From positions 23,838 to 87,837 of the forward strand of contig CAYUVV010000001.1 in NCBI GenBank assembly GCA_964448295.1: 64,000 nt of DNA, in the 5' to 3' direction. Positions 1 through 64,000 of this stretch are shown here, in pieces. Under the pieces are notes generated by a model. The model was not told the origin of the DNA, did no database searches, and saw only the letters and a list, made by a program, of their open reading frames with translations. Source of the stretch: an uncultured Candidatus Saccharibacteria bacterium. GTDB taxonomy: Bacteria > Patescibacteriota > Minisyncoccia > Phycocordibacterales > JACOZG01. How positions within the stretch are numbered: position 1 is the first letter of the stretch; every line of letters starts with the position of its first letter. The translations under genes were made by a program, and so were the position numbers.

Positions 1-98
1 ATCTTTCGTCGGGTGGTTGGGGCCGCCAAAACAGGCGAGCAGACTCTCACCGGGGCCATCAATCAAGCTCACAACGACCTTGAACGCTTGTTGCCAAA

Positions 99-509
99 AT
101 GATTAAAAAACTACCTGTCTTTATTCTGGCCCTGACCGTGTTGAGCGGCGTCGCTTTTTTACCCGCATTAGCGGTTGGCCAAACCAATCCTTTGCCCGAG
201 GGGATTGTGCCTAGATGTACTGATGGCGTGTGCCATTTCAACGACCTGCTTAAACTTATCGGCAATATTTTTACTTTTTTGGTGCGGGTGATTGCTGTGC
301 CGGTGGCTGTTCTTTCTATCACTTACGCCGGCTGGTTGTATATCTCTAAGCCAACGGACTTAAGCGCGCGTAGCAAGGCCCGAGATATTTTGCTCGCCGC
401 CGTCGTTGGTTTGGCCATTACTCTCGCGAGTTGGCTCATCGTCCGGACGATCATCGTCGCCCTCACCGGCGACGAGGCAAGCCCCTACCTCCGCTTTTTC
501 GGGAGTTAG
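99..509 (+). CDS. TrbC/VirB2-type (T4SS-like) pilin-like small membrane protein, paralog 1 of 5
   Basis: 136-aa ORF with an N-terminal signal peptide (MIKKLPVFILALTVLSGVAFLPALAVGQ) followed by two long hydrophobic helices. The same architecture recurs in the next four ORFs. Confidence 0.5.
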   Translation: MIKKLPVFILALTVLSGVAFLPALAVGQTNPLPEGIVPRCTDGVCHFNDLLKLIGNIFTFLVRVIAVPVAVLSITYAGWLYISKPTDLSARSKARDILLAAVVGLAITLASWLIVRTIIVALTGDEASPYLRFFGS

Positions 510-541
510 GTCTATAATGTGGAATGTAGTAAGTATCAAAT

Positions 542-907
542 ATGATTAAATTGGCTCAAAAGACGTTAGCCCAAACTAATTTACCGAGCGTTGTTCCAGA
601 CCGCGGTACCAATTTGCCGACTAACGTCCCGGTAGACAAGCTCAATAATCCGCTAGGCGACGTTGATACTATTTACGAATTTCTGCTGGTTATTCTCAAT
701 CTCGTTGTTCAAATCGGGACGCCGGTGATTGTGCTCGCCGTAATTTATTCCGGCTTTTTGTTTGTGCGCGCGCAAGGTAATCCGTCCAAGCTTGACGAAG
801 CCAAGCAGGCGCTACTCTACACAGCGATCGGCGCGGCGATTGTTTTGGGCGCTTACACCATTACCACCGTGATTGAACGAACAGTCACCGGCCTCGGCGC
901 CGGTTAA
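542..907 (+). CDS. TrbC/VirB2-type pilin-like small membrane protein, paralog 2
   Basis: 121 aa, with a leader followed by two hydrophobic helices (LLVILNLVVQIGTPVIVLAVIYSGFLFV ... LLYTAIGAAIVLGAYTI). Tandem with paralogs 1 and 3-5. Confidence 0.5.
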   Translation: MIKLAQKTLAQTNLPSVVPDRGTNLPTNVPVDKLNNPLGDVDTIYEFLLVILNLVVQIGTPVIVLAVIYSGFLFVRAQGNPSKLDEAKQALLYTAIGAAIVLGAYTITTVIERTVTGLGAG

Positions 908-934
908 GGTTTAAACAATCTAATCAAACAAATT

Positions 935-1330
935 ATGAAACAAAAAAATCGCCTAATTTTAGGATTTATACTTTTTGTCGTTCTGGCTGTTTTTTCCATG
1001 TCAACCGATAATGTTGTCGCTCAATCACGCACGAATAGCTCTGGAGATTTTTCCGCGCTGATTGACCAAATAATAACGGTTGTCGTCGTCCCTTTGATAA
1101 CTTTAATTTGGGCTTTATCCCTGCTTTATTTTTTGTGGAACGCGGTAAAATATTTACAAAGCGGCATGAATGATGGTGATCGGGAAGAAATTAGAAAATC
1201 GTTAGGCTATAGTGTTTTGGCCTTGTTTGTGATGACTGCTGTCTGGGGGTTAGTGAGAGTAATTGACAACACCCTAGATTTAGATTCATCTGTTATCGAA
1301 ACTCCAAAATTGCTCCAATATCAAAGGTAA
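935..1330 (+). CDS. TrbC/VirB2-type pilin-like small membrane protein, paralog 3
   Basis: 131 aa, with a signal peptide (MKQKNRLILGFILFVVLAVFSMS) and two TM helices. It shares a motif with paralog 4 (WNAVKYL / WELVSYL ... VWGLVRV). Confidence 0.5.
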   Translation: MKQKNRLILGFILFVVLAVFSMSTDNVVAQSRTNSSGDFSALIDQIITVVVVPLITLIWALSLLYFLWNAVKYLQSGMNDGDREEIRKSLGYSVLALFVMTAVWGLVRVIDNTLDLDSSVIETPKLLQYQR

Positions 1331-1421
1331 CATTTTCCCCAGTCATAGTTTCGTTCCGACGCTTTCAGCGGTAGAATGAGCGCAATCAGTCGTTTAGATT
1401 AAAAGTTTAGTTTTGTAATTT

Positions 1422-1778
1422 ATGTTCAAAAAATTGTTGTTTCTAACGCCAGTTGGCATTCTGTTCGCGCCGGCAATGGTGGGAGCGCAGGGTGATGTAC
1501 AGGGCATCCTTCGGACTATAATGAATCTACTCAACACCCTGGTGCCGATTATTATGGCGCTGGCGATTATTTACTTTTTGTGGGAGCTCGTCAGCTATTT
1601 GTCTAAACAAGGTGATGAGGGAGAAAGAAAGGAACATCGGCAGAAAATGATTTTTGCCATTATCACTTTGGCGGTGATGGTCGGTGTTTGGGGTTTGGTG
1701 CGCGTGGTGCTTAATACTTTCCAAATTCAGCCAGGTGGTTCACCTCTACCTACACCCGGTTTGCCAGTAGCGCGTTAA
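1422..1778 (+). CDS. TrbC/VirB2-type pilin-like small membrane protein, paralog 4
   Basis: 118 aa, with a signal peptide and two TM helices, and a VWGLVRVV motif shared with paralog 3. Confidence 0.5.
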   Translation: MFKKLLFLTPVGILFAPAMVGAQGDVQGILRTIMNLLNTLVPIIMALAIIYFLWELVSYLSKQGDEGERKEHRQKMIFAIITLAVMVGVWGLVRVVLNTFQIQPGGSPLPTPGLPVAR

Positions 1779-1790
1779 TTTCCCTCTCCG

Positions 1791-2039
1791 GTGCCCATTC
1801 CGCTTCTTGATGCGGTCGTCGCAAAGATTGTAAATCCGGTCATCACCCTTATCGGGGCGCTGGCTGTGGTTTACTTTCTTTGGGGACTCTTCCAGATGAT
1901 CGTGAACGCCGAGAGCGAGGAAGCGCGAGCGACGGGCCGCCGCCACGCCTTTTACGGGTTAATCGGCCTCTTCATTATTGTCGCCGTTTTCGGCATCATC
2001 AACGCCATCCAGGCGACGGTGGATAGTTTGGCCGGTTAA
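1791..2039 (+). CDS. Short two-TM paralog of the pilin-like family, with no signal peptide and a GTG start
   Basis: 82 aa. The two hydrophobic helices (VITLIGALAVVYFLWGLF ... LIGLFIIVAVFGII) resemble the mature part of paralogs 1-4. Confidence 0.4.
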   Translation: MPIPLLDAVVAKIVNPVITLIGALAVVYFLWGLFQMIVNAESEEARATGRRHAFYGLIGLFIIVAVFGIINAIQATVDSLAG

Positions 2040-2130
2040 AGTTTTGATTTTGGCAAAACGAACCCCCATGCGGCCGCGCGGCGACCGAATGGGGGTTTCC
2101 GTTGTTAATTCAAATTAACCTCCTTTCTGG

Positions 2131-2736
2131 CTAATCCTTTCCTACCCAAGTTGTCCCCAAACGAGGATCTTGCCAACGAACCAAAAAGGTCGCCTGGGAG
2201 ATCCCCGCCGGGTTCTGCGGAACTCGACACCGGAGATAGAAATCCTCTCTGGTCGGTTCCGTGCCTGCGGGTAGAGGCACGAGGCCGGTTTTATCCTCCG
2301 GCCACTTGATCCAAGTCCAGGGCTTGGAACGTGCCGTTTGGCACTCGATGGGCCCGCCTTCCGCGAAGAAACCAACAACCGCTCTGGGACTATCGAGGCA
2401 GGAGAGAGCAAATCTCTCACCCCACTCTTTTCCCACAAAAATTTCTTCTTGTTGTGGGGACGAGTTTCGGTTTGGCCGAAATTGAGAGACGGGGCCGTAC
2501 ATGACGGTCTCGGTCGTTTTCTTGCCGCCGATGAATCCCTTAATGGTTTCTAGGTGGTTACTGGCCGCCCAAGCGATTACCACTACCGCTGTTAGACCGA
2601 GGAGCCACCAACCATATCTGCCGACTTTCACTTTCGGCCAGTCGATTTTTTTTTCTCTTTTTCTCAGCGCGAGCGCGAAAACGAACAATACGATAACGCT
2701 CGCGATTAACAGTTGTGTTTCCGGACTCAGAGACAT
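2131..2736 (-). CDS. Hypothetical membrane protein, abutting the SPFH gene (possibly translationally coupled)
   Basis: 201-aa ORF with two N-terminal TM helices. Its start directly abuts the stop of the upstream SPFH-like gene. Confidence 0.5.
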   Translation of the reverse strand: MSLSPETQLLIASVIVLFVFALALRKREKKIDWPKVKVGRYGWWLLGLTAVVVIAWAASNHLETIKGFIGGKKTTETVMYGPVSQFRPNRNSSPQQEEIFVGKEWGERFALSCLDSPRAVVGFFAEGGPIECQTARSKPWTWIKWPEDKTGLVPLPAGTEPTREDFYLRCRVPQNPAGISQATFLVRWQDPRLGTTWVGKD

Positions 2737-4083
2737 TTATTTACCACCTCCTTTCGTTTTGTCTGGGTTAACCAGCACCGCCGGTGCTTCTGAGCGACCG
2801 CCGAATCGGCCTAGAAACAGCGTGGTTGCGGCTGTGTTGTTTTTCATCGCTTCCGGCAAAGCTTGGTTCTCTAGGTAGCACCTTAGAGCCTCAGCTAGTT
2901 GATCATTTGGTATCCCCTCTTCTTTAAACACCCTGATAATCTCTTTCAATCTCTCGCTTTCACCTTGGCCTGTATTCCTTAAGACCTGTCTGTCTCCCTC
3001 CGATTTAGCGACATCCCCTTCAGCCGTTAATATTGCCAGCTGTTTGGCTTGCACCGCTTTTTCAAGATCCTTGGTAGCCTCATCGGCTTGGGATTCGACC
3101 ACTTCGACACTTTCTATCACGACTCCAAAAGTCTCGAGTAGACCTTTTTCGTCAATGAACCTGGTGTCTTTTGATCCGTCAGTGGGCTCCTTGCCTACGA
3201 GCTTACACAGATATTCATAACACTCTCCATTATCTCGTAAGGTTTTGAAATAATTAACGCCGACGTTGATTTTTCGCAGAGCCTTCTCTAGGGGCGAACC
3301 TCTGCCTCGGGCTGTTTCCAGCCATGTTGCCAGAGTTAGGGGTTGGCCGTTTATTCGACATTCCGCAAAGTAGTTAGATACCGCCGCTTGAACTGCTCGA
3401 TCGAGAGAACGAAGAAACTCCTTGCCCTTGAAAGTATAAGCCGCAACCGTCGGCCTAACTACCAGGTAAATCACCTGTAGAAGTAGGTCAATTTTGGAGT
3501 TATCCCTCATCTCGATCGCTTCTACGAGAACAAACCGTACAATCTTTCTCCGGAGCGAGAGAACAACATTATCTCGCTCGTCAGACTTTCTGTAAAGCTT
3601 GTCTCGTATACGAACGTCCTTTTTCTTTTTGTTTGTATCATCCGGCTTTTCTTCGAGATAGAGTTTATCTATCACGATTCGTCGGACTTTCTTCTGAAAC
3701 CAAAGCCAACCGACGAATCGAATTCTCCATAGCCGCCAGATGATTCTTTGTATCCACCTCGTACCCCAAAGTGTCCCTCTAAACCAGCGTTGTGCCCACT
3801 CTCGTTCCGTTTTTCGTTTGTACTTTTCCGGGTCCTCGTTTTCTCCTTTTTTCCGTTGGCTTACAATCCAGTGATGCCCATCAGGATCAACGTCTTTGGA
3901 CACAACGAATCCTGGCGTATTGGGCCAAATTGCCACCGGAGTTTCTCCGGCTTCCACAATGACTATGTGGTCCCGCTCGGGCTCCGAGAAGATAATTGAC
4001 CTTTTGGCCAACATCGTCATCACAACTACAATCAGCACCGGAATCACCACGAGAGACAAAAACCAGAAAATCACCGCATCCAT
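2737..4083 (-). CDS. SPFH/Band-7 (stomatin/flotillin-like) domain membrane protein
   Basis: 448 aa with an N-terminal TM helix. The C-terminal region (VVIESVEVVESQADEATKDLEKAVQAKQLAILTAEGDVAKSEGD) resembles the SPFH C-terminal segment. No homology search was run. Confidence 0.45.
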   Translation of the reverse strand: MDAVIFWFLSLVVIPVLIVVVMTMLAKRSIIFSEPERDHIVIVEAGETPVAIWPNTPGFVVSKDVDPDGHHWIVSQRKKGENEDPEKYKRKTEREWAQRWFRGTLWGTRWIQRIIWRLWRIRFVGWLWFQKKVRRIVIDKLYLEEKPDDTNKKKKDVRIRDKLYRKSDERDNVVLSLRRKIVRFVLVEAIEMRDNSKIDLLLQVIYLVVRPTVAAYTFKGKEFLRSLDRAVQAAVSNYFAECRINGQPLTLATWLETARGRGSPLEKALRKINVGVNYFKTLRDNGECYEYLCKLVGKEPTDGSKDTRFIDEKGLLETFGVVIESVEVVESQADEATKDLEKAVQAKQLAILTAEGDVAKSEGDRQVLRNTGQGESERLKEIIRVFKEEGIPNDQLAEALRCYLENQALPEAMKNNTAATTLFLGRFGGRSEAPAVLVNPDKTKGGGK

Positions 4084-4228
4084 TGTTGCACCCCTTTCTA
4101 ACCGATGTTTGGGTTCTCGAGTTATTTTGAAGTCAAAGACCTACTCGTTGAGGATTATATCATAATATATAAAAAAAGCAACCCCGGGCCGATTAACTCG
4201 GCGCGGGGTTGTTGATGGGTAATGTTTT

Positions 4229-4762
4229 TCATTCCCACCAGGTTCTGATCTCGAAGTTCTTGGGTTGGCCATCGAGAACTTTGATTTCGATCGCGTGGCT
4301 GCCGTCGGCCCTCGTTTGCGACTTTACCCGATAGCCGGTAAGGCCGGGCGGGTTCGTCCTCACTTCGTACCTTGCCCCCGCCGCCACTGTGAAATGGAGG
4401 CGGTTGCCGGGGCTGACTGATTTCTCGTCTGTTCTTGCGCCGTCCGGCTTGATTCCCGGTCCTGGCTTAGGTTGAGAAACGACGACCCCTTCTTTTGGGA
4501 TTTCAGTCAGGCGTAGAATTTGTTCGTTTGCCAGTGGTGTTGGGCTTTTGTCGGCGACGGGGGGCATCGAGGCAACCACCGGAGCCGTGTTCGACTTGCC
4601 CGCATTCCAAATGATCACGGCCAAAAACATCAATACCAACATTCCTGATGCCCCTATCAACACCGCAGACACCGGATATTTTTCGGTCTCAATCGCCAGC
4701 GCCGGGGCTTGATCAGTTTCCGCTTTCTTGCCCGCTTTGTTCTTTCTGCGTTTTTCTTCCAT
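4229..4762 (-). CDS. Hypothetical membrane-anchored protein
   Basis: 177 aa with a lysine-rich N-terminus, one TM helix and a beta-rich C-terminal domain. Confidence 0.45.
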   Translation of the reverse strand: MEEKRRKNKAGKKAETDQAPALAIETEKYPVSAVLIGASGMLVLMFLAVIIWNAGKSNTAPVVASMPPVADKSPTPLANEQILRLTEIPKEGVVVSQPKPGPGIKPDGARTDEKSVSPGNRLHFTVAAGARYEVRTNPPGLTGYRVKSQTRADGSHAIEIKVLDGQPKNFEIRTWWE

Positions 4763-4780
4763 CGTGCATCTTCCTTTCTT

Positions 4781-5131
4781 TTACATTCCTAGAGTGCTTT
4801 TCGTAAAGTAGATTGCCGCGATTGCTCCGGCGGCGGCGCTGGCGGTCACCACGATTGCCCAGAGCGCGCCTCGGCCGAGGAACCTTCCCCACGTCGGTTT
4901 TGGATAATGCTTGTCAATCGTATCTTTGATGATACGGGCAAGAATGGTTTCCAAAGCCAGAGCTAGCCGCATTCCTTCTCCCGCTCCGTTGAGCGCTCCG
5001 GTGAGTTTCGTCAACGTCTCCGCTAGCGCGTTGACCCTGACCTCTAGGCATTCTCCGCTTTTGGGCCTTGCCTGGCGCTTTCTTGGTGTTTTATGAGCGC
5101 CGTCACCTTCTCTTTTTTCGATTTCTGGCAC
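4781..5131 (-). CDS. Hypothetical protein
   Basis: 116-aa ORF co-directional with downstream genes. It has a hydrophobic C-terminus. Confidence 0.35.
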   Translation of the reverse strand: MPEIEKREGDGAHKTPRKRQARPKSGECLEVRVNALAETLTKLTGALNGAGEGMRLALALETILARIIKDTIDKHYPKPTWGRFLGRGALWAIVVTASAAAGAIAAIYFTKSTLGM

Positions 5132-5217
5132 GTTTTTCCTCCGTTTTTGCGGGTTTGGCTGTCAAGATTCTTTCCACTCTAACATCTAACACACAAGTGT
5201 TTTGTTTGCAAGTCCTG

Positions 5218-5299
5218 TGGGCGAGGTGGGATTTGAACCCACAACCCGTGAGGGATACGGTTCTAAGCCGTACGCGTATGCCAATTCCGCCACTCGCCC
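5218..5299 (-). tRNA. tRNA-Leu(TAG)
   Basis: Manually folded on the reverse complement. Acceptor GGGCGAG/CTCGCCC, anticodon loop CTTAGAA, long variable arm, T-loop TTCAAAT. CCA is not encoded. Confidence 0.85.
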
Positions 5300-5314
5300 G
5301 GATATGCTACCGTG

Positions 5315-5387
5315 TGCCCCGTGAGGGATTCGAACCCCCGACCGTCTGCTTAAGAGGCAGCTGCTCTACCAACTGAGCTAACGAGGC
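5315..5387 (-). tRNA. tRNA-Lys(CTT)
   Basis: Reverse complement folds as GCCTCGT TA GCTCAGTTGGTAGAGC, anticodon loop CTCTTAA, T-arm GGGGG-TTCGAAT-CCCTC, acceptor 3' ACGGGGC. Confidence 0.85.
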
Positions 5388-5413
5388 CGGTACCGCCGCA
5401 TTTTAAATTAAAT

Positions 5414-6274
5414 TTGGCAAAAGTAAATCTAAAGAAGAATGACGCCCGACTCATTATGGGGCGGCCAGTGGCCGACCGTCTTTTGCGTTTGGTCGCTCGC
5501 CGCGCGGCGGGGCTGACTCGTCCGCCGTGCTTGGCGGTTTTGCTTATTGGCCGCGATCCGGCCTCCGAGCTTTATGTCCGGCTAAAAAGGCAAGCCGCCA
5601 AGCAGTTGGGATTTGATTTTCGGTTTAAACATTATTTCAAGCCGCCGCGGCTCACCGACCTGCTTAAATTGGTTGCGCGCTGGAATACCGATCCGAAGAT
5701 CGATGGTATTTTGGTCCAATTGCCTCTACCTCGTTCGCTCTTGCGTCATACGGGCGCAATACTTGACGCGGTTGCTCCCGAAAAAGATGTGGATGGTTTT
5801 CATCCGCACAATCAATTTATCGAGCCTGTGTTGCCCCAAGCAATTATGAGACTCTTGCGTCAGGCTCGACCTAGGTCGGGGAGTAGATCTGTCGTCCTGG
5901 CCCGATCAAAAATTTTTGGCGAGATGATGACGCAGCGTTTGCGCCGCGCCGGTTATCAATCGCAAATGATAATTTGCCCGAGCCGCCGGTTGCCGCCCGA
6001 GTTGCTAGCGGCAATTAAGCGCGCCCAAGTAATTGTGACCGCGCTCGGTGTGCCGGGAATTTTGCGGGCCGAATTCATCCAACTCGGCGCGGTGGTCATT
6101 GACGCCGGTATTGCCCGCGTACGAGGAAAAGTGCGCGGCGATGCCGCGCCGGCGGTGGCAGCCAGAGCGGGTTGGCTCACGCCCGTGCCTGGGGGTGTTG
6201 GCCCAGTTACCGTTGCTTGCTTGTTCTACAATTTGGTTTGTCTCGCGCGAAGAAATGCCGGAGGTGGGAGTTGA
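5414..6274 (+). CDS. folD: Bifunctional methylenetetrahydrofolate dehydrogenase/cyclohydrolase
   Basis: 286 aa with FolD hallmarks: LAVLLIGRDPASELYVRLKRQAAKQLG, DVDGFHP, and a C-terminal GGVGPVTVA. The 3' end overlaps tRNA-Leu(TAA) on the opposite strand by about 19 nt. Confidence 0.8.
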   Translation: MAKVNLKKNDARLIMGRPVADRLLRLVARRAAGLTRPPCLAVLLIGRDPASELYVRLKRQAAKQLGFDFRFKHYFKPPRLTDLLKLVARWNTDPKIDGILVQLPLPRSLLRHTGAILDAVAPEKDVDGFHPHNQFIEPVLPQAIMRLLRQARPRSGSRSVVLARSKIFGEMMTQRLRRAGYQSQMIICPSRRLPPELLAAIKRAQVIVTALGVPGILRAEFIQLGAVVIDAGIARVRGKVRGDAAPAVAARAGWLTPVPGGVGPVTVACLFYNLVCLARRNAGGGS

Positions 6275-6337
6275 ACCCACAAGCCTTGCGGCGACCGATC
6301 TTAAGTCGGTTGCGTCTGCCAATTCCGCCACTCCGGC
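6256..6337 (-). tRNA. tRNA-Leu(TAA)
   Basis: Reverse complement has acceptor GCCGGAG/CTCCGGC, D-arm GCGGAATTGGCAGACGC, anticodon loop CTTAAGA and a long variable arm. Confidence 0.85.
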
Positions 6338-6391
6338 GTTCGTTCGATCACAGACTATCATAATTGGCCGTTTTTGTCTTGGGAAAGAAAG

Positions 6392-6463
6392 AGGCGCGGG
6401 CGGGAATTGAACCCGCGTATAAGGGTTTTGCAGACCCTTGCCTTACCACTTGGCTACCGCGCC
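6392..6463 (-). tRNA. tRNA-Cys(GCA)
   Basis: Reverse complement reads GGCGCGG TA GCCAAGTGGTAAGGC, anticodon loop CTGCAAA, T-arm GCGGG-TTCAATT-CCCGC, acceptor 3' CCGCGCC. Confidence 0.85.
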
Positions 6464-6468
6464 ATTTT

Positions 6469-7968
6469 TTATTCTTCCACTACGGCGAAAGTTTGCAGAA
6501 CATCGCCCGGGGCGAGAGTGATTTTTGACTCTACCAGCGAACCGAACTGGTTGTCGTGAGCAACGGCGGTCGCCTTAAGTTTTTGTTGTTCTAGTCCCAT
6601 GATTTTGCCGTAGCCGATCTCGCTCTCGCGGCGAATGATTTTAAAAGATTCCCCCTCGCTGATTGTTCCTTCAAGCACCACGCCACCAACCACCTGCCGG
6701 CCTTTCTCGTTGTTAAAGAGGCGGAGCAGGCGAGCCCGGCCCCGGTTTTCATTGCGGGTAATTTTGGGCTGACGGCGGGCGGCTTCTTTGCTGAGCCAAT
6801 CTGTTAATTCGTGGATTAGAGGAAAAGATTCAATGGTGATGCGGTGTTTGGCTGCGAGTTCGCGCGCGGCCTTTTCCGCCGCTACGCCGAAGCCGATAAT
6901 AATACCACCAGCGCCGAGCGCCTTGACGTCACTTTCGCTCACCGGTCCAACGCCGGTGGCAACGATTTTGAACGTGACTCGTTCTGTGGCGATAGTGCGC
7001 GCCACGCGCGCGGCCGCCTCGCTGGTGCCAGTCGTGTCGCCTTTAACAATTGTTGGTACTACCACTAGATTAGTTGTTGCGGCCTTGGCGGGGGAGCCTC
7101 TTCCTGCATCAGTCATTTTTTCGACCGCGCGTCGCATGGCCAGCGTTTTTTCCATTTCCTTCTTGTTGGCACAGGTGAAAAAAGGCGCACCGGCGGGCGG
7201 CAAATCATCCCAGCCGAGAGTTTCTGCTGGCGCCGAGAACGAGACGGCTTTCGCGGTTTGTCCGTGGCCATCGCGCAGACCGCGAATCTTGCCTCCCGTT
7301 TGCCCGGCGAGTAAAAAGTCGCCCGCGCGCACCGTACCGTCTTTCACAATAATGTTGGCGATTATCCCGCTTTGGCGATCGCGGCGCGACTCGAGAATGA
7401 AGCCGCTACCAGGCGCTTCACGGTCACCGGAAAGTTCTACTAACTCCGCGGAGAGGACGAGTAACTCCAGTAGCTCGTCAATGCCCGCGCCGGTTTTAGC
7501 TGAGACGGCGACACCGGGAATCTTGCCGCCGTAACCCTCGAGAAAGATTTCGTTTTCGGCGAGAGACTGTTTGGTCCGATCGACGTTTGCCTCCGGCCGG
7601 TCAATTTTTGTGATCGCTACCACAAACGGAATATCCGCGCGTTTAATGGCGGCTAGGGCCTCGAGGGTTTGGGGTTTAACTCCTTCTTCCGCTGAAACGA
7701 CGAGGACCGCCAGATCGGCAATGCTCGCGCCGCGTTCGCGCATTTCATTGAAAGCCGCGTGGCCCGGCGTATCAATGAAGGTTAAAATTTTCTGTCGTCC
7801 GTCTTTGAGCTGATGACTGATTTCATAGGCGCCGATGTGTTGGGTGATGCCGCCGACTTCACTCTCGACCAGTTTGGTCTGTCGAAGATAATCGAGCAAA
7901 GTAGATTTGCCGTGGTCGATATGACCCACGACTACAACGACCGGCGGGCGTTCTTCCTTTTTTCCCAT
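6469..7968 (-). CDS. infB: Translation initiation factor IF-2 (short form, ~500 aa)
   Basis: GTPase motifs VVVVGHIDHGKSTLLD and DTPGH, plus the NKID motif in AITKIDRP. The C-terminal beta-barrels read GTISEGESFKII...GKIMGLEQQK. The track ORF extends to 8004 with a TTG start, but the ATG at 7968 (MGKKEE) is preferred. Confidence 0.8.
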   Translation of the reverse strand: MGKKEERPPVVVVVGHIDHGKSTLLDYLRQTKLVESEVGGITQHIGAYEISHQLKDGRQKILTFIDTPGHAAFNEMRERGASIADLAVLVVSAEEGVKPQTLEALAAIKRADIPFVVAITKIDRPEANVDRTKQSLAENEIFLEGYGGKIPGVAVSAKTGAGIDELLELLVLSAELVELSGDREAPGSGFILESRRDRQSGIIANIIVKDGTVRAGDFLLAGQTGGKIRGLRDGHGQTAKAVSFSAPAETLGWDDLPPAGAPFFTCANKKEMEKTLAMRRAVEKMTDAGRGSPAKAATTNLVVVPTIVKGDTTGTSEAAARVARTIATERVTFKIVATGVGPVSESDVKALGAGGIIIGFGVAAEKAARELAAKHRITIESFPLIHELTDWLSKEAARRQPKITRNENRGRARLLRLFNNEKGRQVVGGVVLEGTISEGESFKIIRRESEIGYGKIMGLEQQKLKATAVAHDNQFGSLVESKITLAPGDVLQTFAVVEE

Positions 7969-8028
7969 TATTCTCACTCTACCGGAAAAAATTTGACTTG
8001 GCAAAACAAAAAGTAGTCAATAAGGGGG

Positions 8029-9210
8029 ATGTTTCGACGACTGATCTATCTCGATACCGCCGCCGCCACACCGCTTGACCGCTCGGTGTGGCGAGCGATG
8101 AGCCGGGCGCGGTGGCGGTTTGCCAACCCGGCGAGCTGGCATCGTCAGGGTGTGGCGGCGGCGGCCATGCTCGCCGACGCGCGTCGGCGGGTGGCGCGAC
8201 AATTGATGGCGCGGCCGCAGGAGATTTTGTTTCTACCAAGCGCCACCGCGGCCAATAATCTGGTAGTGCGGGGAATAATTCCGCCCAGCCGCGAGGCCGC
8301 CGAATTTCACTTTGTTAGTACCCAGCTCGAACACTCTTCCGTCCGAGAGCCGCTCTTGCGCTTGGCGTTTGCGGGAGCACGAGTTACTTGGTTGCCGACG
8401 GATGCTTTCGGCCGAGTGGCGCCCGCGGCACTGGCGGACGCGTTAACGTCAAAGACCGTTTTGGTCTCGATCGGTTACGCCAACAGTGAAACGGGAGTAA
8501 TCCAAGACCTATCGTCCTTGGCGCGGGTAATCCGTGAATATCGGGAGACGCATCGGTTGCGTTGGCCCTATTTTCATACCGACGCCGCGCAGGCGACACG
8601 CTTTCTGCCGTTAAACATGGCTGCGCTCGGTGTTGATTTGCTCACCATCTCCGGCCGCAAAATTTATGGGCCGGCGGTTGGCGTGTTATTTGCGCGTCGT
8701 GACGCTCGTTTAACGCCAATTATCGTTGGCGGTGGGCAGGAAGACGGGCGGTGGGCAGGGACGGAAGATTTGCCGGCTATTGCCGGTTTGGCTACCGCGC
8801 TGGAGTTGGTCTCGCGGCGACGGGGAGCAGAAGGCCGGCGTTTAAGCGCGCTCCGCAATTATTTTTTCACGCGCTTGCGCGCGATCTTTCCCGAGCTGGA
8901 GTTAAACGGTTCACTCGAAAATAGCTTGCCGCATTGCTTGAACGTGTCGTTCCCCGGCGCCGATGCGGAATATGTGGTCTTGGCGCTCGATGCCGCCAGC
9001 GTGGCGGTCTCGGCCGGAAGCGCCTGCGCTCTCTCGAGCCGCGACCACTCTTATGTAATCGAACATTTGCGCGGCGCGACGGCGGCGCGGAGCGCCGTGC
9101 GCTTTACGCTCGACCGCCAAACCACTCGCCGCCAATTGGATTATGTTTTGAGGATTTTGCCACCGATTATCCACCGCGCGCGGTTTGACGGTTTGATCAA
9201 CGGGGTGTAA
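8029..9210 (+). CDS. Cysteine desulfurase (class V aminotransferase, IscS/NifS-like)
   Basis: PLP-lysine motif SGRKIYGP and active-site loop SAGSACALSS. 393 aa. Confidence 0.75.
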   Translation: MFRRLIYLDTAAATPLDRSVWRAMSRARWRFANPASWHRQGVAAAAMLADARRRVARQLMARPQEILFLPSATAANNLVVRGIIPPSREAAEFHFVSTQLEHSSVREPLLRLAFAGARVTWLPTDAFGRVAPAALADALTSKTVLVSIGYANSETGVIQDLSSLARVIREYRETHRLRWPYFHTDAAQATRFLPLNMAALGVDLLTISGRKIYGPAVGVLFARRDARLTPIIVGGGQEDGRWAGTEDLPAIAGLATALELVSRRRGAEGRRLSALRNYFFTRLRAIFPELELNGSLENSLPHCLNVSFPGADAEYVVLALDAASVAVSAGSACALSSRDHSYVIEHLRGATAARSAVRFTLDRQTTRRQLDYVLRILPPIIHRARFDGLINGV

Positions 9211-9275
9211 TGTGTCTAACCTAACCCCCTTAATGGATGAGGGGGTGATGTGGTCTTTCAAAAGTGGAGGATGGT

Positions 9276-9518
9276 ATGAGCAAGGGTCCTTTTGCGAAAG
9301 CGGCTACCGGCGAAGTTCTACGGTTTCTTGGCGCTGAGAGATTGTATGGCGCGTTATATGCCCGACTTCAGACGGTGGGTTCCAACGATTCCTATCTCCG
9401 CCCAATTTCCAAGGCAGTTCGGGATTTGGGATCGAAACACCCGAGTTTTGAAGAGGTTCAGTCGTTGGCAGAGGAGTATCGCCGGCAAATGAAAGAGGCG
9501 AATGCTTGCTTGTCCTAG
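9276..9518 (+). CDS. Hypothetical small protein (80 aa)
   Basis: ATG at 9276 preceded by GGAGGA with 5-nt spacing, and followed by a rho-independent terminator. Confidence 0.45.
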   Translation: MSKGPFAKAATGEVLRFLGAERLYGALYARLQTVGSNDSYLRPISKAVRDLGSKHPSFEEVQSLAEEYRRQMKEANACLS

Positions 9519-9532
9519 CTTCACATTACCGA

Positions 9533-9569
9533 CCCCTCGTCTCCAACAGGAGACGCGGGGCGGTTTTTT
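9533..9569 (+). terminator. Rho-independent terminator
   Basis: Stem CCCCTCGTCTCC / GGAGACGCGGGG with a 4-nt loop, then CGG and TTTTTT. Confidence 0.6.
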
Positions 9570-9603
9570 GTGATCGTCGATTGGGTTGTGCTATACTTTT
9601 TTT

Positions 9604-10209
9604 ATGCACCAGTTACCCTCCTTGCCTTACGAATACAACGCCCTCGAGCCGCACATTGATGAAGCGACGATGCGTTTGCATCACGGCAAACATCATCGTG
9701 GTTACGTTGATAAATTGAACGCCGCGCTCGAAAAATATCCTGTTTGGCAAGAGAAAACCCTCGACGAGCTCTTGCTTAACTTGAAAGCGTTACCCGAGGA
9801 GATCAAGGAGACGATAGCGAATAACGGTGGTGGGCATTATAACCACAGTTTGTTCTGGACCTTGCTGGCTCCGGCCGCTGGCTCGATGTCTGGTCCGGGC
9901 GCGCTGATTCTTAAGCTACTTGAAAAAGATTTTACTAGTTTAGAAAATTTTAAAAGAATTTTTACGGAGACCGCGCTAAAAGTTTTTGGTTCTGGCTGGG
10001 TGTGGCTCGTCAAAGACGGAGCGCAGAAATTAGTTGTTATTAGTTTGCCCAACCAAACCACTCCGATAACTTACGGCCAACCAATCTTGGGCTTGGATGT
10101 GTGGGAGCACGCTTATTATCTTAAGTATCAGAACCGGCGAGCGGATTACATAACGGCCTTTTGGTCGGTGGTTAACTGGCGCGAGGTGGAAAAGCGCCTT
10201 ACCTCTTGA
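9604..10209 (+). CDS. Fe/Mn-family superoxide dismutase
   Basis: LPSLPYEYNALEPHIDEATMRLHHGKHH and DVWEHAYYLKYQNRRADYI motifs. Start chosen at MHQLPSLPY. Confidence 0.85.
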   Translation: MHQLPSLPYEYNALEPHIDEATMRLHHGKHHRGYVDKLNAALEKYPVWQEKTLDELLLNLKALPEEIKETIANNGGGHYNHSLFWTLLAPAAGSMSGPGALILKLLEKDFTSLENFKRIFTETALKVFGSGWVWLVKDGAQKLVVISLPNQTTPITYGQPILGLDVWEHAYYLKYQNRRADYITAFWSVVNWREVEKRLTS

Positions 10210-10243
10210 TTTAAGTAAAATAGTGTGTTAGCTTGTAAAAATT

Positions 10244-11194
10244 ATGGAGGATCTCAATAAAAATCAGATAGTTTTGTTGACCTTACTCGTTAGTTTCGTT
10301 ACTTCAATTGCGACGGGCATCGTGACGGTTACGTTGATGGACCAGGCGCCGGCCGGGGTAACGCAAACCATCAACCAAGTGGTGGAGCGAACAATCGAAC
10401 GGGTGGTGCCGGCGGAAACACAGACGACGACCGTGATTCGGGAGGTGCCCGTAGTTGTAACAGAAGAAGAGCAGGTGGTTAAAGCCGTGGCCGCGGCCTC
10501 ACCAGCCCTGGTGCGCTTGGCGCTCGTGCCGGAGAAAGATGATCTGTTGGTAATTGAGGCAGTGGCGATCGGGTTTATCACTGGCGATTCCGGTTTGATC
10601 ATTTCTAGCCAGCCGATTTTTCCCATTTCTGCCGCCGTGCCGGTTGCGGCCACGAAAAAATTAACGACGGAGCCAAACAAATTGCACGCCGTGCTCGCTG
10701 ATGGACGATCTTTGCCGATTAAACCAATTGGGGACAATCTGCTTACCCGTTTGGGCGAGGGTGGGTCGGCGAGCCAAAACGCTCGTGGCGTTAGCGCTTG
10801 GCAAATTGATTTGTCGGCGGAAGAGGTAGCCAAATTGCCGCATGTTGATATGTCTCTTGATCAGCTCGTTGTCGGCCAAAGGGTTTTGGCTTTGGGGTTG
10901 GACGCTTCCGGCCGGCCGTTGGTGGAAGATGGTATTGTTTCAGGCGGGCCGGCCTTATCGGCTATCGGTGGGAGAATGGCCACAACGACCGCTACCACCA
11001 CTCCAACCATTCCTCCAGCGGTTGGAAATTTCTTGATTATCACCGACGCGGTGACGGCCGAAAATGCCGGCGGCCCGCTTTTGAGTTTGAGCGGTCGAGT
11101 GGTGGGTGTTAATTTGTCGGCCGGTCGCGCTCTGCCGAGCGCGACCTTGCTCGCTCTGCTTGCCGAGGCTGTTAACGACGCAACGAGCCGCTAA
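10244..11194 (+). CDS. Membrane protein with a degenerate, probably inactive, trypsin-like (S1C/HtrA-type) domain
   Basis: N-terminal TM helix. The C-terminal ENAGGPLLSLSGRVVGVNLSAG matches the HtrA GNSGGPL...GINTA block, but the catalytic Ser is Ala and the His region reads ...ISSQ. Confidence 0.4.
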   Translation: MEDLNKNQIVLLTLLVSFVTSIATGIVTVTLMDQAPAGVTQTINQVVERTIERVVPAETQTTTVIREVPVVVTEEEQVVKAVAAASPALVRLALVPEKDDLLVIEAVAIGFITGDSGLIISSQPIFPISAAVPVAATKKLTTEPNKLHAVLADGRSLPIKPIGDNLLTRLGEGGSASQNARGVSAWQIDLSAEEVAKLPHVDMSLDQLVVGQRVLALGLDASGRPLVEDGIVSGGPALSAIGGRMATTTATTTPTIPPAVGNFLIITDAVTAENAGGPLLSLSGRVVGVNLSAGRALPSATLLALLAEAVNDATSR

Positions 11195-11204
11195 CCCATT
11201 TTTT

Positions 11205-13910
11205 ATGCCGCCGTTTTCTAATTTTACCGCCAAGGCCAAGGAGATTATCCGTCGGAGTCAGGAATTGGCGGTAGAGCGAGGGCAAAATCAAGTTAATCCG
11301 TTGCACTTGCTGGCCGGTATGCTGGTGCTCGAAGACAGTGGTTTGTTGGCCATTTTAGAACGTCTAGAGATCGACACGATGGCTCTTACTGACTACGTGA
11401 TTGAGGGTTTGGAGGGTGGGACGGGCGGCATGGTGGCCTCGCCCTCTTACCAACTTTATCTTACCCCAGAACTCGTTCGGGTTTTTGATGCCTCGGGCAA
11501 AATTGCCGCTAATTTGCAAGATGATTTTATCGGTCCGGAACATTTGTTGCTTGCTTTGTTTGAGTCGCCTAATCAGGCCCACGAAACCCTGAACCGTTTT
11601 CGCGTCAACCGCGAAGCGGTGGTGCGGGTGGTTCAGGAATTGCGTTCCGGCAAGATTACCGACGCTACCCCGCAGAAGCGTTTCCGCGCGATTGAAAAAT
11701 TTACCAAAAATTTAACGGCGATGGCCCGGCAAGACAAACTTGACCCCGTGATCGGCCGGGAAGAAGAAACCCAACGGGTGATGGAGATTCTTTCCCGCCG
11801 AACAAAAAATAACCCTATCCTCATCGGCGAAGCCGGCACGGGCAAAACGGCGATTGCGGAAGGTTTGGCCTTGCGCATTGCCCGCGGCGATGTGCCGGAG
11901 TCGTTGCGCGGGCGCGAACTCGTTTCTCTTGACCTCGGCTTGCTTGTGGCTGGCACCAAATATCGCGGCGAGTTTGAAGATCGTTTAAAAAATGTTTTGA
12001 AAGAGATTGAACGGGCGGAAGGCAAGATCTTGGTATTTATTGACGAAATTCACACCATTGTTGGCGCGGGCGCGGCCGAGGGGGCGATTGACGCCTCCAA
12101 CATGCTCAAGCCGGCGCTTGCGCGTGGCGAGTTGCGAATGATCGGCGCGACAACGATCAAAGAGTATCAACGCCACATCGAGAAAGATCAAGCCCTGACA
12201 CGGCGTTTCCAACCCGTGCATGTGGAAGAGCCTGGACCGGATGACGCCATCGCCATTTTGCGTGGTCTAAAAGACAAATATGAAGCCCATCACGGTATTC
12301 ATATTACCGACGACGCGCTGGTAGCTGCCGTCAACCTCTCTCGCCGCTACATCACCGATCGTTTTTTGCCAGACAAGGCGATCGATTTGATTGACGAGGC
12401 CGCCTCGTCTCTGCGTTTGCAACTGGAGAACAAGCCCGCCTCGCTTGAGGAAGCCCAGACCAAGATCATTCGCTTGGAGGTGGAACGCGAGGCCCTGCGC
12501 CAAGAACTTAAATCGAAAGATGATAATGAAGGGCTGAAGACGCGCTTAACGGAAGTGGAGAAAAAAATTGCTGATTTGAAAGACGAAACGCGTGATGTGG
12601 AACGTCGGTGGCAGAACGAAAAAGGCGTAATCGGGGAGATCAAGAAACTGAAGGCGGATATTGAAACCGCGCGCCAAGATGCTGACCAGGCCGAGCTCGT
12701 GGTAGATCTAGCGCGAGCGGCGGAAATTCGTTATGGTCGTTTGCCCGAACTGGAGCGCGCTCTGCAACAGAAGAAAACCAGACTGAAGCGTTTGCAAAGC
12801 CGGCGCCAGATTTTAAAAGAAGAAATCACCGAAGAAGAAATTGCGCGGGTGGTGGCGCGCTGGACGCACATTCCGGTAACGCGGATGCTCGAGGAAGAAG
12901 CGACCAAGCTTCAACGTCTAGAGGAAGAGTTGCGCGCTCGTGTTCGCGGTCAGGCCGAGGCCATCCGCAAGGTGGCCGAGGCCATCAAGCGTTCGCGCGC
13001 GGGCATTGCTGACCCCGACCGTCCGATAGGTTCATTTATCTTTCTCGGGCCAACTGGCGTCGGTAAAACCGAGTTGGCCCGCGCGCTCGCTGCTTTTATG
13101 TTTAATGACGAAAAGTCATTGGTGCGGGTGGATATGTCGGAATATATGGAGAAACACTCCGTTTCGAAAATGATCGGTTCACCGCCTGGTTACGTTGGTC
13201 ACGACGAGTCGGGCGCGCTGACGGAGACGATCCGCCACCGTCCCTACTCCGTTCTGCTTTTCGACGAGGTTGAAAAAGCGCATTCTGAGGTGTTTAACGT
13301 TTTGTTGCAGGTGCTTGATAACGGCCGATTAACAGATTCTAAGGGTCGGGTCGTCAATTTCAAAAACACAATTATTTTGCTGACTTCAAATATCGGGAGC
13401 GAATTTATGGAGCGTCTCCAACGGATCGGTTTTTCTGATCATCAGCGCACGCCGGACGAGGAATTCAACGATACCAAGCAGAAAATTATAGAGAGCTTAA
13501 AACGTCATTTTCGGCCTGAGTTTCTGAATCGGTTGGACGACGTGGTAATTTTCAATCCCTTATCGCCGACGGTGATTCGCGAAATTGTGGATCTCCAAAT
13601 CGAAGTCGTCGCTAAGCGTTTGCGCGAGAAGGGGATTGAATTAAAGTTAACACCGGAGACGGTGGAATATTTGGCGCGCGAGGGTTACAGCCGTGAGTAC
13701 GGCGCGCGGCCGCTTAAACGTCTAATCCAAACCAAAATTTTAAATCCGGTGGCCGAGTTTATCATTGGTCGGCAGGTGGAGCATGGTGGAATTGTTAATG
13801 TGGAAATGACTGACGGCGAGCCGAAAGTCGAACTGAAACGGGCTTACAAGAGTGATCGAGCGGGGCGTGGTAGTCGCACCCGGCAGCCTGTGTCTTCCAA
13901 CACCCAGTAG
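11205..13910 (+). CDS. clpB: Chaperone ClpB (Hsp100 AAA+ disaggregase)
   Basis: Two AAA+ modules ([15 protein letters not shown]; [15 protein letters not shown]) with a long coiled-coil M-domain between them. ATG at 11205; the track ORF starts upstream at 11106 in the same frame. Confidence 0.9.
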
Positions 13911-14638
13911 CTGTTTTGACCCAATTTTCTTTGTGTGTTAGATTGCCCGAGGAGGCAGAACACTTTTGAAAGGGTTTAAATTGAAAAGAAATTTGTTGGT
14001 CAAGGTTGATGACGCTGGCGGTCTTCGTTGTCCCGCGTTGTTGGTAACTTATCACCGAGACTGGTTATACAGAGTACCCGAGTCTGCTTGCCGCTGTTTG
14101 CTAAGTAGGCAAGACGTGGCTGATCGTTGGAGTTTTCCAGCATCGTCATTGGACTGGACGCTAGAAAGCAGTTTGCCTGGCCCGTTTTCGTTGGCAGATT
14201 TTCCTGGCGATTTGGAAAGGAGAGGTTATCGTGTGGTGGATGCTTCTTGCCGTGCTGACAAACGTCGCACTATTCTCCGTTTCTTGCTTGCGACCAAGGA
14301 TTTTGCGCCACGTTATCAGGCGGCGACGGGGGAAATTTCTTCTCAATGGTATGTTATTCGTGGTGTCTTGGATCGCGTGTCGCGATCATCGAGAGCAACA
14401 TCGGCAACGCTATATCGCCATCGATCAGTTAGCAAGCCTGCCGCTCTCGATCTGTATTGCGCTGCTCGAGCCCTAACTTCTCGACACAGCGATAGTATTA
14501 ACCGGCGCCCGGCGGCTGTTCCGCGATAATGTTATCGTGCCCGTCGGTCGTCTGTCCTGGCCCGGTATGCAACACTGTTGCGCGCCGGGTCTTTTCTTTT
14601 GCGCGATTTTTTGTAAAGATATCTAATAGTTTTTGAAG

Positions 14639-14725
14639 GCGTCGGTGGCGGAGTGGTCAATCGCACTTGACTGTAAATCAAGCGCCCTTCGGGCTACGTA
14701 GGTTCGAATCCTACCCGGCGCACCA
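14639..14725 (+). tRNA. tRNA-Tyr(GTA), CCA encoded
   Basis: Acceptor GCGTCGG/CCGGCGC, D-arm GCG-GAGTGGTCAAT-CGC, anticodon loop CTGTAAA, long variable arm, T-arm GTAGG-TTCGAAT-CCTAC, A-CCA. Confidence 0.8.
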
Positions 14726-14964
14726 TTTAGAAAAGGTCAATGCCTCGCGCTCGCGTCGCTCGCGCTCGGCTGTCATTTTGTATTCAATTTTGGGCTCAAA
14801 AACAAATTGGCGGTTTCGCATTCGGGGAAAAGAAAAATTTTTCAAACATCCACAAGAGGCAACACTTGCCGCCTCTTGACTTTAACGAGCCCCTTGCGGA
14901 ATACATTTTGCTCTGGGCTCTCACTTTTTATAGATTTTAAATTAAGTTTTCATAAAAGAATTTG

Positions 14965-14989
14965 CCGCCAAAGAAAAATTGGAAATTGT
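14965..14989. repeat. 25-nt exact repeat copy A (CCGCCAAAGAAAAATTGGAAATTGT), preceded by GAATTTG
   Basis: Identical 25-mer at 63181..63205. Both copies are intergenic and preceded by GAATTTG; copy B carries a 4-nt TATT insertion. Confidence 0.6.
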
Positions 14990-15109
14990 TAAAAAAGTTA
15001 ACTTTCTCATTTTAGCCGATTATTTGTGACAAAATTGACGGTCGTCAATTTTGTCACACCGAAGTGCGCATCCTTGGTTTTTAAATTAGTGAGGTTGCTT
15101 TAGTGGCGC

Positions 15110-16366
15110 CTACTTCGATCTGATTGTTGCGTTAAATTCGCCGGTAACGGCTTGTTCGAGTGCGTGGTGCCGCTTGTCTACCTCGGCATTGGTAAGGGTG
15201 CGGTTGAGATGGCGATAGGTAATCCGGAAAGTGTAACTTTTTTTGCCGATCCCAAATTTTTTATCATCGGTGTACTCATCTAGCAACTTGAGCTCCTCGA
15301 TCAATTCGTCGCCGATCACCTCACGGGCGAGCTCGTAATAACGATTAAGATTAAATTTCGTCGTCGTCACGACAAAAGAGATGTCGCGGACGACGGCCGG
15401 ATATTTGCTCACTGGTTGGTAAACGGTATCAATATCTTTGAACTGCTTTAAGACTCGCGGATCATTCGAGCGGAGGAGGCGGATGTCTGGGATTTTCATC
15501 TTAATCATCGCCAAGCGATCGGCGCCGAAGCCGAAAGCCCAGCCGTTATATTTTTCGGGGTCAAGGCCCAGGTTTTTAATCACGGCCGGATGGACGATGC
15601 CGGCGCCCAAAATTTCTACCCAGCGGTTGTCCCAAGCGATTTCCATTTCCAGACTCGGGTCGGTGTAGGGATAGTGTTCGACGTTGAATCTCCCCTCTAT
15701 TTTTTTTCCGAACAAGGCCCGCGCTACTTCCCACAACACGTCCTCCAAATCGGTTTGGGTAATTTTTTGCTGTTCGTGTTTAACGAGATAGAGGCCGTCA
15801 ATATGGTGGAGAACGTTGGTGTGTTGCCAGTCAATTTCATCCCGACGGTAAACTGTGCCATAGCAGAGTACGCCCGCCGCGCCCCCACTCTCTAATTTTT
15901 GGCGCACGGCCGGAATGTCCAAATAGTATTTCCACATCAAACTGGTGTGGGGGCGGAGGATATGTGTTGGCGTGGCGTAGTAGGTATCGCTTCGGCTCCG
16001 GGCCGGATGATCCGCCGGGAAGTTGAACAGATCAAAGACAACGGCGGCCGGAATGATTTCCGGTGTCGTAATCAAATCAAAATCTTGAAAGCGAGGTAGA
16101 CTGATTACGCGTTCGGTGATGGCGGCCACCGGATTGCCCGGTGTTCGTGTCAGATCGGGAAGGGCGAGATAGCGGAGGAGGCGCCTGGCCTCGGTATCAC
16201 CCCGCGTTTTCAGAGTTTGGCGAATCTCGTTCTCTTCTTTAAGAGAAACCTCGTAAATTTGGCGCATAATATCCACGGGTTGCTTTCTGATTCGCTTTAT
16301 ACTACCATTCGTGGGCAATAAATTCCATATGTCCCAAGACCAGCTGATCAAAATTGTTTGCGGCAA
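15110..16366 (-). CDS. Single-chain (mitochondrial-type) phenylalanyl-tRNA synthetase: PheS-like catalytic core fused to a C-terminal FDX-ACB anticodon-binding domain
   Basis: Class II core motifs (FPADHPARSRSDTYY...LRPHTSLMW; FGFGADRLAMIKMKIPDIRLL). The C-terminal KYPAVVRDISFVV...SYTFRITYRHLNRTLTNAEVDKRHHALEQAV resembles the FDX-ACB/B8 fold normally found at the PheT C-terminus. An internal ATG at 16267 (MRQIYEV) is a possible alternative start. Confidence 0.7.
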   Translation of the reverse strand: MPQTILISWSWDIWNLLPTNGSIKRIRKQPVDIMRQIYEVSLKEENEIRQTLKTRGDTEARRLLRYLALPDLTRTPGNPVAAITERVISLPRFQDFDLITTPEIIPAAVVFDLFNFPADHPARSRSDTYYATPTHILRPHTSLMWKYYLDIPAVRQKLESGGAAGVLCYGTVYRRDEIDWQHTNVLHHIDGLYLVKHEQQKITQTDLEDVLWEVARALFGKKIEGRFNVEHYPYTDPSLEMEIAWDNRWVEILGAGIVHPAVIKNLGLDPEKYNGWAFGFGADRLAMIKMKIPDIRLLRSNDPRVLKQFKDIDTVYQPVSKYPAVVRDISFVVTTTKFNLNRYYELAREVIGDELIEELKLLDEYTDDKKFGIGKKSYTFRITYRHLNRTLTNAEVDKRHHALEQAVTGEFNATIRSK

Positions 16367-16492
16367 ATGCCAGCGGATTAACTATTGGAGTCGCAAAAAC
16401 AAAAAACTTGTTACCCGCAAGATTGAGCTCTCGAAGTTTTGCCGCCATTGCCGTTCTCACACGAAACACAAGGAGGGGAAAAAATAGAACAC

Positions 16493-16567
16493 TGGCGGGT
16501 CCGCCGCGACTCGAACGCGGAACCTCGGTTTTGGAGACCGATGTTTTACCATTGAAACTACAGACCC
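16493..16567 (-). tRNA. tRNA-Trp(CCA), CCA encoded
   Basis: Reverse complement reads GGGTCTG TA GTTT-CAATGGTA-AAAC, anticodon loop CTCCAAA, T-arm CCGCG-TTCGAGT-CGCGG, acceptor 3' CGGACCC, G-CCA. Confidence 0.85.
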
Positions 16568-16589
16568 AGACAAGCCAAATATAACTGAT

Positions 16590-17519
16590 TTAGCGCAGAA
16601 AGTCACTGACTAGTTTTTCGGCCTCGCGCGCGCCTTGTACCCAACGCGCGTTTGGTACGCGGCGGAACCAAGTGAGTTGGCGTCGAGCGTAGCGCCAAAT
16701 AGCGGTTTCGAGTTTGTTTCGCAAAGCCAAAATTTTCGAGCGCTTTAACCTAAAGGGCTCCGACGCGTCTCGAAAATTTTGGCTTTGCTCCATTAAAAAC
16801 TGTGAGACCAAACGATATTCAAGCCCCAAATCATTTAACCGCCGCCACGACAAACCGGTTTGTCGCAGACGAACCACCTCGGTGATTAAACCGGCGCGCA
16901 ATCTTTTAGTTAGCCGGCGTTTAATTTTTTGGCGCAAGTTGGCGTCTGGCGGCCGCAAGACCAGATATAAGACGTTGGTGTTTATTTGGAGATTGGGTTT
17001 TGGCGGTACTTGCCCGAGCGTCTCGGCGATCTCAATTGCTCGTATCAAGCGGTGACGATTTTGCCTATCAATCTCCCGCGCTCTCCCGGGATCAAGTTTG
17101 GCCAACCGTTTCCACAGTTCGTCGGTTGGCAGTTTCTCCAGTTGCCGGCGGAGCGCGGGTTTGGGTTTAACGGACGGCAGAGACGTGCCGCTGATCAGGG
17201 TTTGAATGTAAAAGCCGGTGCCGCCGCAGATGATTGGTAGTCGTTTGCGGCGGACGATCCCCCTGAAAGCGCGCCGCGCCAGCTTCTCGTATTGAGCGGC
17301 GGTGAAGACACGTTTAGGGCTGGCCACGTTAAGCAGGTGATGTCGTACGCCTTTTTGCTCGACTGGTGTGATTTTGCCGCTACCGAGATCAAGGCCGCGG
17401 TAAACCTGACGAGAATCGGCCGAGATTATTTCACCGTTAAAGCGGCGGGCTAGACGAACCGCCAGATCGCTTTTGCCGCTGGCAGTCGGCCCGGCGACGA
17501 TCACCATTTTCATCCCCAC
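16590..17519 (-). CDS. miaA: tRNA dimethylallyltransferase
   Basis: N-terminal P-loop MVIVAGPTASGKSDLAVRLARRFNGEIISADSRQVYRGLDLGSGK. 309 aa. Confidence 0.85.
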   Translation of the reverse strand: MGMKMVIVAGPTASGKSDLAVRLARRFNGEIISADSRQVYRGLDLGSGKITPVEQKGVRHHLLNVASPKRVFTAAQYEKLARRAFRGIVRRKRLPIICGGTGFYIQTLISGTSLPSVKPKPALRRQLEKLPTDELWKRLAKLDPGRAREIDRQNRHRLIRAIEIAETLGQVPPKPNLQINTNVLYLVLRPPDANLRQKIKRRLTKRLRAGLITEVVRLRQTGLSWRRLNDLGLEYRLVSQFLMEQSQNFRDASEPFRLKRSKILALRNKLETAIWRYARRQLTWFRRVPNARWVQGAREAEKLVSDFLR

Positions 17520-17590
17520 ATCCTAAGCCGAAATTTTCCCCGTCGACAAGATTTGCGGAACCGGACGGCAAATGATAAACTGCTGACACC

Positions 17591-17791
17591 ATGGTTGTAC
17601 GAATGCGGCATAATCGTTCCCAGACCCGTCAGCGTCGGAGTCACCACGCGCTCTGTTCGCCGGCGTTAACGCGTTGTGCCAATTGCGGGGTCTGGCGGCG
17701 GAAGCATCGGGCCTGTCTTGATTGCGGTTTTTACCGTGGCCGGCAGGTTTTGACTGTTCGAGCAAAAGCGGAGAAGAAGACCAAAAATTAA
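17591..17791 (+). CDS. rpmF: 50S ribosomal protein L32 (zinc-ribbon form)
   Basis: [21 protein letters not shown] followed by CxxC...CxxC. Confidence 0.8.
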
Positions 17792-17805
17792 GTTTTTTAA
17801 AATTT

Positions 17806-18711
17806 ATGGCGAATCGGCATCTATCGCGGAGCATCGCTCTGCAGTCGCTTTTTGAGTGGGATTTCCGCGAGGCGGCGCCCCTAGAGTTGCCAGTGATTTT
17901 GCGACGTAACGCCGCCGAGTTTGCCCCGGGTTTGACCGATCTCTCCTTCTCCGAACAGTTAACGGAAGGAGTTTTGGCCAACCAGAAAGAAATTGACGGT
18001 GTGATTGAAAAAGCGGCCCCGGAGTGGCCGGTTGATCGGATTGCTTTCGTGGATCGGAGTATTCTGCGCTTGGGTTTGTTTGAGCTTATTTTTGGTGACC
18101 GGAGTGCTGTGCCGGCGCGGGTGGCCATTAACGAGGCGATCGAGTTGGCGAAGACTTTTGGCGGCGAGTCGAGCGGCAAGTTTGTGAATGGGGTCTTGGG
18201 CACGGTGTATCGCGAGATGGGTGAGCCAGATCGCGACGAAATTCCGGCCAAGAAACGACGAGTCACTGATCTACCGCCCGAAAGTTGGCCGGTGGAAAAT
18301 TTGGCGGGAGCGGTAGTTTTCACTCATGAGGCGGGGGAGTTATATTTTGCTCTGGTACACGATGTGTTTGGTTACTGGACTCTCTCCAAAGGGCATATTG
18401 AAGATAACGAAACGCCGGAAGTGGGGGTGGCGCGCGAAGTGCGGGAAGAGTTGACGGTGGAGGTTATCGTTCGCGGCCAAATAGGTGGCAATGAATATGT
18501 GGCGAACGATCCGGAACGTGGCCGTGTGCGCAAGCGGGTTACCTATTTTTTGGCCGAAGTCGCTGGGGGGCGCGTTCCGTTGCGTTTGGGCGCCAAGGAG
18601 GGGCTCGATGACGCTCGTTGGTTTGCGGTGGACGAATTGTCTGGTTTGCGTCTGTATAACGATTTGGCGCCAATTATCACGAAAGGGGCGCAGCTTGCGG
18701 CTAAATTGTAA
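17806..18711 (+). CDS. nusB: NusB antitermination factor fused to a C-terminal NUDIX hydrolase domain
   Basis: The N-terminal ~140 aa is NusB-like (LFEWDF...AINEAIELAKTFGGESSGKFVNGVLG). The C-terminus carries a Nudix box GHIEDNETPEVGVAREVREELTV. ATG at 17806; the track ORF starts at 17722 in the same frame. Confidence 0.7.
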   Translation: MANRHLSRSIALQSLFEWDFREAAPLELPVILRRNAAEFAPGLTDLSFSEQLTEGVLANQKEIDGVIEKAAPEWPVDRIAFVDRSILRLGLFELIFGDRSAVPARVAINEAIELAKTFGGESSGKFVNGVLGTVYREMGEPDRDEIPAKKRRVTDLPPESWPVENLAGAVVFTHEAGELYFALVHDVFGYWTLSKGHIEDNETPEVGVAREVREELTVEVIVRGQIGGNEYVANDPERGRVRKRVTYFLAEVAGGRVPLRLGAKEGLDDARWFAVDELSGLRLYNDLAPIITKGAQLAAKL

Positions 18712-18713
18712 TT

Positions 18714-19442
18714 ATGACCGCTGACCACAATCATTACGAGGAACACCTGCTGGCTTGGGCGGCGAAAACTGGTTTGCCAATTCGCAATCGCAACCTGCTC
18801 GTTCAAGCTCTGACTCATCGCTCCTATTTGAATGAAAACCGCGATCAAAATTTGGCTCACAATGAACGTCTTGAGTTTTTGGGCGACGCGGTTTTGGAGT
18901 TGATTGTGACCAAATATCTTTACGAACAATTCCCAATGGAGACAGAGGGTGATCTTACTCGTTATCGCGCCGCGCTCGTCAACGCCGAAACCTTGGCTCT
19001 CGCCGCCGGCGAACTTGGTCTTAACGATTTTCTCCGTTTGTCGCGCGGCGAGGCACAGGCCGATGCCGGTCGCGGGCGGCGGGCAATTCTTGCCAACGCC
19101 TTTGAGGCCGTAGTGGGGGCGCTCTACTTGGATAGTGGTTATCAAGCCGTTGAAAATTTTTTGGCGCAAACCATTTTCCCGCGGGCGGCGGCGATGTTGG
19201 CGGATCGCTCTTGGCAAGACGCCAAGAGCCGTTTGCAGGAAGAGGCCCAAGCCAAACTTGGCATTACGCCGACGTATCAAGTTTTGGAAGCGGTCGGACC
19301 CGACCATGATAAAAGTTTCGCGGTAGGGATTTACTTGGGCGAGCGGTTAATCGCCAAAGGGTTGGGCCGGTCGAAGCAGGAAGCCGAGCAGGCCGCCGCC
19401 GCCGCGGCTTTAGCCAGTAATCATTGGGCGTCTCGTGCCTAA
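18714..19442 (+). CDS. rnc: Ribonuclease III
   Basis: RNase III signature ERLEFLGDAVLELIV plus a C-terminal dsRBD (KSRLQEEAQAKLGITPTYQVLE...GRSKQEAEQAAA). Confidence 0.9.
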   Translation: MTADHNHYEEHLLAWAAKTGLPIRNRNLLVQALTHRSYLNENRDQNLAHNERLEFLGDAVLELIVTKYLYEQFPMETEGDLTRYRAALVNAETLALAAGELGLNDFLRLSRGEAQADAGRGRRAILANAFEAVVGALYLDSGYQAVENFLAQTIFPRAAAMLADRSWQDAKSRLQEEAQAKLGITPTYQVLEAVGPDHDKSFAVGIYLGERLIAKGLGRSKQEAEQAAAAAALASNHWASRA

Positions 19443-21594
19443 TTTACAATCTCTTACTCTCCACGGGTTTAAGTCTTTTGGCCTCAAAACTGAATTCAAG
19501 TTTTCGGCGCCGGTTACGGCCATTGTTGGCCCCAATGGTTCGGGCAAGTCCAATGTGGCCGAGGCCTTCCGTTTCGTCTTGGGCGAACAGTCATTGCGGG
19601 CCCTGCGTGGTCGTCGGGGCGAAGACCTTATCTGGAACGGCTCGTCGCCGCGAGTGGCGCAGGCCGCGGTGACGATAGCGTTGGATAATTCTGACCGGCG
19701 TTTCCCGATCGATTTTTCGGAACTAACCATTGGTCGGGAAGTGGGTCGTGACGGCGTTAATTTTTATTTTTTGAATGGGCATCGTGTGCTCTGGCGAGAA
19801 ATCCATGAATTGTTGTTGACGGCCGCCTTGCCACCTTCCGGCTACCACTTGATTAGTCAGGGAGAGGCCGACCGCCTAATTTCGGCGGATGTGGTTGAGC
19901 GGCGAGCTTTGGTGGAAGAAGCGCTTGGCCTTCGCCTATATCAGTGGAAGCTCAACGAGAGCGAGAAAAAACTGGCGCGAACTCGAGACAACGCCAAACA
20001 GGTTGAGTCTCTTCGCCGTGAACTGGCGCCGCATTTGCGTTTCTTGCGTCGCGAGGTTGAAAAAATGCGTCAAGCTGATGAGTGGCGCGCGACGTTGAAA
20101 CGCCTCTACCTCGATTATTTCAAAGCCGAGACCCATTATTGGCGCGCGCAGGCGGCGAAAATTCGCGATAAGCTTACTGGTTTGGAGCGACGTCTCGAGG
20201 AGGCGAAACAAAAACTAGCTGTCGCGCCGACGACGGAAGGCGAGATCCAAGTAGTTTGGCGAGCCGCTCGGGAAAAATTGGCGCAGGCGCGCGCGGCTTG
20301 GCAGGTGCGCGTCGCGGAATTGGCGCGGCGTCGCGGGCGTCTCGAGGCGGTGGCCGAATTGGAGGCGCGCCGGACGGCAGTGGTTTCAGGCGCAGAAACG
20401 ATTTCGCGCTCGCGTTGGGAGGCTTGGATCGAGGGTTGGAGACTCTGGCTCGGTCGTTTGCGACAGGTCGCCGCTCTCGAGGCCCTGCCCCCACTGCTCG
20501 CCGAAGCGGAAAAATATTTGGCCGCATGGCCGGCCTCGGCTAATTCTTCCGATGCTTCTCTTGCCGTCTTGACGTCGGCGGAAGCCGCTTTGCGCGCCGA
20601 GGATGAGGAGCTGGCCGCAAAAGAGAAGGCGCTGGAGGAAAAGATTGAAACCGAGCGCCGAGCTTGGCAGGCGGCGGAAACCGAGCGTTGGCAAGTGACG
20701 TCCGTTTGCCAAACGATCGAAGCCGAGCTCGTTTTGGAACGGGAGAAATCAGCGGAAGCCGCCGCCGCCCTCGCGCGTTTGGCGCGCGAGGGTGAAGAAG
20801 CAGCCGCCCTGATTGACCGCGAAGTGCTCGATTTCGAATCTCTCGCCGTTATTGACGCGACGGCGGGAGCGGATCGCCAAGCCCAAGAGCGTCGCTGGCG
20901 CGAATTAGAAAAGTTGAAATTGCGTCTGGAAGATTTGTCGGTCGGTGGTGCCGACACCTTGAAAGAGTTTAAAGACACAATTTCTCGCGACGAGTATCTC
21001 GCTACCGAGCTGGACGATCTGACGGCGGCTACCACTGAGCTGGAAAAAGTTCGCCTGGATTTGCTTGAAAAAATCGCCCGCGAATTTAAAGATGGTCTGC
21101 AGAAAATCAATCAAGCATTTCAAGAGTTTTTTCAGTTGATGTTTGGCGGTGGCGAGGCCGCCCTGATTTTAACGGAAAAACCTACGCGTCGCCGACGTTT
21201 AACCGATAGCGACAGCGGCGAGGAAGACGTTGTTGAGACGGGCATTGATATCAAGCTCAATTTGCCACGCAAACGCGTGCGCGGTTTGGAAATGCTGTCG
21301 GGCGGCGAGCGTTCGCTGGTGTCCATAGCGTTGCTGTTTGCTTTATCGCAGGTCAAACCACCGCCTTTTCTCGTGCTCGACGAAACCGACGCCGCTCTCG
21401 ATGAGTCCAACTCGCGGAAATACGGTGAGGTGATTGAGAGCCTGTCGCGCCGGTCGCAGTTAATTTTGATTACTCACAACCGCGAAACTATGAGTCGTGC
21501 TGGTGTGATCTATGGCGTGACGATGAATCAGAGCGGCTGTTCCCAATTGCTCTCGATCAAGTTCGACGACGCCCTTTCTTACGCCAAGGCCTAA
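19435..21594 (+). CDS. smc: SMC-family chromosome segregation ATPase, short form with no recognisable hinge
   Basis: N-terminal Walker A (GPNGSGKSN within the SMC-type N-terminus), C-terminal signature LSGGERSLVSIALLFAL and Walker B LVLDETDAALD. The middle ~450 aa is A/E/R-rich coiled coil only. 719 aa. Confidence 0.65.
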   Translation: MPNLQSLTLHGFKSFGLKTEFKFSAPVTAIVGPNGSGKSNVAEAFRFVLGEQSLRALRGRRGEDLIWNGSSPRVAQAAVTIALDNSDRRFPIDFSELTIGREVGRDGVNFYFLNGHRVLWREIHELLLTAALPPSGYHLISQGEADRLISADVVERRALVEEALGLRLYQWKLNESEKKLARTRDNAKQVESLRRELAPHLRFLRREVEKMRQADEWRATLKRLYLDYFKAETHYWRAQAAKIRDKLTGLERRLEEAKQKLAVAPTTEGEIQVVWRAAREKLAQARAAWQVRVAELARRRGRLEAVAELEARRTAVVSGAETISRSRWEAWIEGWRLWLGRLRQVAALEALPPLLAEAEKYLAAWPASANSSDASLAVLTSAEAALRAEDEELAAKEKALEEKIETERRAWQAAETERWQVTSVCQTIEAELVLEREKSAEAAAALARLAREGEEAAALIDREVLDFESLAVIDATAGADRQAQERRWRELEKLKLRLEDLSVGGADTLKEFKDTISRDEYLATELDDLTAATTELEKVRLDLLEKIAREFKDGLQKINQAFQEFFQLMFGGGEAALILTEKPTRRRRLTDSDSGEEDVVETGIDIKLNLPRKRVRGLEMLSGGERSLVSIALLFALSQVKPPPFLVLDETDAALDESNSRKYGEVIESLSRRSQLILITHNRETMSRAGVIYGVTMNQSGCSQLLSIKFDDALSYAKA

Positions 21595-21606
21595 ATTTTA
21601 AACAAC

Positions 21607-23574
21607 TTATCGGGGTACCAATTCAAAATCGATTTGGCGTTCGGGGAGATTAACGCCAACAACCTTCACGCGGATTTTGTCGCCGAGGCGGAAACGTCGT
21701 CCGTGCCGTTCGCCGACGATAGCGTAATTTTTTTCGTCGAAAACAAAAAAGTCATCACCCAAGGCGCCGATGCGCACCAACCCGTCGGCGAGCGTTTCTT
21801 CCTCTTGCACGAAGAGACCCCACTTCGCGAGTCCGGAAATCACACCGGAAAAAACTTGACCCACGCGTTCGGCCATATATTCCACCTGTTTATATTTTAT
21901 GGAATCACGCTCGGCTTCTGCCGCTTCTTGTTCCTTGAGCGAGGCGTAAATTACCTGCCGATCATACTGCTCGAGTAAATCCGCTGGCGGTTTTTGGTTA
22001 TGCAAATAATAATCGAGCAAGCGGTGGACCATTATGTCTGGATAACGGCGGATCGGAGAGGTGAAGTGCGTATAGTGGGCGAAAGCCAAACCGTAGTGAC
22101 CGATATTTTGCGTTGAGTAAACGGCCTTGGCCATGGTGCGCATTAGGGCGGTGTTGATCAACTGTTCTTCCGGTCGGCCGGCGGCTCGTCGCAAAAAATC
22201 ATTGATTGTTTTCGAATTTACTTGGCCGTTGCGGTGCTCCAATTTGTAGCCGAGCGAGCCGAGAAAATTGGCCAATTGTTCTAGGCGCTCGGCATCGGGC
22301 GCGTCGTGAATGCGGTATACAAACTGGTGTTTGCTGTTTTTAATGTGCCGGGACGCAAACTCAGCCACCAGACGATTGGCGAGCAACATAAAATCTTCGA
22401 TTAAGAGATGAGCATCTTGACGCTTTTTGCGGATAACCCGGAGCGGACGACCGTGTTTATCAAGTTCAAATTTGATCTCGTCTTTCTCGAACGCGATCGC
22501 TCCGTTGGCAAACTTTTCTTGGCGCAAGGTCAAAGCCAGACGGTTGAGGTCAAGCAGGGCTTCGCGATGTTCCGATTTTCCACCCTCCAAAACGGCTTGA
22601 GCCGCTTCGTAACTAAAGCGTTTGATCGAGCGGATAATGGTTCGTCCGATCCAGCGTTCAACGATCTGGTTTCGAGAGTCAAAAATAACGATCACCGAAA
22701 AAGCTAATTTGTCTTCGTCTGGATTCAAACTGCAGAGGTCGTTCGAAAGTATTTCCGGCAACATCGGGATGGTGCGGTCCACGAGATAGATCGAAGTGGC
22801 GCGGCGCGCGGCCTCGGCATCGAGCGCGCCGCCCGGCTTGAGGTAGTGAGCCGGATCGGCGATATGGATGCCCACTTCGGTTTGACCGTTTTCCAACCGG
22901 CGCCAAGAAATGGCATCGTCAAAGTCTTTGGCGTCGTCTGGATCAATAGTAAAGGTGACGACGCCGCGGCAATCGCGGCGGTTTTTGACTTCCGCCGTGA
23001 GGTCAGTGGCGGCGGCAGCCTTGATTTGCTCCGCTTCGGTTTGGGCCGCGGCCGGGAAGGCGAGCGCGAAGCCACGCGCCAAAACGATCGCCCGCATTTC
23101 CGTTTCGTGCTCGCCCGCTTGGCCGATATCTTCCCGCACCTCGGCGATCGGTTCTTTTTTGGAATCGTCCCAAACCCGGAGTCGGGCGAGCGCCTTGTGC
23201 CCGGGTTTGGCGCCGTTCAAGCTTTCTGGCGGCAAAAGGAAATCCCGATAGATCCGCCGATCGTCGGGGCGGAGAAAATAAAAACCGTTTTGTTGTTCAA
23301 TTGTCCCGACGAAATCTATTCGCGCTCGTTCAAGGATGGCGCTAACCTCGCCGCTGTAACGCGTTTCCGCGCGGCCGCGGAAAGTGCGGCGTTCCGGCGG
23401 ATAGAGGAGCACGCGAACACGGTCGCCGGGTAGGGCTGTGTTCAAATTAGCTGTTTCAATCTCGACGGCGGGGGAGTCTGGCCGCCGTTTTTTCCCTTCG
23501 ACCGCTGGTTCGAGATCAACGTAGCCAATACCTTTGCCGGAGATGCGGATTTCACCCTCAATTTGGTTTTTCAC
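21607..23574 (-). CDS. rnr: Ribonuclease R / RNase II-family 3'-5' exoribonuclease
   Basis: N-terminal OB folds, a central RNB catalytic domain and a C-terminal S1 domain (FSGVISGLAKWGLFVQEE...). Confidence 0.8.
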   Translation of the reverse strand: MKNQIEGEIRISGKGIGYVDLEPAVEGKKRRPDSPAVEIETANLNTALPGDRVRVLLYPPERRTFRGRAETRYSGEVSAILERARIDFVGTIEQQNGFYFLRPDDRRIYRDFLLPPESLNGAKPGHKALARLRVWDDSKKEPIAEVREDIGQAGEHETEMRAIVLARGFALAFPAAAQTEAEQIKAAAATDLTAEVKNRRDCRGVVTFTIDPDDAKDFDDAISWRRLENGQTEVGIHIADPAHYLKPGGALDAEAARRATSIYLVDRTIPMLPEILSNDLCSLNPDEDKLAFSVIVIFDSRNQIVERWIGRTIIRSIKRFSYEAAQAVLEGGKSEHREALLDLNRLALTLRQEKFANGAIAFEKDEIKFELDKHGRPLRVIRKKRQDAHLLIEDFMLLANRLVAEFASRHIKNSKHQFVYRIHDAPDAERLEQLANFLGSLGYKLEHRNGQVNSKTINDFLRRAAGRPEEQLINTALMRTMAKAVYSTQNIGHYGLAFAHYTHFTSPIRRYPDIMVHRLLDYYLHNQKPPADLLEQYDRQVIYASLKEQEAAEAERDSIKYKQVEYMAERVGQVFSGVISGLAKWGLFVQEEETLADGLVRIGALGDDFFVFDEKNYAIVGERHGRRFRLGDKIRVKVVGVNLPERQIDFELVPR

Positions 23575-23621
23575 TGAGTGAATATAGCATGGTCAACTTA
23601 TGCTTGACAAAAGTTTTTTAA

Positions 23622-24149
23622 TTGGGAAAATGTAGTGTGGAGATTAAGGACCTTTCATTAACTGGAGGATTCGTGATGCCAATAATGACGAGAGCGGTTC
23701 CCGGGAGGGTGAAAAAGGGACAAGTGAACTGGCCGGCTGTGCGTGTTTTATTGAAAGACGTATATCCAAATGTCGAATTCGTAATAGGAGGAATCGTTGC
23801 CGGTCTACCAATGACGATGGGCTGGAAGTTGATTCCGCCGCAGGACGGAGCTAATGCCGCAATCGAGTTGTATTGCTGGTTCCCGGTTGGTCCGGCGGGC
23901 TCGGGCAGGCGGAAAATCAATTCTGCCGATAGCTGGGCCATGGCAATTCCGGGTCTAGATCGGGCTCGATTTATCGAGCCCACCGAACAGGAATTGGAAG
24001 TTCTGGGCAAAACCGTTTTGCGTCTCGTCAATAATTTTCCCAACCTTAGGATCCGCAAGGCCGGTTGGAAAGGACGGGATAACTTGGTGGAGGCGGGTAT
24101 TTATCTGTATAAAATCCTGCCCAAACCGATGCCCACTTTTCCCTCTTGA
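23622..24149 (+). CDS. Hypothetical protein
   Basis: 175-aa ORF divergent from rnr. No recognisable motif. Confidence 0.35.
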   Translation: MGKCSVEIKDLSLTGGFVMPIMTRAVPGRVKKGQVNWPAVRVLLKDVYPNVEFVIGGIVAGLPMTMGWKLIPPQDGANAAIELYCWFPVGPAGSGRRKINSADSWAMAIPGLDRARFIEPTEQELEVLGKTVLRLVNNFPNLRIRKAGWKGRDNLVEAGIYLYKILPKPMPTFPS

Positions 24150-24174
24150 CAGAATACACGCAGTATGCTACACT
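24146..24174 (+). promoter_or_regulatory. Near-consensus sigma70-type promoter (TTGACA-17-TACACT)
   Basis: TTGACA at 24146-24151, a 17-nt spacer, and TACACT at 24169-24174. It sits upstream of a hairpin leader and a small ORF. Confidence 0.5.
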
Positions 24175-24251
24175 GGATGGTAGCTAGACGGTACCTTGGT
24201 TTTTGAGCTGTGTTGGCTTGAAAAATCAAGGTTTTGACATGGAGGTGTGCG

Positions 24252-24359
24252 ATGGAAGGTCTTACTTTGGGAGAGATCGTATATTTGGCCGGGAACGGAT
24301 TTTCCTGTGCCATTCGTTGGCTTTTGGATCATGGGCTTGGCGACATGATTCCTGACTAA
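24252..24359 (+). CDS. Putative 35-aa small protein (MEGLTLGEIVYLAGNGFSCAIRWLLDHGLGDMIPD)
   Basis: GGAGGTG SD lies 5 nt upstream of the ATG. Preceded by a consensus-like promoter and a leader hairpin (CCTTGGTTTTT...AAAAATCAAGG), and followed by a terminator. Confidence 0.35.
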   Translation: MEGLTLGEIVYLAGNGFSCAIRWLLDHGLGDMIPD

Positions 24360-24382
24360 CGGGGAGTATTTTTCGCCTTTTC

Positions 24383-24426
24383 CCCGCCCGTTTTTTGCCT
24401 TGTTGGCAAACCGGGCGGGTTTTTTC
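24383..24426 (+). terminator. Rho-independent terminator
   Basis: Stem CCCGCCCG / CGGGCGGG with an inner TGCC/GGCA helix, followed by TTTTTT. Confidence 0.6.
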
Positions 24427-24465
24427 TTGCCAAAACAGGGTGGCTGTGCTAACTTTTCGTGAATT

Positions 24466-24795
24466 ATGGTAAAACTGCGTTTGCAGAGAGTTGGTCGCAA
24501 GCGGGAACCGGCGTACCGTGTGGTGGCGATGGATTCGCGCCGCGCCGCGAAGAGTGGTCGCGTGCTTGAGGTGCTTGGCGCGCACGACGCGCGCCGCGGC
24601 CGCCCGGTTTTAAAAGCCGAGCGCGTGCGCTACTGGCTCGGGGTAGGCGCCCAACCGTCGGTGACGGTGCATAATTTTCTCGTGGACGCGAAGATAATTG
24701 ACGGAGCGAAAAAAGACGCTCGTCCGCCGCGCCCGCCGAAAACGGAAACTGTCGTACCGGCTGAGTCTGCGGCCCCCGCGCCGGCCGCCGCCTAG
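24466..24795 (+). CDS. rpsP: 30S ribosomal protein S16
   Basis: MVKLRLQRVGRKREPAYRVVAMDSR. Confidence 0.9.
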   Translation: MVKLRLQRVGRKREPAYRVVAMDSRRAAKSGRVLEVLGAHDARRGRPVLKAERVRYWLGVGAQPSVTVHNFLVDAKIIDGAKKDARPPRPPKTETVVPAESAAPAPAAA

Positions 24796-24895
24796 TTTTT
24801 GACTTTTATCTCTTTCGGTATTACACTAGTAAACTGGTAGTATCAGTCGAGTGACTACACCTTATAAGATTTTAGAACGATAAGTAAACAACACT

Positions 24896-25219
24896 ATGGC
24901 CGAAATTTTTTCCGATCAGGCGTTTTTGGAGCAGGTAGTTAAAGCGCTGGTGGATAATCCCAATGACGTTAAGATCAATCGCAAAGTAGACGAGATGGGA
25001 GTGCTCATTACCCTCGACGTTAATCCGGCGGATATGGGCAAGGTGATTGGCCGTCAAGGCAACACCGCCAAGGCGATCCGGACGCTCCTGCGGGTGGTGG
25101 GGATGAAAAATAATGCCCGCGTTAATTTGAAGATCAATGAACCGGCTGGCGGTTCACGCCCGACGAGCGCTACCGCCTCGATGGACGAGGTGATGGCCGA
25201 CATCAAAAACGAGGAGTAG
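24896..25219 (+). CDS. KH-domain RNA-binding protein (UPF0109/YlqC-like)
   Basis: KH core VIGRQGNTAKAIRTLLRVVG. It occupies the conserved position between rpsP and trmD. Confidence 0.8.
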   Translation: MAEIFSDQAFLEQVVKALVDNPNDVKINRKVDEMGVLITLDVNPADMGKVIGRQGNTAKAIRTLLRVVGMKNNARVNLKINEPAGGSRPTSATASMDEVMADIKNEE

Positions 25220-25224
25220 GCGCC

Positions 25225-25899
25225 TTGTTGACCGTTCACATCGTTACGCTTTTCTACGAGGCCATTGCTCCCTATCTGGAGGCCTCGATTCTTGGCCGCG
25301 CCGTTCGGGCGCGGCTCGTGCGTTTTCAACTCTGGAATTTAAAAGATTTTGCCGAAAAAGCGCCGTCGGGTCGAATTACTCGTCGGGTTGACGACAAGGC
25401 CTATGGCGGTGGGCCAGGGATGGTTTTGCGCGCCGAGCCCATGCTTCGGGCCGCTGAAAAAATTTTCCGGAGTTACAACAACCAAACCAAACCGCGAGTA
25501 ATAATTTTTTCGCCGGCCGGTAAACAGTTTGAGCAAAAACTAGCGGGCCGTTGGGCCAAGCAGAAACGCGACCTTATTCTCATTGCCGGCCGCTATGAGG
25601 GAGTGGATGCGCGGGTTAAAAAAATTTTGCGAGCGGAATTGGTTTCGATTGGCCCTTACGTTTTGGCTGGCGGAGAGTTACCGGCCCTGGTTGTGGCCGA
25701 GGCCGTGGCTCGGCACTTGCCCGGCGTTTTGGGCGACCCCGAGTCGCTTGAAGAAAGGCGCGTGGCTTCGCCCGAGGTTTACACTAGGCCCGAAGTGCTC
25801 GAATACCACGGCCGCCGTTACCGCGTGCCCAAAGTTCTTCTCTCCGGCCACCATCGGGAGATAGAAGAGTGGCGACTTGATAAAAAGGACGAGATTTGA
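25225..25899 (+). CDS. trmD: tRNA (guanine37-N1)-methyltransferase
   Basis: ILIAGRYEGVDARV and SIGPYVLAGGELPALVVAEAVARHLPGVLG (SPOUT knot region). Confidence 0.9.
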   Translation: MLTVHIVTLFYEAIAPYLEASILGRAVRARLVRFQLWNLKDFAEKAPSGRITRRVDDKAYGGGPGMVLRAEPMLRAAEKIFRSYNNQTKPRVIIFSPAGKQFEQKLAGRWAKQKRDLILIAGRYEGVDARVKKILRAELVSIGPYVLAGGELPALVVAEAVARHLPGVLGDPESLEERRVASPEVYTRPEVLEYHGRRYRVPKVLLSGHHREIEEWRLDKKDEI

Positions 25900-25919
25900 C
25901 ATATCACAAAAAGAGAAAA

Positions 25920-25958
25920 GGGGTTACCCACGGTATGTTGTGGATAACCCCAATTTTT
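25920..25958 (+). terminator. Rho-independent terminator after trmD
   Basis: Stem GGGGTTACCCAC / GTGGATAACCCC with 1 mismatch, then AATTTTTG. Confidence 0.55.
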
Positions 25959-26022
25959 GCGACCGCCTTCGGCGGAATTCAAGGAATCAAGAGACCCAAG
26001 AATTCCAGACCTCAAGGGTCGA

Positions 26023-26910
26023 TTACTGCGGAAGGAAGGCCGACACCGAGCCATAGTAGGCGCGGGCATCGTCGAACCAGTCGGCGCTGAACACGACCTC
26101 GCCGTCGTAGAAGTGGAAGAACGGCGCGAACGAGAAGCCGCCATCGGCATCCGGAGCGAACTCGTCGCCGGCGCAGTCGGTGTCCAGCTCCTCCCAGCGG
26201 ACGTACCGCTCGGGGTGAACCAGAGCCATGCATCCGACAGCGAACGCACCGAGACCGAACTCGTTGCCGACGAAGCACTCGCGTGCCCGGCGGGTGGAAC
26301 GTCCACGATGGCGCATTCCGTACTGAGCCGCCACGATCAGGATGTCGCCCTTCTGCGTCTCGGCGAGCTTGCCGAGGGCATTGAGCGTCCTCACGTGCTG
26401 GCGCAGACGGTTCGGCGTGATCTCGCCCTCCCGGTAGTTGTAGAACTTCCGGGACTTGCCGATCCGTTCGAGCACGAGCTCAACGGCACGGCAGTAGTGG
26501 TCAGCCGGGTCGGTCACCTCGGGGAAGTGCTTGGTAGCTACGGCGTCCACCGTCGGAATGGCGAACCACCCTTCGGCGCCCATCGGGAGTTCCGGCAAGG
26601 TCTTGGCGAATTCGAGCGCATGGCTCGAATCGAGACCAAGGATCTCGGCGATGGCCTTGATCTGGTCGTTGATCGGCTTCGGACCCCGGTACTCACGCGG
26701 GTACGTGTAGCCCGTCTCGACCTCCTCGTCGGCGAACTGGTTGGTGATGGAGTGCTTCTCGATGAGCTCTTTCAAGCCCACCTGGAATTCTCCGCCGTTT
26801 TCGATGACGCGCTGAGCACCATCCTTGTCGAGGCGCAGGGCGTCGAGCCCGTCCTCCATGAGCCGAACGACTTGCTTGCGTTGGTTCGACGTGATCGATT
26901 TTGTCGTCAT
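26023..26910 (-). CDS. Hypothetical protein, visibly higher G+C than its surroundings (candidate horizontally acquired gene)
   Basis: 295-aa ORF with strongly G/C-biased third codon positions, unlike its neighbours. No recognisable motif. Confidence 0.5.
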   Translation of the reverse strand: MTTKSITSNQRKQVVRLMEDGLDALRLDKDGAQRVIENGGEFQVGLKELIEKHSITNQFADEEVETGYTYPREYRGPKPINDQIKAIAEILGLDSSHALEFAKTLPELPMGAEGWFAIPTVDAVATKHFPEVTDPADHYCRAVELVLERIGKSRKFYNYREGEITPNRLRQHVRTLNALGKLAETQKGDILIVAAQYGMRHRGRSTRRARECFVGNEFGLGAFAVGCMALVHPERYVRWEELDTDCAGDEFAPDADGGFSFAPFFHFYDGEVVFSADWFDDARAYYGSVSAFLPQ

Positions 26911-26967
26911 CGTCTACCTCCTGTGTTTTGAATTTACCGGAATCGCCCGGCAATCGGCTTTCCTCAA

Positions 26968-27022
26968 CATGAGGCGAGCGTGGTGGCTGTAAATGGCTTA
27001 TAACCACTACGCTTGCCTCATA
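26968..27022 (+). other. Long imperfect hairpin (18-bp stem, 17-nt loop) in a 470-nt non-coding region
   Basis: CATGAGGCGAGCGTGGTGG ... CCACTACGCTTGCCTCATA. The stem includes two G-U pairs that form only in a plus-strand RNA. Confidence 0.5.
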
Positions 27023-27354
27023 ATTAAGCCCTTTTTAAGGTACTAAATAATCGTGTAATCATAGCAAAAAACTGTCTTTCTGTCAAAACCATCACATGAG
27101 TCCCTCTAACGTGCTAAAATAGCATTGAGTATAGGCTAATGTACAGTCGTCTACGGATTACTGTCGCCGAACTCTCTCATCAAGAGAAAACAACCAGAAA
27201 CGGATTCTCCGACAGCTAAGTAAAAAGATTGAGCAACGAGAGAACGGGTTGATAACTGACAAAAATTTTAAGGCTTCTTTTAATTCTCACCTGGGTGTTT
27301 TGTCTCATTGCAATGGCTATTAGTTGGCAGAGAATTTGAAAAATTGGGGATGGG

Positions 27355-27383
27355 TTGACCAATCAAATAGGGTGCGCTAGGAT
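27355..27383 (+). promoter_or_regulatory. Candidate promoter TTGACC-17-TAGGAT directly upstream of rpsS (near-leaderless)
   Basis: The -10 hexamer ends 9 nt before the rpsS ATG at 27393. Confidence 0.4.
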
Positions 27384-27392
27384 GTGCGGGCT

Positions 27393-27746
27393 ATGACTCG
27401 ATCATTGCGCAAGGGGCCGTTTACGGACCCCAAGCTTTTAAAAAAGATTACTGGTCGCAAGCCGGCCGAGGTTGGCGTGGTCAAGACTTGGTCGCGGGCC
27501 TCGCAAATCAGCCCCGAAATGATCGGGTTTACTTTCGGCGTGCACAACGGTCGCGAGCATCGGCCGGTGCTCGTGACGGAGGAAATGGTTGGCCACCGCT
27601 TGGGCGAATTTTCTTTTACTCGAAAATTTGTCCGGCATGGCGGTAAAATGCAGAAAGAACTGGAGCAAAAGAAGCGCGACGCGGAGATTGCCGCCGCCAA
27701 AGCGGCGCGTGAAGCCGGCGCCGATAGCGCTGCCGCCAAGGCTTAG
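27393..27746 (+). CDS. rpsS: 30S ribosomal protein S19, with a K/A-rich C-terminal extension
   Basis: [10 protein letters not shown]... and NGREHRPV. The track ORF starts at a GTG at 27384. No rplB or rplW lies upstream. Confidence 0.9.
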
Positions 27747-27757
27747 TTTGTTGTTTT

Positions 27758-28123
27758 ATGAAAGCCGTTCTCCGCAATTACCGCCAGTCTCCGCGCAAGG
27801 TTCGCTTGCTCGCCGATTTGGTTCGCGGCCAATCTCTGCCGGTGGCTGATCGCACCCTCCAGTTTGCCGTCAAACGGGCGGCCGGACCGTTGCGCAAATT
27901 GCTGAAGTCGGCGGCGGCCAACACAAAAAAGATGGCCGGCGGAAAATCGCCCGCTGGCGACGAGACGCAAGGCGAACTGTTCGTCAAGTCAATTCGCGTT
28001 GATCAGGGCTTGGTGTACAAACGTTTTCGGCCGGGAGCTTTCGGGCGCGCCTATCCCTACCGCAAAAAGACGAGCCACGTAGCGGTGGAACTCGATCGCC
28101 GACCAATTAAAAAAACCAAATGA
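27758..28123 (+). CDS. rplV: 50S ribosomal protein L22
   Basis: MKAVLRNYRQSPRKVRLLADLVRG. Confidence 0.9.
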   Translation: MKAVLRNYRQSPRKVRLLADLVRGQSLPVADRTLQFAVKRAAGPLRKLLKSAAANTKKMAGGKSPAGDETQGELFVKSIRVDQGLVYKRFRPGAFGRAYPYRKKTSHVAVELDRRPIKKTK

Positions 28124-28776
28124 CCCACACCGTTCATCCTTATGCCCATCGTTTGGGTATCATCCGCGACTGGCGCTCGCGCTGGTTTGGGCGGCGCGGC
28201 CAATACCAAGAGTTTTTGCGCGCCGACGTGTTACTGCGCGAATTTTTGCAGAAGCGCCTTCGCGGCTTGTTTGTGGCTGGACTCGAGATCGAGCGTGGCC
28301 AGGATTCTTTGCGGTTGCTTGTTCGTTCCTCTCGGCCGGGGATGATCATTGGCCGGGCGGGTGAGGGTTCAACCAAACTCAAGAACGACATTTTTAGATT
28401 TATGCGCCGGCGGCGATTGCCAATAGCACGCGATTTTAAATTGGATATTGAGGAGGTTAAAAACCCAGAAACCGAGGCGGCGATTCTTGCCCAGATGGTC
28501 GTGGAGGGTTTGGAACGGCGCTTGCCTTTCCGCCGTGTTTTGAAGCAGGTCGCCGACAAAGCGATGGCCCAGAGTCGCGTCGCCGGCGTGCGCTTGGAGG
28601 TCGCCGGGCGTCTTGGTGGAGCGGAGATCGCGCGTACGGAATGGTTGAAACGCGGTCGTTTGCCCCTGCAGACCTTCCGCGCCGACATTGATTTTGCTCG
28701 GGAGGAGGCCTTGCTATCTTACGGTGTGATTGGCGTTAAGGCCTGGGTCTACCGGGTGGAAGAATCTGGAAAATAA
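28120..28776 (+). CDS. rpsC: 30S ribosomal protein S3
   Basis: Conserved S3 N-terminus plus KH and C-terminal domains. Confidence 0.9.
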   Translation: MTHTVHPYAHRLGIIRDWRSRWFGRRGQYQEFLRADVLLREFLQKRLRGLFVAGLEIERGQDSLRLLVRSSRPGMIIGRAGEGSTKLKNDIFRFMRRRRLPIARDFKLDIEEVKNPETEAAILAQMVVEGLERRLPFRRVLKQVADKAMAQSRVAGVRLEVAGRLGGAEIARTEWLKRGRLPLQTFRADIDFAREEALLSYGVIGVKAWVYRVEESGK

Positions 28777-28778
28777 AT

Positions 28779-29198
28779 ATGTTGGTCCCGAAAAAAGTCA
28801 AACATCGCAAGTGGCACACGATGCGTCGCAACCCCAACAAACCTCGCCAAGAGAGTCGCGGTTTAGACGTGTCTTTCGGGTCATTCGGCCTTAAAGCTCA
28901 AACTCCCGGCCGCCTCCGCTCGAATCAGATTGAGGCGGCGCGGAAGGTCATTGTGCGGGCGACGCGGAAAGGTGGCAAGGCCTGGATTCGCGTTTTTCCC
29001 GACAAGCCCTACACGGCTAAGCCAGCCGAGGTTGGTATGGGTAAAGGTAAGGGCGACCCCCAAGGTTATGAGGCCCTGATTTGGCCAGGACGGATCATTT
29101 TTGAGATTGACGGTGTGGTCGAAAACGAAGCCCGATCAATTTTGCGTCAGGCTGGCTCGAAGTTGCCGTTTCGCACCTCGGTGGTGGCTCGGTCATAA
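28779..29198 (+). CDS. rplP: 50S ribosomal protein L16
   Basis: MLVPKKVKHRKWH... Confidence 0.9.
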   Translation: MLVPKKVKHRKWHTMRRNPNKPRQESRGLDVSFGSFGLKAQTPGRLRSNQIEAARKVIVRATRKGGKAWIRVFPDKPYTAKPAEVGMGKGKGDPQGYEALIWPGRIIFEIDGVVENEARSILRQAGSKLPFRTSVVARS

Positions 29199-29210
29199 TT
29201 TTGTATTACC

Positions 29211-29414
29211 ATGGCCCGTAACAAAAGAACCACTAAGCAACCGGAAACTGCCACCGAGCGCTTGACGACTTTGACGGCTAAGCGGGAGGAATTACGCCGC
29301 CTGCGTTTCGGCGGCGCGGGCGCTGGCAAAACCACGAACGTGCGCCGGATTCGCGTCTTGCGGCGCGAGATTGCTCGCCTGCTCGGTGATTGGCCACGGT
29401 CGGAAAATCATTAA
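29211..29414 (+). CDS. rpmC: 50S ribosomal protein L29
   Basis: 67 aa, with the L29 helical pattern LRxLxxEELxxxLxxLRxELFxLRF. Confidence 0.85.
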   Translation: MARNKRTTKQPETATERLTTLTAKREELRRLRFGGAGAGKTTNVRRIRVLRREIARLLGDWPRSENH

Positions 29415-29419
29415 AAGAT

Positions 29420-29677
29420 ATGAACGATAAAATTCAAACATCAAAACCGCCAGCCACCGGCCGAGTGCTCGAGGGCGTGATCGTCTCAGCCAAAACTCCC
29501 CAAACGGTGGTGGTGGAAGTCAGCCGGTTTGTGCTTCACCCTCGTTATGGGAAGTTTATTCGTCGGTCTAAACGTTATCTTGCGCATTATGAAGGCGAGA
29601 CGCCGGCGCTTGGGGCGCGGGTGCGGATGGTGAGCGGTCGTCCGCGCTCACGCCGTAAAACTTTTGTGCTTCTATGA
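29420..29677 (+). CDS. rpsQ: 30S ribosomal protein S17
   Basis: GRVLEGVIVSAKTPQTVVVEV. Confidence 0.85.
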   Translation: MNDKIQTSKPPATGRVLEGVIVSAKTPQTVVVEVSRFVLHPRYGKFIRRSKRYLAHYEGETPALGARVRMVSGRPRSRRKTFVLL

Positions 29678-30045
29678 TCCAACCACGTTCGATCGTTAAA
29701 GTGGCTGATAATACTGGCGCCAAGGTCGGTCGCGTTTTCCATATTCTTGGTGGTACGCGTCGCCGCTACGCTCGTTTAGGCGATCGGTTGGTAATGTCGG
29801 TGCAAGAGGCGGAACCCAAAAAAGCGATCAAAAAGCATCAGGTCGTGCACGCAGTGGTGGTGCGGCAAACACGGCCGTTTCGTCGTCGCGATGGTTCTTA
29901 CGTTAGTTTTGACGAGAACGCCGTGGTGATTATCGAAAAAGGTAAGTTTGACCCGCTTGGCGCCCGGGTTTTCGGCCCGATGCCGCGCGAACTCGTCGAG
30001 CGCGGCTACCAGAAGATTGTCTCGCTGGCGCCCGAAATAGTTTAA
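29674..30045 (+). CDS. rplN: 50S ribosomal protein L14
   Basis: MIQPRSIVKVADNTGAK. Confidence 0.9.
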   Translation: MIQPRSIVKVADNTGAKVGRVFHILGGTRRRYARLGDRLVMSVQEAEPKKAIKKHQVVHAVVVRQTRPFRRRDGSYVSFDENAVVIIEKGKFDPLGARVFGPMPRELVERGYQKIVSLAPEIV

Positions 30046-30049
30046 ATTT

Positions 30050-30355
30050 ATGTGGTTAAAGAAAAATGACAAGGTGGTGGTGCTCACCGGAACGAGTCGC
30101 GGTCAGCAGGCCAAGGTAGAAAGGGTTTTGCGTTCAACAGGGCGCGTAATTGTTGAGGGTGTTAATTTGAAGAATCGTCGTTTGCGCCCGCGTCGCCAAG
30201 GTGAGAAGGGCCAGGTCGTCGCCACGGCCGCCCCGCTCCATATCTCAAACGTCGGCCTCTGGTGCGAGTCCTGCCGCCGGCCGGTGCGTCCGGCGGTGAA
30301 GGTGACGGTTGACGGAAAGAGTCGGATCTGCCGCCGTTGTGAACGCGTTCTCTAA
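30050..30355 (+). CDS. rplX: 50S ribosomal protein L24, with a C-terminal CxxC...CxxC zinc-ribbon extension
   Basis: KOW motif KKNDKVVVLTGTSRGQQAKV. The tail reads CESCRRPV...CRRCERVL. Confidence 0.85.
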   Translation: MWLKKNDKVVVLTGTSRGQQAKVERVLRSTGRVIVEGVNLKNRRLRPRRQGEKGQVVATAAPLHISNVGLWCESCRRPVRPAVKVTVDGKSRICRRCERVL

Positions 30356-30368
30356 CTCAATATATTTT

Positions 30369-30902
30369 ATGGTTTCTCTGAAACAAAAACTAATTGACAT
30401 CCGGCCGGAATTGGCGAAAGCCGTTGGTCGCGAGAATTTTTTATCTTTGCCGAGGATTATTAAAGTGGTGGTCTCGGCTCGGACTGGTCGCCAGCGCGAT
30501 AAAGCCCGCCAAGCCCTGGTGTCTGACCGTTTAGCGAAAATCACGGGGCAGAAACCAGCGGCCGTGGCGGCCAGGCAGTCAATCGCTACTTTCAAACTCC
30601 GCAAGGGAGAAACAATTGGCTGGCGAGTAACGTTGCGGGGCGAGCGCCGGTTTGATTTTTTGGATCGCTTGCTCAATATCGCCGTGCCTCGGATGCGCGA
30701 TTTTCGCGGTTTTGAGGAAAAGAGCGTGTCGGCAACTGGGGTGTTGACTCTTGGGTTGCGTGAACACACCATTTTTCCCGAGACGGCCAACGAAGACCTA
30801 AAAGATGTTTTTGGTTTAGCGGTGAGTGTGGTAACCACCGCTCGTAATCGGGACGAGGCCTTGATTTTTCTGCGCCTGCTTGGTTTTCCGTTTAAACGTT
30901 AA
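30369..30902 (+). CDS. rplE: 50S ribosomal protein L5
   Basis: RDFRGF motif. ATG at 30369. Confidence 0.85.
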   Translation: MVSLKQKLIDIRPELAKAVGRENFLSLPRIIKVVVSARTGRQRDKARQALVSDRLAKITGQKPAAVAARQSIATFKLRKGETIGWRVTLRGERRFDFLDRLLNIAVPRMRDFRGFEEKSVSATGVLTLGLREHTIFPETANEDLKDVFGLAVSVVTTARNRDEALIFLRLLGFPFKR

Positions 30903-30950
30903 GAAAATTGACGATGACTATTTTTTCTGCTAATATCGCCGCACTGTTTC

Positions 30951-31136
30951 ATGGCTAAGAAGTCGGTTATTGCTCGAGCTTTACGGACTCCAAAGTGGAG
31001 TAGTCGCGTGGTGCGACGATGTTTTCGTTGTGGTCGAGGGCGGGCGTTTATGCGCGATTTTGGCCTGTGCCGGATCTGCTTTCGCGAACTGGCTAACGAG
31101 GGTAAGATTCCCGGCGTCAAAAAGTCTTCTTGGTAA
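30951..31136 (+). CDS. rpsN: 30S ribosomal protein S14, zinc-binding type Z (61 aa)
   Basis: [10 protein letters not shown]...CRIC motif. Confidence 0.9.
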
Positions 31137-31148
31137 ACTGTTTATTTT

Positions 31149-31544
31149 ATGACTCACGATCCATTGGCCGATTTCATCACTCGTTTGAAAAACGCCTCAC
31201 TTGTGGGGCGCCGGACGGTTACCGCCCCGCATTCTCGTTTGCGTTTGGCGGTGGCAGAATTGTTGCAACGCGAGGGTTATCTGACGCGGGTCGTTGTTTC
31301 TGGCCAGAAAAACAAAAAGTCGTTGATGGTTGATATTGCCTATAACGCCGAAGGTCGACCGGCTTTTTCTGATGTTCAACGTTGGTCCAAACCGTCGCGC
31401 CGAGTTTATCTCGGTCGGCAGGCGCTCTGGCCGGTGCGCCGTGGTCGTGGACGTCTCATTGTTTCGACCTCGCAAGGAGTGATGACGGGCGAGGCGGCAC
31501 GGCGGGCGCGATTAGGGGGCGAGGCCTTGTTCGCTATTTGGTAA
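31149..31544 (+). CDS. rpsH: 30S ribosomal protein S8
   Basis: MTHDPLADFITRLKNA. Confidence 0.9.
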   Translation: MTHDPLADFITRLKNASLVGRRTVTAPHSRLRLAVAELLQREGYLTRVVVSGQKNKKSLMVDIAYNAEGRPAFSDVQRWSKPSRRVYLGRQALWPVRRGRGRLIVSTSQGVMTGEAARRARLGGEALFAIW

Positions 31545-31546
31545 CC

Positions 31547-32089
31547 ATGTCGAGAATTGGCAAACAAACCATCCTCGTCCCTTCCGCGGTTAAGGTTCGT
31601 ATGGAAGGCGAAACAACGGTCACCATTACCGGACCGCGGGGAGAATTGCGTCGAACTTTTCGGCCAGAAATCAAAATCAATTTTGCGCCGGAGACGGGTT
31701 TGCAGCTCGCGCCTCTCCCAACGGCCGTGGAGGACCGGGCTTTGTGGGGAACCTACGCCGCGCATTTGAAGAACATGGTGTCGGGCGTTGTTAAGGGTTT
31801 TGAGAAAAAATTGATTCTTGAAGGTGTTGGTTACCGAATGGCGGTTGAGGGCGCCAGTCTCAAATTGAACATTGGTTTATCTCATCCAGTGTTGGTGCCG
31901 ATTCCTCAAGGCCTCGCCCTTAAGGTGGATAAGAACCTGCTTGAAGTCAGTGGTTGCGATTGCGAATTGGTCGGGCAATTTGCGGCCCGTCTTCGCGCCT
32001 TGCGGCCGCCGGAGCCCTACAAGGGTAAGGGCTTTCGGTATGAGGGGGAGGTAATCCGTCGCAAGCAGGGTAAGAAAGTGGTGGCGTAA
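31547..32089 (+). CDS. rplF: 50S ribosomal protein L6
   Basis: MSRIGKQTILVPSAVKV. The ATG at 31547 follows the rpsH stop; the track ORF starts at 31382 in the same frame. Confidence 0.9.
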   Translation: MSRIGKQTILVPSAVKVRMEGETTVTITGPRGELRRTFRPEIKINFAPETGLQLAPLPTAVEDRALWGTYAAHLKNMVSGVVKGFEKKLILEGVGYRMAVEGASLKLNIGLSHPVLVPIPQGLALKVDKNLLEVSGCDCELVGQFAARLRALRPPEPYKGKGFRYEGEVIRRKQGKKVVA

Positions 32090-32101
32090 ACAACACACGT
32101 T

Positions 32102-32476
32102 ATGGCCAATCTTCATACAACCAAAACACAAACTCGCGCGGGGCGTCGAGAGGCGCGAGCGCGACGAGTCCGAGCTCGGATCCGGGGGACGGCCGAGCGA
32201 CCGCGGTTGTCGGTCTTCCGCTCCGGCCGGCACATTTATGCTCAACTGATTGATGATGCGCGAGGAGCGACCCTGGCGACAGCCGACGATCGGGCTCTCA
32301 CCGGCGCCAAGAAAAAAAGCAAGCGGGATTCGGCCTTTCGCGTTGGCCAGCTGATAGCCGAGCGGGCGAATGGTTGTCAGATCAAGGCGGTGGTGTTCGA
32401 TCGGGCGGGTTACCGTTACGCTGGTCGGGTCCAGGCGTTGGCCGACGGGGCGCGGGCGGGCGGGCTCAAATTTTAA
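32102..32476 (+). CDS. rplR: 50S ribosomal protein L18
   Basis: [20 protein letters not shown]. Confidence 0.9.
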
Positions 32477-32486
32477 CTAATTTTTT

Positions 32487-32999
32487 ATGTCTGAAGCAAC
32501 GGGAAATCACAGTGGCGGTCGGGGCGAACGAGGGCGTGGTGGTCGTGGCCGCCAAGACCGACCTGACTCGGACCTTGGCCACAAGGTTTTGGCGATTAGA
32601 CGGGTGACTCGGGTGGTGCGCGGTGGCCGACGCTTTAGCTTTTCGATTGTTCTGGTGGCGGGCGATCGTCGCGGGAAAGTGGGGATTGGTGTGGGCAAGG
32701 CCAGCGATATTGCGGTGGCGATTGAGAAGGCGATGAACAACGCCCGCAAGAATTTAATTAGTGTTTATCTCACACCAGAATTTACTCTGCCTCACGAAGT
32801 GTCGGCGAAGTTTAGTTCAGCTTTGGTGTCTATCCGGCCTTCGCCCGGGCGTGGATTAGTGGCGGGTAGCGCCGTTCGGGCCGTGCTCGAGTTGGTCGGC
32901 GCGCGCGATATCAGCGCCAAGATTTATTCCCGAAGCAAAAATCATTTGAATAACGTGCAGGCGGCACTCCGCGCCCTGCAAACGGTTAAGCCCGTCTAA
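32487..32999 (+). CDS. rpsE: 30S ribosomal protein S5
   Basis: dsRBD-like N-terminus and GIGVGKASDIAVAIEKA. rplO follows directly with no rpmD (L30) between them. Confidence 0.9.
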   Translation: MSEATGNHSGGRGERGRGGRGRQDRPDSDLGHKVLAIRRVTRVVRGGRRFSFSIVLVAGDRRGKVGIGVGKASDIAVAIEKAMNNARKNLISVYLTPEFTLPHEVSAKFSSALVSIRPSPGRGLVAGSAVRAVLELVGARDISAKIYSRSKNHLNNVQAALRALQTVKPV

Positions 33000-33011
33000 C
33001 TTTTTCAAAAG

Positions 33012-33440
33012 ATGCAATTACACGAGTTACAACCAAACACCAAACGGCGCGCTGGCAAACGCGTGGGGCGCGGAGGCAAGCGTGGCACCACGGCTGGCCG
33101 CGGCACGAAGGGTCAAAAGGCGCGGGCCGGGCACCGGATTCGTCCGGAGATTAGAGACGTGATTAAGCGTTTGCCAAAACTCCGTGGTCACGATTTTCGC
33201 CTTGGACGTTCGACGCCGCGGGTGGTTGTGCCTTTATCTCGTTTGCTTACGCTAAAAGAGCGGGTGATCACGCCGTTCGTTTTGCGCCGCGCCGGTTTAA
33301 TCCCGTCCGCCGCTCGTCTGCGGGTTAAGATTTTGGCCGACCACAGCGAAGTCAAAATTCCTATCCGGCTTAAGGGTTGTGATGTTTCCACGGCGGTGCG
33401 GGCGATGGTTGAAAAAGCCGGCGGCAAAATTCAAGTTTAA
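33012..33440 (+). CDS. rplO: 50S ribosomal protein L15
   Basis: Gly/Arg-rich N-terminus. Confidence 0.9.
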   Translation: MQLHELQPNTKRRAGKRVGRGGKRGTTAGRGTKGQKARAGHRIRPEIRDVIKRLPKLRGHDFRLGRSTPRVVVPLSRLLTLKERVITPFVLRRAGLIPSAARLRVKILADHSEVKIPIRLKGCDVSTAVRAMVEKAGGKIQV

Positions 33441-33443
33441 AAT

Positions 33444-34718
33444 ATGTGGTCAATTTTTACACAGAAAATTCATTTAGTGTGGCAAGATCCCACCTTGCGC
33501 CGCCGGCTTCTTTTTGCGGTTTTTATCCTCGGGCTGTTTCGTTTAGGAGCGGCGGTGCCGGTGGCTGGCGTTGATCCGGAGGCGTTAGGCCGATTGTTTG
33601 CCTCCAGTCAGTTTTTGGGCCTGCTTAATATTTTTTCCGGCGGCGGGCTTGAGAATCTCTCGATTGTGATGTTGGGTGTTGGTCCGTTTATCACCGCCTC
33701 CATCGTGATGCAGCTTTTAACGGTAATGTTTCCGTCTCTGAAGGAACTCTATCAAGAATCCGGCGAGCTTGGGCGCAAGCGTTTTGCCCAATACTCTCGT
33801 TTGCTGACTGTGCCTTTGGCCGCGGTGCAAGGCCTTGGTTTGCTCGCTTTACTCAAGAGTCAGGGCCTCTTGCTTCACTTAACCCCTTTTCAAGAGATGA
33901 CGAATATTATTGTGATTATTGCCGGCTCTGTTCTCTTGATGTGGCTTGGTGAATTGATCAATGAATATGGGGTGGGTAACGGGGTATCGCTGATTATTTT
34001 TGCTGGTATTGTGGCCGGTTTGCCAACGGCTCTGACTCAAGTCTGGGCTTCTTATGACGTTGCCCAGATTCCGGTTTATCTCGCTTTTCTGGTGATTTCG
34101 ATTTTGACTGTCGCCGGCGTGGTGTTCATCACCGAGGCGGAGCGTCCGATTCCGGTCACGTATGCCAAACAGGTGCGGGGGATGAAAATGTATGGCGGCG
34201 TTTCGACGTATCTGCCCATTCGGTTGAATCAGGCGGGGGTGATGCCGATAATTTTTGCCTTATCGCTTTTGCTTTTCCCTCGTCTCGTCTTTGATTATTT
34301 GAGCCGGATTGATCAAGCGCTGATTAGCCAAACGGCTCTGTGGCTCCGCGACTTGATTGATAATTTGTGGTTTTATTCCTCGGTGTATTTCGTGCTGGTT
34401 TTTGCTTTCACTTATTTTTATTCAGCGATTACCTTTGATCCTCAATCTATTTCGACCAATCTCCAGAAAAATGGCGCGTTTATTCCCGGCATTCGTCCCG
34501 GCCGGCCGACCGCTGATTATTTAACTCGTGTTATCACCCGCCTAACCTTAGTGGGCGGTTTGTTTCTAGGCGTGATCGCGCTTTTGCCTTTAGTGATGCG
34601 AGCGGCTACGGGGGTGTCGGCGTTGGCGATTGGCGGCACCGGTTTGCTGATTGTGGTTTCCGTGTCTCTGGAACTAGTCAAACAAATTGACAGTCAGATC
34701 TCGATGCGCGAATACTAA
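33444..34718 (+). CDS. secY: Preprotein translocase subunit SecY
   Basis: 424 aa with ten TM helices and the conserved GIMPII-like motif GVMPIIFA. In the canonical position after rplO. Confidence 0.9.
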   Translation: MWSIFTQKIHLVWQDPTLRRRLLFAVFILGLFRLGAAVPVAGVDPEALGRLFASSQFLGLLNIFSGGGLENLSIVMLGVGPFITASIVMQLLTVMFPSLKELYQESGELGRKRFAQYSRLLTVPLAAVQGLGLLALLKSQGLLLHLTPFQEMTNIIVIIAGSVLLMWLGELINEYGVGNGVSLIIFAGIVAGLPTALTQVWASYDVAQIPVYLAFLVISILTVAGVVFITEAERPIPVTYAKQVRGMKMYGGVSTYLPIRLNQAGVMPIIFALSLLLFPRLVFDYLSRIDQALISQTALWLRDLIDNLWFYSSVYFVLVFAFTYFYSAITFDPQSISTNLQKNGAFIPGIRPGRPTADYLTRVITRLTLVGGLFLGVIALLPLVMRAATGVSALAIGGTGLLIVVSVSLELVKQIDSQISMREY

Positions 34719-34742
34719 AATTGTGTTAGACTGACGACCGAT

Positions 34743-35336
34743 ATGATGCCCCGCACTTTCATCTTTATGGGACGCTCGGGGGCGGGCAAGGGCGTACAGG
34801 TTAAACTGCTTCAAGATTGGCTCCGACGGGAAGATAAGCTCGGTCGGCCAATTGTTTACATTGAGACCGGTGAGTTACTGCGTCAGTTTGTGCGTGAGAC
34901 CAACCATTTAACTAGTACGCGCGCCGCCGCAGTGATGGGCTCTGGCGGGCGTTTGGCCGATTTTCTCCCAATCTATATTTGGTCGCGAGAATTGATAAAC
35001 CGACTGCAGGCCGCCGAGCATCTGATTTTAGATGGTGTGGCCCGCTCGCTAAACGAGGCGCGAACCTTGCAAACCGCTCTTGCTTTTTACGAACGGGCGA
35101 AGCCAGTGGTTGTTTATTTGAATATTTCTGCCGAAACCGCCGCCACTCGTTTGACGGGACGGGGCCGGGCCGATGATATAAAGTCATCGAGTAATCAAGC
35201 CCGTCAGCGTTGGTTTGATGAAGAGGTGTTGCCGGTGATTGATTATTATCGTCGGGATCCTTTTTATCAATTTGTGGAGATAAACGGCGAACAGGCGGAA
35301 ATGGAGGTGCATCAGAGTATTGTTTCGGTTCTATGA
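34743..35336 (+). CDS. adk: Adenylate kinase-like NMP kinase
   Basis: P-loop FMGRSGAGKG. In the canonical position between secY and map. Divergent. Confidence 0.7.
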   Translation: MMPRTFIFMGRSGAGKGVQVKLLQDWLRREDKLGRPIVYIETGELLRQFVRETNHLTSTRAAAVMGSGGRLADFLPIYIWSRELINRLQAAEHLILDGVARSLNEARTLQTALAFYERAKPVVVYLNISAETAATRLTGRGRADDIKSSSNQARQRWFDEEVLPVIDYYRRDPFYQFVEINGEQAEMEVHQSIVSVL

Positions 35337-36106
35337 CGGCCCGTCCTCGCCCTAAAACACCCGAGGAGGTGGCCAGGCTTCGGGCTGGCGGTAAGCGTCT
35401 GCGGCAAGTGCTTAAAGAATTAGCGGCCATAGCCAAGCCCGGCCTGACCACCGCTAAGTTGGATGAGCGGGCGCGAGATTTGATCGCCGCCAACGGCGAT
35501 CACCCGGCTTTTCTCGGTTATCAACCAAGCGATGCTCGGCGTCCATTTCCGGCCGCTCTTTGCGTGTCGGTGAACGACGAGGTTGTTCACGGGATTCCGG
35601 GCGAGCGAGTGTTGCAAATCGGCGACCTTGTTTCTCTTGATTTAGGCTTGGAACATGATGGCCTGTTTACCGACGCGGCGTTGACGATCTATCTTGGCGA
35701 TCAACCGCCGCGCGCAGTGGCACGTTTGCTTCGCGCTACTCGCGAAGCGCTGGCGGCCGGTATCAAGGCCGCGCGCGCCGAGGCTACAACCGGCGATGTT
35801 GGGGCGGCAGTGGCCGCTGTTGCCCGGCGTTATGGCTTCGGTTTGGTTCGAGAGCTCGGCGGACACGGCGTCGGTTATGCTGTCCATGAGCCACCGCTTA
35901 TTCCCAATTTTGGTCGGCCGGGCGAAGGGCCGCGTCTTGTGCCCGGTCTTGTTGTTGCGATCGAGCCGATGCTTGTCGCCGGCGGCGAAGCCGTGGAGTG
36001 GGGAAGTGATGGCTACACCGTTCGGACTCGTGACGGGGCGCTGGCCGCGCACTTTGAGGAAACCGTTCTTGTTGGCACAGCCGGGCCGGAAATTTTAACC
36101 GCTTAA
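35333..36106 (+). CDS. map: Methionine aminopeptidase type I
   Basis: Metal-ligand pattern D...D...H...E...E; GELGGHGVGYAVHEPPLIPNFG. Confidence 0.85.
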   Translation: MTARPRPKTPEEVARLRAGGKRLRQVLKELAAIAKPGLTTAKLDERARDLIAANGDHPAFLGYQPSDARRPFPAALCVSVNDEVVHGIPGERVLQIGDLVSLDLGLEHDGLFTDAALTIYLGDQPPRAVARLLRATREALAAGIKAARAEATTGDVGAAVAAVARRYGFGLVRELGGHGVGYAVHEPPLIPNFGRPGEGPRLVPGLVVAIEPMLVAGGEAVEWGSDGYTVRTRDGALAAHFEETVLVGTAGPEILTA

Positions 36107-36115
36107 AAATTTTTT

Positions 36116-36727
36116 ATGACCAAATTACACCCAAAAACTGAACGCACGCTTATTCTGATTAAACCCGACGGCATCCAACGTGCGCTCATTGGCGAGATTA
36201 TCGGCCGCTATGAGCGGCTCGGGCTCAAACTGGTCGGTTTGAAAATGCTTGTGCCGACCGAGGCGATGGTGGAAAAACATTACACTCTCGACCCGGACTG
36301 GCGACGCCTTACGGGAGAGAAGCGGGTCAAAGCGGCGCGCGAGCGTGGCGAAAAACTGGCGACGGAGGATCCTTACGAGATTACAGCCGTGATTTTGACC
36401 AAATTGAAAAAGTATTTGACGAGCGGACCGGTGGTGGCGATGGTTTGGCAGGGTGCCAACGCCGTGGCTATCGTCCGCAAGATTACTGGCGGTACCGAAC
36501 CGCTTGCCTCCGATGTGGGAACTATCCGCGGCGATTTCGTTCTTGACTCTTACTCTCTCGCCGATGATGACGAGCGGGCCGTTCGCAACCTCATTCACGC
36601 TTCCGGGTCCGTCAACGAGGCCACGGCCGAGATTAAGCACTGGTTCAAATCAAGCGAACTAATTAACTATCGCCTCGTTCAGGAGCAGATTCTCTACGAC
36701 GTCAATCTCGACGGTATATTGGAATAA
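36116..36727 (+). CDS. ndk: Nucleoside diphosphate kinase with a ~35-aa insertion and C-terminal extension (203 aa)
   Basis: ERTLILIKPDGIQRALIGEIIGRYE, TSGPVVAMVWQG and GTIRGDF. It replaces the expected infA-rpmJ-rpsM after map. Confidence 0.8.
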   Translation: MTKLHPKTERTLILIKPDGIQRALIGEIIGRYERLGLKLVGLKMLVPTEAMVEKHYTLDPDWRRLTGEKRVKAARERGEKLATEDPYEITAVILTKLKKYLTSGPVVAMVWQGANAVAIVRKITGGTEPLASDVGTIRGDFVLDSYSLADDDERAVRNLIHASGSVNEATAEIKHWFKSSELINYRLVQEQILYDVNLDGILE

Positions 36728-36741
36728 AAACCGCCCAACCC

Positions 36742-37938
36742 TTATTTTGTATCCTTAAGTCGCCAAGCGTAAAAAAGGGCGACGAACATTAAGAGACCGA
36801 GGGGGAGAAAGATGTAACGGAGCGGCCAATAGTGTAGGAAGCCGCTTGCCGCCATTGGAGCAATGAGATAGGCGAGCGGTTGCATATTGCGAGAGATGGC
36901 GATGGCCGCGGAATCATTGGGGCCAATCTGCTTGAAAAAATAAGTTTCTTTCATCACCTCAGTACTGGCCGCTCCGATGCGGGTGATAACCAGAATGATC
37001 CCGAGCAAGACGACGCTTGGTCCGGGAAACAGGACGAGGGTGATTGTCGAGAAGCCGATGAGGCCGAAACCGATGGTCATCACTTCTTTTTCTCCCCAGC
37101 GGCGATCAGCGAGAAAGCCGAGTGGCCACTGCAGGAGTAGAAACGGCACGAGCATTATTGAGAAGAGCAAGCCGATCGTTTGCCAGCTGACCCCGAGTGA
37201 TTGTAGGTAAAGAGGAGAATAAATCACCATTGTGGCGTAAAAAATATTGAGCACGAAATCCAGCGCCAGAATTCGACGTAAATTAAGGTCACGGCCGCCT
37301 TGTGCGCGCCACCAAGAAATTAGAGTGGGCCAAAGTTTAGCTCGGGGGTGTGGGTTGTGGTAATCGTCGATGAGTCTAGTTTGGATGAGGAAGGCGAACG
37401 GAGCGAGAACTAGAAGGGCGGCGAAGTAAACAGTGTTTAGAGCGCCACTTCCGGTGACTAGCAGGCCGGCGCTCACTGGCGCGACCACCCAGGCCAAATT
37501 GCCAGCCGTCAAAAATAAGCCGCGGGTGAAGCCGGTGGCGGCGTTAGTCGTTACTGTCTCGAGATAGAGATCGAGATTGAAACGCAAGACGAGGGTTGCT
37601 ACTTGCAAGACAACAAAAGCGGTGAGAATAACCGCGGGTATTTTGAGCCAGATGATGGCCGCCAAGGTTAGGCCGGTTACTGCGACCATCAAGAGATTAA
37701 AACGTCGCAAGCCGAAATATTTGATGAGGTAGGGGGCATTCCACAAAGCGGCCAGACTCAAGACGGAAGCCAAGGCGTATAACCAACCGACGGAATCGGT
37801 AGGCAGAAATTGGGTGAGAAAACTTGATCCGAGATAAACCGGCAGAGCCAAATGGAGCGAAAGAAGAAAAGAAGCAAGGTAACTGTAAGCGCGTCGGATC
37901 TTTTGATTTTCGCCTAAAGTCATAAACACGCGGATCAA
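36742..37938 (-). CDS. Polytopic membrane transporter (MFS-like, ~12 TM)
   Basis: 398 aa with hydrophobic helices throughout. Confidence 0.5.
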   Translation of the reverse strand: MIRVFMTLGENQKIRRAYSYLASFLLSLHLALPVYLGSSFLTQFLPTDSVGWLYALASVLSLAALWNAPYLIKYFGLRRFNLLMVAVTGLTLAAIIWLKIPAVILTAFVVLQVATLVLRFNLDLYLETVTTNAATGFTRGLFLTAGNLAWVVAPVSAGLLVTGSGALNTVYFAALLVLAPFAFLIQTRLIDDYHNPHPRAKLWPTLISWWRAQGGRDLNLRRILALDFVLNIFYATMVIYSPLYLQSLGVSWQTIGLLFSIMLVPFLLLQWPLGFLADRRWGEKEVMTIGFGLIGFSTITLVLFPGPSVVLLGIILVITRIGAASTEVMKETYFFKQIGPNDSAAIAISRNMQPLAYLIAPMAASGFLHYWPLRYIFLPLGLLMFVALFYAWRLKDTK

Positions 37939-39761
37939 ACCTCGATCAAAACGGGCAAGATAATCGGACGATTTTTGGTTTTTTGGAAAAGGAAGCGGCC
38001 AATGTCTTCACGGATGAGATTGCGCACGTAGTCAAAATTAATCGGGTGCATTTTGCTCGTTGCTTCCTCAATTTTTTTCTTGGTCAATAAGCGCACGGAT
38101 CGCAAAAGATCTTGCGATTCTTTCAGGTAGACGAAGCCACGGGAGATAATATCTGGCGATTTAATCACCTTACCGGTCTGAACGTTGACCAGCGCGATAA
38201 TCACAAAAATTCCCTCTTGGGCGAGCATTACGCGATCGCGGACGACAACCTCCTTGACGTTATTTTGACCAAAGCCGTCCACCATCACCATATCTTTTGG
38301 CGCGGTTTCTGGCCGACTGTAAATTTTTTCTCCGTCCGCGCTGATCTCAATCACCATACCGTTGTCGGGAACGACAATGTGGTTTTCGGGTAGCCCCAGC
38401 TCTAGCGCCAAATCGGCGTGAACCCTTAATTTTTGATGCCAGCCATGAATGGGAACGAAAAATTTTGGCCGGATTTTCCGGTGGAGCCACTCGATATCGC
38501 CGCGATTGCCGTGCCCGGAAGAATGGACATAAACTTCCGAAGTGCGATAACTAATGATTTTCGCGCCTTGGCGCGCGATGTTGTCTTTGAGTTTTTGCAC
38601 CATAATCTCGTTGCCTGGGACGATCGAGGATGAGAGCAAAACAGTGTCGCCTTTTTTAAAGCGCAAGTATTTGTGAGTTTTGGTGGCAATCCGCATCAGC
38701 GCGGCAAATTCTTCGCCCTGCGCGCCAGTTGCTAAAACTACCAACCGATTTTCGGGGTAATTGTCGGCTTCTTGAACGGAGATAATCGTCCCTTTTTTGA
38801 CCTTAAGCAAGCCGGCTTGTTCGGCGACCTCAACATTGGTTTTCATGCTTCGGCCCTCGATGACGATTTTGCGCCCGAATTCTTCCACAAAGCCGATGAT
38901 CTTGATCATCCGCTCCAGTTGTGAGGCGAAAGTGCCGATAAACAAACGACCTTGAATATTTTCAATTATTTTCCGAATATTCTTGTGCGTTTCTCGTTCC
39001 GGAATGGAAAAACCAGGGTTTTCAACGTTGGTGGAATCAGCCATGAGGAGCAGGGTTTTTTCTTTGTCGAAAATGCCATACCGGTCTTCCTCTTCTTTTG
39101 TTGGTTGGCCGTCCACCTGATCGAGATCGAGTTTAAAATCTCCAGGGTTAACGATGAGGCCGTGTGGTGTTTCAATCAGGACGCCGAAAGAGTCGGGAAT
39201 AGTGTGGGTGACGCCAAAGAAGCGAACGGCAATTTCGCCCAACCTAATCCGGCTCTCATTTTCCACCACAATCAGATTAATTGGCGGCAAATGTGGAAAT
39301 TCCTCCATCCGTTTTTTAATGAAGAGCGAAGTCAAGTTACGCGTGTAAAGCGGCGGATTACCGATTTTTGGCATAATGTAGGGAATAGCGCCGGTGTGGT
39401 CGAGATGACCGTGAGTGATGATTACGCCCCGCACCCGCTCTCGATTTTTTTCAAGATAAGTGGAATCAGGAATGATGTAATCCACGCCCGGCGCATCATC
39501 GGTGGGAAAGGCGAGACCCATATCGATTACGATGATATCGTGCCCAATTTCGATCGCTGTCATATTTTTGCCAATTTCTTCCACGCCTCCGAGCGGAATA
39601 ACGCGGATTACCCCCGGTTCTACCGCCGGGATGGCCTTAAGCGGTTTGACATCTGACGCTGGGCGATGCGCGCCGTCTGCTAGGCGGCGTGGCGGGCGGC
39701 GGCGTAGTGAACGCCCGGCTCGTTCACGTGACGGGCGGCGGTTATCAGTTGTAGGAGTCAT
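37935..39761 (-). CDS. rnj: Ribonuclease J (beta-CASP metallo-beta-lactamase RNase), with an Arg-rich N-terminal extension
   Basis: VIPLGGVEEIGKNMTAIE and the HxHxDH motif ITHGHLDHTGAIPY. Confidence 0.8.
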   Translation of the reverse strand: MTPTTDNRRPSRERAGRSLRRRPPRRLADGAHRPASDVKPLKAIPAVEPGVIRVIPLGGVEEIGKNMTAIEIGHDIIVIDMGLAFPTDDAPGVDYIIPDSTYLEKNRERVRGVIITHGHLDHTGAIPYIMPKIGNPPLYTRNLTSLFIKKRMEEFPHLPPINLIVVENESRIRLGEIAVRFFGVTHTIPDSFGVLIETPHGLIVNPGDFKLDLDQVDGQPTKEEEDRYGIFDKEKTLLLMADSTNVENPGFSIPERETHKNIRKIIENIQGRLFIGTFASQLERMIKIIGFVEEFGRKIVIEGRSMKTNVEVAEQAGLLKVKKGTIISVQEADNYPENRLVVLATGAQGEEFAALMRIATKTHKYLRFKKGDTVLLSSSIVPGNEIMVQKLKDNIARQGAKIISYRTSEVYVHSSGHGNRGDIEWLHRKIRPKFFVPIHGWHQKLRVHADLALELGLPENHIVVPDNGMVIEISADGEKIYSRPETAPKDMVMVDGFGQNNVKEVVVRDRVMLAQEGIFVIIALVNVQTGKVIKSPDIISRGFVYLKESQDLLRSVRLLTKKKIEEATSKMHPINFDYVRNLIREDIGRFLFQKTKNRPIILPVLIEV

Positions 39762-41430
39762 CTTTAAATTTTGGCCACACCTTTTCCGTTTTTAGATACC
39801 AACGATTGATCGCGCGGAAACGGTCTGACGGTGAATTAATGGTTTGTAAAGTAATGTTTTTAACTTCTGGCGCGGGCAGGTAAATAAACTCGGGAGCATA
39901 AATAAAAATTGCCGGTTTTTCTTCCATGATAATCTTCGCGGCCTCGTCGTAGAGCGCGTGCCGAACAACAACCTCTTGGGTTTGGCGCGCGCGTGTGAGC
40001 AGATCATCGGTTTTCAAATTGGCGTAGATAGCCAAATTGGAGCCCGGATCAAGCCGTTGAGAAGAGTGCCAGAAAGGGTAGAGATCGTTGTCTGGTCCGA
40101 GGGCAAGACCAAACAGCAAAGCATCATACTCCCTTGGTCTAATTACGTTTAAATCCAGATCGCCGCGATCAAAAATTAAAATCTCTACCTCAGCCCCTAA
40201 TTTTTGCCAGTCCGTGCGCAACAGTTCTGCGGTGCGTCGCAATTCCGTCGTATTGCCGGTAGCGAGAGAAAATTTTAATTCCTCTATCTTGCCGTCTTTG
40301 TTTTTCTTTTCGCGGATACCACTTTCCTCATTTATCTTCCAGCCGGCCTCCTCCAAGATGTTTTGCGCGGTTTCTTGAGTTTCGGTTTGATCGCCCTCTC
40401 GCGCCACCTTATCATTCAGAGTATCACTCGGTCGCGGCCCGATTATCGCTACCCCGAAATCGTGTAGGACCGTCTGGATGATTGTGGTTCGGTCAACCCC
40501 CAAATCAAGAGCACGGCGAATTTCTGGCCGAATGAAAAGCGGCATGCGGTTTTGGTTGAAGAACACGCCGAAAATTCTCGATTGGGTGGCCGTAATAATT
40601 GGCCGGCCCGCGGCCGCCCAAGCGGCCGCTTGGGCCGGGTCCGGACCAGCTAGCGCTTCCACCTCACCGTTCTCCAACGCCGCCGCGAGCTCCGTCTCGT
40701 TCGCGAAAAATCGGATCTCCATTTTTTTAATCTTAGGCCGGCCGAGCGCGAAGTTGGCAAAGGACTCCAACTCATAGCTGGTTGGCACTGCCGGAGTTTT
40801 TGTCGTCCAGTTTATTTTTTCTAATCGAAATGGCCCACTGCCTACGGCGAGGAGATTTTTTTCACTAAAAGCAAGGGTTTCTATTGGTTCCGTCGACCAG
40901 AGATGCCAAGGGATAATGCCCAGCGTGGCTTGCTGAAGGAATTGAGGATTTGGCTGACGAAGGATAAAGCGGACAGTTTTTTCATCCAACGCTTCTGCTT
41001 CTATTCCATCCCAAGAACCGAAACGCGGACTTTTTAGATTAGGATTTTGCACGAGCCTAACTGTTTCGACTACGTCTGTCGAGGTGAGGGGTTGCCCGTC
41101 GTGCCAAGTTAATTTTTCTCGCAGAGTAAAAGTGTAGCTTAATCCGTCTTCCGATATTTGGTATTTTTCTGCCAGATGAGGAAGGAGCGCGCCGTTCTCA
41201 TCAAACCCCATCAAGCCGGAAAAAATCAAGACCGAGAGATCTTGGTCCGGTTCGCCGGCGGCGAGCAGGGGGTTAACAAACCGTGGCGTGCCGACCACCC
41301 CCTCAACAAGTGTGCCGCCCAATGCTGGTGTTTCTACAAGATACAGACGATTGACTGACCACAAGATCCCTACCAAACCAACGATTAGACCAAGCAAACT
41401 ACCAACGAGCCACCAACCATGTTTCAGCAT
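39745..41430 (-). CDS. ABC transporter substrate-binding protein, family 5 (oligo/dipeptide-binding, OppA/DppA-like)
   Basis: 561 aa with an N-terminal TM/signal anchor and family-5 SBP-like sequence. Confidence 0.65.
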   Translation of the reverse strand: MLKHGWWLVGSLLGLIVGLVGILWSVNRLYLVETPALGGTLVEGVVGTPRFVNPLLAAGEPDQDLSVLIFSGLMGFDENGALLPHLAEKYQISEDGLSYTFTLREKLTWHDGQPLTSTDVVETVRLVQNPNLKSPRFGSWDGIEAEALDEKTVRFILRQPNPQFLQQATLGIIPWHLWSTEPIETLAFSEKNLLAVGSGPFRLEKINWTTKTPAVPTSYELESFANFALGRPKIKKMEIRFFANETELAAALENGEVEALAGPDPAQAAAWAAAGRPIITATQSRIFGVFFNQNRMPLFIRPEIRRALDLGVDRTTIIQTVLHDFGVAIIGPRPSDTLNDKVAREGDQTETQETAQNILEEAGWKINEESGIREKKNKDGKIEELKFSLATGNTTELRRTAELLRTDWQKLGAEVEILIFDRGDLDLNVIRPREYDALLFGLALGPDNDLYPFWHSSQRLDPGSNLAIYANLKTDDLLTRARQTQEVVVRHALYDEAAKIIMEEKPAIFIYAPEFIYLPAPEVKNITLQTINSPSDRFRAINRWYLKTEKVWPKFKDDSYN

Positions 41431-41474
41431 AAGTACCTGTTTTTAATCAACGGAAGATTGCGGATAAACTCGGG

Positions 41475-41705
41475 TTACAAAAAGAGAGTTGCCAGGGCGG
41501 TGAGTAAGAAGATTGCCGCGAGGACGATGGTGGCCACAAACAAAACTTTTTCCGGGCCTCGCCTTTGGTAATTTATTCCACCGGAGCCAGAACCACCGAA
41601 AGCTCGTCCCAGAGACGCATCACTTTGTTGTATGAGGATGGTGGCGACCAAAATTACTGATACCACAATCTGCACCCAAGGCAGAATAGCATTTAAGATC
41701 GACAT
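41475..41705 (-). CDS. secG: Preprotein translocase subunit SecG
   Basis: MSILNAILPWVQIVVSVILVATILIQQSDASLG. The track ORF extends upstream to 41822. Confidence 0.75.
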   Translation of the reverse strand: MSILNAILPWVQIVVSVILVATILIQQSDASLGRAFGGSGSGGINYQRRGPEKVLFVATIVLAAIFLLTALATLFL

Positions 41706-41800
41706 TTTACCCGCTGAGTATAGCAAAACCGCCTGCCAACGCGCAAGAGGTGGGCTTTTTCCACACCGTCGCGAACGAGTATGAATTATACTAGAAAAGA

Positions 41801-44800
41801 ATGGATAGACAGAGTAGCTCACTTTCTCTCGCCGGCGTCTTTTTGGCTGCCCTTTTGTTTGCTTTAGCGCTATGGGCCGGCACCTACATCCCGATTGATA
41901 GTTTGGTTAGCGGTAGCAATCGTTTGGCGGTTGAGAAACAGTTGGCGCAAGTCGGTGGTGGCCCAACCACGGTTGTCTTGTCGGCCGCCGCGGATGCCGC
42001 CGTCCGCGGCGGCAACTTTCAGACCATAAATTACGGTAGCGGAAACGAGTTGGGAATATATCAAGCGGGTGGCCAGTGGGACATCCAACCCTATCTCCGT
42101 TTTGACCTATCTAATATTTCTGGCAATGTTACTGCCGCTCGTCTGCGTTTTTACATTGTCAATGGCGACGACTCGTCATCGCCCCGTCCGGTGAGCCTTC
42201 TCGCCGTAGACGACAATTCTTGGGATGAGACAAGTTTAAACTGGCAAAATCGGCCCAGCACCGGTTCCGCCCTCGGCTCTTTTGCTTTTGGATCAGAGAC
42301 GAGCACTTTTACCGGCTGGCAGGATGTAACCAATTATGTGTCGGGGAAGGTTGCGGCTGGCGCGGCTTCTTTTGCTCTGCGTCATAGCGCGGGCGGCGAG
42401 TATGCCGGCATTGCTTCTCGTGAGTCTGGGCAGCCGGCCGAACTGGAGGTGACTTATGACTCGACGGTGGTTACGCCGCCCACCACCCGCACGCTTGCCA
42501 CCACGGCTAATCCCAGCGCCGGTGGCACTATCAGCCGCCAACCGAATCAGACGAACTACCCTGACGGGAGCGTCGTCACCCTCACCGCCACTCCCAATCC
42601 GGGCTACCAATTCAATAACTGGTCAGGCGATCTCTCTGGCTCACAAAATCCGGTTTCGGTTCAGCTCACGCAAGACAAAACCGTGACGGCCAATTTTGGA
42701 GTGACGTCGCCGAGCGGTGGGAATAGCGGTTACGATCTAACTTGGTCTACTTATTTTGGCGGTTCAGGCGAAGATACAGTGCGTGACGTGGTTGTCGACG
42801 CTGGCGGTAATGTTTATGTGACCGGGGGTACTGGTTCTAGTAATTTTCCGCTAGTCAACCCTGCCCAACCCGCTTTTGGCGGCAATCATGATGTTTTTGT
42901 CTCCAAATTTGGCGCCAACGGCGCCCTGCTGTGGTCAACCTATCTCGGTGGTCCCGGTTACGATCGAGCTTACGCGGTGGAACTGGACGGCGTCGGTAAC
43001 GTCTATGTGGCCGGCCGGGCGGGTAGCGGTTTTCCGGTGACGTCGGGCGTTTTGCAGGCGACCTTTGCCGGCGATTCCAATGTTAATAATAACTATGGCC
43101 CACAGGATGGCTTTGTTGCTAAGTTTAATTCCAACGGGCAGAAACTGTGGGCAACCTATCTCGGCGGGCCAGACCGCAGTTTTATCCGAGACATTGACGT
43201 GGATTCTTCTGGCAACGTTTACGCTGTTCTTACTGACGTTTCCCAATCAAACGGATACCAAACGACTGGCGCTTATCAAGGAACGGTTGCCGGTGGCGCT
43301 AACGGCTTTATCGCTAAATTGAATTCAGCCGGTACGCAAATCCAGTGGGGAACTTATGTTGGCGGCGCATCGAGTGGTCCCGGGTTTGGCACTCCCTCGA
43401 TCCGGGTGGCAAGCAACGGCGAAGTGGTTGCGATGGGAACAAGCGCTTTTGCTGGTGACCCAGTCAGCAACGGTTTGCGCTCCCATGCCGGCGCTTTGGA
43501 TATGTACGTTTTACGCTTGAGCAGTGATGGCCGGACGCGGCGTTGGTCTACTTATCTTGGCGGGAACGCTGACGAATTTTCGGAAACACATTCATTGGCC
43601 CTTAACAGCGCTGGCGATGTCTATGCTGCTTTTACCACTCGCTCTAGCAATTTGCCCGGGGCGGGCGTTGGTTACCAACTAGCGTTAGGTGGAGTCTCTA
43701 ATACCGGCAATTATAACGGCGACGGTTTTGTCGCTAAATTGTCTGGTAACGGTGGAGTCCTGCTTGCCGCCACTTATCTCGGTGGCAGTTCGGGTGACGG
43801 CCTCGAGGGGGTGGGAGTAGACAGCGCTGGGGGTGTTTATGTAAGTGGGGGAACCTTCTCCGCTGATTTCCCAATTACGAGCGACGCGCGGCAAAATAGC
43901 CGCCGGGGCGAAGCAGATTGGTTTGTCTCTAAACTGACCGGCGATCTATCTTCTCTTGTTTACTCCACTTACCTTGGTGGCACCTCGAACTGTGCGGCAG
44001 CCGGAGACACGGTTTGTGATTATGCCCGTAGCGCCACAGTAAATGCCGGCGGGGATTTTTATGTTGTTGGCCATACTAATTCTAGTAATTTCCCGACGCT
44101 TGGGGCTACGCCAAGTCTTAGTACTAACCCCGCCGGGAGTAATGTCAATACCGGGGCGATTGCCAAATTTTCTACCGGCGGAGTAGTTGTCCCGCCTACG
44201 GATTACACGATTACCGCGTCTGTTAGTGGTGGTAACGGCACAATTAACCCGAGCGGCGTGGTTACTGTTTCGGCTGGCGGCTCGCGCACGTTCACTTTCA
44301 GTCCGGCCACTGGTTTTCAAGTCGGAACAGTGGTGGTTGATGGAGCTACCCTGACGCCCCCGCCTCCCACTTATACCTTTTCCAATGTTTCGAGCGCGCA
44401 CACAATAACAATTAGTTTTTCTCCCGTTGCACCCACCACCCGCACGCTTGCCACCACGGCTAATCCCAGCGCCGGTGGCACTATCAGCCGCCAACCGAAT
44501 CAGACGAACTACCCTGACGGGAGCGTCGTCACCCTCACCGCCACTCCCAATCCGGGCTACCAATTCAATAACTGGTCAGGCGATCTCTCTGGCTCACAAA
44601 ATCCGGTTTCGGTTCAGCTCACGCAAGACAAAACCGTGACGGCCAATTTTGGAGTGGTTCAAGCGGTTCAGCCTCTTTTGTTGCGTTTGGAATTTGATGA
44701 CGATAATGCCGACGGCGTGGCCACCGACTCTTCTTCCTTTGGGAACAACGGGACTTGTGTTGGCGCTGTTTGCCCACGTTACTTGAGTGCGGGGAGCGAG

Positions 44801-47800
44801 GATGGTTCAGGGGCGTACGACTGGGACGGAACGAACGATGTACTTGCTTTGCCGGACAGCCCCAGTCTGCGGCCGACGACCAACCTTTCAATTGCGACCT
44901 GGGTCAGGTTTTCATCTTTGAGCGCCGCGCAAGCAATCGTGAATCGCTGGTCTACCAACGGTTTTGCTTGGAGTTTTGCCACCCACTGGCAGAATCCCCG
45001 AGAGTTTTATTTGGCGCTTGACGGGGACGGCACAGCGCCGGCTGATTATTTTGCCATTTCGGCTGGGGCCAATTTGCAACCCAACACTTGGTACCATTTG
45101 GCCGCAACATTTGACGGTAATTCGGTTATTCTATACAAAAACGGGCAGCCCTTACCGACCACAGTGAGTGGGACGAGGCCCGTTCGGCTCCATACCGGTC
45201 CCTCTACTCCACTTGTTGGTTCGATTGGCGGTACGTCTTTTTTAAACGGTCGCCTTGATCGCACCAGAATTTTTGATAGCGCACTGACGCCGAGCGAGAT
45301 CGCGGTGTTGGCTCAAGTTTCAAACCAAACCGGCGACGTTACGCCGCCGGTGGTGGCCGTTACCGCGCCTGTTTCCGGCGTAACTCTTTCCGGCGTAGTT
45401 AATTTTGCCGCCACCGCCGCTGATGTTGGCGGTAGTATCGCGGGCGTTCGATTTTTGCTTGACGGCATCGCGCTTGGCCAAGAGATTACGACCGCGCCAT
45501 ATGCCACAATTTGGGATAGCGCCACGGTGGCTAACGGCCCCCATCAATTGGTGGCCGAGGCTCGTGATGCGGCGGGTAATTTATCCACTAGCGCTCCCGT
45601 CAATTTCGTCGTTAACAATCAAGCGGTTGGTGCAATCACGATCAATTTAACCGCTTTGCCGGCGAGTGGTGCGGCACCCTTGGCGGTCTTCTTTGATGCC
45701 AGTGGCACGACGTATGGCGGTTCGGCGATTCGGCCTTTTCACGATCTTGACTATCGTTGGGATTTTGGTGATCCGGCGAGCGGTGTTTGGGATACCAACG
45801 GCCAGAGCCGCAATGCTGGTCGGGGCCCACTTAATGCCCACGTCTTTGAACGTCCGGGGACTTATACCGTAACGCTTAGTGTGAGCGACGGCCAAGGGCA
45901 GGTGGCTACCAGACAGTCCATCGTCAACGTTAATGTGCCGACGAGCGGCACTTGTTATTCCACGACTGGTAATTTTAGCGGTTGCCCGACCGGTTTCCAG
46001 CAGGTTACAACGTCGCAGGTTGCGGGCAATGGTTTGTACCGTCGCGGCGAAACGTTTACTCGGGTTGGCAATCTGAGTAATGTCAGCTTGCTTGGTGCAT
46101 TTGGCACTGGTCCGCGGCCACGCCTGGTTTTCACCAGCGCGCCCAGTGCTGTGTCGGCTTCGAATAATGCCCTTATCCACGGCGTGGCGATTGATGGCGG
46201 CGGCTATGCTATCCAGGCTGGTGGGTTGGGCACCGAGCATTTGTTTGTCGTTGATAATGAGATCAAAAATTTCTATAACTACGGTTTGTATAAGGGGCCG
46301 TTCAGTCTGGGGCCGGAGGTTGCTTCACGGTATAACGCGGTGATGGGTAATTGGTTTGACACCGCCAGTTCAAATGAGCACGCTATCAGGACATACATTG
46401 CCAAGTCCTATATAGGCCATAACCGGATTGACGGCAACTATCCCCGCGGGACCAATATCAAATTTGTGGGCACCTTGTGTGCTGATGGCTCCAACGATTA
46501 CAACCTGATCGCGGATAACTATTTCAATCATCGGGAACCGCAGGCCGGCATGTTGGCTATTGGCGCGGGCGACGCTGGTCATATCAACTGCTCCAAGGAT
46601 CTAATAATTGAGCGGAATTATTTTGATAATAAAATTGACGGTTGGCCGAAGGCGGCGATGGGGGCAGGCACCAGGTTCGATAGGGTAACGATTAGGAACA
46701 ATATCGCCCGCGAGATGTCGCACTTTATCAGTAATACCGGCGAGACCGGGGCGTCCTATAGTGATTGGCGCATTTACAACAATCTTTTCTATAACACCAA
46801 CCTATTTCCGAGTGGTTATTATTTCTTGTTGTCTAAGGGCTCGATGCCCGGTTTAGAAGTTAGAAACAACATTGTACAGACCTTTGGCGGTTCCGTGAGG
46901 GCTGGTTTAGAATTGCAAAAGGATGCCCCCGCTACCGTAACCGAGACGAACAATATTTGGTACGGCGATTTTAATCCATTATTTAGGATTGGCGGTACAA
47001 ATTATTCCTTTGCCCAGTGGCAGGCTTTGGGTAAAGGGGCGGGTAGTTTGATACAAAATCCATTTTTAACCAGTCCCGGCAATGGTGATTTTTCCTTGAC
47101 GGCCGCTAGTCCAGCAATTGATCAAGGATTTTCTCTTCGCTCGGTGGCAAACGATTTTCTCGGCAATTACCGCCCGCATGACGGTAATAATTCCGGCACG
47201 GCGGAGTGGGATATCGGACCTTACGAATTTGGCTCGAGTGGTGGCGGCAACCCCAACCCGCCCACCACTACCTACTACACCATTACCGTCAACGCTGGCG
47301 CCAACGGCACAGTTAATCCCGGCACAGCGACGGTGGCCGCCGGCAGTAGTCAAAGTTTTACGATTACGCCGAATGGTGGTTATCAAATAGCCAATGTTTT
47401 AGTTGACGGCCAATCAATGGGGCCAATTACCACCCACACTTTTTCTGGTGTTCAAGCCAACCATAATCTCACTGCCGCTTTCAGTCCGTTTGTTCCGTCT
47501 GATACTACCCCGCCTATTATTTCCAATGTGCGGGCGACGAATATCAGTCAGACCGGCGCGCTTATCACCTGGCAAACCGATGAGCCGGCCCGATCTTTTG
47601 CGGAGTATGGTTTTACCACGGCCTACGGCCAGCAAACAGTAAACACTACGGTTTTGGCCACTAATCATGCCGCCAATTTAAATAATTTGTCTCCCGGGGT
47701 GGTTTATCATTATCGGGCTGTTTCTATCGATGCCTTAGGCAATTTGTCTCGTTCAATCAATTTTGTGTTTCAAACTTTGCCAAGCCCTGTTCCCGATACC

Positions 47801-49081
47801 ACCCCTCCGGGCGCAATTCAGGGTTTGACAGCCGTGATTGGCGGCGCCGGCCTAACATCTTATCTAGTAAGTTGGGCGGCTCCGGCCCAAGACGGTAATG
47901 TTGCAAGCTCTGGCGCGGTTGCTAACTACGACCTTCGTTATTCTCTACAGAATATCACAGAAGCGAATTGGTCTTCTGCTGTTGCGGTAACCGGTGAGCC
48001 GCCACCCGGCATACCGGGCGCCTCACAGGATTACACCTTGGTTGGTTTAACTTCCGGCACGACGTATTATGCCGCTCTTAAATCCACTGATGTGGCCAAC
48101 AATCTCTCGCCGCTATCTAATGTAATCTCTTTTAGAACTTTATCAGATCCGCCGCCTGGTCCCGTCATCCCCGGTGGTGGTCCTGGTGGTCCGCACGACG
48201 CTCGTCCGCCGGTATTTGCCTTGCAGGCGGAAATTACTCCCGGACCAGGACAGGCCGTGCTTACTTGGACTAAGCCGACTGATGCCAATTATGTGCGAAC
48301 GCTTATTGTTCGTAGTGCCAATCCCCTGACAGCTTCTGCTGCCAGCACCCAAAATCCAGAACGTCTCACGGGGACGACGGTGGTGTATGAGGGCGCCGAC
48401 CAGTCATTTACCGATACCGGTTTAACCAACGGGCGTACGTATTATTACGCCATTTATGCCTACGACCAGCGTCGTCAGTTCAATCGTCCACAAATTCTTT
48501 CGACCAAGCCCCTTGCCGGCTCGACGAATCAACAGAATGATCCTACCACCGCGCGCGTGGCGACGACGAATTCTTTTTCGGTGACCGATTCGTGTCGTGT
48601 CGAGTCGGTAGTAACGGCGCCAGTCTCGCTGGTCCGCGGTCCTTTTGGTGTTGGTTTGACTTCGCCAGAAGTGCGTCTTTTGCAGGCGATGCTTGCCACG
48701 GATTCTACGTTATATCCAGAGGGGGTGGTTGATGGTTATTATGGCCCGGCGGTAGTACGCGCCATTCAGCGTTTTCAAGCCCGTGAGGGACTAGTGCGGG
48801 CTGGGACACCAGAGACGACGGGTTATGGACTGGCCGGTCCGCAGACCCGCGCCGCCCTGAATCGGGTTTTGGGCGTTCCCAAAACTGTAACGCGAACGGT
48901 GTGTTCGTCTGGCGCGGTTTCAACAGCTGATGGTATTGGCAACTCCGTTTCCAATCCGACTAACACCGTCGGTGGCGATTTAAATAATTCTAGTAATTTA
49001 GCGGCGTTGCTAATTCGCTTGCGCCTAATTCTGCGTTTATTGCTCGAACGTCTCGGCGCGTTTATCTTCGGTTGGTGGTAA
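41801..49081 (+). CDS. Giant multidomain cell-surface protein (2,426 aa)
   Basis: N-terminal signal/TM, then two identical Listeria-Bacteroides-type repeats, about 10 SBBP beta-propeller repeats, InlB-B-like repeats, a LamG/ConA-like lectin domain, an Ig-like domain, a PKD domain, a right-handed parallel beta-helix, three FN3-like domains and a C-terminal peptidoglycan-binding (PG_binding_1-like) domain. Confidence 0.85.
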   Translation: MDRQSSSLSLAGVFLAALLFALALWAGTYIPIDSLVSGSNRLAVEKQLAQVGGGPTTVVLSAAADAAVRGGNFQTINYGSGNELGIYQAGGQWDIQPYLRFDLSNISGNVTAARLRFYIVNGDDSSSPRPVSLLAVDDNSWDETSLNWQNRPSTGSALGSFAFGSETSTFTGWQDVTNYVSGKVAAGAASFALRHSAGGEYAGIASRESGQPAELEVTYDSTVVTPPTTRTLATTANPSAGGTISRQPNQTNYPDGSVVTLTATPNPGYQFNNWSGDLSGSQNPVSVQLTQDKTVTANFGVTSPSGGNSGYDLTWSTYFGGSGEDTVRDVVVDAGGNVYVTGGTGSSNFPLVNPAQPAFGGNHDVFVSKFGANGALLWSTYLGGPGYDRAYAVELDGVGNVYVAGRAGSGFPVTSGVLQATFAGDSNVNNNYGPQDGFVAKFNSNGQKLWATYLGGPDRSFIRDIDVDSSGNVYAVLTDVSQSNGYQTTGAYQGTVAGGANGFIAKLNSAGTQIQWGTYVGGASSGPGFGTPSIRVASNGEVVAMGTSAFAGDPVSNGLRSHAGALDMYVLRLSSDGRTRRWSTYLGGNADEFSETHSLALNSAGDVYAAFTTRSSNLPGAGVGYQLALGGVSNTGNYNGDGFVAKLSGNGGVLLAATYLGGSSGDGLEGVGVDSAGGVYVSGGTFSADFPITSDARQNSRRGEADWFVSKLTGDLSSLVYSTYLGGTSNCAAAGDTVCDYARSATVNAGGDFYVVGHTNSSNFPTLGATPSLSTNPAGSNVNTGAIAKFSTGGVVVPPTDYTITASVSGGNGTINPSGVVTVSAGGSRTFTFSPATGFQVGTVVVDGATLTPPPPTYTFSNVSSAHTITISFSPVAPTTRTLATTANPSAGGTISRQPNQTNYPDGSVVTLTATPNPGYQFNNWSGDLSGSQNPVSVQLTQDKTVTANFGVVQAVQPLLLRLEFDDDNADGVATDSSSFGNNGTCVGAVCPRYLSAGSEDGSGAYDWDGTNDVLALPDSPSLRPTTNLSIATWVRFSSLSAAQAIVNRWSTNGFAWSFATHWQNPREFYLALDGDGTAPADYFAISAGANLQPNTWYHLAATFDGNSVILYKNGQPLPTTVSGTRPVRLHTGPSTPLVGSIGGTSFLNGRLDRTRIFDSALTPSEIAVLAQVSNQTGDVTPPVVAVTAPVSGVTLSGVVNFAATAADVGGSIAGVRFLLDGIALGQEITTAPYATIWDSATVANGPHQLVAEARDAAGNLSTSAPVNFVVNNQAVGAITINLTALPASGAAPLAVFFDASGTTYGGSAIRPFHDLDYRWDFGDPASGVWDTNGQSRNAGRGPLNAHVFERPGTYTVTLSVSDGQGQVATRQSIVNVNVPTSGTCYSTTGNFSGCPTGFQQVTTSQVAGNGLYRRGETFTRVGNLSNVSLLGAFGTGPRPRLVFTSAPSAVSASNNALIHGVAIDGGGYAIQAGGLGTEHLFVVDNEIKNFYNYGLYKGPFSLGPEVASRYNAVMGNWFDTASSNEHAIRTYIAKSYIGHNRIDGNYPRGTNIKFVGTLCADGSNDYNLIADNYFNHREPQAGMLAIGAGDAGHINCSKDLIIERNYFDNKIDGWPKAAMGAGTRFDRVTIRNNIAREMSHFISNTGETGASYSDWRIYNNLFYNTNLFPSGYYFLLSKGSMPGLEVRNNIVQTFGGSVRAGLELQKDAPATVTETNNIWYGDFNPLFRIGGTNYSFAQWQALGKGAGSLIQNPFLTSPGNGDFSLTAASPAIDQGFSLRSVANDFLGNYRPHDGNNSGTAEWDIGPYEFGSSGGGNPNPPTTTYYTITVNAGANGTVNPGTATVAAGSSQSFTITPNGGYQIANVLVDGQSMGPITTHTFSGVQANHNLTAAFSPFVPSDTTPPIISNVRATNISQTGALITWQTDEPARSFAEYGFTTAYGQQTVNTTVLATNHAANLNNLSPGVVYHYRAVSIDALGNLSRSINFVFQTLPSPVPDTTPPGAIQGLTAVIGGAGLTSYLVSWAAPAQDGNVASSGAVANYDLRYSLQNITEANWSSAVAVTGEPPPGIPGASQDYTLVGLTSGTTYYAALKSTDVANNLSPLSNVISFRTLSDPPPGPVIPGGGPGGPHDARPPVFALQAEITPGPGQAVLTWTKPTDANYVRTLIVRSANPLTASAASTQNPERLTGTTVVYEGADQSFTDTGLTNGRTYYYAIYAYDQRRQFNRPQILSTKPLAGSTNQQNDPTTARVATTNSFSVTDSCRVESVVTAPVSLVRGPFGVGLTSPEVRLLQAMLATDSTLYPEGVVDGYYGPAVVRAIQRFQAREGLVRAGTPETTGYGLAGPQTRAALNRVLGVPKTVTRTVCSSGAVSTADGIGNSVSNPTNTVGGDLNNSSNLAALLIRLRLILRLLLERLGAFIFGWW
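42479..42703 (+). repeat. Exact 225-bp intragenic direct repeat, copy 1
   Basis: Nucleotide-identical to 44432..44656. Flanking bases differ on both sides. Confidence 0.9.
44432..44656 (+). repeat. Exact 225-bp intragenic direct repeat, copy 2
   Basis: Offset of 1953 bp (multiple of 3) from copy 1, so in frame. Antisense spurious ORFs in the track are identical over this span. Confidence 0.9.
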
Positions 49082-49173
49082 GTTTGACCGCCAATAGTGC
49101 CAAGCGGGGTTGACAGCCGCGCGCGTGGCCTTATAATTCACTGCGCCTTAACCGTTATTTTATTAATTTTTAT

Positions 49174-49512
49174 ATGAAAAAACCAGAGAAAACAGCAAAA
49201 AAGACAAGTGGTTTCAAGCTACGACCTTTGGCTGATCGGGTGGTCGTCGAGCCCATCTCCGAGTTTGAACGCGAGGGTCAATCGGCTAGCGGTATTATTA
49301 TTCCCGATACGGTGAATAAGGAAAAATCGGAAGAGGGGAAGGTGGTAGCCGTGGGCGAGGGGCGCCTTGATGACAAGGGCCAACGCTTGCCGATGTCGGT
49401 GGCGGTGGGTGATCGCGTGCTGTTTGCTAAGTATGGACCGGATGAGGTCAAAGTTAACGGGCGTGAATACTACATTATGAGCGAGTCGCATATTTTAGCA
49501 GTAATTGATTAG
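49174..49512 (+). CDS. groES: Co-chaperonin GroES
   Basis: LRPLADRVVVEP and GKVVAVGEG motifs. Confidence 0.9.
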   Translation: MKKPEKTAKKTSGFKLRPLADRVVVEPISEFEREGQSASGIIIPDTVNKEKSEEGKVVAVGEGRLDDKGQRLPMSVAVGDRVLFAKYGPDEVKVNGREYYIMSESHILAVID

Positions 49513-49531
49513 CGTTTTCATTTCTTGAATT

Positions 49532-51199
49532 ATGGCTAAACAAATTGTTTTTGGAGATCAAGCCCGAGCGCGCTTAAAGAACGGGATTGATCGGGTGGCG
49601 AATGCCGTCCGGATCACGATTGGGCCCAAGGGGCGGAACGTGGTGTTTGACAAGGGTTACGGAGCGCCGACGATTACGAATGACGGTGTTTCCATCGCGA
49701 AAGAAATTACTCTGGCTGACAAGGTGGAAAATATGGGAGCCGAGATCGTCAAAGATGTGGCTTCTAAAACTAATGATGCCGCTGGCGATGGTACGACGAC
49801 GGCGGTAGTTTTGACGCAGGCGATCGTCGAAGCCGGTTTTCGTAAAACGACGCTGGGGGTCAATGCGATGGGGGTGCGTTTGGGTATCGAAGCGGCTACC
49901 GCGGCCGTGGTGGAAGCTTTGCGGGCAATGGCCAAACCGATTAAGGGCGAGCAGGAAATTAGGCAGGTGGCGACGATCTCTGCCGAGTCGGCAGAATTTG
50001 GCTCCATTATCGCTGAAGCGATTGATAAGGTTGGCAAGGACGGGGTGGTTACGGTGGAGGAATCGCAGTCATTCGGTGTGGAGTCGGAGCTAGTGGAAGG
50101 GATGCAGTTCGATAAAGGCTACGTTTCGCCCTATATGATCACTGACGCTGATCGGATGGAAGCCGAGTACCACGATCCGCTGATTTTGATTACCGACAAA
50201 AAGATTAGTTCCATTAAAGATATTTTGCCGTTGTTGGAAAAATTGGCCCAAATGGGCAAAAAAGAGTTGGTGATTATCGCCGAGGACGTTGATGGTGAGG
50301 CTTTGGCCACGCTTGTGGTGAACAAGCTCCGCGGTGTTTTCCACGCTTTGGCCGTGAAAGCGCCGGGCTTCGGCGATCGCCGCAAGGAGATGTTGCGGGA
50401 TATTGCTGTGTTGACGGGCGGTCAGGTGGTGAGCGAAGAGGTTGGCAAAAAGCTCGAAAATGTGACGATGTCTGACCTCGGGCAGGCGCGGCGCGTTATC
50501 GCCTCCAAGGAGGCCACAACCATCGTCGGGGGCAAAGGTAAAAAGGCCGACATTGAAGATCGGATTGCCCAGATTAAAAAAGAGATTGAAGTTTCGGACT
50601 CCAGTTACGATAAGGAAAAGTTGCGCGAACGTTTGGGCAAACTCTCGGGTGGAGTCGCTGTGATTCGGGTGGGAGCGGCTACCGAATCGGAGATGAAATA
50701 TAAAAAGTTGAAAATTGAAGACGCGGTGGAAGCGACCAAGGCGGCGATCGAGGAAGGAATTGTCGCCGGCGGCGGCTCGGTTTTGATCCGGGCGGCCGCC
50801 AAGGTGGCGGGCAAAAAACTTACGCCGCCTTCGGCCGATATCGCGCACGAGTTTGCCGTTGGGGTCGAGATTTTACTGAAAGCGCTAGAGGCGCCGTTGC
50901 GCCAAATCGCGATAAATGCTGGCAAAGAGGATGGCGCGGTGATCGTGGAGGCCGTGAAGACGGCCTCGGGCGCGGCCGGTTACGACGCTAACGCCGATAA
51001 AATTATTGATGATATGTTTGCCGCTGGCATCATTGACCCGGTGAAAGTGGCGCGAACCGGCCTGGAGCGCGCCGCTTCGGCCGCCGCGATTTTGCTTACG
51101 ACGGAGGTGGCGATCACTGATGAGCCGGAGGAGAAGAAGGAGCCGGCGGCCGGGCACGGCGCTGGTCCGATGGGCGGGGGGATGGGAATGGACTACTAA
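49532..51199 (+). CDS. groEL: Chaperonin GroEL
   Basis: AAGDGTTTA motif and a GGM C-terminal tail (GGGMGMDY). Confidence 0.95.
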
Positions 51200-51566
51200 A
51201 GACAAGTGAGGCGCCGAGCGCGCCCGCAAGATCAAAAAATAGGTCAAGGCCGGTATCCTCAAGATAACCGGCCTTGCTCGTCCAAGTGAGGCCAAACCCA
51301 AGTTCGTAGAGTTCCCACATCACGCCAACAGCGAGAGTGATGACGAGCAAGCGTGTGAGACCGGTCGGTTGCTCGAGCCGTCGGCCGAGCCAGATGGTTA
51401 CCACGCCGACCCACAGACCGCCGAGTGTGTGTAGAATAATGTCGTACCACCAGAAAATCCAGTAATAATAACGTTCTAAGCCCCAGAAATGCAGAACCGC
51501 CACAATTAAAATCAGGCCGAAAACCTTTTGGATAGTTGGTTTAAACACCGGCCGATTATAGCTCAT
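51114..51566 (-). CDS. Hypothetical small membrane protein
   Basis: Three to four TM helices. Start chosen at MSYNRPVFK. Its 3' end overlaps the groEL 3' end by about 85 nt, so the end is uncertain. Confidence 0.4.
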
Positions 51567-51603
51567 GGTATAATCGGCGCATACTAGACTAACCCCCAAA
51601 TTT

Positions 51604-52212
51604 ATGGACGAAAATTTGAACCAAAGCCACATTTTTTTTAGCACCAAACGCGACCGTTACCTGGCCACTGGTATACTCATTCTTGCTGTGCTCGGCGCTG
51701 GTATTTGGCTCACGGCACGCTATTGGAACGCGTGGAATGGTTCCACTTGGCCGCCCGTCAACACCACCAACACCGAGCCAACCACTTCCCTTCCCGAAGG
51801 AGAGGGAGCTCAAGCTGGTTGGCAAACTTATCGCAACGAGGAGTATGGGTTTGAGTTTGAGTATCCCGAAGATTGGGTTATTAAACTCGACAATCATCTG
51901 CGCCCTGGAGACGACCCTTCCTTTTTGATTGCACAAGTAGAATTTGGGCCGGACACGGAAAGGTCATTTTCCGCGCCAGATTTTAGGGTAACTATTAGCT
52001 ACGAGTTTTCCGAGGAATCTTTAGGTGCTCCTTCTTTTAATTCCATCGGAATATACCCAACCACAGAAGAATTTATCTCAGACTACGGATTATATTATTT
52101 ATACACAAAGAAAGGTGGGCGTGTGTATTCCTTTATGTTTAGAGATCAGGCCGATAGAACGTTATCAGAACAACACAGGCATTCCATCTCCACCTTTCGG
52201 TTTGTTGAGTAA
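51604..52212 (+). CDS. Hypothetical membrane-anchored (secreted) protein
   Basis: 202 aa with an N-terminal TM helix. Confidence 0.5.
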   Translation: MDENLNQSHIFFSTKRDRYLATGILILAVLGAGIWLTARYWNAWNGSTWPPVNTTNTEPTTSLPEGEGAQAGWQTYRNEEYGFEFEYPEDWVIKLDNHLRPGDDPSFLIAQVEFGPDTERSFSAPDFRVTISYEFSEESLGAPSFNSIGIYPTTEEFISDYGLYYLYTKKGGRVYSFMFRDQADRTLSEQHRHSISTFRFVE

Positions 52213-52230
52213 CGCGCTAAACTAGCGGCA

Positions 52231-52545
52231 ATGGCCAAAGCCACTAAATCAAAAGTCAAAAAGAGCCCCATGACGCTAGACAAACTGGCGGTGATGGTGG
52301 CGCGTGGATTTGAGGAAACTCACGAGAAAATCGACCGGCTAGGGGTCCAAGTCGTTTCTCTGGAAGACAGAATAACCAAACTGGAACAAACCGTTAACGA
52401 TATGGCCAACAAGCTGGCTCATTACATTGACTTACACGAAGAGCGCTATCTCGACTTAAAACATCGTTACAAGTTGATTGCCCAATGGGCAGAGAAGGTG
52501 GCTGCCAAGACCGGTGTGCCGTTCCAATTAGACGATTTATTTTAA
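52231..52545 (+). CDS. Hypothetical coiled-coil protein
   Basis: 104 aa, helical. Confidence 0.45.
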   Translation: MAKATKSKVKKSPMTLDKLAVMVARGFEETHEKIDRLGVQVVSLEDRITKLEQTVNDMANKLAHYIDLHEERYLDLKHRYKLIAQWAEKVAAKTGVPFQLDDLF

Positions 52546-52554
52546 TTTTATTTT

Positions 52555-53118
52555 ATGTTTATTTTATATTTGATAATCGGCATCGCGGCGGTGATCACTT
52601 TGTGGTTTATCGCAACTTATAATGGGTTTAATCGCTTAAAAAACCAAACTGATGAAGCTTGGGCCGATATCGACGTTCAGTTGAAGCGCCGTTACGACCT
52701 CATTCCCAATCTCATCAGTACTGTTAAGGGTTATGCCGCTCACGAGCAGGGGACACTTGATAAAATTACCCAAGCTCGGGCGCAGGCAATGCAGGCCGGC
52801 ACAATGGAGGAGAAAAGTGGGGCCGAGAATGTGTTAACCGGCGCTCTTAAATCGCTCTTTGCCGTGGCCGAGAATTATCCGGATTTGAAAGCGAACCAAA
52901 ATTTTCTTGAACTCCAACGCGAGCTCTCGGACACGGAAAACAAAATTCAGGCCGCGCGACGTTTCTACAACACCAACGTTCGTGATTTCAAGATCAAGCT
53001 GGCAAATTTCCCCTCGAATTTAGTTGGCCAAATGTTTAATTTCCAGGCGCCTGGTTTCTTCGAGATCGCCGAAGGTGAGAAAGCGGCCGCCGCCGAACCG
53101 GTGAAGGTGCAGTTTTAG
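52555..53118 (+). CDS. lemA: LemA-family membrane protein
   Basis: N-terminal TM helix followed by ATYNGFNRLKNQTDEAWADIDVQLKRRYDLIPNL. Confidence 0.8.
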   Translation: MFILYLIIGIAAVITLWFIATYNGFNRLKNQTDEAWADIDVQLKRRYDLIPNLISTVKGYAAHEQGTLDKITQARAQAMQAGTMEEKSGAENVLTGALKSLFAVAENYPDLKANQNFLELQRELSDTENKIQAARRFYNTNVRDFKIKLANFPSNLVGQMFNFQAPGFFEIAEGEKAAAAEPVKVQF

Positions 53119-53121
53119 CGG

Positions 53122-53385
53122 ATGGATTTCAAAACCACGGTTTTGTCGGTTGTGGCCAAAATACCTCGGGGAGAGACTCTGACCTATCAGGCAGTTGCAC
53201 GGCTAGCTGGTCGGCCGCGGGCTTATCGTGCTGTTGGGAATATTTTGAACAAAAATTTTAATCCGAATATTCCCTGCCATCGGGTTATCCGGTCTGATAA
53301 CCAAACCGGTGGGTATAATCGTGGGACGCGGTTAAAGGCGCAGATGTTGCGTCGGGAGCGTAATTGTCAGCATTATGACCAGTAA
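53122..53385 (+). CDS. Methylated-DNA-[protein]-cysteine S-methyltransferase DNA-binding/active-site domain only (Ogt C-terminal domain, 87 aa)
   Basis: PCHRVI motif. No N-terminal Ogt domain. Confidence 0.7.
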   Translation: MDFKTTVLSVVAKIPRGETLTYQAVARLAGRPRAYRAVGNILNKNFNPNIPCHRVIRSDNQTGGYNRGTRLKAQMLRRERNCQHYDQ

Positions 53386-54265
53386 TCTCTATACCCATCG
53401 AGAGGCCAACACGCGCAAGACCTGGATCTTGATGGGCACGTTTCTGGTGGTGGTTATCGCCCTCGGCTGGCTTTTTAGCGTTGTTTGGCAGAGTCAAACG
53501 ATTTTATATGTGGCGGTAATTTTTGCCGTTTTAACCAATTTTTTTAGCTACTGGTACTCGGATAAATTGGTGATAACGATGACGGGTGCGCGGCCGGCCC
53601 GCCGCGAAGAGTTTTTTGACCTTTACACGATGGTGGAAAACCTTTCGATTACCGCCGGTCTTCCGATGCCTAAAGTTTATGTGGTCAATGACCCATCTCC
53701 CAACGCTTTTGCCACCGGTCGCGACGAAAAGCACGCGGTGGTGGCTGTAACAACCGGCCTGCTTCGGGTTTTGAATCGGACGGAGTTGGAGGGAGTCATC
53801 GCTCACGAACTTTCACATATTGGTAATCGTGATATGTTGGTAGCCACCGTGGCGGTGGTGCTCGCCGGTTTCGTCGCTATTTTGGGCGATATGTTTATCC
53901 GCTCTCGCTTTTTGCCATCGAGTGATAGAGAGGGGGGTCGTGTTGGTGGCGCCTTGGCCGTGGTTGCCTTGTTAGCCGCCATCCTCGCGCCGCTCGGCGC
54001 CACCTTAATCCGCCTAGCCATCTCGCGGCGGCGCGAATTTCTCGCCGACGCATCTGGCGCTTTGCTAACTCGCTATCCAGAGGGTTTGGCGAGCGCTCTG
54101 CAAAAAATTAGCCAAAACGGCCAACCAATGCGCCGAGTCTCCGGTGCCACGGCCCATCTCTTTATCGCCAATCCTTTTGGTCCACGAGCCAGCGCTCTCT
54201 CTGCTTTGTTTATGACTCACCCCCCGGTGGAGAAACGGATCGCCGCCCTGCTCGGTTTGCGTTAA
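53375..54265 (+). CDS. htpX: M48-family zinc metalloprotease HtpX
   Basis: TM helices and the HExxH motif in VIAHELSHIGNRDM. Confidence 0.85.
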   Translation: MTSNLYTHREANTRKTWILMGTFLVVVIALGWLFSVVWQSQTILYVAVIFAVLTNFFSYWYSDKLVITMTGARPARREEFFDLYTMVENLSITAGLPMPKVYVVNDPSPNAFATGRDEKHAVVAVTTGLLRVLNRTELEGVIAHELSHIGNRDMLVATVAVVLAGFVAILGDMFIRSRFLPSSDREGGRVGGALAVVALLAAILAPLGATLIRLAISRRREFLADASGALLTRYPEGLASALQKISQNGQPMRRVSGATAHLFIANPFGPRASALSALFMTHPPVEKRIAALLGLR

Positions 54266-54275
54266 AATAAAAGCG

Positions 54276-54836
54276 ATGGTTTTGACTGACAAGATTTTGG
54301 CAGAAACTTTTCTGCCGATGTTGCCGCGTTACGTTCTGCCCAATCACGTGACGGTTTTCCGTTTTGTGCTCATCCCGATTGTGCTGGTTTTGCTTTATTT
54401 CGATTATCGCTTGCTCGGACTCCTCTTTTTTGCGCTGGCCGCGTTTTCCGATGCCGTTGATGGCGCTTTGGCCCGCACCCGCCATCAGATTACCGAATGG
54501 GGGACGCTCTATGATCCATTAGCGGACAAATTGCTAGTTAGCTCTGTCGCGGCTCTCGTGGTGACGCGGGTTTTCGGTTGGCGTTTGGCTTTGGCGATTA
54601 TCGGGATGGAATTTTTGATTATTCTGGGCGCGCTCTATTACCGTCGGCGTTCAGGCAAAGTAATTTCGGCTCACCCGGCCGCCAAGTTAAAAATGTTCTG
54701 CCAGTCCTGTGGTTTAATCTGCTTGTTCCTGTACCTCCTCTGGCCAGTGCCGGGGCTCCTCCTTGCGTCTTACTATCTTCTCCTTGCGGCTGTTGTTCTG
54801 GCCGTCATCAGTTTTTTCATTTACCAATCAATTTGA
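54276..54836 (+). CDS. CDP-alcohol phosphatidyltransferase (PgsA-like)
   Basis: Signature DAVDGALARTRHQITEWGTLYDPLADK. Confidence 0.8.
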   Translation: MVLTDKILAETFLPMLPRYVLPNHVTVFRFVLIPIVLVLLYFDYRLLGLLFFALAAFSDAVDGALARTRHQITEWGTLYDPLADKLLVSSVAALVVTRVFGWRLALAIIGMEFLIILGALYYRRRSGKVISAHPAAKLKMFCQSCGLICLFLYLLWPVPGLLLASYYLLLAAVVLAVISFFIYQSI

Positions 54837-54867
54837 TTTGCCTCTGATTTGTGGCAAGATAGCGAGC

Positions 54868-54955
54868 GGAGGGTTCGCATAGTGGTCTAGTGCGCTCGCT
54901 TGGAGAGCGAGTATGCTGCAAGGCATCAAGGGTTCGAATCCCTTACCCTCCGCCA
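54868..54955 (+). tRNA. tRNA-Ser(GGA), CCA encoded
   Basis: 88-nt type II tRNA. Acceptor GGAGGGT/ACCCTCC, anticodon loop TTGGAGA, variable-arm hairpin, T-arm AAGGG-TTCGAAT-CCCTT, G-CCA. Confidence 0.85.
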
Positions 54956-55960
54956 ATTTGCACATTCGCCGATTTGGGGATTGGTTGCCTCGCGGCTTCG
55001 CCGCTCGGCATTGAATTTTGCGGGGATTTTCCAAGCATTTTTCAAATCCAAAACCAACGCCCGATCGGCAATGCGAAAGTTCGAACCAATCTTTTTGAGA
55101 AAATCCCGTCCCGCGACGGGATTTTCTTGCAAGGCGATATTTTCGGCTTGGTCGGCTTCTTTTATGAAATCAATCATGGGTTCGAACCGATTATTGCTCT
55201 TTCGCTCAAAAGCGTTGATTTTTTCTTCCAAATCCTTTTTAGCGAGAATGAGCTTGTGCTTTTTGGCGGCGTACTCCGTTTGTGAAAGCGAGCCGTCCAA
55301 ATGTAAATCTAAAAGTTTGTCTATCTTGCTTTCCATTTCTACAAGCTCATCTCGCGTCTTTTGAGCGAAAGAGCTTTCTGCTTGGGCGGTTTCCAGTTTT
55401 TCTTTTTCCAGTTCGTTTATGCAATTTTCCGCCCAAGCAGAACACAAAGAAACTTTTTGAATTTCATTTTTGATCTGCGAGGTGATGGCGTCCTCCCGTA
55501 CATACCTTTGCTCACAGCGGACTTTTCTTTTGGTGCACCGCAAGTAGTTATGTCTTTTCTGCGTTTCAGTGGTGATAAAACAACCGCACCCGCCACAGCG
55601 GAAAAGTCCGCGATAGATATATGGTTTGAGTTTTGGCGTTTTAGGTTTTGATTTTCTCGCCATCACCTCTTGGCATTTATCAAAAAGTTTCTTTGTGATA
55701 ATCGGTTCGTGCTTTCCGTCATACAATTCGCCATTGTACTCAATTACGCCGTAGTAGATTTTATTTTTGAGTATGTACTGGTAATTGGAGACGGAAAGCA
55801 CCTTGCCTTTCTTGCCAACCAAGCCCAAGGAATTGATAATCTTTCGGATTTGAGCTAGGGGATATTCGCCAGTTGAGTACATTTCAAAAGCCCGCTTGAT
55901 AAACTTTGATTTTTCTTTGTCCACAACTATTTTGCGGCTACAAATTGAAATAATCTCCAA
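54926..55960 (-). pseudogene. Large serine recombinase lacking the N-terminal catalytic resolvase domain (truncated integrase remnant)
   Basis: Starts at the recombinase domain (YPLAQIRKIINSLGLVGKKGKVLSVSNYQYILKNKIYYG). It has a zinc ribbon CGGCGCFITTE...LRC and a coiled-coil tail. The last 10 codons are antisense to the tRNA-Ser 3' end. Confidence 0.6.
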
Positions 55961-56023
55961 AATTTGCTATACTTGTTTTGTAGGTAGAGAAGTAAATCTC
56001 TCATAACTCTATACTATCAAAGT

Positions 56024-56230
56024 TTGGATATTATGGCAACAATAGCACAAAACCTAAAACGAATACGAACAAAACAAGGATTGACGCAGGACGACTTGGC
56101 GAAGAAAGCCAATATCAAATACTCTACCCTTACCAAAATTGAGGGTGGTGTCGTTACCAAGCCAAGTGTTCAAACCATTGCAAAAATCGCCAAGTCGTTA
56201 GATGTTTCGGTTGAAGATCTGCTAAAATAA
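56024..56230 (+). CDS. XRE-family helix-turn-helix transcriptional regulator
   Basis: HTH_3 pattern RIRTKQGLTQDDLAKKANIKYSTLTKIEGG. Confidence 0.8.
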   Translation: MDIMATIAQNLKRIRTKQGLTQDDLAKKANIKYSTLTKIEGGVVTKPSVQTIAKIAKSLDVSVEDLLK

Positions 56231-56288
56231 AGATACCCGATTATTGATAGCCATTGTTAGCAATTTACAAAAGGTGTAATATATAAAT

Positions 56289-56813
56289 ATGGAATTTATC
56301 AAGAAAAATATAACTTTGGTTGTCGGTATATCCATACCGATACTGATGATACTTTTTGTCGCTGGGAGTATTTACTTGCCCGGGCTTTTTATACAACCAA
56401 AGTTCAATTTTCTCTATGCGAGCGGTGATGATTATTACTACTACTACAATCAATACCAATACTCTGTGCAAAATGGGAAACTTGTGAGAAGCGAGCGGCA
56501 AAGACCAGAAGGTCAAACTTATCCCCCAGAGAGAGAAGTTAAATTATATGTCCACGATGTCGCAAAAAATGAGAGCCGCGAAATTTCTTTTGAAGAAACA
56601 CAAAATTTGACCCTTGACTCAAACACAAAATCGCCAGATGAATTTGAGGTTGTACATGGAAGCCGTGGCGATGGCTTTTTTCCATTCTTCTTTTGGTCGG
56701 AAAGGGATTACAATACACGATATCTCAAAGGTCATAATGTGAGTAAAAAATTAAATCTCCAGTTGAGCGGGTCATATTACAATAATTTCCGCTTTATTGG
56801 CTGGATAAAATAA
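56289..56813 (+). CDS. Hypothetical membrane-anchored protein
   Basis: 174 aa with an N-terminal TM helix. Tyr-rich and AT-rich. Confidence 0.5.
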   Translation: MEFIKKNITLVVGISIPILMILFVAGSIYLPGLFIQPKFNFLYASGDDYYYYYNQYQYSVQNGKLVRSERQRPEGQTYPPEREVKLYVHDVAKNESREISFEETQNLTLDSNTKSPDEFEVVHGSRGDGFFPFFFWSERDYNTRYLKGHNVSKKLNLQLSGSYYNNFRFIGWIK

Positions 56814-56818
56814 AATCT

Positions 56819-57805
56819 ATGGCAACCAAAGAAGAAGTTTTGCAATATATCCGTTCACTCGCCGAGCAAAAAATCATCACGAAAGATGAACTTACCGAGG
56901 CGTACGATTCGGGAAGCGGTATAAAGCAAGATGTTGTTTTAACGAAAAAGCTCGGTGTCGCAGAAATTTTGTACTACATTGGCGGCGCGATTGTATTTTT
57001 GGGAATTTCAATTTTGCTTTGGCAAAATTGGTCAACGCTTGGATTTGGAACAAAGGTATTAGCGACACTCGGATCCGGTATCGCGGCGTATTTCGTCGGT
57101 CTGCTGTTCAGCAGAGACGAGCGAACCGAAACTGCTGGCTCTGCTTTCTACCTTATTTCTGCTCTTGTCACGCCGATTGGTCTTTGGGTTGTGTTTGATA
57201 ACGCAGGATTTGACGCCAGTAGTTACGCTTCGCAGAGTCTGATTTCGGGAATACTGTTAGGTACTTATTTGCTTTCATTCCTCGTTTTCCGAAAAAACAT
57301 CTTTACTCTGTTTAGTATTTTATTTGGCACTTGGCTTTTCTTCAGTTTAACGAGTTGGATGGTAGGCGGCGCGCCATACTTCGATGATTGGAAGTTTTAC
57401 ATGTACCGCGTTCTTGTCGCCGGAGTCGCTTATATTCTCATGGGCTACGCCTTCTCGAAAAATGAGCGTGCCCCACTTTCCGGATTTCTGTATGGTTTTG
57501 GGATTTTGGGCGTTCTCGGTTCGGCTCTTGCTCTTGGTGAATGGAAACCGAACCAAAATGTATTTTGGGAATTGATTTATCCGGGGCTTGTTTTTGGGGC
57601 ACTATTCTTGAGTGTCCATATCAAGAGCAAGGCATTTCTGACGTGGGGCACGCTCTTTCTCATGGCCTACATTCTCAAAATTACATCAGAGTATTTCTCA
57701 ACGGGTCTTGGTTGGCCGCTCGCTCTCGTTATTTCTGGCCTCGCCATGATTGGAGTTGGCTATATGTCGCTCTCAATCAAAAAGAAGTACCTCTCTTCTC
57801 AATAG
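56819..57805 (+). CDS. Hypothetical polytopic membrane protein with an N-terminal soluble domain
   Basis: 328 aa with about 8 TM helices. Confidence 0.5.
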   Translation: MATKEEVLQYIRSLAEQKIITKDELTEAYDSGSGIKQDVVLTKKLGVAEILYYIGGAIVFLGISILLWQNWSTLGFGTKVLATLGSGIAAYFVGLLFSRDERTETAGSAFYLISALVTPIGLWVVFDNAGFDASSYASQSLISGILLGTYLLSFLVFRKNIFTLFSILFGTWLFFSLTSWMVGGAPYFDDWKFYMYRVLVAGVAYILMGYAFSKNERAPLSGFLYGFGILGVLGSALALGEWKPNQNVFWELIYPGLVFGALFLSVHIKSKAFLTWGTLFLMAYILKITSEYFSTGLGWPLALVISGLAMIGVGYMSLSIKKKYLSSQ

Positions 57806-57844
57806 TATAGCCGCAAAAATTTTTCGCCGTGGGAGCGAGGGCGC

Positions 57845-57877
57845 GGCGGAAGGGGGGGGTGTGGGGGGAATTCCGCC
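57845..57877. repeat. G-rich hairpin repeat, copy 1 (GGCGGAA-GGGGGGGGTGTGGGGGGAA-TTCCGCC)
   Basis: A palindromic GGCGGAA/TTCCGCC stem encloses a G8-TGT-G6 loop. A similar copy lies at 61954. Confidence 0.6.
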
Positions 57878-57922
57878 GCGCCCGAGCGTAGTCCCGCCGC
57901 CCGCGCGCCAGCGCGGAGCCGA

Positions 57923-58000
57923 GCAGAACATTTTGCCTGTCCTTTTAGAAGAATTTTTTGGTGGCGCGCGCAAAATCAAAATGAAGGGCAAAATGTTATG
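57923..58000. repeat. Imperfect direct repeat, left copy (TCCTTTTAGAAGAA...GCGCGCGCAAAATCA)
   Basis: About 75% similar to 60975..61055 in the same orientation. Both copies lie just outside the 106-bp inverted repeats. Confidence 0.5.
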
Positions 58001-58027
58001 CGAGGCAGGCCGCCGCTTGCGGCGGCT

Positions 58028-58133
58028 GGCGGCGGGGCTGGCTCCGGCTCGCAGGCGAAAAGTTTCCTCCCCCAACCCCCCTCCACTTTTTGCCTGCTCG
58101 CTGGGGAAAAATTACACGTCAGATTGACGAGAT
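58028..58133. repeat. Perfect 106-bp inverted repeat, left copy (IR-L)
   Basis: Exact reverse complement of 60845..60950. It contains a C5AAC7 tract and ends with TTGACGAGAT at its inner edge. Confidence 0.9.
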
Positions 58134-58176
58134 GATGATTTACGAAAACCTTCAACAATTATATTGTAACATTACA

Positions 58177-58881
58177 ATGGAATCTAATAAAGATATAAAA
58201 CGCAAAATTATTCCTATAGGTGGTGGCTTATTGCGTTTGGGCGAAACGATTTTGATAGATAAGTTTATTGTAAAAGAAAGCGGAAAAAAAAATCCGAACG
58301 TTTTATTTATACCCACCGCAAGTAAAGATTTGCCAGCATACTCTGCCGTTTTTCGTCGTGTGTATGAAAAATTAGGGTGCCGAGTAAAAATCTTACGTTT
58401 ATTTAATAAAAGAAAATTCTCTCGAACAACAGTGAAGGAACTCATCACAAATGCCGATATTATTTATGTCGGCGGTGGTGATTATGACACCTTGTTTTCA
58501 GTATGGAAGAAACATAAAATTGTTCCTTTCATACAGTCAGCATACCAACAAGGAACTATCCTCACCGGGTTAAGTGCGGGGTGTGCCATCTGGTATGAGT
58601 ATCTCGTAGACAGGGATAAAAACAAAAAACCCCACCTTAAAATAGGTCTCGGCATACTTAAGGGTGCCGTGATTCCTCACTATAAAAGTGAGAATACATT
58701 TCCTCCTAAAATTGATAAGACAAAAACCCTTATTACTGCCATTGAAGATAGGTGTGCGGTGATATACATTGATGAACACCTAAGAGGTTCTGTGCCAGTA
58801 GCCAAAGAAAAAGCCTTTACAATTCGCCCTCCTTATGTTAAAAAGATAGGGGTAACTTTGTACTTTCACAAATCGCGTTAA
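58177..58881 (+). CDS. S51-family serine peptidase (dipeptidase E / cyanophycinase-like)
   Basis: IIPIGGG ... IYVGGGDYDTLFSVW ... LTGLSAGCAIWYEY, matching the S51 Ser-nucleophile region. Upstream in-frame ATGs at 58132/58135 lie inside IR-L. Confidence 0.65.
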   Translation: MESNKDIKRKIIPIGGGLLRLGETILIDKFIVKESGKKNPNVLFIPTASKDLPAYSAVFRRVYEKLGCRVKILRLFNKRKFSRTTVKELITNADIIYVGGGDYDTLFSVWKKHKIVPFIQSAYQQGTILTGLSAGCAIWYEYLVDRDKNKKPHLKIGLGILKGAVIPHYKSENTFPPKIDKTKTLITAIEDRCAVIYIDEHLRGSVPVAKEKAFTIRPPYVKKIGVTLYFHKSR

Positions 58882-58900
58882 ACCAAAAAGGAGGTGGCAA

Positions 58901-59968
58901 ATGATCTCGAAAATCCCGCGCCCCCTCCAATTCGGAGATGGGGTGGCTTTGGTCAATCCGGCAGGAGTGCTTCCGGAGCGGTTCAAAAACCAACACGGAT
59001 ACGTCAAGGCACATCTTGAGGAACTTGGATTCGCGGTAAAAGACCTCGTAATCGAAAGTGGCTGGGAGGACGCACAAAGACGCAGCGAAACACTAATGTC
59101 GGCTTTCACCGACCCACAAGTGAAAGCGGTACTGCCTCTTTGTGGCGGTATAAGAATTTACGACGTTCTTCCGCTGATTGATTACGAGGTGTTAGCTAAT
59201 CATCCGAAGATCATCTGTGGTTCAAGCGAGCTTTCGGCTCTTGTGGTGACGATTGCTGAGAAGGCGGGCATTGTAACGTTTTTCGGTCCGCACCTGAACT
59301 TTCTGAACCCAAAGGCGTCAAAACTTGAGAACAGATTCACGGTAAGGAGCTTTTGGAATATGCTCCAATGGGATTGGCACGGAAGAAACGGCTTGAGCAA
59401 GAACGAGGCGTATCACTTTTTCGCCGCACCTCGAAAGCCAACGCTTCCGGTAACAGTTCGTAACATTTACCGTGACCCGACGCTCATCATAGACGACCGC
59501 TACAGGGACAATTTCTACTTCACCACTTCTAGTATGGATGTGACTGGAAAGCTCTTGATCGGATCACTTGCGGTCATGGCGAAGCTTTGTGATGAAGGCT
59601 TGTGTCCCGATGTAACGGATAAGATCGTCATGCTCGATTCGCTGGATATGTCATTCGAAACGATTGTCGAATTGATCCAGCGCTTCAATGCTCACTGCGA
59701 TCTTTCCCGCGCCGCAGCTGTTGTCTTTTCCTCGCTCGCCGAGAGGACGGATCGAAAGAATCGCTTGCATCCGGAATTGAGAGATTCTGATCGGGTGAAG
59801 GGTTTTCTTCAGGAAGTCTCGGGACTTCTTAGAGGAAGGCCGCCGCTCTTTCACGGTTTTCCCGTTGGACACTGTACGTACAAACTCACTCTGCCGATTG
59901 GGATTACCGCCTCCATCGTTGTGGAAACGGGCGACTTGCTACTCACGGAGTTCCCGCATCAACAATAA
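58901..59968 (+). CDS. S66-family LD-carboxypeptidase (LdcA / microcin-C7 immunity MccF-like)
   Basis: 355 aa. ICGSSELSALVV matches the S66 nucleophile-Ser block. A GGAGGTG SD lies upstream. Confidence 0.6.
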   Translation: MISKIPRPLQFGDGVALVNPAGVLPERFKNQHGYVKAHLEELGFAVKDLVIESGWEDAQRRSETLMSAFTDPQVKAVLPLCGGIRIYDVLPLIDYEVLANHPKIICGSSELSALVVTIAEKAGIVTFFGPHLNFLNPKASKLENRFTVRSFWNMLQWDWHGRNGLSKNEAYHFFAAPRKPTLPVTVRNIYRDPTLIIDDRYRDNFYFTTSSMDVTGKLLIGSLAVMAKLCDEGLCPDVTDKIVMLDSLDMSFETIVELIQRFNAHCDLSRAAAVVFSSLAERTDRKNRLHPELRDSDRVKGFLQEVSGLLRGRPPLFHGFPVGHCTYKLTLPIGITASIVVETGDLLLTEFPHQQ

Positions 59969-60003
59969 AGGCCGAATAGAATTTGTTCTATTCGGCCTTT
60001 TTA
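59967..60003. terminator. Bidirectional rho-independent terminator between convergent genes
   Basis: Perfect 13-bp stem AGGCCGAATAGAA / TTCTATTCGGCCT with a 4-nt loop, flanked by AAA on one side and TTTT on the other. Confidence 0.8.
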
Positions 60004-60777
60004 CTTTTCCGCAAGGAGGTCATTGATGAACCGATCGTTCTCATAAGCTACGCCGTATTCGAGGTTCAACGCCATGAGTTGAAGGCGTTCCCGAAGCACG
60101 GCATCGTGACTCAGTCGCTCAGCAAGAGTCACCAGCGCCTCTCTCGTTTCTTTCTTGTAGTTTTGGAGTTTGATGTACACCGCATTCCGAAAGAATATAA
60201 CGAGATTAAGATCGGAAGCGTTGAGAGAATCAAACTTTGCTCGGTCAAGTTCGTAAGCTAGTTCGCGACGCATGGCGAGCATGAGTTCAAGATATGCTGA
60301 TGAAGCCTCTTGAACCCGCCGTTTACCTACCAACTCAACGAAGCGTGACGTTGCAGTATCGACCGTGTCGCCGGAAAAGATTTTGCAACCGAACGATACG
60401 GTAACATCCTCATCAGCGAGATGAGCGTTTTCTCTGATGAAGTTGTTAACCTCATCTTCCAACAGTGAGAAAAACTCGTTTACGACCGCCTCGTTAGTTG
60501 CTACTCCGGTAGCGAAGATTTCTTCTCCCGAAGGAATCATGCAAAACACCGGAATTACTTTTGGGTGCTTCTTGATAAACCCATACATGAACGCGCCAAT
60601 GAGGCGATTGTAGATGTCTACAAGATTTTCCGCCAATGGCCGTCCGTATCGCGATACGAAGACTCCAAGATTGTCGAGATCTCCAGTGACCCCAAATAGA
60701 AACAGATCTCGATTGCGGTCATAGGCCTCGACAACTTTCAAAACCTTTCTGCTCCAGATACGCTGGTGCTTTTTCAT
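60001..60777 (-). CDS. Stand-alone GGDEF-like nucleotide cyclase (palm) domain protein with an SGEEI active-site variant and a ~90-aa helical C-terminal extension
   Basis: The GGDEF-fold blocks appear in order: DLDNLGVFVSRYGRPLAENLV (like DIDHFKxINDTFGHxxGDEVL), CMIPSGEEIFATG (like RYGGEEF) and DVTVSFGC (like TISIGV). No sensor domain or I-site RxxD. Strong SD AAAGGAGA. Confidence 0.55.
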   Translation of the reverse strand: MKKHQRIWSRKVLKVVEAYDRNRDLFLFGVTGDLDNLGVFVSRYGRPLAENLVDIYNRLIGAFMYGFIKKHPKVIPVFCMIPSGEEIFATGVATNEAVVNEFFSLLEDEVNNFIRENAHLADEDVTVSFGCKIFSGDTVDTATSRFVELVGKRRVQEASSAYLELMLAMRRELAYELDRAKFDSLNASDLNLVIFFRNAVYIKLQNYKKETREALVTLAERLSHDAVLRERLQLMALNLEYGVAYENDRFINDLLAEK

Positions 60778-60825
60778 AAGTCATCTCCTTTTCTGTTTTG
60801 TGAATGTGCTGTATGAACTTGCCAT

Positions 60826-60854
60826 ATATTACATTATCTTTTTAATCTCGTCAA
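60826..60854 (-). promoter_or_regulatory. Near-consensus promoter TTGACG-17-TAATAT for the GGDEF-like gene, with the -35 inside IR-R
   Basis: On the minus strand the -35 TTGACG is the inner end of IR-R, followed by a 17-nt spacer and TAATAT. The same TTGACG ends IR-L, facing the S51 gene. Confidence 0.45.
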
Positions 60855-60950
60855 TCTGACGTGTAATTTTTCCCCAGCGAGCAGGCAAAAAGTGGAGGGG
60901 GGTTGGGGGAGGAAACTTTTCGCCTGCGAGCCGGAGCCAGCCCCGCCGCC
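60845..60950. repeat. Perfect 106-bp inverted repeat, right copy (IR-R)
   Basis: Exact reverse complement of 58028..58133. Confidence 0.9.
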
Positions 60951-60974
60951 TGCCGAACGTTCTCGGCAGAGACC

Positions 60975-61055
60975 CGCAGAAAAATGTTCTCATCCTTTTA
61001 GAAGAAAAAATCGGGCGCGCGCAAAATCAGAAAAGCGGAGAACATTTTTCTGCGG
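60975..61055. repeat. Imperfect direct repeat, right copy, followed by a second GGCGGCGGGGC motif
   Basis: Same orientation as the copy at 57923-58000. It is followed by GGCGGCGGGGCGG, resembling the outer end of IR-L. Confidence 0.5.
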
Positions 61056-61515
61056 GGCACGCGAGCGAAGCGAGCGGCGGCGGGGCGGTTCAGTCCTCGT
61101 CCGGATGTTCGTCAAAGTAGGTTCGGATTTTAACCAAAAGGTACCGCCAATTAGGAATTTTCAAAGGGTTTTTTGGCGAAAAAGAAATGCTTTTATCAAT
61201 CAAAATATGGTTCGAGCCGATTTATTTTAAAAATGTTGTCATTTCTCCGTTATCCCTAGATTTAAATAAATTTTCCGCTTGATTCAAGGATTTAATCCAC
61301 GCACGAGCCAGTTCGAGCCAAGACACGGTCCATACGCTTACACAGCTCACGATATGGGCTATGGTGGATGGATTCATTGGGATTCGTCGGGGGCGGCTTT
61401 TTACTAGTATCCAACAAATCCGCCATTGTTCACGGTAGATTTTTATACCTGCAAAACTTCTGTTATACTGAAACGTTGTATGAAATTGTGTTTTTTACTT
61501 TTATAATAGTTACCA

Positions 61516-61817
61516 TGGAACAACAAATTAAAGAAATTTTCCAAACAAGAGACAGAGCAGTCGCTGAAAAAAATAAGGACTTGCTTTTATCAACTCAAAT
61601 TAATGAAATTCCAAAATCAGGGAGCGATGGTTACCTAAAAACTGACAAACTTGTTTCTAAAGTATTGTATATCCATCAGGATGATAAAGATTTACAGCTC
61701 TATCTTGCTTTGATACAAGAGGATTATTTTTACAATGGTAAATTTTCCCATAGAGGTTATTTACTTTATAAATTAAGAAACGACGGAAAATTATTAATTA
61801 CCGAAATAATATGGTAA
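61516..61817 (+). CDS. Hypothetical small protein (~100 aa)
   Basis: Start chosen at MEQQIKEIF. AT-rich. The track ORF starts at 61368. Confidence 0.4.
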
Positions 61818-61953
61818 AAACACAACATCACATAACAGCAAACGTTAAAGGAAATAGAATTTACCGCCAAACTGGGCAAAGCCCAGAGTTCCGCTAAAAG
61901 CGGAACAAAAAACTTGAAATCGTCCAATCCGAAAGGGTCGCTTCTGCGGTCGG

Positions 61954-61988
61954 GCGGAAGGGGGGTTTGGGGGGAATTCCGTCCGCCC
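61954..61988. repeat. G-rich hairpin repeat, copy 2 (GGCGGAA-GGGGGGTTTGGGGGGAA-TTCCGTCCGCC)
   Basis: Direct, imperfect copy of 57845..57877. Confidence 0.6.
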
Positions 61989-62191
61989 TACAAATTTAGG
62001 GCGAAATCAGTTCAAATTTTTTCGAAAGCACGCCGCCGGTCGCTAAGGGCAAAAGAAATTTTTTCATACTGAATTTTCTCAATAGTCGGCAAGATTGTCG
62101 ACTATTGACTTTTATTGTGTAATATGCTATCTTTGAATGAAATCTGGGCATGGTGCTTAGATAATTTGAACCTTGAAAACGGAGGTAAAAA

Positions 62192-62464
62192 ATGAGCAGA
62201 AAGAACTGGTACTTGGTGTACACGCACACCAACGAGATGGAAGCCGGAACGTTTCGTGACGGTATCGAAGACATGGAAGTCGCTTTGAAAGCGACCACCG
62301 AAGCCGAAGCTGTCGCGGAAGCGGAATCGAAGTGGGCTGAGATCGTCAAGGAACGCGACGAGTATTGGGAGAAGTGCAAGAAGACATGGGCACATCCTCC
62401 CGCCAGTCCAACCGAGTGGGGCGCTCGCAACCCTCGTGTCATCTACAAAATCTCGCTACAATGA
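62192..62464 (+). CDS. Hypothetical acidic small protein
   Basis: 90 aa with a strong SD (ACGGAGGTAAAAA-ATG). G+C is higher than the adjacent island DNA. Confidence 0.5.
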   Translation: MSRKNWYLVYTHTNEMEAGTFRDGIEDMEVALKATTEAEAVAEAESKWAEIVKERDEYWEKCKKTWAHPPASPTEWGARNPRVIYKISLQ

Positions 62465-62475
62465 GGAGGATGACG

Positions 62476-63096
62476 ATGACACCCGAACAACGCTGGGCGA
62501 CCCTGTGGCAACGCCTCGGTGCGCAAGGGGACGCAAACGCGGTCTACAACGGCCTTGTTGTGCGATACTCCGAACCGCACCGAGCGTACCACACGCTCGA
62601 ACACATCGGACACTGCATCGACGAACTCGAACAAGTCCGGCACCTCGCAGCAAATTCTGATGCTGTGGAGTTGGCTCTCTGGTATCACGACGCAATCTAC
62701 GATACCAAAGCCAAGAACAGCGAGGAGCGGAGTGCGGCGCTCGCGGTGGAAATGGTGAGAAGTGCTTCGTTGCCCGGCAACCTCGGTCAATCGGTAGCGA
62801 GTCTCATCATGGCAACGAGACACACCGCAGTTCCCACCGACCCCGATGTTCAGCTTCTCGTGGACATCGATCTCTCGATCCTCGGGCAAACCGAGGCGAG
62901 ATTCGATGAATACGAGCGGCAAGTTCGCAAGGAGTACGAGTGGGTGCCGGAAGATCAGTTTGTTGCCGGACGGTCGGCGATACTCAAGTCGTTTATCGAC
63001 CGACCGAACATCTACTCGACGCAGTTCTTCCGCAACAAATACGAAGCGCAAGCCAGAGCGAACATCGTTCGATCGCTTGCCCGCCTCCGGGCGTAA
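62476..63096 (+). CDS. HD-superfamily metal-dependent phosphohydrolase-like protein
   Basis: H...H, HD and D motifs (AYHTLEHIGHC ... LALWYHDAIYD). SD AGGAGG lies 6 nt upstream of the ATG at 62476. Confidence 0.55.
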   Translation: MTPEQRWATLWQRLGAQGDANAVYNGLVVRYSEPHRAYHTLEHIGHCIDELEQVRHLAANSDAVELALWYHDAIYDTKAKNSEERSAALAVEMVRSASLPGNLGQSVASLIMATRHTAVPTDPDVQLLVDIDLSILGQTEARFDEYERQVRKEYEWVPEDQFVAGRSAILKSFIDRPNIYSTQFFRNKYEAQARANIVRSLARLRA

Positions 63097-63099
63097 CAT

Positions 63100-63137
63100 G
63101 GGCACTTCTCGCAAGAGGGTGCCCATTCTTCTTTTTG
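63100..63137 (+). terminator. Rho-independent terminator
   Basis: GGGCAC...GTGCCC stem followed by ATTCTTCTTTTTG. Confidence 0.5.
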
Positions 63138-63180
63138 AAAGAACTATTTTGTGCGTGCTTCGCACGCTCGAATTTGTATT

Positions 63181-63205
63181 CCGCCAAAGAAAAATTGGAA
63201 ATTGT
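63181..63205. repeat. 25-nt exact repeat copy B (CCGCCAAAGAAAAATTGGAAATTGT)
   Basis: Identical to 14965..14989. Confidence 0.6.
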
Positions 63206-63315
63206 CAGTGTGCGCGGCGAGGATCAAATTCCGTTCGAGCTATTTTTAAAATACACCGCCAAGAATTACATTTCGAAAAATCAAGGTTGGAAGCCTCGGC
63301 GCAAAGCGCCTCGGC

Positions 63316-63346
63316 ATTGAATTATTACTCGTGATTAGGTTATAAT
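63316..63346 (+). promoter_or_regulatory. Promoter TTGAAT-18-TATAAT, 10 nt upstream of the ATG (near-leaderless)
   Basis: Exact TATAAT at 63341-63346, with the ATG at 63357. Confidence 0.45.
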
Positions 63347-63356
63347 CCTTCTCATC

Positions 63357-64000
63357 ATGTCATTCTTTAAGAGATTGGGTAAGAGCGTTTACGGGCCCGA
63401 TTATTATCAGCAAGAAGTGTTTACAGAGTCGGGCAAACGGGCTTTCGGCTATTATGAAAAGTTAATTTTATTATTGGCATTGATTACCGGCTTGGTAGCG
63501 ATGGTGACGATGGGTTGGCCGATATCAAAATACGGTCCCGACTGGTTGCAAGAGGTCGAGCAAATTTACCCCGATGATCTGGTGATCGAAATGCGAGAGA
63601 GTCGCTTAACGGCCAACGGCGGTGAGCTCTATTCCGTATCGTTCGACCAGATTTTAGGTACTGATTTTCTAACTTGGCTTGAAGATGATGAGCGGTCGGA
63701 GGATTTACCAACCAATCTCGTTGTGTTCAACACCGGTGCGGGCAAAACCGATTTAGAGTCGTTCGAGACGGCCGATACTCTGATGTTGGTTGGCGGCGAA
63801 AGCATGATTTATCGCGAAAATAATGGCAAAGTGGTGATCCAAAGTTTTAGCCGTTGGCCCGACTTTACTCTTGATAAAGCGAAGGTTGTAGCCAAATTCG
63901 ATCGGTTGTCTAATTTAACGCCGTGGGCTGTGCCGGTCTTTTTTGTTTTGGCATTTATCGGCGGCCTGCTGATTGGCAACACTGTTTGGTTGTTGTTTGC
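63357..64000 (+). CDS. Hypothetical membrane protein, 3' partial (runs off the window)
   Basis: Open frame from ATG 63357 to the window end, with TM helices (LILLLALITGLVAMV; WAVPVFFVLAFIGGLLIG). Confidence 0.5.
   Translation, partial: MSFFKRLGKSVYGPDYYQQEVFTESGKRAFGYYEKLILLLALITGLVAMVTMGWPISKYGPDWLQEVEQIYPDDLVIEMRESRLTANGGELYSVSFDQILGTDFLTWLEDDERSEDLPTNLVVFNTGAGKTDLESFETADTLMLVGGESMIYRENNGKVVIQSFSRWPDFTLDKAKVVAKFDRLSNLTPWAVPVFFVLAFIGGLLIGNTVWLLF

What the first reader, a model, noticed from the sequence alone, without database searches (positions are those of the whole stretch)
99..2039. Tandem array of five small TrbC/VirB2-type pilin-like paralogs at the contig start
Five consecutive plus-strand ORFs of 82-136 aa share the architecture signal peptide, ~40-60 aa, then two long hydrophobic helices. 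This is the topology of conjugative-type (VirB2/TrbC) pilins and of the T4SS-type pilin family that is expanded in CPR bacteria. The paralogs are divergent in sequence, with only 3 and 4 sharing motifs. That suggests antigenic or functional diversification of a surface filament subunit, possibly used for host attachment by an episymbiont. No VirB4/VirB6/VirD4 genes are present in the window, and the array may continue upstream of position 1.
Basis: partly seen in the sequence, partly recalled or inferred. Interest (0 to 1): 0.5.

Follow-up and report, generated by a model that had tools for sequence, protein, structure and literature searches.

The report
Five-gene VirB2-like pilin operon, Paceibacteria
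Five neighbouring small genes encode pilin-like membrane proteins of a kind already described in the tiny host-dependent Patescibacteria; the new points are that the five are old, fixed and distinct from one another, not fast-changing copies, and that they always follow a sugar-binding-type protein gene.

Summary
Five consecutive plus-strand ORFs (99-2039) are real, conserved genes. Four pass the Pfam gathering score for PF18895 (T4SS_pilin), and ORF1 falls just below it.

Three details need correcting:
- Only ORFs 1, 3 and 4 have a signal-peptide-like N-terminus.
- The spacer before the first helix is about 10-25 aa, not 40-60.
- An identical contig shows the array does not continue upstream. 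GyrA, a methyltransferase and a solute-binding protein (SBP) precede it.

This class is already published. Wang 2023 showed an essential pilin series in Southlakia, and Quinonero-Coronel 2025 reported 441 arrays of 2-11 genes.

What I add, from 80 Paceibacteria loci:
- A membrane-anchored, MalE-like SBP gene is followed by pilin-like genes in all 62 testable loci. In 58 of them an array of 4-8 genes (mode 5) starts immediately.
- Array positions are orthologous across genomes (198 of 210 best hits).
- The pilins evolve at ordinary rates.
- A -10-like box is enriched in a conserved spacer before position 4.

This argues against antigenic diversification and for five specialised subunits. No VirB4 lies within 10 kb upstream or in the 64-kb window, and dependence on a type IV secretion system (T4SS) is inferred, not shown. 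I rate it a new member of a known kind, of moderate interest.

The parts
1..102 (+). 3' end of the upstream gene for a membrane-anchored MalE-like solute-binding protein (434 aa; the rest lies outside the window, L001:2655-3959). Its TGA overlaps the ORF1 ATG (ATGA at 99-102).
   Evidence: L001 is identical to window 1-5387. PF01547 SBP_bac_1, 47 bits. TM helix at residues 6-28 plus a two-lobed SBP fold, pLDDT 93.8. Nearest solved structures are oligosaccharide-binding proteins, E about 1e-21. Followed by pilin-like genes in 62 of 62 testable loci.
99..509 (+). Position 1 pilin-like gene (136 aa): signal-like segment, a conserved Cys...Cys motif (C40, C45) just before helix 1, then a two-helix hairpin.
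   Evidence: PF18895 23.5 bits, below the cut-off of 26.6. 92.7 bits against the lineage profile. 42 of 42 best non-self hits are position 1 of another genome, and all position-1 orthologs have at least 2 Cys. Alignment.
542..907 (+). Position 2 pilin-like gene (121 aa): hydrophilic 43-aa leader with no signal-like segment, an 'NPL' motif, then the hairpin with a conserved GN..L..AK.A loop.
   Evidence: PF18895 40.4 bits; TrbC 23.8 bits, below its cut-off. 42 of 42 positional orthology. The missing signal segment is shared with the closest relative L003, while most other orthologs have one.
935..1330 (+). Position 3 pilin-like gene (131 aa): signal-like segment, hairpin with a YFLW motif, about 20-aa C-terminal tail.
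   Evidence: PF18895 29.7 bits. 35 of 42 best non-self hits are position 3 elsewhere. 35% identical to ORF4.
1331..1421 (+). Conserved long AT-rich spacer between positions 3 and 4, with a -10-like TAGAAT (1372-1377) and CAGTCGT (1388-1393). Candidate internal promoter or 5' leader for positions 4-5.
   Evidence: Median gap between positions 3 and 4 is 108 nt, against 8-21 nt for the other gaps. TAnAAT in 29 of 32 spacers, against 16.5 +/- 2.6 (max 24) in shuffles. Box plus GTCG[TA] in 8, against 0.7 (max 4). No unusual RNA structure, z = -0.28.
1422..1778 (+). Position 4 pilin-like gene (118 aa): signal-like segment, hairpin, proline-rich C-terminal tail.
   Evidence: PF18895 35.0 bits. NF045849 40.3 bits against a cut-off of 40. 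AlphaFold2 model with helices 26-61 and 66-99, pLDDT 76.8. 38 of 42 positional orthology.
1791..2039 (+). Position 5 pilin-like gene (82 aa, GTG start): bare hairpin with no signal-like segment.
   Evidence: PF18895 35.2 bits. 41 of 42 positional orthology. About 80 aa with only two hydrophobic segments in 37 of 42 genomes. 79% identical to the L003 ortholog.

Best explanation
The region is a complete five-gene operon of VirB2-like 'T4SS_pilin' (PF18895) proteins in a Patescibacteria (class Paceibacteria) chromosome. It is probably co-transcribed with the upstream methyltransferase and membrane-anchored MalE-like SBP genes.

Each product is a two-helix membrane hairpin. The basic inter-helix loop faces the cytoplasm and both ends face outward. 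Three of the five reach the membrane with a signal-peptide-like segment and two without one.

The five are not interchangeable variants. They are five ancient orthologous groups held in fixed order, in two subfamilies (positions 1-2 and positions 3-5). The most likely reading is that they are distinct structural subunits of one envelope-associated assembly: a pilus-like or conduit structure built with the Patescibacteria T4SS, whose genes lie elsewhere in the genome. Positions 4-5 may be expressed separately from an internal promoter.

Shown here: family membership, topology features, completeness of the array, positional orthology, the SBP linkage, and enrichment of a -10-like box in the spacer.

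Inferred, not shown: polymerisation, dependence on VirB4, any role for the SBP, and which subunit is the major one.
For: - Pfam PF18895 passes for ORFs 2-5 and is near-threshold for ORF1. NF045849 passes marginally for ORF4. All 286 database homologs found carry PF18895.
- Hydropathy and the AlphaFold2 model show a helical hairpin. The loop is richer in K+R than the flanks.
- The array is complete at five.
- SBP orthologs in 80 Paceibacteria loci are followed directly by 4-8 pilin-like genes, mode 5, in 58 of 62 testable loci. The other four have pilin-like genes a little further downstream.
- 198 of 210 proteins have their best non-self hit at the same position in another genome. The length pattern and the lack of a signal segment at position 5 are conserved.
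- Evolutionary rates are ordinary compared with the neighbouring genes.
- In Southlakia, six PF18895 genes next to VirB6/VirB4 are each scored essential (PMC10633639). That fits non-redundant roles.
- Of 11 related genomes that appear in the published survey, 8 have VirB4 (PMC12102498).
Against: - No VirB4, TrsD, PrgI/VirB3 or VirB6 lies within the 64-kb window plus 3.9 kb upstream, or within +/-10 kb in related loci.
- Three of the 11 related genomes are listed as lacking VirB4.
- Other Paceibacteria carry a separate single PF18895 gene right beside VirB4, so the array need not be the T4SS pilin.
- TrbC/VirB2 (PF04956) is only sub-threshold.
- A profile search of PDB sequences and two fold searches gave no specific match to solved conjugative pilins.
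- No heteropolymeric VirB2 pilus is known (my own knowledge of the field).
- Tn-seq essentiality of small tandem genes can reflect polar effects.
Confidence: 0.6

Rival explanations
1. Antigenic or host-range diversification. The five genes are interchangeable variants of one major pilin, amplified and diversified to evade recognition or to fit different host strains. This is the first reader's view and the analogy drawn in PMC12102498 with Bartonella and Anaplasma VirB2 paralogs.
For: Low identity within the array, 22-35%, matching the published mean of 25%. The N- and C-terminal extensions, which would be surface-exposed, differ most between paralogs. Position 2 is the fastest-evolving member, 52% identical to the L003 ortholog.
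Against: Positional orthology in 198 of 210 proteins, across genomes whose SBPs are only 30-42% identical. Mean similarity at the same position across genomes is at least equal to the similarity between paralogs within a genome for positions 1, 2 and 5. Array size is stable, with a mode of 5 in 38 of 62 loci. Pilin identities to L003 (52-79%) bracket those of the neighbouring SBP and methyltransferase (74-78%). They are far above the adjacent SPFH-like gene at 40%.
Confidence: 0.12
2. A VirB4-independent membrane module. The SBP and the five two-helix proteins (ten helices in all) form a self-contained envelope complex, for example a glycan-sensing or uptake device, or a docking device. It would share ancestry with VirB2 but would not need a T4SS.
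For: SBP and array are linked in all 62 testable loci, with overlapping or near-abutting stop and start codons. No cognate ABC permease or ATPase lies next to the SBP. The SBP has a confident oligosaccharide-binding-type fold and many invariant aromatic residues. There are no T4SS genes within +/-10 kb. Three of 11 operon-bearing genomes are listed without VirB4. A separate VirB4-adjacent PF18895 gene exists in other Paceibacteria.
Against: In Saccharimonadia and Microgenomatia, PF18895 arrays sit inside or near VirB4 clusters with no SBP. GyrA and the methyltransferase are just as syntenic, so the linkage may partly reflect conserved gene order. The three 'No VirB4' genomes are draft MAGs, and 8 of 11 is about the survey's overall rate. 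No precedent is known.
Confidence: 0.18
3. Unrelated small membrane proteins (holin-like, stress or transporter-accessory proteins) that hit the pilin HMM only because of hydrophobic composition, or spurious ORFs.
For: Several weak hits to unrelated membrane families. Fold searches are non-specific for a helical hairpin. JGI automatic names for some homologs are unrelated membrane proteins.
Against: Four of five exceed the curated PF18895 cut-off, and that family is the top hit for all five. Conserved motifs lie outside the hydrophobic cores: the Cys pair, NPL, the GN..AK loop and YFLW. The genes are conserved in about 80 genomes. Homologs in Southlakia sit inside the T4SS cluster.
Confidence: 0.05

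Closest known systems
VirB2-like pilin arrays of Patescibacteria: Southlakia epibionticum SEML1_0014-0019 (Wang et al. 2023, PMC10633639) and the survey of 441 arrays (Quinonero-Coronel et al. 2025, PMC12102498)
   Same: Same Pfam family (PF18895). Tandem same-strand array of 2-11 small genes. Low identity between paralogs, about 25%. Chromosomal location in a Patescibacteria genome. Similar sizes and hairpin architecture.
   Different: Here the array is not in or near a virB4 cluster. It is fused into an operon-like unit with a methyltransferase and a membrane-anchored MalE-like SBP, which is absent from the Southlakia cluster. The SBP is not mentioned in the survey's main text. Positional orthology and the fixed number of five are not described there. 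The survey says arrays are most abundant in Microgenomatia and Saccharimonadia, whereas this lineage is Paceibacteria.
TrbC/VirB2 conjugative pilins of diderm T4SS (Pfam PF04956; Agrobacterium VirB2, RP4 TrbC, F TraA)
   Same: Small protein with a leader, then two hydrophobic helices joined by a basic cytoplasmic loop. Weak HMM similarity (ORF2 E = 5e-5). Some family members hit both PF18895 and PF04956.
   Different: Below the PF04956 cut-off. No detectable similarity to solved pilins by sequence profile or fold search. Five distinct conserved subunits, where diderm systems have one major pilin. The host is monoderm. Two members lack any leader. No adjacent VirB machinery.
Amplified VirB2 paralogs of Bartonella Trw and Anaplasma (as cited in PMC12102498)
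   Same: Several tandem VirB2-family genes in one genome.
   Different: Those arrays are interpreted as lineage-specific amplifications for variation. Here the copies are ancient and positionally orthologous, and they evolve at ordinary rates.
Major plus minor (pseudo)pilin sets of type IV pili and type II secretion (analogy only, from my own knowledge)
   Same: A fixed small set of distinct, conserved, non-interchangeable subunits encoded together. The separately promoted positions 4-5 could correspond to abundant subunits.
   Different: Unrelated fold and family. T4P pilins have a single N-terminal helix plus a globular head and are processed by PilD. No homology is claimed.
Mbov_0395 / MMCAP2_0565 pilin-like conjugal transfer protein of Mycoplasma ICEs (NCBIfam NF045849)
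   Same: ORF4 reaches the family cut-off (40.3 against 40), and ORFs 3 and 5 hit at E of 4e-6 to 2e-7. It is also a wall-less or monoderm MPF-FATA-type context.
   Different: That protein is a single gene in a mobile element. Here there is a five-gene chromosomal set, and only one member is marginally at threshold.

Membership tests
Pfam PF18895 T4SS_pilin (Patescibacteria VirB2-like pilins) | HMM score at or above the gathering cut-off (26.6 bits) | tested here: met
   ORF2 40.4, ORF3 29.7, ORF4 35.0 and ORF5 35.2 bits. ORF1 scores 23.5 bits, just below, but PF18895 is its top hit. ORF1 is tied to ORF2 by BLAST (42 bits) and to the family by the lineage profile (92.7 bits).
Pfam PF18895 T4SS_pilin (Patescibacteria VirB2-like pilins) | Two-helix membrane hairpin with a charged connecting loop | tested here: met
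   Hydropathy segments. AlphaFold2 helices 26-61 and 66-99 in ORF4. Loop K+R of 2.7-4.0, against 0.8-1.3 before helix 1.
Pfam PF18895 T4SS_pilin (Patescibacteria VirB2-like pilins) | Encoded with or near T4SS machinery (VirB4, TrsD, PrgI/VirB3, VirB6) | tested here: not met
   None in the 64-kb window, in the 3.9 kb upstream, or within +/-10 kb in 80 related loci. The published survey also finds about 40% of pilin-bearing assemblies with pilin genes away from virB4, so this is not disqualifying.
Pfam PF18895 T4SS_pilin (Patescibacteria VirB2-like pilins) | A T4SS (VirB4) is present somewhere in the same genome | not testable with these tools
   The rest of the source genome (a 257,657-bp contig and others) could not be fetched. 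Of 11 related genomes in the survey's Table S1, 8 have VirB4 and 3 do not.
Pfam PF04956 TrbC/VirB2 pilin | HMM score at or above the gathering cut-off (27.9 bits) | tested here: not met
   Best is ORF2 at 23.8 bits. ORF3 scores 13.8 and ORF1 12.1. ORFs 4 and 5 have no hit.
Pfam PF04956 TrbC/VirB2 pilin | Structural match to solved conjugative pilins (F TraA, T-pilus VirB2 and others) | tested here: inconclusive
Pfam PF04956 TrbC/VirB2 pilin | Cleavable leader peptide preceding the mature pilin | tested here: inconclusive
   Signal-like N-terminal segments in ORFs 1, 3 and 4 only, with A-x-A-like sites (ALA-VGQ, VVA-QS, VGA-QG) seen by eye. ORFs 2 and 5 lack them. No signal-peptide predictor was available.
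Pfam PF04956 TrbC/VirB2 pilin | Polymerises into an extracellular pilus | not testable with these tools
   Needs microscopy or biochemistry. No such filament has yet been shown for any Patescibacteria T4SS (PMC12857230).
NCBIfam NF045849 Mbov_0395 family pilin-like conjugal transfer protein | HMM score at or above the cut-off (40 bits) | tested here: inconclusive
   ORF4 scores 40.3, right at the cut-off. ORF5 scores 30.7, ORF3 26.3, ORF2 19.9 and ORF1 10.4, all below it.
Variation-type VirB2 paralog arrays (Bartonella Trw / Anaplasma model) | Lineage-specific amplification: paralogs closer to each other than to genes in other genomes, with fast divergence | tested here: not met
   Only 9 of 210 proteins have their best hit to a paralog in their own genome. 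198 of 210 hit the same position in another genome. Rates are comparable to those of neighbouring genes.
SBP-dependent ABC importer (for the upstream SBP) | Permease and ATPase genes adjacent to the SBP gene | tested here: not met
   The conserved neighbours are an MBL-like protein, GyrA, a methyltransferase, the pilin array, an SPFH-like protein, RbfA and IF-2. No permease or ATPase cluster was found. Some neighbour identities were read from the sequences by eye.

The most novel reading that the evidence does not exclude
In Paceibacteria, the membrane-anchored oligosaccharide-binding-type SBP and the five fixed VirB2-like subunits form one conserved surface module. The SBP would act as a glycan-recognising receptor, adhesin or gate, coupled to a heteromeric VirB2-type filament or channel. 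The module might work apart from the VirB4-adjacent pilin. That would make it the first multi-subunit VirB2-family assembly and the first SBP-coupled one.
Probability: 0.15. Interest if true: 0.75.

Novelty: new member of a known kind. Interest (0 to 1): 0.35.

Why it matters
The T4SS-like system and its pilin series are essential in the one genetically tractable Patescibacteria species, and their function is unknown (PMC10633639, PMC11665869, PMC12857230).

If the paralogs are five ancient, position-fixed subunits, the question changes. It is no longer which variant is used on which host, but what role each subunit plays in one assembly. That can be tested with single-gene depletion and with structure prediction of complexes.

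The invariant pairing with a sugar-binding-type protein in Paceibacteria gives a concrete candidate for how such an assembly might recognise a host surface or a substrate. The array itself, however, is an expected feature of these genomes.

Tried and rejected
- A single-protein search of the large protein database with ORF4 found only itself and one relative. The word index is too insensitive for these short divergent proteins. A 114-sequence alignment was needed and gave 286 hits.
- A profile search of PDB sequences found nothing significant.
- Consensus promoter and terminator scans of the operon were at chance level.
- RNA folding of the position 3-4 spacer was unremarkable, z = -0.28, so I dropped the idea of a structured RNA element there.
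- The survey's Table S3 is truncated in the held copy, so gene-index distances between VirB4 and the arrays in Yonathbacteria could not be read.
- NCBIfam gave no specific identity for the methyltransferase or the SBP. A literature search for any SBP-VirB2 link in Patescibacteria returned nothing.
- I considered that ORF2's missing signal segment was a frameshift or assembly error. I rejected this because the closest relative L003 shares it.
- I considered that the array continues upstream. I rejected this using L001.
Full report
**1. What is in the sequence**

Five consecutive plus-strand ORFs lie at 99-509 (136 aa), 542-907 (121), 935-1330 (131), 1422-1778 (118) and 1791-2039 (82 aa, GTG start). 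The overlapping minus-strand ORFs are short and have no support.

- ORF2 40.4 bits, ORF3 29.7, ORF4 35.0 and ORF5 35.2, all above the gathering score of 26.6.
- ORF1 scores 23.5, just below it.

TrbC/VirB2 (PF04956) appears only below threshold, with ORF2 best at 23.8 bits against a cut-off of 27.9. NCBIfam NF045849, a pilin-like conjugal transfer protein of Mycoplasma ICEs, is reached by ORF4 (40.3 against 40) and hit more weakly by the others.

The paralogs are 22-35% identical to each other. A profile built from them finds no further copy anywhere in the 64-kb window.

**2.

- **Signal peptides.** Hydropathy shows an N-terminal signal-peptide-like segment only in ORFs 1, 3 and 4. ORF2 has a hydrophilic 43-aa leader, and ORF5 begins directly at the first helix.
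- **Spacer length.** The spacer between the signal-like segment and helix 1 is about 10-25 aa, not 40-60.
- **Fold.** An AlphaFold2 model of ORF4 (62-sequence alignment, pLDDT 76.8) shows a signal helix followed by a long hairpin, with helices at 26-61 and 66-99.
- **Topology.** Across 42 arrays the inter-helix loop carries more K+R (2.7-4.0) than the region before helix 1 (0.8-1.3). This fits a cytoplasmic loop with both termini outside.
- **Upstream extent.** The array does not continue upstream. A Logan contig, L001, is identical to window 1-5387 and adds 3.9 kb. That stretch encodes GyrA, a 174-aa class I methyltransferase and a 434-aa SBP_bac_1 protein whose stop overlaps the ORF1 start.

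**3. Genomic setting**

The window is ordinary chromosome. It carries IF-2, a cysteine-desulfurase-type aminotransferase, SOD, ClpB, PheS, MiaA, RNase III, SMC, RNase R, TrmD, a ribosomal-protein region, RNase J, GroEL and seven tRNAs. No ORF of VirB4 or VirD4 size is left unassigned.

Related loci come from Patescibacteria MAGs named Yonath-, Vogel-, Nomura-, Giovannoni-, Taga- and Niyogibacteria, and Paceibacterota. Ten of the eleven that appear in a published table are GTDB class Paceibacteria.

**4. What is already known**

The class is published:
- Wang et al. [quoted passage not shown] Their tables list SEML1_0014-0019 as six PF18895 genes, each scored essential.
- Quinonero-Coronel et al. 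2025 (PMC12102498) searched 3,035 genomes with PF04956 and PF18895. They report 441 arrays of 2-11 genes in 383 assemblies, with a mean identity of 25% within arrays. By analogy with Bartonella and Anaplasma, they suggest the variety may aid adaptation to different hosts.
- A 2025 review calls the possible pilus of a monoderm T4SS an open question.

**5. What the comparison adds**

I used the upstream SBP as the query against one genome per species. It returned 80 loci at 27-74% identity.

*SBP-array linkage.* In 58 of 62 loci with more than 2.5 kb of downstream sequence, an array of 4-8 pilin-like ORFs (mode 5, in 38 loci) begins within tens of bases of the SBP stop, on the same strand. The other four loci also have pilin-like genes downstream, at larger offsets.

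*Conserved block.* The conserved order is an MBL-like gene, GyrA, the methyltransferase, the SBP and the array. An SPFH-like gene, RbfA and IF-2 then follow on the opposite strand. No T4SS-sized conserved neighbour lies within +/-10 kb.

*Positional orthology.* Among 42 five-member arrays, 198 of 210 proteins have their best non-self hit at the same position in another genome, and only 9 hit a paralog in their own genome. Positions 1-2 form one subfamily and positions 3-5 another.

*Position-specific traits are conserved:*
- Position 1 has a Cys...Cys motif before helix 1; all 42 orthologs have at least 2 Cys.
- Position 2 has an NPL motif and a GN..L..AK.A loop.
- Position 5 is an ~80-aa bare hairpin without a signal segment in 37 of 42 genomes.

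*Signal loss at position 2.* Only the window and its closest relative L003 share the loss of the signal segment at position 2, so it is a lineage trait and not an error.

*Evolutionary rate.* Identity to L003 is as follows:

| Gene | Identity to L003 |
|---|---|
| GyrA | 87% |
| Methyltransferase | 78% |
| SBP | 74% |
| Pilin position 1 | 76% |
| Pilin position 2 | 52% |
| Pilin position 3 | 62% |
| Pilin position 4 | 66% |
| Pilin position 5 | 79% |
| Adjacent SPFH-like gene | 40% |

Taken together, these results contradict recent amplification or hypervariation. They point to five long-standing, non-interchangeable subunits. The individual essentiality of the six Southlakia genes fits this reading, although polar effects in Tn-seq are a caveat.

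**6. Operon details**

Gaps between array genes are short, with medians of 13, 8.5 and 21 nt. The exception is the gap between positions 3 and 4, with a median of 108 nt (91 nt in the window).

That spacer is AT-rich. It contains a -10-like TAnAAT box in 29 of 32 cases, against 16.5 +/- 2.6 (max 24) in dinucleotide shuffles. The box followed by GTCG[TA] occurs in 8 cases, against 0.7 (max 4). In the window these are TAGAAT at 1372-1377 and CAGTCGT at 1388-1393.

This suggests an internal promoter for positions 4-5, which might therefore be the abundant subunits. That is an inference. The generic promoter scan and the RNA folding were uninformative.

**7. The SBP partner**

It has an N-terminal transmembrane anchor and no lipobox. 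The two-lobed SBP fold is predicted with high confidence (pLDDT 93.8).

Its nearest solved structures are all oligosaccharide-binding proteins: cyclo/maltodextrin, manno-oligosaccharide, beta-1,2-gluco-oligosaccharide, and sucrose or trehalose binders (E about 1e-21, TM 0.7-0.8). The family alignment has many invariant aromatic residues. No ABC permease or ATPase is adjacent.

Sources name its homologs only 'extracellular solute-binding protein'. I found no paper linking an SBP to VirB2-like genes in Patescibacteria, and the Southlakia cluster has no SBP.

Whether the linkage is functional or only conserved gene order is open, because GyrA and the methyltransferase are equally syntenic.

**8. 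Relation to a T4SS**

This is the weakest link.
- Nothing T4SS-like is nearby.
- Among 11 operon-bearing genomes listed in the survey, 8 have VirB4 and 3 do not. The three without it are 0.68-0.96-Mb drafts, and 8 of 11 is about the survey-wide rate.
- In other Paceibacteria, a single PF18895 gene sits two genes from VirB4-TrsD-PrgI. The five-gene array could therefore be a second pilin locus.
- Sequence-profile and fold searches against solved structures cannot confirm a VirB2 fold, because a helical hairpin matches thousands of proteins.

**9. Verdict**

The family assignment is supported. The antigenic-diversification idea is not. The array is complete at five.

The best explanation (confidence about 0.6) is a set of five specialised VirB2-like membrane hairpin subunits. 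They would be co-expressed with a glycan-binding-type SBP and serve the Patescibacteria T4SS-like envelope apparatus encoded elsewhere.

The main rival (about 0.18) is a VirB4-independent module made of the SBP and the hairpin proteins.

Novelty: a new member of a known kind, with two features not previously described, namely positional orthology and the SBP linkage. Interest is moderate.

Noticed in passing
window 54868-55960 and 54000-62000: tRNA-Ser(gga) abuts a minus-strand ORF (54926-55960) that has Recombinase and Zn-ribbon domains but no N-terminal resolvase domain. GC content falls from about 0.53 to 0.43-0.47 over the next ~7 kb. This may be a remnant of an element integrated at the tRNA.
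   Followed up: no
window 41801-49081: A 2,426-aa protein with CBM96, InlB B-repeat, LamG, PKD, fn3/purple-acid-phosphatase-N and peptidoglycan-binding domains. It looks like a giant surface or adhesin-type protein.
   Followed up: no
window 1331-1421 and the equivalent spacers in L003-L082: A conserved ~100-nt AT-rich spacer lies between array positions 3 and 4. It is enriched for a -10-like TAnAAT box, and in a subset the box is followed by an AGTCGT/A motif 33-55 nt before the start codon of position 4.
   Followed up: partly
L001:2134-2658 (just upstream of the window) and the orthologs in 79 loci: A 174-aa class I SAM methyltransferase with no specific family assignment always sits immediately upstream of the SBP gene. 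In this genome its stop overlaps the SBP start. Its substrate is unknown, and a link to the pilin-like proteins is only a guess.
   Followed up: partly
window 2737-4083 (minus strand): A 448-aa membrane protein with a weak SPFH/Band 7 hit converges on the array. It is syntenic in at least 22 loci but only 40% identical to its L003 ortholog, so it evolves far faster than its neighbours.
   Followed up: no
proteins P0096-P0105 (database hits, not in the window): Proteins of 209-262 aa score about 180-208 bits against the pilin profile, roughly double a single domain. They are probably fused double pilins in other Patescibacteria.
   Followed up: no
window 542-907 and L003:9872-10300: The position-2 protein has lost the N-terminal hydrophobic signal-like segment in this genome and in its closest relative, while most orthologs keep it. 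How the 43-aa hydrophilic N-terminus would cross the membrane is unclear.
   Followed up: partly
L024:3011-3607 and the orthologs about 8.7 kb upstream of the SBP in 19 loci: A signal peptidase I-like gene, recognised by eye from the SGQSM...GDNR motifs, is syntenic upstream of the block. This is probably coincidental housekeeping synteny.
   Followed up: no

Follow-up and report, generated by a model that had tools for sequence, protein, structure and literature searches.

A predicted single-chain phenylalanyl-tRNA synthetase of mitochondrial architecture encoded on the chromosomes of CPR bacteria

In textbooks, the phenylalanyl-tRNA synthetase (PheRS) of bacteria is always an (alpha-beta)2 heterotetramer whose beta subunit carries an editing site, and the single-chain enzyme is a peculiarity of mitochondria. 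The DNA analyzed here, a stretch of 64 kb referred to as the window, contained as first read an open reading frame (ORF) at 15110..16366 on the minus strand with a translation of 418 aa. In the first-pass annotation, this ORF was interpreted as a PheS catalytic core fused to an anticodon-binding domain, which is the layout of mitochondrial PheRS. The question raised by this locus is whether a bacterium can rely on a PheRS made of one polypeptide. It is very likely that the gene encodes a functional single-polypeptide PheRS with the FARS2/MSF1 architecture, which is inherited chromosomally in a Parcubacteria-type bacterium of the CPR (Patescibacteria) and most likely serves as the housekeeping enzyme in place of the (alpha-beta)2 form.

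The ORF itself was correctly recognized, but its start had been placed 99 nt too far upstream. A database protein 100% identical to the window PheRS (P0001) is 385 aa long, and its homologs are 385–393 aa long. In the closest syntenic relative (L001), three stop codons are present in frame upstream of the equivalent ATG. The 33-codon upstream extension of the 418-aa ORF overlaps, on the opposite strand, the rpmG gene for ribosomal protein L33 (52 aa; 16329..16487, plus strand; Pfam Ribosomal_L33, E 1.7e-14). The upstream DNA is kept between the window and L001 because it encodes L33 on the other strand. From the protein lengths, the stop codons in L001 and the overlap with rpmG, the coding sequence (CDS) is therefore placed at 15110..16267 on the minus strand (385 aa plus stop, ATG start at 16267), divergent from rpmG. 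This is almost certainly the true CDS, and the longer reading of 418 aa, starting at TTG, was ruled out by the stops in L001 and by rpmG on the opposite strand.

The tRNA genes noticed on both sides were confirmed by ARAGORN and Rfam. They are tRNA-Tyr (GTA) at 14639-14725 on the plus strand (Rfam, 62.4 bits), which converges on the PheRS gene from its 3' side, and tRNA-Trp (CCA) at 16493-16567 on the minus strand (Rfam, 58.8 bits). Rfam revealed tRNAs only, and neither a leader RNA nor a T-box was found upstream of the PheRS gene. Promoter and terminator scans at the gene gave results no better than chance.

The proposed composition of a PheS core and a C-terminal FDX-ACB domain was borne out by the domain search. 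On the 418-aa ORF, Pfam recognizes tRNA-synt_2d (PF01409) at residues 78-309 (E 1.5e-53) and FDX-ACB (PF03147) at residues 320-416 (E 1e-19), and these are the sole Pfam domains of the 385-aa protein, whose numbering is used hereafter. The N-terminal helical region (aa 1-44; 16136..16267, minus strand) precedes the Pfam core, which begins at aa 45, and the AlphaFold2 (AF2) model includes helices at 10-22, 25-35, and 46-55. This short region stands where bacterial PheS has about 100 aa before the core, and the alignment of E. coli PheS to the window PheRS begins only at about residue 100.

The class II PheS-type catalytic core matching PF01409 corresponds to aa 45-276 (15440..16135, minus strand). 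It includes motif 2 (15794-15859, minus strand) and motif 3 (15503-15544, minus strand), both recognized by residues invariant in 120 homologs. After the conserved PDIRLL..D.R..KQ segment, in which the columns P260, D261, I262, R263, L264, S267, D269, R271, and Q275 are invariant, a linker or hinge (aa 277-286; 15410..15439, minus strand) connects the core to the anticodon-binding domain. The linker region aligns with the human linker around Ser322-Lys323. The ferredoxin-fold anticodon-binding domain (FDX-ACB) corresponds to aa 287-383 (15119..15409, minus strand). Besides PF03147, it matches the C-terminus of PheT (TIGR00472 positions 691-798), which agrees with the relationship to the B8 domain of PheT suggested at the outset.

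Among proteins with solved structures, the best sequence match to the window PheRS is human mitochondrial PheRS (mtPheRS; 3CMQ/5MGU), with an e-value of ~1e-57 over both domains. Bacterial PheS chains match through the core only, with e-values of 1e-41 at best. For PheT chains, the match is limited to the C-terminal domain, as is also observed for E. coli PheT. The AF2 model, for which a 46-sequence alignment of the PheRS family was used as the input, has a mean pLDDT of 92.8 and a pTM of 0.89. When the model was compared with the PDB by Foldseek, 3CMQ and 5MGH were on top (TM 0.75/0.72, rmsd 3.6 Å, 391 columns), and bacterial PheS chains ranked after human mtPheRS with coverage of the core only. 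The model represents the "closed" conformation of 3CMQ, and the superposition spans the full length. The mitochondrial architecture is thus supported by the sequence match to human mtPheRS and the full-length fold match to 3CMQ, together with the retention of the residues contacting G34 described below.

Several segments of the catalytic core are near-invariant in the 120 homologs: FNFPxDHPAR, RPHTS, YRRDEIDWQHxNxLH(H/Q)IDG (motif 2), (F/Y)PYTDPSxEM, and GWAFGFGxDRLAM (motif 3). The Arg of motif 2, the Arg of motif 3, and GWAFG are invariant in the PheRS family. The family retains the equivalents of Thermus thermophilus H178, S180, R204, V261, A314, G316, and R321. In the well-studied enzymes, the specificity for Phe is set by E. 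coli T251 and A294, which correspond to T. thermophilus V261 and A314, and Thr and Ala are invariant there in the single-chain family.

At three positions of the substrate pocket, the residue is not the canonical one. At the position of T. thermophilus E220, Asp is present throughout the CPR family, and at the position of F260, Tyr is present throughout. Asp at the former is also observed in 15 of 77 FARS2-like and 2 of 15 PheS representatives, and Tyr at the latter in 3 of 15 PheS representatives; therefore, both changes are within the range of genuine PheRS. At the position of Q218, His is observed in 76 of the 120 homologs, including the window protein, and this substitution, as judged from the sequences, is lineage-specific.

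Human mtPheRS reads G34 via Asp364, Phe366, Ser375, and Arg414; Phe366 is equivalent to Tyr-beta731 in T. thermophilus, and the mutation Asp364Gly abolishes the activity (PMC7540514). In the HMMER alignment, Asp364, Phe366, and Ser375 correspond to D330, Y332, and S344 of the window PheRS, and in the family alignment, Arg414 corresponds to R383. In the 46-sequence alignment, D330, S344, and R383 are invariant, and Y332 is conserved in at least 90%.

The mtPheRS proteins of human and yeast (FARS2/MSF1; 3CMQ, 3TUP; TIGR00469) are likewise single chains composed of the core, the linker, and FDX-ACB, without an editing module, and the Asp, aromatic, Ser, and Arg contacts to G34 are common to the human enzyme and the window PheRS. 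In contrast to human mtPheRS, the window PheRS is bacterial and chromosomal, has no transit peptide, and shows 33% identity to it. It also lacks the ~30-residue insertion of human mtPheRS, which splits the alignment at residues 160-190, and has Asp for Glu, Tyr for Phe, and, in its own lineage, His for Gln.

The canonical (alpha-beta)2 PheRS is related to both halves of the window protein. The core is homologous to PheS (36% identity to E. coli over residues 107-327), and the C-terminal domain is homologous to B8 of PheT. Unlike in the canonical enzyme, the two parts are fused, and the N-terminal region is short. Pfam found no B1-B7 beta-subunit modules and no editing domain in the 385-aa PheRS, so that the B3/B4 editing site and B5 are missing. 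This is a bacterial family of an established single-chain PheRS type; the type of enzyme itself is not new.

By homology to human mtPheRS, the window protein would be active as a monomer. The class II core would bind ATP and Phe and produce Phe-AMP. The ferredoxin-fold domain would read G34 of the GAA anticodon of tRNAPhe via Asp330, Tyr332 (by stacking), Ser344, and Arg383. The anticodon-binding domain would then rotate on the conserved linker from the closed to the open state, in which the acceptor end of the tRNA would reach the active site. Since single-chain PheRS has no B3/B4 module, cis-editing of Tyr-tRNAPhe would be absent from it.

More than 4,000 homologs of the window PheRS were found, and all of the best 120 contain both domains. 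They originate from metagenome-assembled genomes (MAGs) of Patescibacteria/CPR, and some of their contigs are 0.3-1.2 Mb long. The lineages represented are Falkowbacteria, Kerfeldbacteria, Moranbacteria, Minisyncoccia, Paceibacterota, Wolfebacteria, Kaiserbacteria, Niyogibacteria, Azambacteria, and Doudnabacteria. The CPR single-chain proteins show 45-80% mutual identity across many CPR classes.

The window belongs to the core chromosome of a bacterium with a small genome. It encodes IF-2, ClpB, MiaA, a NusB-Nudix fusion, RNase III, SMC, RNase R, and TrmD, as well as the S3/L5/L6/S5 ribosomal block, SecY, Adk, Map, Ndk, RNase J, and GroEL. A PADLOC search for defence systems gave no matches. 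Between the window and L001, the identity is 80% for PheRS, 80% for TrmD, 79% for RNase R, and 77% for the NusB-Nudix fusion, and it is lower for SMC (67%), MiaA (62%), and RNase III (61%). Such a level of sequence conservation fits an essential gene.

When 1.84 billion cluster representatives were searched exhaustively, 241 of them had E ≤ 1e-30, and these can be divided into five groups. The first includes the CPR-like sequences and one protein from an Oligoflexia MAG. The second consists of eukaryotic FARS2 (Branchiostoma, Globodera, Aspergillus, Batrachochytrium, Pteridium, and Euglena), while SrmL-like sequences and canonical PheS make up the third and the fourth. The fifth group includes proteins of ~350 aa encoded on contigs resembling huge phage (340 kb and 160 kb) and giant virus. 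The virus-encoded PheRS-like proteins have tRNA-synt_2d and FDX-ACB in a chain of 340-375 aa and keep the G34-contact residues; they show 32-37% identity to the window PheRS and are found on separate branches of the tree and in viral gene contexts. No CPR-type relatives were found from IMG/VR viral contigs in a scan with two CPR-specific peptide patterns. PHROGs includes canonical PheS-like and PheT-like families only, and BLAST against plasmids and phages revealed canonical PheS only, plus one SrmL.

A neighbour-joining tree was constructed from 217 core columns of an alignment made with mafft --auto, with 200 bootstraps. The two-subunit PheS proteins are split from all fused proteins with a bootstrap value of 87%, and the CPR clade and the SrmL clade are supported with 85% and 100%, respectively. 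The sisterhood of CPR and SrmL has 41%, and no supported order is observed among the CPR, SrmL, viral, and eukaryotic groups. The tree agrees with the fusion having arisen once and leaves the direction of transfer aside.

The pheS-pheT operon arrangement is near-universal in bacteria. E. coli PheT and PheS (NC_000913) were used as queries of tblastn against the window and 42 related CPR loci, 706 kb. Only one PheS-like gene was found per locus, and it is always the fused one. The matches to PheT are confined to the C-terminal region inside the fused gene, and a full-length pheT was found neither in the window nor in the 42 loci. The pheS-pheT operon arrangement is therefore missing from the window and from 42 of the 42 related loci. 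No PheT was recognized among the ORFs of at least 500 aa in the window either. The fused enzyme is probably the sole PheRS of the cell, considering its self-sufficient architecture, the strong constraint, and the small genome. The window is estimated to represent 5-10% of a CPR genome, and the negative result for pheT covers the window and the 42 loci.

An alternative is that the gene is an auxiliary paralog accompanying a canonical pheS-pheT pair, such as an SrmL-like non-translational ligase, an isoform used under stress, or a copy conferring resistance. PheRS-beta has been recorded in some CPR, often without B2 (Mukai 2017, PMC5370408), and the window is only a part of the genome. The top score of the window PheRS among NCBIfam models is also to SrmL, "PheS-related mystery ligase" (NF051887), with 235 bits. 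The window PheRS shares with SrmL the two-domain architecture, as well as the Asp and the Tyr that stand in place of E220 and F260, respectively. However, the score is under the cutoff of 300, whereas the true SrmL encoded by an Azotobacter chroococcum plasmid (WP_198868198.1), used as a control, scores 514.7 bits. This SrmL gene is located among mobile-element genes, in contrast to the housekeeping context of the window PheRS.

The residues diverged in SrmL separate the two families further. In seven SrmL-like sequences, His occupies the position of F258, the G34-stacking residue is Thr or Ile, and Ser375 is replaced by Asn, so that SrmL is without the aromatic residues at the first two and without the Ser. 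The corresponding residues are Tyr, Tyr, and Ser in the window protein, and Phe or Tyr, Tyr, and Ser in the CPR family. As the SrmL residues are absent and the PheRS residues are kept, the CPR family is not SrmL, and the identity as SrmL was rejected on these three positions and on the score. The gene is moreover single-copy within the loci compared, syntenic, and conserved like its essential neighbours, and the bootstrap value for the sisterhood with SrmL is low. CPR genomes are ~1 Mb or smaller, and redundant synthetases are seldom kept in them, which also counts against an auxiliary paralog. Overall, an auxiliary role is unlikely.

The window PheRS scores under the cutoffs of the other curated models as well, with 224.9 bits for pheS_mito (TIGR00469, cutoff 258.35) and 169.3 bits for pheS (TIGR00468, cutoff 237.45). 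Three other members of the family are likewise under every curated NCBIfam cutoff. These scores explain why the homologs are named "hypothetical protein" at NCBI and "PheRS alpha chain" at JGI; the family is abundant in public data, yet it has no NCBI name. The target of TIGR00469 is yeast MSF1 with its orthologs in other eukaryotes. The window PheRS has the mitochondrial architecture but, by its score to this model, is not an ortholog-level member. The assignment to the bacterial PheS alpha subunit was also rejected: the protein is under the TIGR00468 cutoff, its ~110 additional residues form FDX-ACB, and no pheT is adjacent in the window or in the 42 related loci. In the open-access papers searched, a set with few subscription journals, no description of a bacterial or CPR single-chain PheRS, or of SrmL, was found.

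Slightly less likely again is a reduced PheRS of two components, in which the fused protein provides the catalytic chain and would need a small tRNA-binding partner in trans, a "mini-beta" consisting only of the B2 OB-fold of PheT and encoded elsewhere in the genome. In five loci (L021, L024, L028, L034, and L041), an ORF of 130 aa precedes the fused gene by 0-10 nt, and the clade having this ORF includes a Doudnabacteria MAG (L041). The ORF corresponds to the B2 OB-fold of PheT only (TIGR00472 positions 41-149, 104 bits). It has 686 homologs, all of which are small stand-alone proteins with the name "PheRS beta chain" at JGI, and when it was used as bait for CPR PheT, only small stand-alone proteins were obtained. 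Against a general need for such a partner, the B2-like ORF is found neither in the 64-kb window nor in the other 37 CPR loci, and human mtPheRS functions without B2. B2 is a dispensable RNA-binding domain according to Roy & Ibba 2006 as cited in PMC5370408. In the subclade with the B2-like ORF at least, the fused enzyme may work together with another protein.

That the gene is not native to CPR but was recently gained by horizontal transfer from a eukaryote, a giant virus, or a huge phage, as could be suggested by the related single-chain proteins on contigs resembling huge phage and giant virus and by the clade that the fused proteins share with eukaryotic FARS2, is highly improbable, considering the separate CPR clade with its internal identity across many classes, the synteny kept with housekeeping genes, the identity of only 33% to human FARS2, and the result of the IMG/VR scan. 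Any transfer of the single-chain PheRS gene must be ancient.

The origin of the non-alphaproteobacterial PheRS of eukaryotic mitochondria is still unexplained. One reading, speculative and rather unlikely, is that Parcubacteria-type CPR entirely swapped the universal bacterial (alpha-beta)2 PheRS for a monomer without editing, and that this fused lineage, possibly spread by phage, is the source of eukaryotic mtPheRS or the closest living relative of that source. The tree allows this reading, with the fused cores in one clade apart from PheS (87%) and without a supported order inside that clade.

With the fused protein taken as a housekeeping PheRS of CPR, thousands of homologs named "hypothetical" at NCBI represent an annotation gap that is easily fixed. 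If this single chain without editing is the sole PheRS of a large bacterial radiation, it would be the smallest known PheRS design viable in free-standing cells. Both pheS and pheT are included in the GTDB bac120 set; in that case, they would be unreliable as universal bacterial markers, and CPR genomes would look incomplete, as the fused protein falls under the pheS cutoff. FARS2 could then also be compared with a prokaryotic family when its origin is traced, and one would have to ask by what means these cells prevent the misincorporation of Tyr or live with it.

Ahead of the gene for the single-chain phenylalanyl-tRNA synthetase (PheRS; window 15110..16267, minus strand), in the interval that separates its start from tRNA-Trp, is rpmG, encoding the 52-aa ribosomal protein L33 (16329-16487, plus strand). 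The first-pass annotation had extended the PheRS ORF on the minus strand to 16366, and this extension overlaps rpmG on the opposite strand. The ORF list had a minimum length of 60 aa, and rpmG falls below it.

One CPR subclade has a gene for a separate 130-aa tRNA_bind protein 0-10 nt before that of the single-chain PheRS. Such an ORF was found just upstream of the fused gene at the related loci L024 (9588-9980), L021 (9574-9972), L028, L034, and L041, the last from a Doudnabacteria MAG. The protein corresponds to the B2 domain of PheT, and its 686 homologs are small proteins carrying the JGI name "PheRS beta chain". It may be a "mini-beta", either vestigial or recruited anew.

A non-CPR genome, an Oligoflexia MAG (L050, JAIBBV010000034.1, 10001-11245), encodes a 414-aa homolog of the single-chain PheRS that has both of its domains and 45% identity and is annotated as hypothetical. 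Provided that this contig is not mis-binned, the single-chain form may not be limited to Patescibacteria. Single chains of 348-375 aa combining PheS and FDX-ACB were also recognized on three viral-looking contigs, at L048 (8001-9047; contig of 340,874 bp), L051 (8001-9065; 160-kb contig), and L052 (8001-9128). The first two contigs resemble huge phages in their PhageMetallopep, PcfJ, SNF2 helicase, and dCMP deaminase genes, and the third resembles giant viruses in its ubiquitin, zf-C2H2, and class I aaRS genes. All three proteins retain the G34-contact residues.

The "PheS-related mystery ligase" SrmL is built like PheRS, but its Phe258 equivalent and two G34-contact residues have been lost. 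This was observed in a protein from the Azotobacter chroococcum plasmid NZ_CP066311.1 (L044, 7815-8927), which is a genuine SrmL by its NF051887 score (514.7 bits), yet is annotated as hypothetical. Its gene has a DUF4942/methyltransferase-like neighbor on one side and an HNH endonuclease gene on the other; a PRTRC ThiF gene and several IS elements are nearby.

Elsewhere in the window, a 329-aa ORF (17722-18711, plus strand) joins NusB with a C-terminal NUDIX hydrolase domain, and this fusion is kept in the syntenic relative L001 (77% identity). Between clpB and tRNA-Tyr, no gene was recognized in ~730 bp (13911-14638): a 187-aa ORF (13966-14529) has no Pfam match, and the interval has no Rfam match. 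At 54868-55960, a serine-recombinase-like ORF with Recombinase and Zn_ribbon_recom domains and no match to the resolvase N-domain shares its 3' end with part of tRNA-Ser(GGA). Downstream, the GC content falls from ~0.53 to 0.43-0.47, and the region from 54868 to ~62000 may be an element inserted at this tRNA gene. A 2,426-aa surface-type multidomain protein (41801-49081, plus strand) contains CBM96, SBBP beta-propeller repeats, InlB B-repeats, Laminin_G_3, PKD, fn3, and PG_binding_1; it is possibly a host-attachment protein, in line with an episymbiotic CPR cell.

Follow-up and report, generated by a model that had tools for sequence, protein, structure and literature searches.

Why does the ribosomal protein cluster in this patescibacterial DNA open at rpsS, and what is the GC-rich gene that faces away from it across an AT-rich gap? 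In the 64,000-nucleotide stretch analysed here (the window), the first-pass annotation saw a normally ultra-conserved locus rearranged at both edges, its upstream end apparently split by an insertion or rearrangement beside a foreign-looking gene. We find instead that the flagged region is very probably a decayed diversity-generating retroelement (DGR), a bacterial system of targeted hypermutation, lying directly upstream of rpsS. The comparisons with related loci establish what its parts are and that these parts are conserved throughout a family.

Using gene calls from a contig that is 100% identical to the window (L002) and their Pfam families, we found that the cluster runs on the plus strand (27393-36727) in the order rpsS-rplV-rpsC-rplP-rpmC-rpsQ-rplN-rplX-rplE-rpsN-rpsH-rplF-rplR-rpsE-rplO-secY-adk-map-ndk, from rpsS (27393-27746) to ndk (36116-36727), which directly follows map. 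From rpsS through rplO to secY-adk-map this order fully matches the canonical S10-spc-alpha cluster, except that rpmD is missing, a known CPR trait. In the canonical S10 operon (rpsJ-rplC-rplD-rplW-rplB-rpsS) rplB lies directly upstream of rpsS, whereas rpsJ-rplB are absent upstream here; at the other end map is followed by ndk, not by infA-rpmJ-rpsM-rpsK-rpoA. Queries with E. coli S10, L2, L19, IF1, S13 and S11 gave no tblastn match across the 64-kb window, so the first-pass description of both ends of the cluster was accurate. The upstream neighbour is a unit of rpsP (24466-24795), a KH gene (24896-25219) and, as its final gene, trmD (25225-25899, plus strand; Pfam tRNA_m1G_MT, E 5e-39), and rplS does not come next after trmD. 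Because this rpsP-KH-trmD unit is the neighbour, a larger rearrangement is involved at the 5' edge, and nothing shows that this insertion made the split.

Neither edge is peculiar to this genome. Among 80 Paceibacteria loci fetched via S19, only 27 have rplB within 400 nt of rpsS, 38 have diverse genes in an rplB-rpsS gap of 0.4-5.6 kb, and 12, each with at least 900 nt of upstream sequence, have no rplB; in all, the junction is split or unlinked in 50 of the 80. In at least 16 relatives map is next to ndk, and infA or rpsM after map was found in none of the relatives examined. Both edges, the rplB/rpsS break and map-ndk, are therefore typical of the lineage, and the idea of an ultra-conserved locus with rearranged edges does not survive comparison with the gene order of related genomes. 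The best SecY identity among GTDB representatives searched for close relatives was 62%. No DGR RT was found in the rplB-rpsS gaps of relatives; one relative (L015) carries an unrelated DGR 5.4 kb downstream of rpsS. A promoter-like site in the window, TTGACC-17-TAGGAT (27355-27383, plus strand), matches 9 of 12 consensus positions and ends 9 nt before the rpsS ATG. Of 52 relatives with a split junction, 21 have a site with 10 or more of the 12 consensus matches, mostly TTGACA-16/17-TAGTAT and mostly 34-58 nt upstream of rpsS. The window site may be used for transcription, and, as in many relatives, rpsS is probably the first gene of a separate transcription unit.

The GC-rich gene, ORF295 (26023-26910, minus strand, 295 aa), is divergent to rpsS, as the first-pass annotation had described. 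It encodes the variable (target) protein of a DGR, helical in its N-terminal part and C-type-lectin-like in its C-terminal domain; for the C-terminus a confident AlphaFold model predicts a C-type-lectin-like fold, one of the two folds (C-type lectin or Ig-like) expected of DGR variable domains. The variable repeat (VR; 26025-26155, minus strand) occupies the last 43 codons, encoding residues 253-295. Compared with the template repeat (TR) of a relative's 96%-identical cassette (L005:9403-9533), used here as the template, the window VR has 17 mismatches over 131 nt, all 17 at TR adenines, and 0 of 101 non-adenine TR positions are mismatched; this is the DGR pattern of a VR that differs from its TR almost only at adenines. 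The L005 TR carries seven AAC codons, and TR and VR part ways at CCG(A/C)AGT, at the stop codon. An IMH-like (initiation-of-mutagenic-homing) end of homology and a GC-rich inverted repeat, which are predicted to act as recipient-side cis-elements, are both present. Searches of Pfam, NCBIfam, PHROGs and PDB sequences with ORF295 and 133 family members gave no match. The Treponema denticola DGR variable protein TvpA (PDB 2y3c), which has the FGE/C-type-lectin fold, shares 8% sequence identity with ORF295; unlike TvpA, ORF295 lacks an FGE-sulfatase Pfam signature and a lipoprotein signal, and its N-terminal helical domain differs. A 324-aa antisense ORF (25957-26931, plus strand) is a composition artefact rather than a gene, since its frame stays open only in those family members that are rich in GC3.

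The gap between ORF295 and rpsS (26911-27383) is 473 nt long with a GC content of 0.42, close to the 470-nt AT-rich stretch first reported; it is not all non-coding, since it contains a fragment of a DGR reverse transcriptase (RT) pseudogene. This remnant (27183-27380, plus strand) comprises 65 codons that correspond to the C-terminal ~62 residues of the enzyme; an in-frame TAG (27321-27323) interrupts it, and another TAG (27378-27380) closes it 12 nt before rpsS. It is 35% identical to residues 288-349 of the RT of family cassette L004 (BLASTP, E 2e-13) and matches the extreme C-termini of 26 family RTs with E values down to 4e-12. Its identity to those C-termini is 30-44%; they are 39-74% identical among themselves. 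The other parts of a DGR are missing: across all 64 kb, blastn (word size 7) found no second VR copy that could be a TR, the L004 Avd had no tblastn match in the window, and the window holds neither an intact DGR-type RT nor any RT other than the remnant. The window copy, very probably a decayed DGR, has thus lost three defining parts (TR, avd and 82% of the RT, leaving none intact). This counts against the assignment, which therefore rests on descent and on its relatives: the adenine-specific differences between the VR and the L005 TR, the matches of the RT remnant, and the TR and RT context of the family.

That context is extensive. Across 88 family loci, a TR lies beside the homologue in 42 and an RT in 36, and over half of the loci with 8-kb flanks have no nearby RT. 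Avd is present in at least 36 cassettes; that of L004 passes the NCBIfam DivGenRetAVD cut-off (89.4 vs 80 bits), and the L004 RT matches phrog_1423 at 1.6e-113. In 35 TR/VR pairs, 659 of 698 mismatches fall at TR adenines. Intact cassettes are arranged either as target, TR, inverted avd and RT, or with the TR-avd-RT block in inverted orientation ahead of the target. The target proteins form about 1,900 clusters at 50% identity in Patescibacteria, unannotated and lacking a Pfam model, and this family consists of DGR variable proteins with a C-type-lectin-like domain.

ORF295 lies in a mobile target-gene module (25908-27198, minus strand) that consists of promoter, leader RNA, ORF295 with its VR, 3' repeat array, GC hairpin and terminator; the trmD stop codon lies 8 nt ahead of its start. 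The module is 96.0% identical over 1,292 nt to L005:9712-11003 and 86% identical to its counterparts in L004, L093 and L127. Since the L005 copy sits in an unrelated host of 40% GC and the module adjoins phage genes in both L004 and L005 (the L004 contig carries phage capsid genes), the module is horizontally mobile. Homology to all four cassettes ends at exactly 27198, ahead of the TR position, and the RT remnant is joined to the module at 27198/27199; the breakpoint is sharp. The last part of the module (27091-27198, plus strand) is a spacer common to the L004 and L005 cassettes, where it lies upstream of the TR on the template strand. Its folding is unremarkable (z -1.7), and a promoter-like ATCACA-18-TAAAAT at 27091-27120 may function as a promoter. 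A predicted promoter of ORF295 (27058-27086, minus strand), TTGACA, a 17-nt spacer, TG and TATGAT, matches 11 of 12 consensus positions with an extended -10; it is kept in L005 and L004 and would drive transcription of the target gene.

Between promoter and gene, the 5' UTR holds a conserved leader RNA of 106 nt (26931-27036, minus strand), in which a conserved GAGG/AAGCCG linker joins a long hairpin to a short one that has its loop inside GAGCGAYUC. The structure that had been noticed in the gap is confirmed by a strong hairpin at 26968-27016 (folding z -5.2 on the minus and -8.2 on the plus strand). Covariance model R1 scores the leader at 87.9 bits, and in an RNAalifold analysis 18 of 31 pairs show compensatory changes. 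In 45 unique leader sequences, 93% of cells pair, compared with about 40% in slid controls; compensatory changes occur in 26 of the 31 pairs, and G.U cells number 175 against 26 A.C cells. The model had no match in 1.27 Mb of control loci. An Rfam cmscan of 25880-27420 on both strands at E <= 1 returned no matches, leader RNA included, and a scan of the whole window at gathering thresholds returned tRNAs only.

Downstream of the gene lies a second set of elements. Between the stop codon and the GC hairpin is an array of CTTGR repeats with a period of about 8 nt (25979-26016, minus strand; four exact copies). Family loci average 2.5 copies per 85 nt versus 0.19 in shuffled sequences, at spacings of 8, 16-17 and 24-25 nt, and in 33 pairs the mean is 3.0 after the VR versus 0.12 after the TR. 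The short hairpin CCGCC-GAA-GGCGG (25963-25975, minus strand), read from the sequence downstream of the VR, occurs in 25 of 71 family loci in a strict perfect-stem search, and corresponds in position to the GC-rich inverted repeat that classical DGRs carry beyond the VR. An intrinsic terminator follows (25920-25951, minus strand), a 12-bp stem GGGGTTATCCAC and then a T run; the stem holds a DnaA-box-like TTATCCACA. The 3' flank folds with z -6.4, and the terminator stem sequence recurs in the family.

In a DGR, the RT together with Avd copies TR RNA into cDNA, misincorporating opposite template adenines, and the cDNA replaces the VR. In an intact cassette of this family, such replacement would rewrite alternate residues on a beta-hairpin surface of the modelled lectin-like domain. 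The window retains only the recipient half (promoter, leader RNA, ORF and VR, CTTGR array, GC hairpin and terminator), together with the 65-codon 3' end of the RT as a leftover. The simplest history would be a single internal deletion of about 1.6 kb, with loss of the TR, of avd and of RT residues 1-287. Counting against so simple a deletion, the module is 96% identical to L005, whereas the RT remnant is far more diverged from its family; for this reason remnant and module may differ in history, for example through a module swap by recombination.

After such a deletion the DGR would now be inactive, and only another DGR of the genome, acting in trans, would keep the VR from being frozen. ORF295 could then still be diversified by a same-family DGR in the genome or in a resident phage, a situation documented for DGRs as remote targets (Roux et al. 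2021, PMC8144416). The intact state of the ORF, the VR 3' end, the CTTGR array and the GC hairpin fits this reading, as do the identity of the VR to a known TR at 101 of 101 non-adenine positions and the many family loci that have no RT nearby. Branches of the assembly graph (at 27141 and 27392-27421) hint that the sampled communities contain related copies, and about 190 kb of source contig beyond the window leaves room for a trans-acting DGR. Nevertheless, we consider continuing diversification unlikely: the 64 kb contain no RT, avd or TR, the VR is identical in the window and in a Logan contig from the same sample (L001), and no within-sample VR diversity is seen at contig level.

The composition of ORF295 bears on a further history, plain horizontal transfer, by which a gene from a GC-rich donor was inserted between rplB and rpsS and split the S10/spc operon. 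As first noted, its third positions are heavily G/C: GC3 is 0.831, against a mean of 0.565 (sd 0.085; z = 3.4) for the other 64 window ORFs, outside their range (next highest 0.691), and is 0.73-0.93 in every 30-codon block. This extreme value, the 96%-identical copy in an unrelated host and the phage genes near L004 and L005 all favour transfer. However, the excess is gene-specific and family-wide. Homologues exceed their flanks in GC by more than 0.05 in 78 of 79 loci (mean +0.17), and all 35 intact cassettes have a higher GC3 in the target than in its own RT, by 0.32 on average, with host-like values for RT (0.39) and avd (0.43) versus 0.71 for the target. It is seen in hosts of 33-63% GC, and target GC3 correlates with RT GC3 within the same cassette (r = 0.71). 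High GC3 is thus a trait of the whole target family and no donor signature. Nor does the deviation extend across the whole segment or disappear in orthologues from other hosts, as in a genomic island; the flanks are AT-rich, including the gap that holds the module's upstream part. Moreover, no homologue from a GC-rich phylum is among the source names listed, the gene on the other side is trmD and not rplB, and the rplB-rpsS junction is interrupted by unrelated genes or unlinked in the majority of relatives. Plain transfer is therefore improbable: of the "foreign-looking" gene, the mobility stands and the GC-rich donor falls. Other causes of the high GC3 were also rejected. Erosion of adenines by the RT does not account for it, since third-position A (0.41x) and T (0.51x) are both depleted. 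A recombination-type gradient toward the VR does not fit, as GC3 stays high from one end of the gene to the other and rises further only in the VR decile; and window ribosomal protein genes and groEL, at 0.50-0.66, do not fit translational selection.

A misjoin of the trmD-ORF295 and rpsS regions at a repeat can be dismissed, although same-sample Logan contigs break at 27392-27421 with a k-1 overlap and a contig from another sample begins at 27141. L001 (100% identical from 16539 to 27421) spans ORF295 and the RT remnant without a break and ends 29 nt into rpsS. L003, which comes from the other sample and is 99.8% identical over 27141-35968, starts within the module, crosses the remnant into rpsS and extends 8.5 kb further, and the 257-kb NCBI contig agrees, so that both junctions, confirmed by independent assemblies, are not assembly artefacts.

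The decayed DGR can be placed among known systems. DGRs of Patescibacteria/CPR were reportedly treated by Paul and colleagues in 2017. Those of the cellular "DGR clade 2" (Roux et al. 2021, PMC8144416) offer the closest comparison: patescibacterial/CPR DGRs share with the window family the patescibacterial host, an adenine-specific TR/VR pair, RT and Avd, a target lacking a recognisable Pfam or transmembrane domain, and a VR at the extreme C-terminus. In contrast, the window family's cassettes have avd inverted relative to TR and RT, and the family shows a covarying leader RNA, a VR-side CTTGR array and a target-specific GC3 excess, while the window copy itself has lost TR, avd and most of the RT. 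No description of these three features was found in the DGR literature surveyed, a scope that Paul 2017 lies outside. Bordetella phage BPP-1 (mtd-avd-TR-brt), the paradigm of mutagenic retrohoming, likewise has a C-terminal VR in a C-type-lectin-fold domain, an AAC-rich TR, TR/VR homology ending near the stop codon and, beyond the VR, an inverted repeat rich in GC (Wu 2018, PMC5758913). Unlike in BPP-1, the hairpin here lies about 50 nt past the VR, behind the 8-nt-period array rather than directly after the IMH, and the window target has no phage-tail context and no signal peptide, with an RT that is a pseudogene.

These results remove an apparent anomaly: the "truncated" cluster and its "foreign" gene are explained by a decayed DGR at a junction often interrupted in Paceibacteria. 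They also lead from one locus to a very large unannotated family of patescibacterial variable proteins, with three family-wide and directly testable features in the leader RNA, the repeat array and the target GC3 excess. We tentatively propose that the leader RNA and VR-side array are dedicated, apparently undescribed cis-elements of the target genes, both of them preserved in the window, and that a gene-specific force keeps synonymous sites of the target about 0.3 G+C-richer than those of its own RT in any host. The leader RNA could control expression of the variable protein, either like a riboswitch or by binding a protein, and the CTTGR array, which is missing beside the TR, could label the recipient site in retrohoming; the GC3 offset points to selection or a repair-linked process associated with DGR targeting, not to gene transfer. 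If the leader RNA and array do act in regulation and target recognition, they would be new cis-requirements for the DGR mechanism and could help to find orphan or remote DGR targets in metagenomes.

ORF295, the 295-aa reading frame upstream of rpsS (26023-26910, minus strand), is a variable protein of the canonical kind targeted by diversity-generating retroelements (DGRs), from an unannotated family. It has no match in Pfam, NCBIfam or PHROG. Searching with the protein recovered 2357 homologues, and a profile search gave 1917 clusters at 50% identity; the members with an organism name in the source are Parcubacteria/Patescibacteria. Its nearest relatives (87-92% protein identity) lie in two loci, L004 and L005, beside D12 methylase and ParB genes and, in L004, also a phage major capsid gene, and directly upstream of the L004 homologue are genes for a reverse transcriptase (RT) and for an accessory protein, Avd, that scores above the NCBIfam DGR-Avd cut-off. 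At the DNA level, 25908-27198 shares 96% identity with L005 and 86% with L004. A second, inverted copy of the final 131 nt of ORF295 is present upstream of the L004 and L005 genes, and its sequence marks it as the DGR template repeat (TR): compared with the L005 TR, which has seven AAC codons, the variable repeat (VR) of the window (26025-26155) has 17 mismatches, 17/17 at TR adenines and 0/101 elsewhere. Surveying 88 family loci from viral and metagenome collections, we found 42 near a TR and 36 near an RT, and TR adenines hold 659 of the 698 mismatches in 35 unique TR/VR pairs.

In the family protein alignment, a strongly conserved core leads into a C-terminal segment where hypervariable positions alternate with those of a fixed scaffold. 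Structural matches include the C-terminal domains of Bd2740 (7.4) and Legionella Lcl (6.7), intimin (6.5), CD72 (6.0) and the DGR variable protein TvpA (5.7), with FGE and PvdO relatives also among them; with Foldseek alone, matches of ORF295 were below significance. Codons with TR adenines fall within residues 258-286, and several of them alternate on two predicted beta-strands (261-268 and 271-278), from which we infer that the diversified face would be one side of a predicted beta-hairpin.

The 473-nt gap between ORF295 and rpsS (26911-27383, GC 0.42) had been described in the first-pass annotation as structured and non-coding; the structure is there, and part of the gap is formerly coding sequence. 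At its rpsS end lies an RT remnant (27183-27380, plus strand) that reads RENNQKRILRQLSKKIEQRENGLITDKNFKASFNSHLGVLSHCNGY, one in-frame stop, LAENLKNWGWVDQSNRVR and a final stop, 12 nt from the rpsS ATG. It aligns to the C-terminal 62 residues of the L004 RT (35% identity, E 2e-13) and also matches the C-termini of 26 family RTs. The gap also holds a spacer of ~110 nt (27091-27198) with a weak promoter-like site, common to the L004 and L005 cassettes, in which it sits on the upstream side of the TR on the template strand. Four different cassettes match the window up to exactly 27198 and no further, and the 64 kb contain no TR, avd or further RT.

Cassettes of this type, such as L004, run from an RT that points away from the target through inverted avd, TR and spacer to the target, whereas in the window RT residue ~288 directly meets the spacer. 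This junction would be explained by a single ~1.6-kb deletion that removed RT residues 1-287, avd and TR. The L005 cassette carries an independent truncation that kept the TR and 11 avd codons, and over half of the family loci with 8-kb flanks lack a nearby RT, so targets that outlast their machinery are common. The remnant is 30-44% identical to family RT C-termini, which are 39-74% identical to one another; this greater divergence suggests that decay or recombinational swapping of the target module may also have been involved. The VR may now be frozen, or a DGR beyond the window may act on it in trans. In intact cassettes (L089-L172 and L004; e.g., L094:5-2652), avd is always on the strand opposite to TR and RT, in the layout target(+)-TR(+)-avd(-)-RT(+) or with the TR-avd-RT block inverted upstream of the target. 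A different DGR, with avd and an RT 44% identical to that of L004, lies ~5.4 kb downstream of rpsS in a Zambryskiibacteria locus (L015:15415-16767).

In the rest of the gap, a near-consensus promoter for ORF295 (TTGACA-17-TG-TATGAT; 27086-27058, minus strand) precedes a structured leader RNA (26931-27036, minus strand). The RNA has a long hairpin whose base, AUGAGG/CCUCAU, is conserved, as is the linker GAGG..AAGCCG, and a second hairpin of 6 bp with its loop inside GAGCGAYUC. RNAalifold on 25 sequences showed compensatory double changes in 18 of 31 pairs. In 45 unique sequences aligned by fitting to the model, and thus leaning towards structure, 26 of 31 pairs have compensatory changes, 93% of cells pair vs ~40% in slid controls, and G.U cells exceed A.C cells by 175 to 26, an excess that places the RNA on the sense strand of the gene. 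The covariance model, scoring 87.9 bits in the window, finds one match in each locus, in every case immediately upstream of the target gene, and none in 1.27 Mb of control loci; the RNA has no Rfam match at E <= 1.

Downstream, between the stop codon and the terminator of ORF295 (25920-25951), are four CTTGR repeats with a period of ~8 nt (25979-26016) and a CCGCC-GAA-GGCGG hairpin (25963-25975). The array is enriched 13-fold over shuffles family-wide and follows VRs (3.0 CTTGR per 85 nt) but not TRs (0.12), and the hairpin occurs in 25 of 71 family loci in a strict search. By analogy to the IMH and GC-rich inverted repeat of characterised DGRs (Wu 2018, PMC5758913), both are plausible recipient-site markers. 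The terminator stem 3' of the target, in the window and in family 3' flanks, has a conserved GGGG(Y)TATCCACA... that includes a perfect DnaA-box-like TTATCCACA, and 24950 and 25940 each have a similar GTGGATAAYCCCAAT.

The compositional anomaly that had been read as a sign of a foreign gene is real: GC3 of ORF295 is 0.831, above all 64 other ORFs of the window (mean 0.565, sd 0.085, next highest 0.691), and the excess is even along its length. Homologues exceed their flanks in GC by more than 0.05 in 78 of 79 loci with enough flank (mean +0.17), and target GC3 exceeds that of the cassette's own RT in 35/35 cassettes (mean +0.32; mean GC3 0.71 for target, 0.39 for RT and 0.43 for avd). Thus, the anomaly is a family trait and not the signature of a GC-rich donor. 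The target module itself is nevertheless clearly mobile. Target GC3 follows RT GC3 (r = 0.71, 35 cassettes), and a few members, such as L120, L136 and L138, have host-like values of 0.38-0.48. As causes of the excess, translational selection does not fit, nor does a gradient towards the VR, given that the excess spans the gene, nor adenine-specific erosion, given that third-position A and T are both depleted. A long antisense ORF of the target is a by-product of this composition.

The host is a Patescibacteria (Paceibacteria-like) genome of 52% GC, in which ORF295 is preceded by rnr (21607-23574, minus strand) and, on the plus strand, a hypothetical gene (23622-24149), rpsP (24466-24795), a KH-domain gene (24896-25219) and trmD (25225-25899). 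The ribosomal cluster, also on the plus strand, does begin at rpsS (27393-27746), continues from rplV through rplO, secY, adk and map, and is followed there by ndk (36116-36727), as first annotated; tblastn with E. coli S10, L2, L19, IF1, S13 and S11 gave no match in the 64 kb. A same-sample Logan contig (100% identity over 16539-27421) and one from another sample (99.8% over 27141-35968) jointly cover both junctions, so the assembly is sound. Logan contigs of two samples end or start at 27141 and 27392-27421 with k-1 overlaps, which implies that the communities sampled contain alternative sequence paths, either strain variants or further copies of the cassette.

The cluster had also been taken for an ultra-conserved locus rearranged in this genome, and the relatives argue otherwise. 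Among 80 loci collected through S19 from GTDB representative genomes, rather distant ones with SecY identity of at most 62%, 27 have rplB no more than 400 nt from rpsS. In another 38 it is 0.4-5.6 kb upstream, with unrelated genes in between (from a membrane protein family, for pyrimidine biosynthesis, even rplJ-rplL), and it was not found in 12 with at least 900 nt of upstream sequence. At least 16 relatives share the map-ndk adjacency, and in no relative does infA or rpsM follow map. Thus, both edges are typical of the lineage, and what is specific to this genome is trmD as neighbour and the former occupation of this spot by a DGR. A promoter-like site (at least 10 of 12 positions, mostly TTGACA-16/17-TAGTAT) is present in 21 of 52 split or unlinked loci, mostly 34-58 nt upstream of rpsS; that of the window (27355-27383) is weaker. 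The rplJ and rplL genes (L10, L7/L12) lie between rplB and rpsS at L045:7472-8366 and L066:7508-8417. S19 has a C-terminal Ala/Lys-rich extension of ~25 residues, the 203-aa ndk product has its NDK domain in two stretches around an insertion, and, as usual in CPR bacteria, rpsE and rplO have no rpmD between them.

Elsewhere in the window, the 3' end of a tRNA-Ser gene (54868-54955) is overlapped by a large serine recombinase gene (54926-55960, minus strand) with Pfam Recombinase and Zn_ribbon_recom domains and without the N-terminal resolvase domain. Hypothetical genes of low GC (0.38-0.43) follow, and the region (54868-62000) is probably the remnant of a tRNA-integrated element. Four tandem genes (99-1778) encode proteins of 118-136 aa whose hydrophobic segments look membrane-spanning; the first protein has a weak, below-threshold Pfam T4SS_pilin match. 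A secreted-looking 2426-aa protein (41801-49081) has beta-propeller-like segments and a repeat of ~90 residues (TTRTLATTANPSAGG...TVTANFGV) whose two copies are identical as read in translation.

Patescibacteria DGRs have been catalogued, and CPR targets lack recognisable domains (Roux 2021, PMC8144416); the locus is a degenerate member of this class. With TR, Avd and an intact RT all missing, it is a DGR remnant with an orphan target, for which the label DGR is unsuitable. Four features belong to the family as a whole: the leader RNA, the repeat array on the VR side, the consistently inverted avd and the GC3 excess of the target. The literature searched gave no description of them, and they are the part worth following up.
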